DNA of 20,000 nucleotides, from IMG/VR virus record IMGVR_UViG_3300029705_006997; one strand, given 5' to 3'. A model generated the notes under the pieces. That model was given only the letters and a program-made list of their open reading frames with translations. It had not been told where the DNA came from and searched no databases. The DNA comes from an uncultured virus (IMG/VR IMGVR_UViG_3300029705_006997) (taxonomy: Duplodnaviria; Heunggongvirae; Uroviricota; Caudoviricetes). Of the stretch, positions 1 to 20,000 are shown one piece after another. Position 1 is the stretch's first letter. Every line of letters starts with the position of its first letter. The position numbers and the translations under genes are program-made.

Positions 1-225
1 ATTATCAAGTCGTAAGCCTGTGTACATACCGACAGTATTGGGGTCAATTTCATAAGAAATATCAAAACCTCGAACACAATCGATGGTTTTAATTTTGTAA
101 GTATTTACATCATAGTATAAATACCCAATAACAACAGTACCATCGGGAGCAGCACTATTGGTGTGAGCATCTCCATGAATAACCTTAGTTTCAGCTTTGT
201 ATAAAGCGTCGTAAGCTGTAAACAT
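1..225 (-). CDS. YopX-like protein, N-terminal part (runs off window edge); paralog of 245..922
   Basis: Not in ORF track. Manual translation MFTAYDALYKAETKVIHGDAHTNSAAPDGTVVIGYLYYDVNTYKIKTIDCVRGFDISYEIDPNTVGMYTGLRLDN; RBS AGAAAGGA upstream; aligns without gaps to the N-terminus of 245..922. Confidence 0.85.
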   Translation of the reverse strand, partial: MFTAYDALYKAETKVIHGDAHTNSAAPDGTVVIGYLYYDVNTYKIKTIDCVRGFDISYEIDPNTVGMYTGLRLDN

Positions 226-244
226 ATTGCATCAATCCTTTCTG

Positions 245-922
245 TCAAGTGAACATTCCAAATGAATATTCAGCAACATAGTCCTCATTATTATCGTCTT
301 TATCGTACATTAAAACACGAAGTCTTCCTGTTTCACCAACGAGTTCAAACTTGACAGTAGACGCAGGTTCATTGTTGTTAGGAACAAAGTCAACATCAAT
401 ACCGACATATTCATTATCGTCATTGTAGGCATGTGCTCTGAATGCACCAACAGGTGTAATCAGATTGAGCTGTTCATCGAAAATGCTGACATCTTCTAAG
501 TCGATTTTTTTAGATGCAGTCGGCTTATAGCTTGTTATACGAGTATCATGCCAGTTCCATTTTGTGAATGGAATTATGCCATTATTGACTGTTTTTACAG
601 CAAAGCAGTAATTTGTTTCATCATAAATAACAATGCCGCTATTGCCGTTGTAAAGGTCCAGAACCTCATCGTTGACAAAAACCATGGATTCATCATGTTC
701 GTTATCGAGACGTAAGCCTGTGAAAACACCAACCGTATCCGGGTCAACTTCATAAGAAGTGTAATCACTGCGGCCAAAGTCAAAAACTTTGATTTTATAA
801 GCACCTACATCATGATACAAATGTCCGGTGACGATTGTGCCATCGGGAATACCGTTATTATGCGGGTCTCCGCAGATTGCTTTTGTGAATGCTTTGTATA
901 CAGCTGTTTGAGCATTAAGCAT
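245..922 (-). CDS. YopX-like phage protein with an additional C-terminal domain
   Basis: 225 aa ORF, RBS AAAGGAG; YEVDPDTVGVFTGL...VFVNDEV...GIVIYDE resembles the YopX family motif (EVDPxTVGQxTGLxD...IxEGDIV). Confidence 0.7.
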   Translation of the reverse strand: MLNAQTAVYKAFTKAICGDPHNNGIPDGTIVTGHLYHDVGAYKIKVFDFGRSDYTSYEVDPDTVGVFTGLRLDNEHDESMVFVNDEVLDLYNGNSGIVIYDETNYCFAVKTVNNGIIPFTKWNWHDTRITSYKPTASKKIDLEDVSIFDEQLNLITPVGAFRAHAYNDDNEYVGIDVDFVPNNNEPASTVKFELVGETGRLRVLMYDKDDNNEDYVAEYSFGMFT

Positions 923-957
923 ATATAATTAACTCCTTTTATGAATTATCAGAATAG

Positions 958-985
958 ACACTTCCCCGTATAAACAGGGAAGTGT
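958..985 (-). other. Intergenic RNA hairpin (12-bp stem, UUAU loop), no U-tract
   Basis: Minus strand ACACTTCCCTGT-TTAT-ACGGGGAAGTGT; the one G-U pair works only on the minus (sense) strand. Confidence 0.6.
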
Positions 986-995
986 GATTGTCATG

Positions 996-1763
996 TTACC
1001 TGCTGATTGTGATGTCGATATGACCCATCTTGGTCATAGCATCTTCAGCATATGTATTGTTAATCATCTGTGACAGATTCTTAGGAATGCAGTCACAATC
1101 AAGATAGAATGAGATTGCATCTGCAATAACGCTTGTTTCAAAGCCGTCTGCGTCATAACGAAGATATGTAGTGAGATAAGCTTCGATGTTATCGGCGATA
1201 TTATCTCTGCCTTCAGCTCTGTACTTTTCAATAAGCTCATCGTTATCGACTTTGAGATAATCCTGTGAACAGATTTCATCAGCTGTATCGAAGAGTTCAC
1301 GAACAGCGTCTTCGGAAAGCTTTTCATGAGCTACGAGCATACGATTGCTCTTTTCGATTTCTTCGCCGTCTTCGTATAATGAGAGTGTAATATCGTATAT
1401 GAAGACCTTGTCCTGAACAGCATATGCGTCAAGTCTTGCAGCAAAATCGTCGTCTATCACAATGCCGTCAATGGTTTCGTTCTTATCTTCATATTCATCT
1501 GAAGGCATATTTTCCTGAATCTTGCGACCCTCAGCATAAGCCTTGATAATATCATCCATAAGAGCTGTGTCTGCGAAAATCTTGTCACAATCGTGGTCAA
1601 ACCTCATTGTGCGTCTGATGAACTTTTCGATATCTCTGCGATATTCAGTCAGTGTACGCATTTCGCGGACAATAGCTTCGACATCAGCAGCTGCGATGCT
1701 GATAGAGCCTGTTTCATTTGTAAGAGTAAGCATATTTTCATTAAGACAGGTTGTTGTGTTCAT
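996..1763 (-). CDS. Acidic hypothetical protein
   Basis: 255 aa ORF, RBS AAGAAAGGA, same orientation as neighbours. Confidence 0.85.
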   Translation of the reverse strand: MNTTTCLNENMLTLTNETGSISIAAADVEAIVREMRTLTEYRRDIEKFIRRTMRFDHDCDKIFADTALMDDIIKAYAEGRKIQENMPSDEYEDKNETIDGIVIDDDFAARLDAYAVQDKVFIYDITLSLYEDGEEIEKSNRMLVAHEKLSEDAVRELFDTADEICSQDYLKVDNDELIEKYRAEGRDNIADNIEAYLTTYLRYDADGFETSVIADAISFYLDCDCIPKNLSQMINNTYAEDAMTKMGHIDITISR

Positions 1764-1826
1764 AGTGATAAATCCTTTCTTGCTTTTGAATGTATTTGTT
1801 AGTGGCGAAAATTGTTTTCGTTGATT

Positions 1827-2297
1827 TTAATTCGTCACATCTGCTGTTGCTTCATCCTGTGGACAAAAACGTACAGGAAGACCTGTCAACTCACTCAGTT
1901 TCTTTACACCATAAACAATTGTATGGAACATAGCTGTCAAGTCCTTATTTGATTTAGCACGAAGTTCTTCGAGAATATATTCAGCTGTTTCCTTTGTAAG
2001 TGTAAGAATGGCATTGATGAAAGCGGTCTTTCCGTCTTCTTCGGAAACTGTTTTTTCAAACATTTCATCCACCCAAATTGAGCCTTCGTCTTCAATTGTA
2101 GGGTGGTCGATAAGATAAGCGTTGTTGTCTTCATCAAAGTCGCGGATACGAACGATAAGACCTGAAAATACGGTCATATCCTCAGTAACAGCAATATCTT
2201 CAGCCTGATTTGCCATTCTGTAATTGTTTCCGATAGCAAGGTCGCTGCGGACCTGCACGTAATCTCCGATTTTGTACATAGTGTTGGTTGTGTTCAT
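1827..2297 (-). CDS. Hypothetical phage-type protein with N-terminal SH3/KOW-like beta-barrel
   Basis: 156 aa; YKIGDYVQVRSDL...EDM...G..VRI...YLI...WVDEMFE is a pattern typical of small phage proteins; RBS AAGAAAGGA. Confidence 0.75.
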   Translation of the reverse strand: MNTTNTMYKIGDYVQVRSDLAIGNNYRMANQAEDIAVTEDMTVFSGLIVRIRDFDEDNNAYLIDHPTIEDEGSIWVDEMFEKTVSEEDGKTAFINAILTLTKETAEYILEELRAKSNKDLTAMFHTIVYGVKKLSELTGLPVRFCPQDEATADVTN

Positions 2298-2360
2298 GAT
2301 GATAAATCCTTTCTTGATTTTAATTTATTTATTGATTTTTTTTGAATAGAATTGAATATG

Positions 2361-2600
2361 TCATGTATTACGGCTTTCATTATATGTCCAGCCTTTGACA
2401 TACTTAGGGCTTGAAATTCTTTTTGCTTCACGAACTGCTTCTTTTGGTATTGAAAAAATGCTGCAGAATTTCAAAGATGAATTGCTGTCCAAACGCTGTT
2501 GTCGTACTGCTTTATACGATTCAGTGCTATGATATGTTTCAATAAAATGTTCATGCTTGTCCATATCAGCGACAACAGCAAAGAGCATATCATGTTTCAT
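2361..2600 (-). CDS. Hypothetical protein
   Basis: 79 aa ORF filling the gap in the operon, GAAAGAG upstream. Confidence 0.7.
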   Translation of the reverse strand: MKHDMLFAVVADMDKHEHFIETYHSTESYKAVRQQRLDSNSSLKFCSIFSIPKEAVREAKRISSPKYVKGWTYNESRNT

Positions 2601-2614
2601 TTTATATCACTCTT

Positions 2615-2788
2615 TCATAATGCAATCTGGTCAGGTGTCAGGAACACCGTTGTTTGTTGTTCATGATAAAATCCACTGCAAGATACAGCTGTGAGTTCCT
2701 GAATGTTTTCATTCCAAACGCTGTTTATCTTTATTTCAGTATCATCAGGTAAATTTTCAATGATACTTTTCATTTCTTTTACGGTCAT
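2615..2788 (-). CDS. Small hypothetical protein (57 aa)
   Basis: Below ORF-track cutoff. Manual translation MTVKEMKSIIENLPDDTEIKINSVWNENIQELTAVSCSGFYHEQQTTVFLTPDQIAL; RBS AAGAAAGGG; MTVKE..LP.D start is common among small phage proteins. Confidence 0.75.
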   Translation of the reverse strand: MTVKEMKSIIENLPDDTEIKINSVWNENIQELTAVSCSGFYHEQQTTVFLTPDQIAL

Positions 2789-2814
2789 AGCAAAAACCCT
2801 TTCTTGATTATTGT

Positions 2815-3984
2815 TTAATTCGCTTTGAAGTTGTATATAGGAATGATACGTTCAAGGATTTCCACAGTAGGCTCTATACACTCCATGATTTCAGTGTAGT
2901 TTTTGTAAGCAAACGGTGCTTCATCAAGAGTGCTTTCATTTACGCAGGTAGTGTAAATACCTGCTGTTTTCATTGTATCAGCATATTCTTCAACAGAGAA
3001 GATTTCCTTAGCTTTTGAGCGTGAGTATAATCTTCCTGCACCGTGAGGGGCTGAATAGTTCCATTCAGGATTGCCTTTGCCTTTGCATACAAGCATACCA
3101 TCACGCATATTAAGAGGAATGACCAATATTTCATCTCTTTTCGCAGAGATGGCGCCCTTGCGGAGAATCATGCTTTCTATATCAATATAGTTGTGAATGG
3201 AATTGATATGAGAAACAATTTTGCCGGACATCCGAGTCACAATAGCGTTGAGCATCGTGAAGCGATTCTGGTCAGCAAATTTCTGCATGATAGCTATATC
3301 GTGGAGATAGTCCTGCATATCTTGTCCTGTAAGATAGCACAGGTCACGAGATATATTTATCTTATTTTCCTGCAGCCAAAGTTCACGCTTGACAGGCGGG
3401 ATAGTCTGCAATAATTCTGTCAGTGTTTTGTGATTGTGTTCTTTTGTACGCTGTTCAGCAAGGTTCTGATAATACTTTGCCACAGCAAGACCTATATTAC
3501 GGCTGCCGCTGTGTACAGCGATATAGCCATTTTTGTAAGCCTCAAGAAAATGATTGCCGCCGCCAAGGGTGCCCATGGCACGCTTTGCTCTGTCTTGAAC
3601 TTCTTTGGTGAGTTTGTCCCAACAAAGGAGTTTGGTAAAGTCAAAATAGACCTCATTCTCGTGTACTGCCATACCATGAGGTATGTTCTTTCGAATAACC
3701 TCGTCGAGTTCAGGAAGACGATTTTCAAAGTCAATGTCGGTATGGACAAGGTCGACTCCACATCCAATGTCTACACCCACGAGATTAGGGCAAATTTTAT
3801 CGGTAATTGTCATCGTTGTTCCGATAACACAGCCTGCGCCTGCGTGAGCATCAGGCATGATTCGGATATTGGCGTTTTCTCCGATAGGGGAATTGGCCAT
3901 TTCGCTGATTTGTGAAATAGCTTCCTGTTCGATGGTCTTGGCATAGACAATGACATCACCGTGTTTTGAAGTTAAGGTAAACAT
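2815..3984 (-). CDS. rtcB: RtcB family RNA ligase (3'-phosphate/2',3'-cyclic phosphate to 5'-OH)
   Basis: 389 aa with the RtcB motifs MPDAHAG, GVDIGCG, GTLGGGNHF, HSGSR, HNY, RKGA, SAPHGAGR (guanylylated His) and DEAPFAYK. Confidence 0.97.
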   Translation of the reverse strand: MFTLTSKHGDVIVYAKTIEQEAISQISEMANSPIGENANIRIMPDAHAGAGCVIGTTMTITDKICPNLVGVDIGCGVDLVHTDIDFENRLPELDEVIRKNIPHGMAVHENEVYFDFTKLLCWDKLTKEVQDRAKRAMGTLGGGNHFLEAYKNGYIAVHSGSRNIGLAVAKYYQNLAEQRTKEHNHKTLTELLQTIPPVKRELWLQENKINISRDLCYLTGQDMQDYLHDIAIMQKFADQNRFTMLNAIVTRMSGKIVSHINSIHNYIDIESMILRKGAISAKRDEILVIPLNMRDGMLVCKGKGNPEWNYSAPHGAGRLYSRSKAKEIFSVEEYADTMKTAGIYTTCVNESTLDEAPFAYKNYTEIMECIEPTVEILERIIPIYNFKAN

Positions 3985-4005
3985 TGTATCACGTCCTTTC
4001 TTTGT

Positions 4006-4299
4006 TTACAAGAATATGCTAAGTATAAAAACAAATATTGTAAACATATACGATAGCATTATGAATAGCATTATCAAACCGACAGGAGAAAGAATAAAGG
4101 GTTGATTTTTTGTCGGTTTTGATGGTATCTTGTTTTTAGAAGGTTTTGTGGGATTGATTATATTATTATCATTTTCCCAAAAGCCTATCTTGGGGTCATA
4201 AGGTGGAATATAAGGTTTTTTGGTTCTTATTTTTATGATTTTATGCTTATTTGATTTGTGTTTTGATGAAACTTTTTTAATTATCCATCTGTTAGACAT
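4006..4299 (-). CDS. Basic protein with C-terminal transmembrane helix
   Basis: Start re-assigned to MSNRWII (RBS GGAAAGG); the upstream part of track ORF 4006..4557 overlaps the next gene; hydrophobic C-terminus GLIMLFIMLSYMFTIFVFILSIFL. Confidence 0.7.
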   Translation of the reverse strand: MSNRWIIKKVSSKHKSNKHKIIKIRTKKPYIPPYDPKIGFWENDNNIINPTKPSKNKIPSKPTKNQPFILSPVGLIMLFIMLSYMFTIFVFILSIFL

Positions 4300-4303
4300 G
4301 GTT

Positions 4304-4582
4304 TTAAGCCTTTCCATCCATTGTTGCTCCGCAATGCGGACAAAAATCGGGAGCCACAACAAAGCTTCTGTTGGGCGTATTTTTATGGCAATGCTTGCAT
4401 CTGAAACAATAATCGAAGACATCATTGCCTGTTTTAATGAGTTCCCAGCTGCTATGAATGACAGCCTTGACATCAGCGGCAGGGATTTCTTCAACAGCTG
4501 ATACCGGGTCACTGCAGTCACCGCCGCATTCCCATATTGCATCAATGGCTGTTTCACGGCTTATATATTCACAATCAGGCAT
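4304..4582 (-). CDS. Phage-type zinc-ribbon protein
   Basis: EYISRETAI...IPAADVKAVIHSSW...CKHC...FCPHCGATMD, two CxxC pairs; start MPDCEY with RBS GGAAAGGA. Confidence 0.85.
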   Translation of the reverse strand: MPDCEYISRETAIDAIWECGGDCSDPVSAVEEIPAADVKAVIHSSWELIKTGNDVFDYCFRCKHCHKNTPNRSFVVAPDFCPHCGATMDGKA

Positions 4583-4745
4583 TGTTCTCAGTCCTTTCCG
4601 GAGCTTCTTCATATTCATCTATTGTTTCATACAGCTTGTCTGTTGAAATATCCAGAAGCTCAGCTGCAAATTCGCCGGCGGATATGTCTGTACCTGTTTT
4701 GATGAGAGTTCTTATAATATCTTCGGTAGAGAATAAAGGCATCAT
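4575..4745 (-). CDS. Small acidic hypothetical protein
   Basis: Start re-assigned to MMPLFSTED (RBS AAGAAAGGA); stop overlaps the start of the next gene. Confidence 0.7.
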   Translation of the reverse strand: MMPLFSTEDIIRTLIKTGTDISAGEFAAELLDISTDKLYETIDEYEEAPERTENNA

Positions 4746-4761
4746 ATTTTTAAATCCTTTC

Positions 4762-5130
4762 TTAGTATATTTTATTGATTTCTCGTTTGTTGATTTCACC
4801 TGTGACATTGTTTTTCCAAGTATAAAGCTCAGCGGTTACGATATCACCCTTTTCATAGCTATAGCAATCATCAAGAATGCTTATATTTTCAAAAATATAG
4901 CTATCTGATAAATCATATTCTTCGCTGTAAACAGAAATCTTGACAGAGCGGCGAATAGCGGGTGCTGCCCCATATACTTGATGTTCAACATCAGTAATAA
5001 CGACTTCGATATCCTTCCAATACAAATGATTGGTATCAGGTGGGGGAGCGTAATCATATTCGCGATTGCTATCACAACCGCAAAACAGCAATAAAGCTGT
5101 TAATAACGTAATGATTATATTTTTCCGCAT
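4762..5130 (-). CDS. Putative lipoprotein, possibly OB-fold-like
   Basis: Signal peptide MRKNIIITLLTALLLFCGC ending in a lipobox-like Cys; beta-rich mature part. Confidence 0.75.
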   Translation of the reverse strand: MRKNIIITLLTALLLFCGCDSNREYDYAPPPDTNHLYWKDIEVVITDVEHQVYGAAPAIRRSVKISVYSEEYDLSDSYIFENISILDDCYSYEKGDIVTAELYTWKNNVTGEINKREINKIY

Positions 5131-5281
5131 AAACGCCCTCTTTTCAAAATATTCTTTATGATTGATTTTCTTATGAATTAATGTTTTATGAGTATAGTGT
5201 TTTTCAGATTATTCTATTTGTCTGTTTTCAAATCCTTTCTTGATATATTTTGTCCTTATACGTTGTCGATTTTGTGTAAAG

Positions 5282-6604
5282 TTAATTTGCGAGCTGAAGC
5301 ACATTGCTTGAATTCATTTTGATTCTTATTTTCTGTATGTGATTGTTATAGAAGCACATTTTTTCTTCATTTGTAGCTGTGATTCGTGTCATTGAGTACA
5401 ATCGGTGCATCAAATCCATACCATTCACTTCTGTGAATATATTTTCAGTTGCGTATCTATTGAATACATTCAGCAATACGATTTCTTTCAATGTATTTGC
5501 TTCGGTTGCGTTGAAGTCATCCAATGTACAGTGAGCTATTCCATTTGCATCCAGCAAATCACTCATTGTTTTGCTGAACTTTTCGTCTTCGGTAACACAA
5601 TAGAATTTTGCACCGGGTAATGATGACATTACACCCCAAAAGTCAGAATCGCTTGATACCAATACAAATGACGTTATGCCCTGTTGATAATATTCTTGGC
5701 CAATTCCCATTGCCATTCGAATATCAACCAACGATTTTTCTGCCATTACGCGCTTAACGACTATGTGTTCGATGATATTGACATCTATGTAATTTTTCAG
5801 GAAGTCCCATCCCATAGTAGTATGTTCATCATCAAACAGAATGATTTTGTGTATCTTTTTTATAGTTTTCTGGTCCAATGACATCAGCATAGCATATAAT
5901 TTATATACATCTGAGTTTTCACAGTCAACTACCAAATCAACAGTGTTTCTTGCAGTTATGAAATCCGTCAATGACATTTTGCCATTTGCATTGTTGCAAT
6001 AATTATTCATTGTGAAATGGCGACCATGCATTCCATACACTATTTTCAAAAATCTTGTATCACTTGCCAACAAATCGCCTACATCATGTGGTTTCCAGTG
6101 TATATACATTTTGTTTGGATATTCATCCCTATGTGTCTGATAAGCTTTGATTTGTTTCTTTTGCTCATTGGGTTTATTACAGTTTGGACACACAAACAAA
6201 TCTTTCATATAATCCCATTCTATCCAATCAGGATAAAATTCAGCACAAGCATTTATGTTTTCAGAAATGAGTTTATTTATGAAGACCAAGTAATCTGTAT
6301 TCTTACCGTTGGGTATATGAATTTCAATACCCATATTCTTCAAATATGCTATGGCGTTTGCATCAAACCAATCCATTTGTTCAAAACGTTTGAAATCATA
6401 TTTCAATGCAGTGTCGGTTTTTTCAAAATTCATAAGCAGATTTGTTCTTAAAATACACAGTGAACGTATTTTTGTCGCAGCTTCAGATTTCATCATTGCT
6501 ATGATGATGTCAGAACAAGTGGGGTATTTTTCAAGCAGAGTGGTATCAGCTATACCAATCAAATAGGCTGTTTTACTTACAATATCGTTTGTTACTTCAC
6601 CCAT
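5282..6604 (-). CDS. NYN (LabA/DUF88, PIN-like) domain protein, putative ribonuclease, with ~215 aa N-terminal extension
   Basis: VVDCENS, KSLVDIRM and FVLVSSDSDF are the acidic catalytic motifs of NYN domains; RBS AGGAGG. Confidence 0.85.
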   Translation of the reverse strand: MGEVTNDIVSKTAYLIGIADTTLLEKYPTCSDIIIAMMKSEAATKIRSLCILRTNLLMNFEKTDTALKYDFKRFEQMDWFDANAIAYLKNMGIEIHIPNGKNTDYLVFINKLISENINACAEFYPDWIEWDYMKDLFVCPNCNKPNEQKKQIKAYQTHRDEYPNKMYIHWKPHDVGDLLASDTRFLKIVYGMHGRHFTMNNYCNNANGKMSLTDFITARNTVDLVVDCENSDVYKLYAMLMSLDQKTIKKIHKIILFDDEHTTMGWDFLKNYIDVNIIEHIVVKRVMAEKSLVDIRMAMGIGQEYYQQGITSFVLVSSDSDFWGVMSSLPGAKFYCVTEDEKFSKTMSDLLDANGIAHCTLDDFNATEANTLKEIVLLNVFNRYATENIFTEVNGMDLMHRLYSMTRITATNEEKMCFYNNHIQKIRIKMNSSNVLQLAN

Positions 6605-6618
6605 TTTTACCTCCTATA

Positions 6619-6738
6619 TTATTTTAGATTTTTCATGTGAGTTTTTTTCTTTCGCATTTTCATGCAATCCCGTATAATACGTCTGGCTTTTTCTTCACGA
6701 GTTAAGGTCTTATGATATGTTTTATGAATCGGATGCAT
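6619..6738 (-). CDS. Small basic peptide (39 aa)
   Basis: Manual translation MHPIHKTYHKTLTREEKARRIIRDCMKMRKKKTHMKNLK; RBS GGAAGGA; ends just before the RBS of the NYN gene. Confidence 0.5.
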   Translation of the reverse strand: MHPIHKTYHKTLTREEKARRIIRDCMKMRKKKTHMKNLK

Positions 6739-6764
6739 AACATCATTTCCTTCCATGAATAGTA

Positions 6765-6802
6765 TTTATAGACAACCCCGTTTGTCTGTAAAGACAAAAA
6801 AA
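6765..6802. repeat. 38-bp dispersed intergenic repeat, copy 1 (contains 7-bp hairpin with GTAA loop)
   Basis: tttatagacaaccccgtttgtctgtaaagacaaaaaaa; 33/38 identical to 11779..11816. Confidence 0.85.
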
Positions 6803-6805
6803 TGA

Positions 6806-7444
6806 TTATTTCGTTTTTAATCGAATTATTGAAATGGCGTCCATGAGAAGACAGCTTTCATGCATATTTAATGTTTGAGACATAGTGCTCAGCAAATTAC
6901 AGATTTCGTTGACATAATCAGGGTCAGATAATCTGTCTGTTATTTGAAAATCAGCAGAATTATGATTATTTTTCAAGTCATCGATATTGACAATTTCTGT
7001 TTTGGTCAATGACAGAGGCATAAATTCTGTATCAGGTTGGCTTGTTTTCAGATTTTCAAGATATGATTCAACAAATGCTTTGGCTGCAGCATTTGTTTTG
7101 CCCGTGAATTGAGTTTCACAGATTTTATGGTCTATACTGTTTGTATATTTCAGTATATACAAATATGGGTCCTGAAGCTTCAATGCTTCTTCTTTCATAC
7201 GGCGTTCAAACTCAGATTTGTACGCAGATGCTCGTTTTTGGGCATCTACAATTACATCCTGTTTTGTACGAATGTCTGCATATATGTGATGAGTGGTATC
7301 ATATGCAAATTTTGTATACAGAATGTAAAGATGTTCAGTTGAAATATTTCTGAGTTTGTCATCTTTGTGAGACATAGCTTTGGCAAAATCCAATAAGTCG
7401 CAATCTCTGAAGCCTTTGAGTGTTGTGAAAATGATATCCGACAT
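6806..7444 (-). CDS. Hypothetical protein; N-terminal ~95 aa paralogous to 8793..9317
   Basis: 212 aa; shared CDLxDFxxAMSxKxDxxxxISTExLYILYTKF; RBS AAGAAAGGA. Confidence 0.85.
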   Translation of the reverse strand: MSDIIFTTLKGFRDCDLLDFAKAMSHKDDKLRNISTEHLYILYTKFAYDTTHHIYADIRTKQDVIVDAQKRASAYKSEFERRMKEEALKLQDPYLYILKYTNSIDHKICETQFTGKTNAAAKAFVESYLENLKTSQPDTEFMPLSLTKTEIVNIDDLKNNHNSADFQITDRLSDPDYVNEICNLLSTMSQTLNMHESCLLMDAISIIRLKTK

Positions 7445-7504
7445 ATTCGAAATCCTTTCTTATGCTGTAAATTATTATGTTTAAGAATTTTGTTGATATT
7501 TATG

Positions 7505-7536
7505 AAAACAAAAGCTCCCGATGACAGCATCGGGAG
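7505..7536 (-). terminator. Intrinsic terminator of the antitoxin-fic operon
   Basis: Minus strand CTCCCGATG-CTGT-CATCGGGAG-C-TTTTGTTTT directly after the fic stop codon. Confidence 0.85.
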
Positions 7537-7541
7537 TATAA

Positions 7542-8291
7542 TTACTTATTATACGAATCAGCGATATCAGGTGATGAAATGTCAGGTGACTTTGGGGCAA
7601 AGTTATCTGAAACAGCTGTATCATAGCGTGATAATTTTATAGCTTTTGCTTCAGCTGTTTTAGTTTTTTCTGTCATTTCACATTGTCTGGCACCACGTTC
7701 CATGCTGTCTTTGAATATTTTTGTTAAATGTTCAGTTTCAGAATATTGTCCGATAGATGACATCACCAAAGCTGTTCTCGTATAGCCTGAATGAGAGGCA
7801 AATAATTGTCTGTCCATAGGGAATCCGTGTGCGTCGGCAAATTGACAAGCGAACGTCATGGTTGTTCGGGTGTTGCCTTCTCTGAATGGATGAGCTTGCC
7901 ATAATTCAGCAATATTTTTTGCATATTTTTCAGCTCGTTCATCAGGGGACAGACTGTTCCAATCAGTGTCATGAAGTTTTTTGATAGCTTTCTTGGCATT
8001 TTTCTCGATTTCATTTGGATAAGCATATTGAACTGACATGCCACCCAATGCCTTTTCGCTTTTGCTGATAGGTATTTCTCGTTCTTCGCCGGCCCAATCA
8101 TAAATGTCTCCGAAAATATGCTTATGGAGTTTTTTGTAGTGGGCATAATCAAAATCACCTTTGATTTCATCAACTGTCATCATTTTTGTGGATGTTATGT
8201 CTGCTTCTGCGTCACTTAAAGCAGTCCTATCTTTGATGCCGAGTTTATTTTTCAGCACATCTGAATTTTCATACAAATATGGGTCAACCAT
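7542..8291 (-). CDS. fic: Fic domain protein (FicT-like toxin) with C-terminal extension
   Basis: DPYLY...VLKNKLGI, LHKHIFGDIYDWAG, Fic motif HPFREGNTRT; start re-assigned to MVDPY, overlapping the antitoxin stop. Confidence 0.93.
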   Translation of the reverse strand: MVDPYLYENSDVLKNKLGIKDRTALSDAEADITSTKMMTVDEIKGDFDYAHYKKLHKHIFGDIYDWAGEEREIPISKSEKALGGMSVQYAYPNEIEKNAKKAIKKLHDTDWNSLSPDERAEKYAKNIAELWQAHPFREGNTRTTMTFACQFADAHGFPMDRQLFASHSGYTRTALVMSSIGQYSETEHLTKIFKDSMERGARQCEMTEKTKTAEAKAIKLSRYDTAVSDNFAPKSPDISSPDIADSYNK

Positions 8292-8481
8292 TGTTTTGTG
8301 AATATGAAGCAATGATAGAAGTTTCTACTTCTTTCAGCTCCATTTCTCCGTTGATATATTTACCGAAAAGAGCCATAGCTTTTTCAGTAGGGGGCTTTGA
8401 GTCCAGTGACGCTAAAGCAAGACCGTTTTTGATGATTTCTTTTCGCTCTTCGCGAGTGGTGTCTTTAATTAAAACACTCAT
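8284..8481 (-). CDS. VbhA/FicA-like antitoxin
   Basis: 65 aa directly upstream of and overlapping fic; ...PTEKAMALFGKYINGEMELKE matches the VbhA-like Y(I/V)xGE(I/M) pattern. Confidence 0.8.
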   Translation of the reverse strand: MSVLIKDTTREERKEIIKNGLALASLDSKPPTEKAMALFGKYINGEMELKEVETSIIASYSQNNG

Positions 8482-8516
8482 AAATCTGTTCCTTTCATAT
8501 AGATTTTACTGATATT

Positions 8517-8545
8517 ATTATAGCATAATTGCTGTGAAAAAGCAA
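8517..8545 (-). promoter_or_regulatory. Sigma-A promoter of the antitoxin-fic operon with overlapping inverted repeat
   Basis: Minus strand TTGCTT-17 nt-TATAAT with extended -10 TG; inverted repeat ATTGCT-7 nt-AGCAAT at 8528..8546. Confidence 0.75.
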
Positions 8546-8554
8546 TATTTTGAA

Positions 8555-8773
8555 TTAAAACGGATAGTCTTTTGCTCGCAATGTTTTTAAAAATTCAACA
8601 GTAAAGCGATGCTTGGTATAGAAGATAATCCGGTTAATATCTTTCTTGCGGAATTTCTGGATAGTAAAGCCGCAATCGGGGTCGGTAGGATGAAAACCAT
8701 ATTTGTCAGTATAACCCTCAATTACTGTATTATCATCAAGAAGATATGCTTTACGTTTGTATAAATTCTTCAT
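8555..8773 (-). CDS. Small hypothetical protein
   Basis: Start re-assigned to MKNLY (RBS AAGGAG). Confidence 0.75.
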   Translation of the reverse strand: MKNLYKRKAYLLDDNTVIEGYTDKYGFHPTDPDCGFTIQKFRKKDINRIIFYTKHRFTVEFLKTLRAKDYPF

Positions 8774-8792
8774 AGTTTTACTCCTTATTGTT

Positions 8793-9317
8793 TTATTCAA
8801 TACATACGTTTGTAATTATACCGCTTGCATAGTCAGCTAAAAGCAAGGCTCTCAGTTCTTGCAAATTGCAGCAAGATAAGCCATATGAGACATTGTCTTC
8901 ATTGACAACAGCCATGTCCCAGCTTTCATCCGTATCGCAGTATGCTGTATATGTTTTTGTTTCACCGTGTACGGTCATTGTCACGAGTATATCTTTATTG
9001 ATGCTCAAGATTGTATTTTCAATAGCATCAAACACATATGGCTGCGGCTTTTCTGAAGTAAGCTTTTGTTCCATTCGTTTCATAATTTCGGCTTTGTATT
9101 TTTCAGCCTGTTTTTTGGAACTTATAGATAAGCCATAAGTATATGATGTGCCTGCATATGCACACTGGTTTGCATCAGCCATGAATTTTGTATATAAAAT
9201 ATACAAATATTCAGTTGAAATAGTTTTAACATCATCGTTTTTCTGTGACATAGCCTGTTTGAAATCAGCCAAATCACAGTTTTTATAATCCTTATATGTA
9301 ATGTTGGATTCAAACAT
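8793..9317 (-). CDS. Hypothetical protein; N-terminal domain paralogous to 6806..7444
   Basis: 174 aa; CDLADFKQAMSQKNDDVKTISTEYLYILYTKF; RBS AAGGAG. Confidence 0.85.
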   Translation of the reverse strand: MFESNITYKDYKNCDLADFKQAMSQKNDDVKTISTEYLYILYTKFMADANQCAYAGTSYTYGLSISSKKQAEKYKAEIMKRMEQKLTSEKPQPYVFDAIENTILSINKDILVTMTVHGETKTYTAYCDTDESWDMAVVNEDNVSYGLSCCNLQELRALLLADYASGIITNVCIE

Positions 9318-9324
9318 GTATCAA

Positions 9325-9786
9325 TTACTCCTTATCTGAATTTTTACGTTTTATGACTTTTGCTATCAACGAGCCGGTAAGTCCGATGATACTGATTATC
9401 AGGAATAGCCAGCTGACCATAATATTGCAGGCAATATGATGCGGATTGCTTTCAGAATATAAAATCTGTACATTACCGCCTTTTTTCATTGTAAAATCGT
9501 AAGTATTCAGTTCAGCTGAATATCCGATTTCATGACCTGCATTGTCACATACAAAATATGTCACATAAACATCATAATCAGTATGTGTTTTGCCATTGCG
9601 ACGATATGATGACTTATCAATATCGGTGATAACGGCTGATGTTTCAACGCCGTCTGTAAACTTAAGCATCAGAAAATCCATATTTATCAAAAGAGAGATA
9701 ATCAGGAACATAATAAAGAAGCCTGTTGAAACGTCGCTGAGACCATGCGGCTTGCCGAATAGGATTATACCACCTTTTTCATTCAT
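9325..9786 (-). CDS. DUF3592-like membrane protein
   Basis: TM helix - TSAVITDI...YDVYVTY...GGNVQILYSESNP - TM helix architecture; start MNEKGG with RBS GAGGTG. Confidence 0.75.
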   Translation of the reverse strand: MNEKGGIILFGKPHGLSDVSTGFFIMFLIISLLINMDFLMLKFTDGVETSAVITDIDKSSYRRNGKTHTDYDVYVTYFVCDNAGHEIGYSAELNTYDFTMKKGGNVQILYSESNPHHIACNIMVSWLFLIISIIGLTGSLIAKVIKRKNSDKE

Positions 9787-9797
9787 GTTAAGACACC

Positions 9798-10244
9798 TCA
9801 ATTCAAAGTCTGTTTGGAATAATAGCTTTTTATTGTCGGAATATTGATAATTGGCATTTCGGGTAAAAATGCATGCAAATTATCTCTTGCTTCAATGTAA
9901 GGCATTTCTGATTTTATGAGCTGTTCGAGTTCATTGTCACTGAACTTACCGTAATTATTCCAGATGCGTTCAAGAAAAGTCTGTGTTTCATCATCAATGG
10001 GCTTTGCATTCATGATAGTGTGTTTATTGAGAGTATTTCTGCCGAAAAACTCAAGAGGGGAATATAAGCTCATAGCGATAGGACCGCTATACCAAGCTCT
10101 GAATTCACCGTTGAATAATGCTGCATCATACAAAGTATGATGCCAAGCCTGTGTATAATAACAAAGCTTCTGCAGTTTACTGTGGGTCATTGGTGCTTTA
10201 CATAAGAACCAATAAGCGATATCGAGAATCATATATTTTTTCAT
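9798..10244 (-). CDS. Panacea domain (SocA-like/DUF4065/GepA) antitoxin-family protein
   Basis: IAYWFL, KLQKLCYY, LF..EFRAWYSGPI, YGKFS...L; start MKKY with RBS GAAAGGA. Confidence 0.88.
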   Translation of the reverse strand: MKKYMILDIAYWFLCKAPMTHSKLQKLCYYTQAWHHTLYDAALFNGEFRAWYSGPIAMSLYSPLEFFGRNTLNKHTIMNAKPIDDETQTFLERIWNNYGKFSDNELEQLIKSEMPYIEARDNLHAFLPEMPIINIPTIKSYYSKQTLN

Positions 10245-10266
10245 AAAATATTGTCCTTTCATGACG

Positions 10267-10485
10267 TTACCATTTGTTTTCTTCAATCAATTCGTTTTTG
10301 ATTTGATTGAAAAGCATTATACGGCGATTTTGTTCTTTCAGAAATACCACTCTCTCTATGGGAGAGAGAATGGATTCTGATTTAGCAATAGCGTAGGTCG
10401 AGCGTTTGTCGTGATGTTTTTTAATATACGTAAGCAGTTTGTTTTCTGCTCGTTTGTATATTTTTTGATGTATTCGTTTGTTCAT
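10267..10485 (-). CDS. Small basic hypothetical protein
   Basis: 72 aa ORF abutting the stop of the upstream gene. Confidence 0.7.
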   Translation of the reverse strand: MNKRIHQKIYKRAENKLLTYIKKHHDKRSTYAIAKSESILSPIERVVFLKEQNRRIMLFNQIKNELIEENKW

Positions 10486-10486
10486 A

Positions 10487-10876
10487 TTATAATTTTACAA
10501 GAGGTCGAGGAAAACGCTGCATTTCAGCGTGCAGCCAATCCAGTGCGTCAGGCTTGAATATATGTTCAGCAAAAGCTTCCACAAAACCTGTTGCTGTATA
10601 AGTCACCATTCTGTTGATGATATAACACTGTTCATCGACAGTTAAAGCTGATAAATTGATGAGCTGTACTTTTGTGCTGTCATCTTCACCTACAGCTGCA
10701 TAAGACCGAACATAACGGTCAAAATGAGGCTGAAGCTTATCATAATCGCCCCATTTCATTATCATATCATCAGGTCCGTAGATTAAGATGCTTGGATTTT
10801 CTATACCGTTATTAGAATGAGCACTACACAAAGTGCCGTTCTGAACATAGCAAACGTAAGGTTTTGTATTTGACAT
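10487..10876 (-). CDS. Hypothetical protein
   Basis: Start re-assigned to MSNTKPY (RBS GAAAGGAG). Confidence 0.8.
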   Translation of the reverse strand: MSNTKPYVCYVQNGTLCSAHSNNGIENPSILIYGPDDMIMKWGDYDKLQPHFDRYVRSYAAVGEDDSTKVQLINLSALTVDEQCYIINRMVTYTATGFVEAFAEHIFKPDALDWLHAEMQRFPRPLVKL

Positions 10877-10889
10877 AATGATACTCCTT

Positions 10890-11327
10890 TCAGTATATAC
10901 GGTCTTCTTCTCTGAGAATACCGAGGTTTTCAAGTGTTAAAATCTGAGCATTTGTGAGATTGTTTTCATAGTAATATTCAATTTGGCGATTGTAATTGCG
11001 ATAGATTTTGACCCAACCCTGCATTTCAAGACATCTTTCATTTGACTTGAGATAAAGCTGAGCAAATAATCTATGTTCACCGTAATCACAACCATAATGC
11101 TTACCATTGCGGTCAATAAAACCGAAAATGCTGTCGGGTTTCAAAAGACAGCTCCAATCGAGATTTGTGATATCATCAGCTTCTACGATTATGTCATCAT
11201 CTGATGGCTCATAAGCCTGACGGCCGCCATATAGGTTTGTTATATAGCAGCCGTCAATTTTCCACCAACCATTATCAACGATGGAACCATCGTTGTATTC
11301 TGAAAAATTGTGTAAAAATTTTGGCAT
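10890..11327 (-). CDS. Hypothetical phage-type protein
   Basis: 145 aa; GFIDRNGKHYGCDYGEH...GWVKI...LTNAQ pattern; RBS AGGAG. Confidence 0.8.
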   Translation of the reverse strand: MPKFLHNFSEYNDGSIVDNGWWKIDGCYITNLYGGRQAYEPSDDDIIVEADDITNLDWSCLLKPDSIFGFIDRNGKHYGCDYGEHRLFAQLYLKSNERCLEMQGWVKIYRNYNRQIEYYYENNLTNAQILTLENLGILREEDRIY

Positions 11328-11342
11328 TGTTATCTCCTGTAT

Positions 11343-11726
11343 TTACGCATAGAGAGCCGTAAACCATCTGTTCCATTCAGCGTCTCGGTCTTCAAGAGAA
11401 GCATTCCATGTAAGCTTGCCGTTTTCAATAATACGACAGAAATTAAATACTTCCTGTTCTATGATTTCATCAGTGATTTCATAGCAGGTATCCATTGAGC
11501 CTATACAAACGGCGTCATTTACACTTTTGGCATTAGTCAATTTATCATAAGCCGTGATGTAAATAGCGGGAATATTGTTGTTAATGGATGTGACTTCAGC
11601 CATGATTATGATATTATTATCATAATCAATAGATGTCACAGCTTTGTTGTTTTTGCAAAAAATACTGCGTTTTGTAGTTCTGTCGCGAAGATTTTTAATA
11701 GCTATGACGATAGCGTTTGGGTTCAT
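11343..11726 (-). CDS. Hypothetical protein
   Basis: 127 aa ORF; RBS AAAGGAG. Confidence 0.8.
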   Translation of the reverse strand: MNPNAIVIAIKNLRDRTTKRSIFCKNNKAVTSIDYDNNIIIMAEVTSINNNIPAIYITAYDKLTNAKSVNDAVCIGSMDTCYEITDEIIEQEVFNFCRIIENGKLTWNASLEDRDAEWNRWFTALYA

Positions 11727-11778
11727 AATAGCATCTCCTTTTTTATCAGTGTCATAATAATTATTTTCTTATAAATCG

Positions 11779-11816
11779 TTTATGAACAACCCCGTCTGTC
11801 TGCAAAGACAGAAAAA
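11779..11816. repeat. 38-bp dispersed intergenic repeat, copy 2 (contains 7-bp hairpin with GCAA loop)
   Basis: tttatgaacaaccccgtctgtctgcaaagacagaaaaa; 33/38 identical to 6765..6802. Confidence 0.85.
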
Positions 11817-11841
11817 GCCCCAATGTACAGAGCATCAGGGC
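11812..11841 (-). terminator. Intrinsic terminator downstream of 11908..12702
   Basis: Minus strand GCCCTGATG-CTCTGTA-CATTGGGGC-TTTTT (two G-U pairs). Confidence 0.7.
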
Positions 11842-11907
11842 ATTAATTTAAGAAATATATTATAGATATCAGAGTTTAACGGAAATAGTGAATCGTAATT
11901 TGGTAAA

Positions 11908-12702
11908 TTATGATTTGGTAAATTGCTGAGATGTAGATTTTGAATGTGTTTTAATTGTTTTGTATATAGCTATTGTTACAAATATGCTTCCGATTATTGC
12001 AATTCCAATGATGGTGAAGATGACGCTGTTCATATCAGTTCTTTCATAAATAGGTTCTGTGTTTTGATAAGGAACGGCTGAAGTATTTGTTTCAAAGCCT
12101 GTAATATTGGCTGTGGGGTCAGATATGTATATCCAGCCCCGATTATTCCAGATATAACCTATATAGCCCCATTTTTGATTGTTTTCATCAGTATATATCT
12201 TGCTTATATAAGTTGTCCACTCAGGCGGATACTGTTTCATAATGCGTGCATTTTCACTATGAGGATAAGACCATAGATAGATAGGCTTATCAGTGGTGTA
12301 ATCAACAAGCTCATTGTTGGCGTCGACAATATCAGCTTTGTGTTCTTCCATAAAGCTTGTATTGTCATAAATTACGTCACAATCAGTCATTTTTATCCAA
12401 AGCTGTTCATATTCATCATTGGTAACTGAGAAACAGCCCCATTGGATATCATTCTTGTCAGTATGTTCTCCTATAATGGTTATTGTACTGTTAATTTCGA
12501 ATTTACCTATGCGTTTTCCATTAGGATTGTCATAAACAGGGCATTCGTTTATGATTTTATATTGTCTGGTCACACCGCCGACAAGCGGTTCAAACATCAT
12601 TTTACTGCTCAATGCATCCTGTGGTTTGAAAACAAAATAATTAATCAGTATTGCGATTATAATCAACAAAGAGGTCAGGAGTATTGTTTTGAATGTTTTC
12701 AT
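11908..12702 (-). CDS. Membrane-anchored protein with two SH3b-like repeats
   Basis: N-terminal signal/TM and C-terminal TM; two repeats (VYDNP...HTDKNDIQWGCF...WI and LWSYP...YTDENNQKWGYI...GWI). Confidence 0.75.
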   Translation of the reverse strand: MKTFKTILLTSLLIIIAILINYFVFKPQDALSSKMMFEPLVGGVTRQYKIINECPVYDNPNGKRIGKFEINSTITIIGEHTDKNDIQWGCFSVTNDEYEQLWIKMTDCDVIYDNTSFMEEHKADIVDANNELVDYTTDKPIYLWSYPHSENARIMKQYPPEWTTYISKIYTDENNQKWGYIGYIWNNRGWIYISDPTANITGFETNTSAVPYQNTEPIYERTDMNSVIFTIIGIAIIGSIFVTIAIYKTIKTHSKSTSQQFTKS

Positions 12703-12737
12703 ATTATGTCACATACTTTCTTTATCAGATTATTTAT

Positions 12738-12766
12738 ATTATATCACGTTTATGCAAAAATATCAA
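12738..12766 (-). promoter_or_regulatory. Sigma-A promoter, leftward
   Basis: Minus strand TTGATA-17 nt-TATAAT with extended -10 TG. Confidence 0.8.
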
Positions 12767-12892
12767 GTATATGAGGTATTTTGCAATACAGGGATTGATA
12801 CGGATATGACAAACAAATGATACAAAGGCTTTTTATTCTCAAAAATGAGAGGATTTTGCAACAAATTTTGTTCAATAAATGCGTTCACAATA

Positions 12893-12921
12893 TTGACATT
12901 TTTGAAGATATATGGTATAAT
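12893..12921 (+). promoter_or_regulatory. Consensus sigma-A promoter, rightward
   Basis: TTGACA (12893-12898)-17 nt-TATAAT (12916-12921) with extended -10 TG. Confidence 0.9.
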
Positions 12922-12969
12922 AATATCAGGACATTAGGTCAAACAATTATTGCGACTATCAGATACGAC

Positions 12970-13040
12970 ATGCGGATAAAATTGATATTGAGATTATCGG
13001 CATAGATGTTTTGAAAGAAGCAGCTGTGTCGATTTTTTAT
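12970..13040 (+). promoter_or_regulatory. Putative transcription attenuator (overlapping antiterminator and terminator) in the 5' leader
   Basis: Terminator ATCGGCATAG (12996-13005)/CTGTGTCGAT (13024-13033) followed by a T-tract; competing stem ATGCGGATAA (12970-12979)/TTATCGGCAT (12994-13003). Confidence 0.6.
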
Positions 13041-13063
13041 TATATCTGAAAGGACTTGAGGCT

Positions 13064-13396
13064 ATGCAGCTGTTGCATATACCCGATAAAGAAACCAAAG
13101 AATTTGCATATTATATCGGTTTTTTCGATAAAAACGATGTGAATGATTTTCTTGTAACCTGTAGAAAAATAGATACTTTGCTTGAGTCAGCAAGAGGGGA
13201 CAGCGATGCTTGTCGTTATGGCAATTTAGCTGACAAAATCATAAGTAGATGTGATGGCGGTCTTACGGGTCCCAATGGTGAGTTGATAATTAAGCTCGAA
13301 TCACAGGAATTGTGTTCGTTGTTTTCTATTTTTTCTACATTTACAAAAGCGGATATGATTTTGTATGAGTCGTTATATGGTTTGATTGACATATGA
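13064..13396 (+). CDS. Hypothetical protein (paralog family C)
   Basis: 110 aa; RBS GAAAGGA/GAGG; similar to 13418..13786. Confidence 0.8.
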   Translation: MQLLHIPDKETKEFAYYIGFFDKNDVNDFLVTCRKIDTLLESARGDSDACRYGNLADKIISRCDGGLTGPNGELIIKLESQELCSLFSIFSTFTKADMILYESLYGLIDI

Positions 13397-13417
13397 AACA
13401 AGAAAGGGGCAGACGTT

Positions 13418-13786
13418 ATGTTTCTGTCACGAAAAATCGACAATGAGACAAATATCGTTATTGATTATCTGAGTTTCACAGATAATAATGATTTAAACTG
13501 GTTTTTTAATCATCTCAGAGCTATCTGCGAAAGATATGACAGGCTTCGTGGTCAAATACTCGTTGATAATCCGAGCAAAGAAGCAGAAATGAAATATATG
13601 GACATTGTCAATATATTGAATGCCAAGATAAATTGCGATTTCGATAAGCCCGATACGGACTTTACTGTAGAAATAACATTTGAAGAGCTGCAGTATTTGC
13701 TTTATATCTATATGCTGTTTGCAGAATCGGAACAGGATATATTCGAAATCAGTCAGAAAATAAACATTTGTCAGGAAAAGGAGTAA
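13418..13786 (+). CDS. Hypothetical protein (paralog family C)
   Basis: 122 aa; RBS AGAAAGGGG; DNETN...YLSFTDNNDLNWF vs DKETK...YIGFFDKNDVNDF. Confidence 0.8.
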   Translation: MFLSRKIDNETNIVIDYLSFTDNNDLNWFFNHLRAICERYDRLRGQILVDNPSKEAEMKYMDIVNILNAKINCDFDKPDTDFTVEITFEELQYLLYIYMLFAESEQDIFEISQKINICQEKE

Positions 13787-13791
13787 TCAAT

Positions 13792-14172
13792 ATGACAGTT
13801 GAAAGAGGGCAGCTTGTGAGAGTCAAGGCTATTGACGGAAATACTTACACAGGAACGATTTATCAAATCGTTATCGAGCAATGTGAGGATGATGACAATA
13901 AGCCTCATGCAATGATACATATCTCGCAGGATAGGCGATTTATCAACTCAGAGGGTGAGTTTGGTCATGTTTCACTCTGGCTTGAAGCTATTGAGAGCAT
14001 CAGAAAGCTTGAGGGAACAGGCTGTAATAACATAACGACTTCACTCAGAGTTATCCATGATGAAGCTGAGAGATTGCTCAAGAGTGTTGAGTTAAATAAG
14101 CTTTCAGAAGATAAAAATACTTTAAGACCTATGTGTCTGAAATGCGGCAAGACAGTTATGGTTGATTTTTAA
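13792..14172 (+). CDS. Hypothetical protein, N-terminal Sm/SH3-like barrel, single C-terminal CxxC
   Basis: Start re-assigned to MTVERGQLVRV (RBS AAAGGAG); DGNTYTGTI; CLKCG near the C-terminus. Confidence 0.75.
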   Translation: MTVERGQLVRVKAIDGNTYTGTIYQIVIEQCEDDDNKPHAMIHISQDRRFINSEGEFGHVSLWLEAIESIRKLEGTGCNNITTSLRVIHDEAERLLKSVELNKLSEDKNTLRPMCLKCGKTVMVDF

Positions 14173-14210
14173 TCGAAGTATTTTAGTGTAAAACAAAGAG
14201 GTTATTTATT

Positions 14211-14534
14211 ATGGTTGTAAAGTATTCCAGTAATGGCGTGACCGGTGTGATTGTTGTAGAACATGCAATTCGCAAGCCTTGTAAGGGCGGTAATCTGTTA
14301 CGCTTTTATCCACTGTGCAAAAAGGATTTTACGAGTTTCAGCATATTTGAAGACGGAGATATTGTTGCAGGTGCGCTTCTTAATATGTTATATAAAGGCG
14401 AGCTGGATATTACAAATTATGAAGTTGTATTTGAGAAGAAAAAGCGAGGTAAACGTGTGAGTAAAAGGAGCGTGATTTATCATGAAAGTCAAAAGCAGAG
14501 AGGATTTGAAAGACAGGGAGCTTCTTGTGATTAA
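14211..14534 (+). CDS. Hypothetical protein (paralog family B, 'MVVKY')
   Basis: 107 aa; RBS AGAGG; similar to 16979..17350; its 3' end overlaps the next gene by 53 nt. Confidence 0.75.
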   Translation: MVVKYSSNGVTGVIVVEHAIRKPCKGGNLLRFYPLCKKDFTSFSIFEDGDIVAGALLNMLYKGELDITNYEVVFEKKKRGKRVSKRSVIYHESQKQRGFERQGASCD

Positions 14535-16863
14535 AACAGCCGAGGGCTGTGGTGAGAATAAAGACAAATACGCATGTATAATACAGCTGCGTCAGGATGG
14601 CGAGCTTGGTAAGAAGGACCCGCAGAAAAATCCTAATTTGTATACCAAGAGTTATACAGACAAAAGCGGCAATAAGCAATATACAAATACAGTATATTTG
14701 TCCGAAGCTGAGTATAAAGCTATCGAAAAGGCTTCAGAGGGCAATGGTTATAAGACGCAAAAATCAGCTTGCTTTGCTGTAAAATGCGATTTGAAAATCG
14801 AGGAAGCTGCTATGAAAAACGCGTCGGGACAGCCCATATTGAATGATGACGGCAAACCTGTGACGAAAAAGAAGTTAGCCCTTGATTTTGATACGGTCAG
14901 ACCGTCTGATTATGTGTTTGATACGAAGTCCAAAACAGTTCATGATATCAATTGGAAGACAGCAGCTAAGCCTGAAAATATTGCGATGTATGACCATTTG
15001 AAATCTATGTTGGCTTCTTATGAACTGACTCCTAATCCATATGCCGAAAAGCAAAGCGAAGCTGTTAGCGAGAAGGAAACTGTTGAAACTGAAAAGAAAC
15101 AACCGCTTCAGAGCAAACGTGAAATGACTTTTGAGGAATACAAGGCTCTTAATTTATTCAATAAAGGAACATTATTGGGTAAATATTATTATGAGCATGA
15201 TGACGGCGACCAGTGTTGGTCTAATTCATCACATCTTTACCAGCTTGGAGACCGTTATTTCTATGAAGGCTCTGAGGGATATTATTGCGAGGATAGTTAC
15301 TATGAGTATACACAGGATGAAGCTGTGGAGAAATTGAAGGAATATGAGGAAGAATCAAAGCGTTGGGATAGTCATACTGTCACCGAAGCAGGACGTCAGA
15401 TTCTCGACGGTAAGAATGCTCAGGCTGAAAAACAGAGTGATACAGTAACTGCTGAAAAATCAAAAGAAACAGCAAGTGTTGTTATTGAAGATGCTCAGTT
15501 TGAACGGCTAAAGCAGGAAGTTAATGATGGTAAGCGTATGAATTTTGTAGGAACAGCAGTATGTATTCCTTCATTTACGATAGCAGGACAAACGTATGCA
15601 AAACCCGGTGCAAAAGTAATGCCGCTGCCTGAATTATATATAAAGTCATCAGAAATGTCAGAGCATATGGTGTACGCAGTTGATGCCACGAATTTATCAT
15701 TTGATGATATACGCAAAGACTGTAAAGAATTCAGGGAAGACCTGAGTATTCCGCAGACATTGGCGGCTAATGTAAAAGCCGGCAAAGCTCCTCGATTTGA
15801 TGATAATCGCGACATTGAGGTTCTGAGAACTCGCTTGGAATCGTGTGCTCATACTAATCCTGAAGAATATTCAGCTTTTGATGATAAAATTACAGAAGGT
15901 GATGCTAAGGATTACAGTGTGATGCACGGTAAATTCACAATGTATGCATTTAGTGCAGAGGTTGACGAACATGGCAGGATATATGTAGATACTATTGAAA
16001 AGTCAACATTGCATCCCGATGAATTATCAAAAGATGTATGCAAAAAATCATTTGCATACAGAGATTCAGAGATGTTCTTAGCAAATGACGCTAATTTTGA
16101 AACAAAAATTGAGAAAATGTTGTCTAAGTACGATGCACCTGAAGAAAAATCTGTTGAAGTCAAGGAAGCTGATAAGACAGCTGATAAATCCACAAAGACA
16201 GAGTTTGGTGTGTCTGACTGTTGGGATGAGCCGACTCCAACAGAAGCAAGAGAGGCTAAGCGTCAGGCAAATCTTGAAGAAAAGGTAAAGAGTGACGATG
16301 GATTTGACGTCAAAGACCTGAAAGGCAGAGATGTTATCATTATCAAAGCTGCCGAAGGCTGCGGTAAGGACAAAGACGGTTATCTCGTAAGCGTAACGCT
16401 CAGACAAGACGGCGAGTTTGGCGCAAATGACCCACATATGTATCCTTGTGTGAGTATGCATGATTACAATGGTCGAAGAGGTAATACCGTTTACCTGACT
16501 AAATCACAGTATGAAGCTGTTGAAAATGCGGCAGGGGATAATGCATTTCAGCCTAAAGGTAATCGCGCGATGCATATGGCTGTCAAATGCGATTTGAAAG
16601 AGCGCACCGATGAGACAGGTTATAAGTATTTGACGCTTGATACCAAGACCGTTCAGCCGCCGAGTGTGGAATTCAATGAAAAGACACTGACAGACCATCG
16701 TGATACTATTTCACGTAATCGAAAAGACGTTGAAAAGATACAGAGTCTTACGAAAGACGCTGATAAGATAAAAAGCACTCTGAATGCAAGATTTGCGTCA
16801 GCTGCTCAGGTGGGTAGTGAAGTTTCACAGCCCGAAAGCTCAACGCCTGATTATCCGTTTTAA
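14482..16863 (+). CDS. Large multidomain protein with two copies of the 'LRQDG' domain (family A)
   Basis: 793 aa; RBS AAAGGAG; internal repeat AEGCG...LRQDGE.G..DP...NTVYL...AVKCDLK near both ends. Confidence 0.9.
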   Translation: MKVKSREDLKDRELLVIKTAEGCGENKDKYACIIQLRQDGELGKKDPQKNPNLYTKSYTDKSGNKQYTNTVYLSEAEYKAIEKASEGNGYKTQKSACFAVKCDLKIEEAAMKNASGQPILNDDGKPVTKKKLALDFDTVRPSDYVFDTKSKTVHDINWKTAAKPENIAMYDHLKSMLASYELTPNPYAEKQSEAVSEKETVETEKKQPLQSKREMTFEEYKALNLFNKGTLLGKYYYEHDDGDQCWSNSSHLYQLGDRYFYEGSEGYYCEDSYYEYTQDEAVEKLKEYEEESKRWDSHTVTEAGRQILDGKNAQAEKQSDTVTAEKSKETASVVIEDAQFERLKQEVNDGKRMNFVGTAVCIPSFTIAGQTYAKPGAKVMPLPELYIKSSEMSEHMVYAVDATNLSFDDIRKDCKEFREDLSIPQTLAANVKAGKAPRFDDNRDIEVLRTRLESCAHTNPEEYSAFDDKITEGDAKDYSVMHGKFTMYAFSAEVDEHGRIYVDTIEKSTLHPDELSKDVCKKSFAYRDSEMFLANDANFETKIEKMLSKYDAPEEKSVEVKEADKTADKSTKTEFGVSDCWDEPTPTEAREAKRQANLEEKVKSDDGFDVKDLKGRDVIIIKAAEGCGKDKDGYLVSVTLRQDGEFGANDPHMYPCVSMHDYNGRRGNTVYLTKSQYEAVENAAGDNAFQPKGNRAMHMAVKCDLKERTDETGYKYLTLDTKTVQPPSVEFNEKTLTDHRDTISRNRKDVEKIQSLTKDADKIKSTLNARFASAAQVGSEVSQPESSTPDYPF

Positions 16864-16939
16864 TAATTAACAGCCTGTAAGGGTTGATAATTAAGATATT
16901 CAGATATTCAATGCGTAGTAACGCTGAAGAATATCTTGA
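16864..16939 (+). other. Structured intergenic region with two adjacent hairpins
   Basis: TAATTAaCAGCCT-GTAA-GGGTTGaTAATTA, then AAGATATTC (16893-16901)/GAATATCTT (16929-16937) enclosing TTCA/TGAA and GCGT-AGTA-ACGC. Confidence 0.55.
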
Positions 16940-16978
16940 TATATACAAAATATTTTTTAACAAAAAGGAGTTTTTATT

Positions 16979-17350
16979 ATGGTAGTAAAGTACGGTATCC
17001 CCGGCAGTTATTCAAAATGGGCTGTGACAGAAATCATCAATGTGCGTCAATGGAATTGCGGCAATGGTGATTCTCTGGTGTTTTTCACACCTGCTTGTGA
17101 CAAGATGAGTCACATTGCAATACGCACAAGTCATGATGATGCCAAGGCTATTATCGATAAGCTGTATGACAGCGGCAGAATTGATGTATCGGAATACTAT
17201 ACTGTATTTGTCGGTACCGATATGCTTTTTGATGATGTTGCGAAGTCGGAAGACAAATACGGCGCCATGTTCAAGCGTGAACTCATTGCTGATATTGCCA
17301 AACAGCTGTCTGATGATGACGAGTTTGATGATGAGGACGACGCTGAGTAA
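16979..17350 (+). CDS. Hypothetical protein (paralog family B, 'MVVKY') with acidic tail
   Basis: 123 aa; RBS AAAGGAG; LYDSGRIDVSEYYTVF vs LYKGELDITNYEVVF. Confidence 0.85.
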   Translation: MVVKYGIPGSYSKWAVTEIINVRQWNCGNGDSLVFFTPACDKMSHIAIRTSHDDAKAIIDKLYDSGRIDVSEYYTVFVGTDMLFDDVAKSEDKYGAMFKRELIADIAKQLSDDDEFDDEDDAE

Positions 17351-17370
17351 TCAGGTTACAAAAAAAAATA

Positions 17371-17405
17371 CTATCCATACAGCCCGTAAGGGCTGCTATG
17401 GGTGG
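17371..17405 (+). other. Intergenic hairpin with GTAA loop, related to the 16870 hairpin
   Basis: CTATCCATA-CAGCCC-GTAA-GGGCTG-c-TATGGGTGG; no U-tract after it on the + strand. Confidence 0.65.
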
Positions 17406-17437
17406 CAATCAAACTATAAAAAGGAGTGTTTTTTACT

Positions 17438-18265
17438 ATGTCAACCAATAATTCAGGAGTATCAGCAGATACAATGATTGAAAAAATTAACGCATTTAAT
17501 ACAGAGGTTGATGCGTTATATGCGGGAATTGATACGAAGGACAAAAAGACTGTTGATATTCTCAATAAACACGGGTATACGCCTGAAAGTATGGATGAAT
17601 ATGATTTGACAGCTATTGATGCGCTCAATCAGATACATCGAAATAAAATAGAAGACAAAATAATAAAACCCAATGATTTTTCAATCAAACAGACGAGCGA
17701 CCGAGATGTTATTGTAAGCAAAATTGCTGAAAATGTCGGTAAGGATAAAAAAGGTTATGAGGTAACGATGGAGCTCAGACAGGATGGCATATTTGGCATT
17801 GATGACCCGCATATTGACCCAAATTTAATCAATTATGAGAGCAAAGACAAAACACGCAACAGCATTATTATATCAAAATCCCAGTATGATGCTATTGCCA
17901 AAGCCGCAGGTGATAATGTCGTTCAGGACGGCAAGACAACACATATGGCTGTTTCGGGTGATTTGGTAAAACCTAAATGTTCTGATGAAAGGGATATTGG
18001 TTTAATGGTTGACCCGAAAACAGTTAAATCGGCAACAATGCCTTTCAATGAGGCTTCGCTGAAGAATCATCGGGAAATGGGAACATTTAATCAAAAATGG
18101 ACAAATGAGATTCAAATTGAACTGCAAGAATATTTCGATGAAGCAAACGCTTATAAACGTGCTGTGGCGGCGTCAACAAAGAGTAATCTGAATGCACGAT
18201 TTGCAGGAAGTGCTCAGACTGTTGATACTCCGGAGACAAAAACAGATGAATTGTATCATTTTTGA
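17438..18265 (+). CDS. Single 'LRQDG' domain protein (family A)
   Basis: Start MSTNN (RBS AAAGGAG); RDVIV...AENVGKDK.GY...LRQDG.FG..DPH...KSQY.A...AAGDN...HMAV. Confidence 0.9.
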   Translation: MSTNNSGVSADTMIEKINAFNTEVDALYAGIDTKDKKTVDILNKHGYTPESMDEYDLTAIDALNQIHRNKIEDKIIKPNDFSIKQTSDRDVIVSKIAENVGKDKKGYEVTMELRQDGIFGIDDPHIDPNLINYESKDKTRNSIIISKSQYDAIAKAAGDNVVQDGKTTHMAVSGDLVKPKCSDERDIGLMVDPKTVKSATMPFNEASLKNHREMGTFNQKWTNEIQIELQEYFDEANAYKRAVAASTKSNLNARFAGSAQTVDTPETKTDELYHF

Positions 18266-18274
18266 GGAGATATT

Positions 18275-18487
18275 ATGAAACCTAAAACAAAAAGTCAGCT
18301 CGAAGAGAGCTACAATCACATCAAGAATTATCTTGATAATGAGGATTCCACTAAGGAATTAAGGGAAATGTGCAATATTTGTGAATGTTATTACGGTAAG
18401 GACCATAATTACGATGATTGTAAAGACAAACCTTGCTTCAAATTCTGGCTTGCTTATGAGTATCTGGAGTGGGATAACGCTTGGTAA
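18275..18487 (+). CDS. Small Cys-rich, putative metal-binding protein
   Basis: 70 aa; CNICEC...H...C....CF; RBS GAGGAG. Confidence 0.8.
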   Translation: MKPKTKSQLEESYNHIKNYLDNEDSTKELREMCNICECYYGKDHNYDDCKDKPCFKFWLAYEYLEWDNAW

Positions 18488-18523
18488 AAAGATGGTATAA
18501 ATATGGAAGGAGATGTGTGGATT

Positions 18524-19363
18524 ATGTTTCAAACCAAAGCAAAAGAGGATGAAGGAATCGACGTAATTGTTCATGAGGTCAATTTTGTGAAGCTTTCTCC
18601 TGATAATCCTGATGAGGATATTATTTATTCAGCTTATTTTTTAGCCCCTGATACAGTGGATAAATCAGAAAAGCAAACGGCAAGGGACGCTGAAGAAATC
18701 AATAATGTGAAATTAAAAAACGGTTCACATAATGAGGTAAAATATTACGAAGATGGCACTCATTACAGCGGACACTATATGTATTGTGACCCCGACCCCG
18801 AAGGTGCATATAATCATAACGTCAAGGAAAAGCTTGACGCACCGAATATGCCTTTGACGAATGGTCAGTTTTGCAATATCGTATCTATGCCAAGAAAATA
18901 TTGGCGTGACAGTGAGATTTCAGCAAAGGCTGAAGGCTCAATGTTCAGTTCCCTATGTGGCAAACAGGACGGTATGTGCAATGTTGATGATTCATTTCCC
19001 GAACTGAAGCAATCTGCTGAAAATTTTGTTAAAACAAATGCGTCAGAAATGGTTGGTGAAGATGTAAAGTTTCTTGACAGTCGTGTTTGCACAGCCAGAG
19101 TTTACATCGACGATAGTCCTCATAGTTGGAATAAAGGCAGTGTTAAGCTGCATAGCGTATGTGAGTCACACACGCATCCTGAAGGAATCTCAACAGCTCA
19201 ACTCAAAGAGCATTGCGATAATATGACAAAAGTCAACGATATTATAAAAGAGAAACAGGATACTGCAAAACGTCAAAACGCAGGACGCAGATTTCTTAGT
19301 GCTGTCGGTATAGGCGGTGTAACAGCTGACGCTGAAAAGACTGATGATGTGCAATATAATTAA
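18524..19363 (+). CDS. Hypothetical protein, possible distant member of family A, with the shared C-terminal tail
   Basis: Start MFQTK (RBS GGAAGGAG; track start 18503 is an alternative); GSVKLHSVCESHTHPEGIS resembles GRIYVDTIEKSTLHPDELS of the 793 aa protein. Confidence 0.85.
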   Translation: MFQTKAKEDEGIDVIVHEVNFVKLSPDNPDEDIIYSAYFLAPDTVDKSEKQTARDAEEINNVKLKNGSHNEVKYYEDGTHYSGHYMYCDPDPEGAYNHNVKEKLDAPNMPLTNGQFCNIVSMPRKYWRDSEISAKAEGSMFSSLCGKQDGMCNVDDSFPELKQSAENFVKTNASEMVGEDVKFLDSRVCTARVYIDDSPHSWNKGSVKLHSVCESHTHPEGISTAQLKEHCDNMTKVNDIIKEKQDTAKRQNAGRRFLSAVGIGGVTADAEKTDDVQYN

Positions 19364-19511
19364 ACTTTCGAAAGATACGCTTTTTGGAATTATTGCATGT
19401 AACTGCTGAAAACAGCAAGGAACGTGACAAATTGATAGACACATGTGAAGAGTTGATAACCGGATTTAAAGAGTTGTTAATTGGATAAAATGTTGCAAAC
19501 AAAGGATGATA

Positions 19512-20000
19512 ATGATGTATATCGAGCATAAACATAAAGACGATTTATTTTGGATAATGCGTCTTTCAGATAAAGACAAAGAAGAGTATATAGAAAGCAT
19601 TTCTTATGCCATTGATAAATGCATCAAGGAAGAATACAGAGAAAAATTCAATAAAGAAATTATCAGCATATTCAAAAATGCGGAGCATAATGAAAAATAT
19701 GATAAGACTGATGAGCAAAGCGTAATTATTTTATCAAGTCAGATAACAAGTCTTTTGTTATATCTTTTGCTTTTGTTAAGTATAACAGCTGACAGAAGTC
19801 AAAAGGATGATGAATTGATAGAGATATATAAAGAAAGAGTCGAAATATTCAGAGAAAGAGCTGAAATATACAAAGAAAGAGCTGAGATATTCAGAGAAAG
19901 AGCAAATCTTTACGAAGAATTTGTAGCTGAATCTAAAAAAGAATTGATGAATGCGTGGGCTGATTTATGTAAAAATGAAGCTGAAGAATCAACAGAATGA
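19512..20000 (+). CDS. Hypothetical protein (possible family C) with C-terminal heptad-repeat coiled coil
   Basis: ORF closes with TGA at 19998-20000; RBS AAAGGA at 19501; the start could be 19512 or 19515. Confidence 0.8.
   Translation: MMYIEHKHKDDLFWIMRLSDKDKEEYIESISYAIDKCIKEEYREKFNKEIISIFKNAEHNEKYDKTDEQSVIILSSQITSLLLYLLLLLSITADRSQKDDELIEIYKERVEIFRERAEIYKERAEIFRERANLYEEFVAESKKELMNAWADLCKNEAEESTE
19821..19904 (+). repeat. Four 21-bp coding tandem repeats (EIYKERV/EIFRERA/EIYKERA/EIFRERA)
   Basis: gagatatataaagaaagagtc gaaatattcagagaaagagct gaaatatacaaagaaagagct gagatattcagagaaagagca. Confidence 0.9.

Follow-up and report, generated by a model that had tools for sequence, protein, structure and literature searches.

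A C-terminal tail shared by soluble proteins of a conjugative-type element as a candidate translocation signal

Why should a Fic-domain protein end in the same way as three other proteins encoded on the opposite strand of the same DNA? This question is raised by a stretch of 20,000 nucleotides, here called the window, and a preliminary description had proposed that the common end addresses proteins either to a recipient cell during conjugation or to a virion. The tail begins with a basic residue and F/Y, continues with a polar stretch about 20 residues long as spacer, and closes with an acidic end, which usually contains a hydrophobic or aromatic residue. All four tails, with R-[F/Y] followed by 22, 20, 22 and 26 residues, are indeed present in the sequence. 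The features concerned are listed below; tail scores are those of the profile introduced further on.

7542..8291, minus strand: Fic-domain protein, FicT/VbhT-like subfamily, motif HPFREGNTRTTM (Pfam Fic, E 4e-14)
7545..7628, minus strand: tail of the Fic protein, RY plus 26 residues (sequence; score 7.3, equalled or exceeded by a host fraction of 0.004)
8284..8481, minus strand: 65-residue gene overlapping the Fic start, without the tail (position and size)
14482..16863, plus strand: 793-residue tailed protein containing the family A domain twice (family A profile; top tail score, 10.4)
16789..16860, plus strand: tail of the 793-residue protein, RF plus 22 residues (sequence; score reached by 0/500 shuffles)
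16979..17350, plus strand: 123-residue protein with a purely acidic end (score 3.9, threshold 3.7)
17438..18265, plus strand: 275-residue family A paralog with the tail (BLASTP to the 793-residue protein, E 9e-37; family A profile, E 7e-19)
18197..18262, plus strand: tail of the 275-residue protein, RF plus 20 residues (sequence; score 4.9; reached by 39/500 shuffles)
18524..19363, plus strand: 279-residue protein with the tail, no known family (own cluster only)
19289..19360, plus strand: tail of the 279-residue protein, RF plus 22 residues (sequence; score 6.5; reached by 5/500 shuffles)

The tailed proteins of the window

The three plus-strand proteins had been regarded as unrelated. This holds for the 279-residue protein, which matches neither of the others, but not for the 793- and 275-residue proteins, which are 33% identical over 263 residues (BLASTP, E 9e-37) and whose tails match at the DNA level too (repeat D9); since these two are paralogous, the window contains three independent carriers rather than four. 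The family A profile matches the 793-residue protein at residues 10–203 (E 1e-11) and 627–784 (E 6e-14). The predicted fold of family A is a weakly OB-like barrel (pLDDT 83), for which the best Foldseek E-value was 0.13 (PriB), with SsbA at 0.17, and the best Z score 3.2, with PrgE at 3.0; family A proteins end in SSB-like words (PDYPF, AEFPI, DEPEF). A single-sequence fold of the 275-residue protein was discarded (pLDDT 37), and Atlas searches found no named family. For the 279-residue protein no match was obtained in Pfam, NCBIfam, PHROG or PADLOC, and the only relatives found were those of its own cluster, which spans 15 contigs, the longest of 188,868 bp. The score of the 123-residue protein probably reflects composition only, and this protein was left out as a carrier.

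The Fic gene runs from an ATG at 8291 to a stop codon at 7542–7544 and encodes 249 residues. The protein matches the NCBIfam VbhT model with E 8e-30, which is below the cut-off, and only over model positions 4–193 of 419. The canonical AMPylation motif is HxFx[D/E]GNGRxxR; the form found here, HPFREGNTRTTM, is typical of the subfamily and lacks the second Gly and the last Arg. As originally proposed, the tail lies beyond the Fic fold: 107 residues follow the motif, as compared with 58 in tailless homologs, so that the extension reaches about 49 residues past their end point, and this short C-terminus contains no BID domain. The Fic tail had also been called the weakest match of the four, a ranking that the profile does not bear out, its 7.3 bits being the second highest score of the four; moreover, the closest relatives, P0006 and an ortholog on a sister element (L195), retain the tail. 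In the latter it scores 6.8 bits with a changed spacer and just fails a strict regular-expression rule (15/22 polar), and a PBECR4 nuclease of the same sister element bears a tail of 8.5 bits. In a quick tree, the window's group received an SH-aLRT value of 91 (unstarred). The 65-residue gene, judging from its position and size, is likely the antitoxin of Fic; it has no Pfam or NCBIfam match and has a 66% identical counterpart at the same position in L195.

Other tailed Fic homologs (eight loci with -ER/-DR-type ends and one Lys-rich) gave no support for a similar tag among their neighbours: similar ends were found in 0/140 ORFs of these nine loci, as compared with 3/128 near tailless Fics, and no relaxase or T4SS gene was detected among 51 of their 55 large neighbours (Pfam, E <= 1e-12). 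Pfam matches on large neighbours give hints of mobile elements in three of the nine loci.

Distribution of the tail in the element

Although its database record is that of a virus, the contig that contains the window belongs to a conjugative-type element of about 190 kb, a large mobile DNA related to elements of gut Clostridia. A MobL relaxase (Pfam MobL, E 2e-50), VirD4 and a single-chain RNA polymerase of the fused two-barrel type, whose DFDGD motif aligns to beta-prime (E 4e-6), are all encoded on this one element, which also has a gene for a ClpB-like ATPase. The relaxase and VirD4, which give the conjugation branch of the earlier proposal a genuine context, lie on the window's own contig, VirD4 in pieces; it is also interrupted in close elements. 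VirB4 is matched in its N-terminal half only (E 2e-7), the next gene having no canonical Walker A motif, and membrane transfer genes are present. The element family, which occurs in Clostridia, actinomycetes and lactococci, is an overlooked one. Plasmid pWBG4 is not claimed as a known representative, its paper giving a MobC relaxase and no mention of SAP020A.

Twenty-four tails, selected solely by their position in the polymerase operons of two related elements, G002 (11 tails) and L181 (13 tails), served to train a profile HMM. In a BLASTP comparison that covered the 11 G002 bodies, these matched neither a window protein nor one another. Phenylalanine or tyrosine occupies the anchor column in 21 of the 24 operon genes, as R-[FY] in 13 of them, and is followed by the polar spacer and the acidic end in both elements. 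After removal of two orthologs of training rows, the four window proteins rank 1, 2, 3 and 6 among 80 ORFs of their own contig, with the relaxase also in the top six. Within the window, the four carriers make up 4/5 of the ORFs above the host 99th percentile, among 29 ORFs. The strict rule, which the 793-residue protein fails, selects 6/187 ORFs in G002 and 6/15 in L181, as compared with 0/466 and 6/1003 in the background. The tail is thus enriched in proteins of the element, the relaxase among them, and is not restricted to family A paralogs, which is the support that the preliminary description had asked for. The blind test was small, only two close sister elements having been found. Three further proteins that appeared tailed by eye, ToxN (0.0 bits), the element's own HipA-like kinase (1.4) and C1:32807 (-0.2), fail the profile, and the element-specific last words of two unrelated core proteins did not co-vary significantly across 10 lineages (permutation p = 0.13).

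The relaxase is the one protein that must be transferred in conjugation. In the two elements for which it was scored, its tail reaches 5.5 and 5.1 and exceeds the host 99th percentile each time; it departs from the usual form, with RF 29 residues before the C-terminus and with a basic end. In the tails of the polymerase, a clear R-F anchor is lacking. Hydrophobic segments are absent from the 8 top-scoring proteins of the contig and from the 11 G002 operon proteins, whereas the 8 G002 transfer proteins that do have such segments score between -1.5 and 1.2. The tail is therefore found on many non-homologous soluble proteins of this element family, the relaxase, the RNA polymerase and Fic among them, and is missing from membrane transfer proteins.

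A candidate export signal and competing explanations

We put at roughly 55% the probability that the tail is a C-terminal translocation signal, used by the conjugation machine of the element itself to select proteins for delivery into the recipient. VirD4, possibly together with the ClpB-like ATPase as an unfoldase, would grip the unstructured tail, and the gripped protein would then be threaded through the mating channel. The cargo might ready the incoming DNA by means of the relaxase, the polymerase and possibly an OB-fold single-stranded DNA binder, while Fic, entering the recipient without its tailless putative antitoxin, could impose a VbhT-style dependence. In known C-terminal T4SS signals the extreme end is usually basic. 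The present tail ends acidic and does not carry the net positive charge of the VirF type; its charge is closer to that of the Legionella E-block signal. Both C-terminal T4SS signals (PMC10025392) and the co-transfer of toxins (PMC5675462) are known, as far as the available parts of these sources go. Several results count against export. Besides the acidic end, the atypical relaxase tail, the unanchored polymerase tails, the share of composition in the score, the permutation result and the half match to VirB4, the strict rule selects only 1/134 and 1/85 ORFs in more distant elements, and a Fic protein from an unrelated extended subfamily (L231) scores 9.2. The SRYDT of Fic might have arisen independently from the S-K-Y-D-T-I of the latter subfamily.

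The main alternative, in our view a rather improbable one, is that the tail serves inside the donor as a docking or unfolding tag that governs turnover or assembly. Its reader would be the ClpB-like ATPase of the element, the element's Clp/FtsH proteases or a hub protein. The ssrA tag is a precedent for a tag read by proteases, and the SSB tail, acidic with an aromatic end, for docking to a hub. Consistent with such a role, the ClpB-like ATPase is a core gene adjoining that of the relaxase, G002 contains genes for FtsH-like and Clp-type ATPases, and family A combines its weak OB-like character with SSB-like ends. However, the tail occurs on the relaxase and on toxins and is absent from the small partner gene of Fic, whereas antitoxins are the usual targets of proteases. 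The primase, UvrD helicase and topoisomerase of G002 also score below threshold. Nor are docking and export mutually exclusive, as an unfoldase could serve export.

A sceptical explanation, that low-complexity, acidic, disordered ends reshuffled at the 3′ ends of genes are alike by composition and signal nothing, appears unlikely. The score does stem partly from composition: residue shuffles reached it in 0, 5, 21 and 39 of 500 cases for the 793-residue, 279-residue, Fic and 275-residue proteins, respectively, and host tails that are simply acidic attain scores as high as 7.8. In addition, the family A tail recurs at an internal position in P0005, which indicates that such ends are moved by recombination. 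On the other side, both the anchor and its spacing relative to the C-terminus are kept across non-homologous proteins and in orthologs with diverged spacers. Moreover, 0/115 low-GC host ORFs pass, and the threshold is exceeded by 9/82 C-termini as compared with 1.9% of 1358 internal windows.

That the tail directs proteins into virions or capsid-like particles produced by the element, the second branch of the preliminary description, now seems very improbable. Both records are filed as viruses in IMG/VR, G002 has 48-bp inverted ends and a true siphophage-type major capsid gene, of which G001 has a fragment, and there is precedent in the RNA polymerases that phages inject (reference titles in PMC5512222). 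The capsid gene nevertheless stands alone in G002: no terminase (PF03237/PF04466) or portal (PF05133) match was found in G002 or G000, and PHROGs on 78/187 G002 proteins include one head match and one secondary 'tail' match. Furthermore, searches for the capsid gene in G000 (54% complete), G403 and G404 gave no match, and the core of the family is the relaxase with VirD4, its PLSDB members being plasmids. Export through the T4SS to the donor's envelope or medium is hardly credible either. In its favour are the CW_7 cell-wall-binding repeat of one tailed operon protein and the weak glycine zipper of a second, neither with a hydrophobic leader, but release to the medium makes little sense for the relaxase, the polymerase and Fic because all three act in the cytoplasm.

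It is difficult to predict secretion signals for conjugation, and a literature search found none described for this element family. A tag readable from the sequence would name the transferred proteins of the family in all three groups of hosts, and would make the proteins that cross in Gram-positive mating directly testable with 30-residue fusions. Such a tag would further predict the delivery of an RNA polymerase by conjugation and the recruitment of a Fic toxin to transfer without a BID domain. More tentatively, one may imagine that Gram-positive megaplasmids and ICEs of this widespread family inject a tagged kit, comprising their own RNA polymerase of 2,000 residues, a single-stranded DNA binder, toxins with an acquired tag and a dozen unknown proteins, with a ClpB-like unfoldase as the feeding motor. 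If true, this would be the conjugative counterpart of the phage virion RNA polymerase, and the tail a readable cargo list.

Relation to known systems

As judged from the sequence, the tail resembles the C-terminal T4SS signals treated in the available part of PMC10025392, among them the Arg motif of Agrobacterium VirF and signals of the hydrophobic type, in being short and apparently unstructured, in occurring on unrelated folds and on the relaxase as well, and in having a VirD4 gene nearby. It differs from them in the R-F/Y anchor about 20 residues from an acidic end, and the present system is monoderm and divergent. Likewise, the Fic locus recalls Bartonella VbhT/VbhA, as described in the available part of PMC5675462, by its FicT-like domain, small upstream partner gene and C-terminal extension, and by its location on a conjugative element whose relaxase bears the same type of signal. 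In contrast to VbhT, the window's Fic has its own motif, HPFREGNTRTTM, and an extension of about 49 residues in place of a BID domain, and lies about 46 kb from the relaxase gene instead of adjoining it. Co-transferred or polyvalent proteins (PMC5512222) are similarly a protein cargo accompanying DNA, and a PBECR-type nuclease is tailed on the sister element; here, however, many separate tagged proteins are grouped behind an element-encoded RNA polymerase, and a common tail is not mentioned in the available part of that source.

Distant elements encode homologs of the relaxase, the polymerase, the ClpB-like ATPase and VirD4, and carry polar or acidic tails on the relaxase and polymerase, the end of the pJM1A relaxase being less clear; only members of the close clostridial clade show the form anchored by R-F/Y. 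By eye, the relaxase and polymerase of SAP020A have similar endings within the plasmid (DIELEL and GFELEM), and in pGKT2, which is reported to transfer between actinomycetes (PMC5640721), several unrelated genes end in words of the GPQLG- and GPELG-type.

Shared tails in the window

The four C-termini to which the preliminary description had ascribed a common tail (a basic residue and R-F or R-Y anchor, a polar spacer of about 20 residues and an acidic end) do carry it, and with the lengths reported there: 22, 20 and 22 residues follow the anchor in the plus-strand proteins 14482, 17438 and 18524, named by gene start, and 26 in the Fic protein, whose minus-strand gene (7542..8291) lies downstream of a 65-aa gene. 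The three plus-strand proteins had also been called unrelated. This is right for 18524, which matched neither of the others, and wrong for 14482 and 17438, the paralogs (E 9e-37) of what we call family A. In the window, the tail is thus found on three independent protein families.

As had been proposed, the Fic tail extends beyond the Fic fold, 107 residues following the motif versus 58 in tailless homologs. The closest Fic homolog (P0006, 64%) has the highest tail score among 150, and the best genome match, at the sister-element locus L195, sits amid seven homologs of element genes; the partner gene persists there, as does the tail, whose spacer is altered. Against this, no conjugation genes were found near other tailed Fics, and one member of a separate Fic subfamily, with S-K-Y-D-T-I inside its own extension, scores 9.2. 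In a quick tree of Fic homologs, tail types are intermixed. Among the Fic homologs L250-L273, a separate subfamily shows a conserved extension, KYxxIGxY...PHEY. The PADLOC candidate defence model PDC-S04 matches the Fic protein (window 7545-8291, E 2e-56). At L195, a HipA-like kinase gene lies directly 3′ of Fic; this kinase (L195:10804-12387, score 3.1) and another (G000:C1:9443-10786, 1.4) have tail-like extensions that fall under the profile threshold.

Distribution of the tail

An HMM was trained on the tails of every plus-strand gene, 24 in total, that begins with the polymerase or follows it within its operon in two related elements, G002 and L181. F or Y occupies one aligned column in 21 of these tails, R-[FY] being present in 13, and both polymerases are devoid of the anchor; BLASTP of the 11 G002 operon bodies against each other and the window proteins gave no match. 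Among the 82 ORFs of the contig containing the window, the highest scores belong, in order, to 14482, the ORF at 52138, Fic, the polymerase, 18524, a 491-aa core protein, the relaxase and 17438. Removal of two ORFs orthologous to training rows leaves 80, with all four window proteins in the top 6 (chance 1e-5 for four named ORFs). Above the host 99th percentile, a threshold set by the host set itself, lie 7 of these 80 and 5 of 466 host ORFs (p 5e-4), so that the enrichment in element proteins envisaged in the preliminary description was indeed obtained, relaxase included. It was exceeded by none of the low-GC host ORFs, 115 in number, and by 13 ORFs in a further set of 1003. Two controls point in the opposite direction: residue shuffles attained the score in 0 (14482), 5 (18524), 21 (Fic) and 39 (17438) of 500 cases, and acidic host tails reach scores as high as 7.8.

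A strict rule was drawn up after viewing G002 by eye and then fixed, L181 being unseen at that point. It requires R[FY] at a distance of 17-30 residues from the C-terminus, a polar content of 70% or more and no fewer than two acidic residues among the final 8. It matches 4/82 ORFs of the window's contig, 6/187 of G002 and 6/15 of L181, at least three of the last being orthologs of G002 proteins, as well as 0/15 in locus L004 and 1/134 and 1/85 in two distant elements. Host ORFs gave 0/476, or 0/466 once ten that are element DNA were removed, and a second background 6/1003. The tail is found throughout the element. No hydrophobic segment was found in the 8 top-scoring proteins of the window's contig or in the 11 G002 operon proteins; the ClpB-like ATPase, and the 8 G002 transfer proteins that do contain such a segment, have tail scores of -1.5 to 1.2.

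Family A is a core gene shortly after the relaxase in 92 loci, nearly always with an acidic tail at its end; its fold, modelled with confidence (pLDDT 83), is no more than weakly OB-like. By eye, SAP020A and pGKT2 have similar plasmid-specific end words on relaxase, polymerase and neighbours; a permutation test of such words, run with two core proteins, did not reach significance (p 0.13). In G002, KTEVPF ends two adjoining unrelated genes, a metallophosphoesterase and a Panacea antitoxin (L008:14913-15671, 15711-16178).

The element and a proposed role of the tail

The window makes up the final 20 kb of a record of 76 kb that is catalogued as viral. On the same contig, beyond the window, lie genes for a MobL relaxase (E 2e-50) and for a ClpB-like ATPase that contains intein and homing-endonuclease domains. 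VirD4 is there in pieces: inserted DNA of about 8 kb, carrying a PcfJ-like gene as well as an ABC transporter, splits its gene. Because of this interruption, the true end of VirD4 lies outside the scored set.

Features of the element (G000, contig C1) and of G002
G000:C1:22800-26876 and 29356-42056: ClpB-like ATPase with intein and LAGLIDADG domains; split VirD4
G000:C1:45558-52082 (L003:8759-15283): single-chain two-barrel RNA polymerase, 2,174 aa; motifs resemble those of the beta and beta-prime subunits
L013:5092-8051 (G002:105092-108051): VirB4-like N-half, then conserved 672-aa gene
L010:7910-8734 (G002:47907-48734): siphophage-type major capsid gene, alone

The nearest relatives are G002 (198.5 kb, 48-bp inverted ends) and the Oscillospiraceae MAG contigs G001. 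G002 (L008-L017), also filed as a virus and possibly linear, encodes a D5-type primase and an actin-like partition gene as well as ATPases of the FtsH-like and Clp types, and it contains a conjugation region. Its 672-aa gene following the VirB4-like N-half has no canonical Walker A, and no complete VirB4 was found; the usual motor may be degenerate. Relatives of the relaxase occur in 22 plasmids, 16 viral records and 80 genome loci, mostly actinomycete, and the 18524 protein is found unchanged on contigs of up to 188,868 bp. Homologs of the polymerase are present, unannotated, in 13 PLSDB plasmids. NCgl1702-like polymerases were reportedly defined in one paper. They are touched on in PMC7824862. 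For pGKT2, a family member, transfer between actinomycetes has been reported (PMC5640721).

What the sequences show is a motif at a set position on soluble proteins that are unrelated to one another, among them the relaxase, of an element bearing relaxase and VirD4. Relaxases are established as substrates of T4SS. The signals that T4SS use are in many cases short and placed at the C-terminus (PMC10025392), proteins are co-transferred by conjugative elements (PMC5512222) and VbhT crosses during mating (PMC5675462). The reading we favour, at slightly better than even odds (about 0.55), is that VirD4 would read the tail, the ClpB-like ATPase perhaps unfolding large cargo, and that the tailed proteins would enter the recipient cell. 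A docking or unfoldase tag acting inside the cell is distinctly less probable. That the tails are neutral and shuffled among genes seems improbable. Export to the envelope is very unlikely. Loading into a particle deserves equally little credence, the G002 capsid gene, a fragment of which is also in G001, standing alone and three terminase/portal families giving no match in G002 and G000. Among the 78 of 187 G002 proteins compared with PHROGs, there was one head hit and one secondary 'tail' hit.

The E-block, ssrA, SSB-tail and canonical Fic motifs belong to general knowledge. The tail is a real feature, its function being inferred. C-terminal signals and toxin co-transfer are already known kinds; the acidic-ended R-F/Y form, its monoderm host family and a polymerase carrier were not found in the portion of the open literature covered, and the supplements of PMC5512222 could list such proteins.

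Other features of the window

Window 2815-3984, 5282-6604, 9798-10286, minus strand: RtcB RNA ligase, weak NYN-domain protein, Panacea-domain antitoxin
Window 1753-1796, 2287-2330, 2794-2820, 4747-4773, 5225-5251: repeat of about 27-35 nt, core AAATCCTTTCTTG
Window 6765-6802 and 11779-11816: 38-nt intergenic sequence, two copies, 87% identical

The repeat with core AAATCCTTTCTTG lies immediately upstream of several minus-strand genes; in part it is a ribosome-binding site, and it may be a regulatory box specific to the element.
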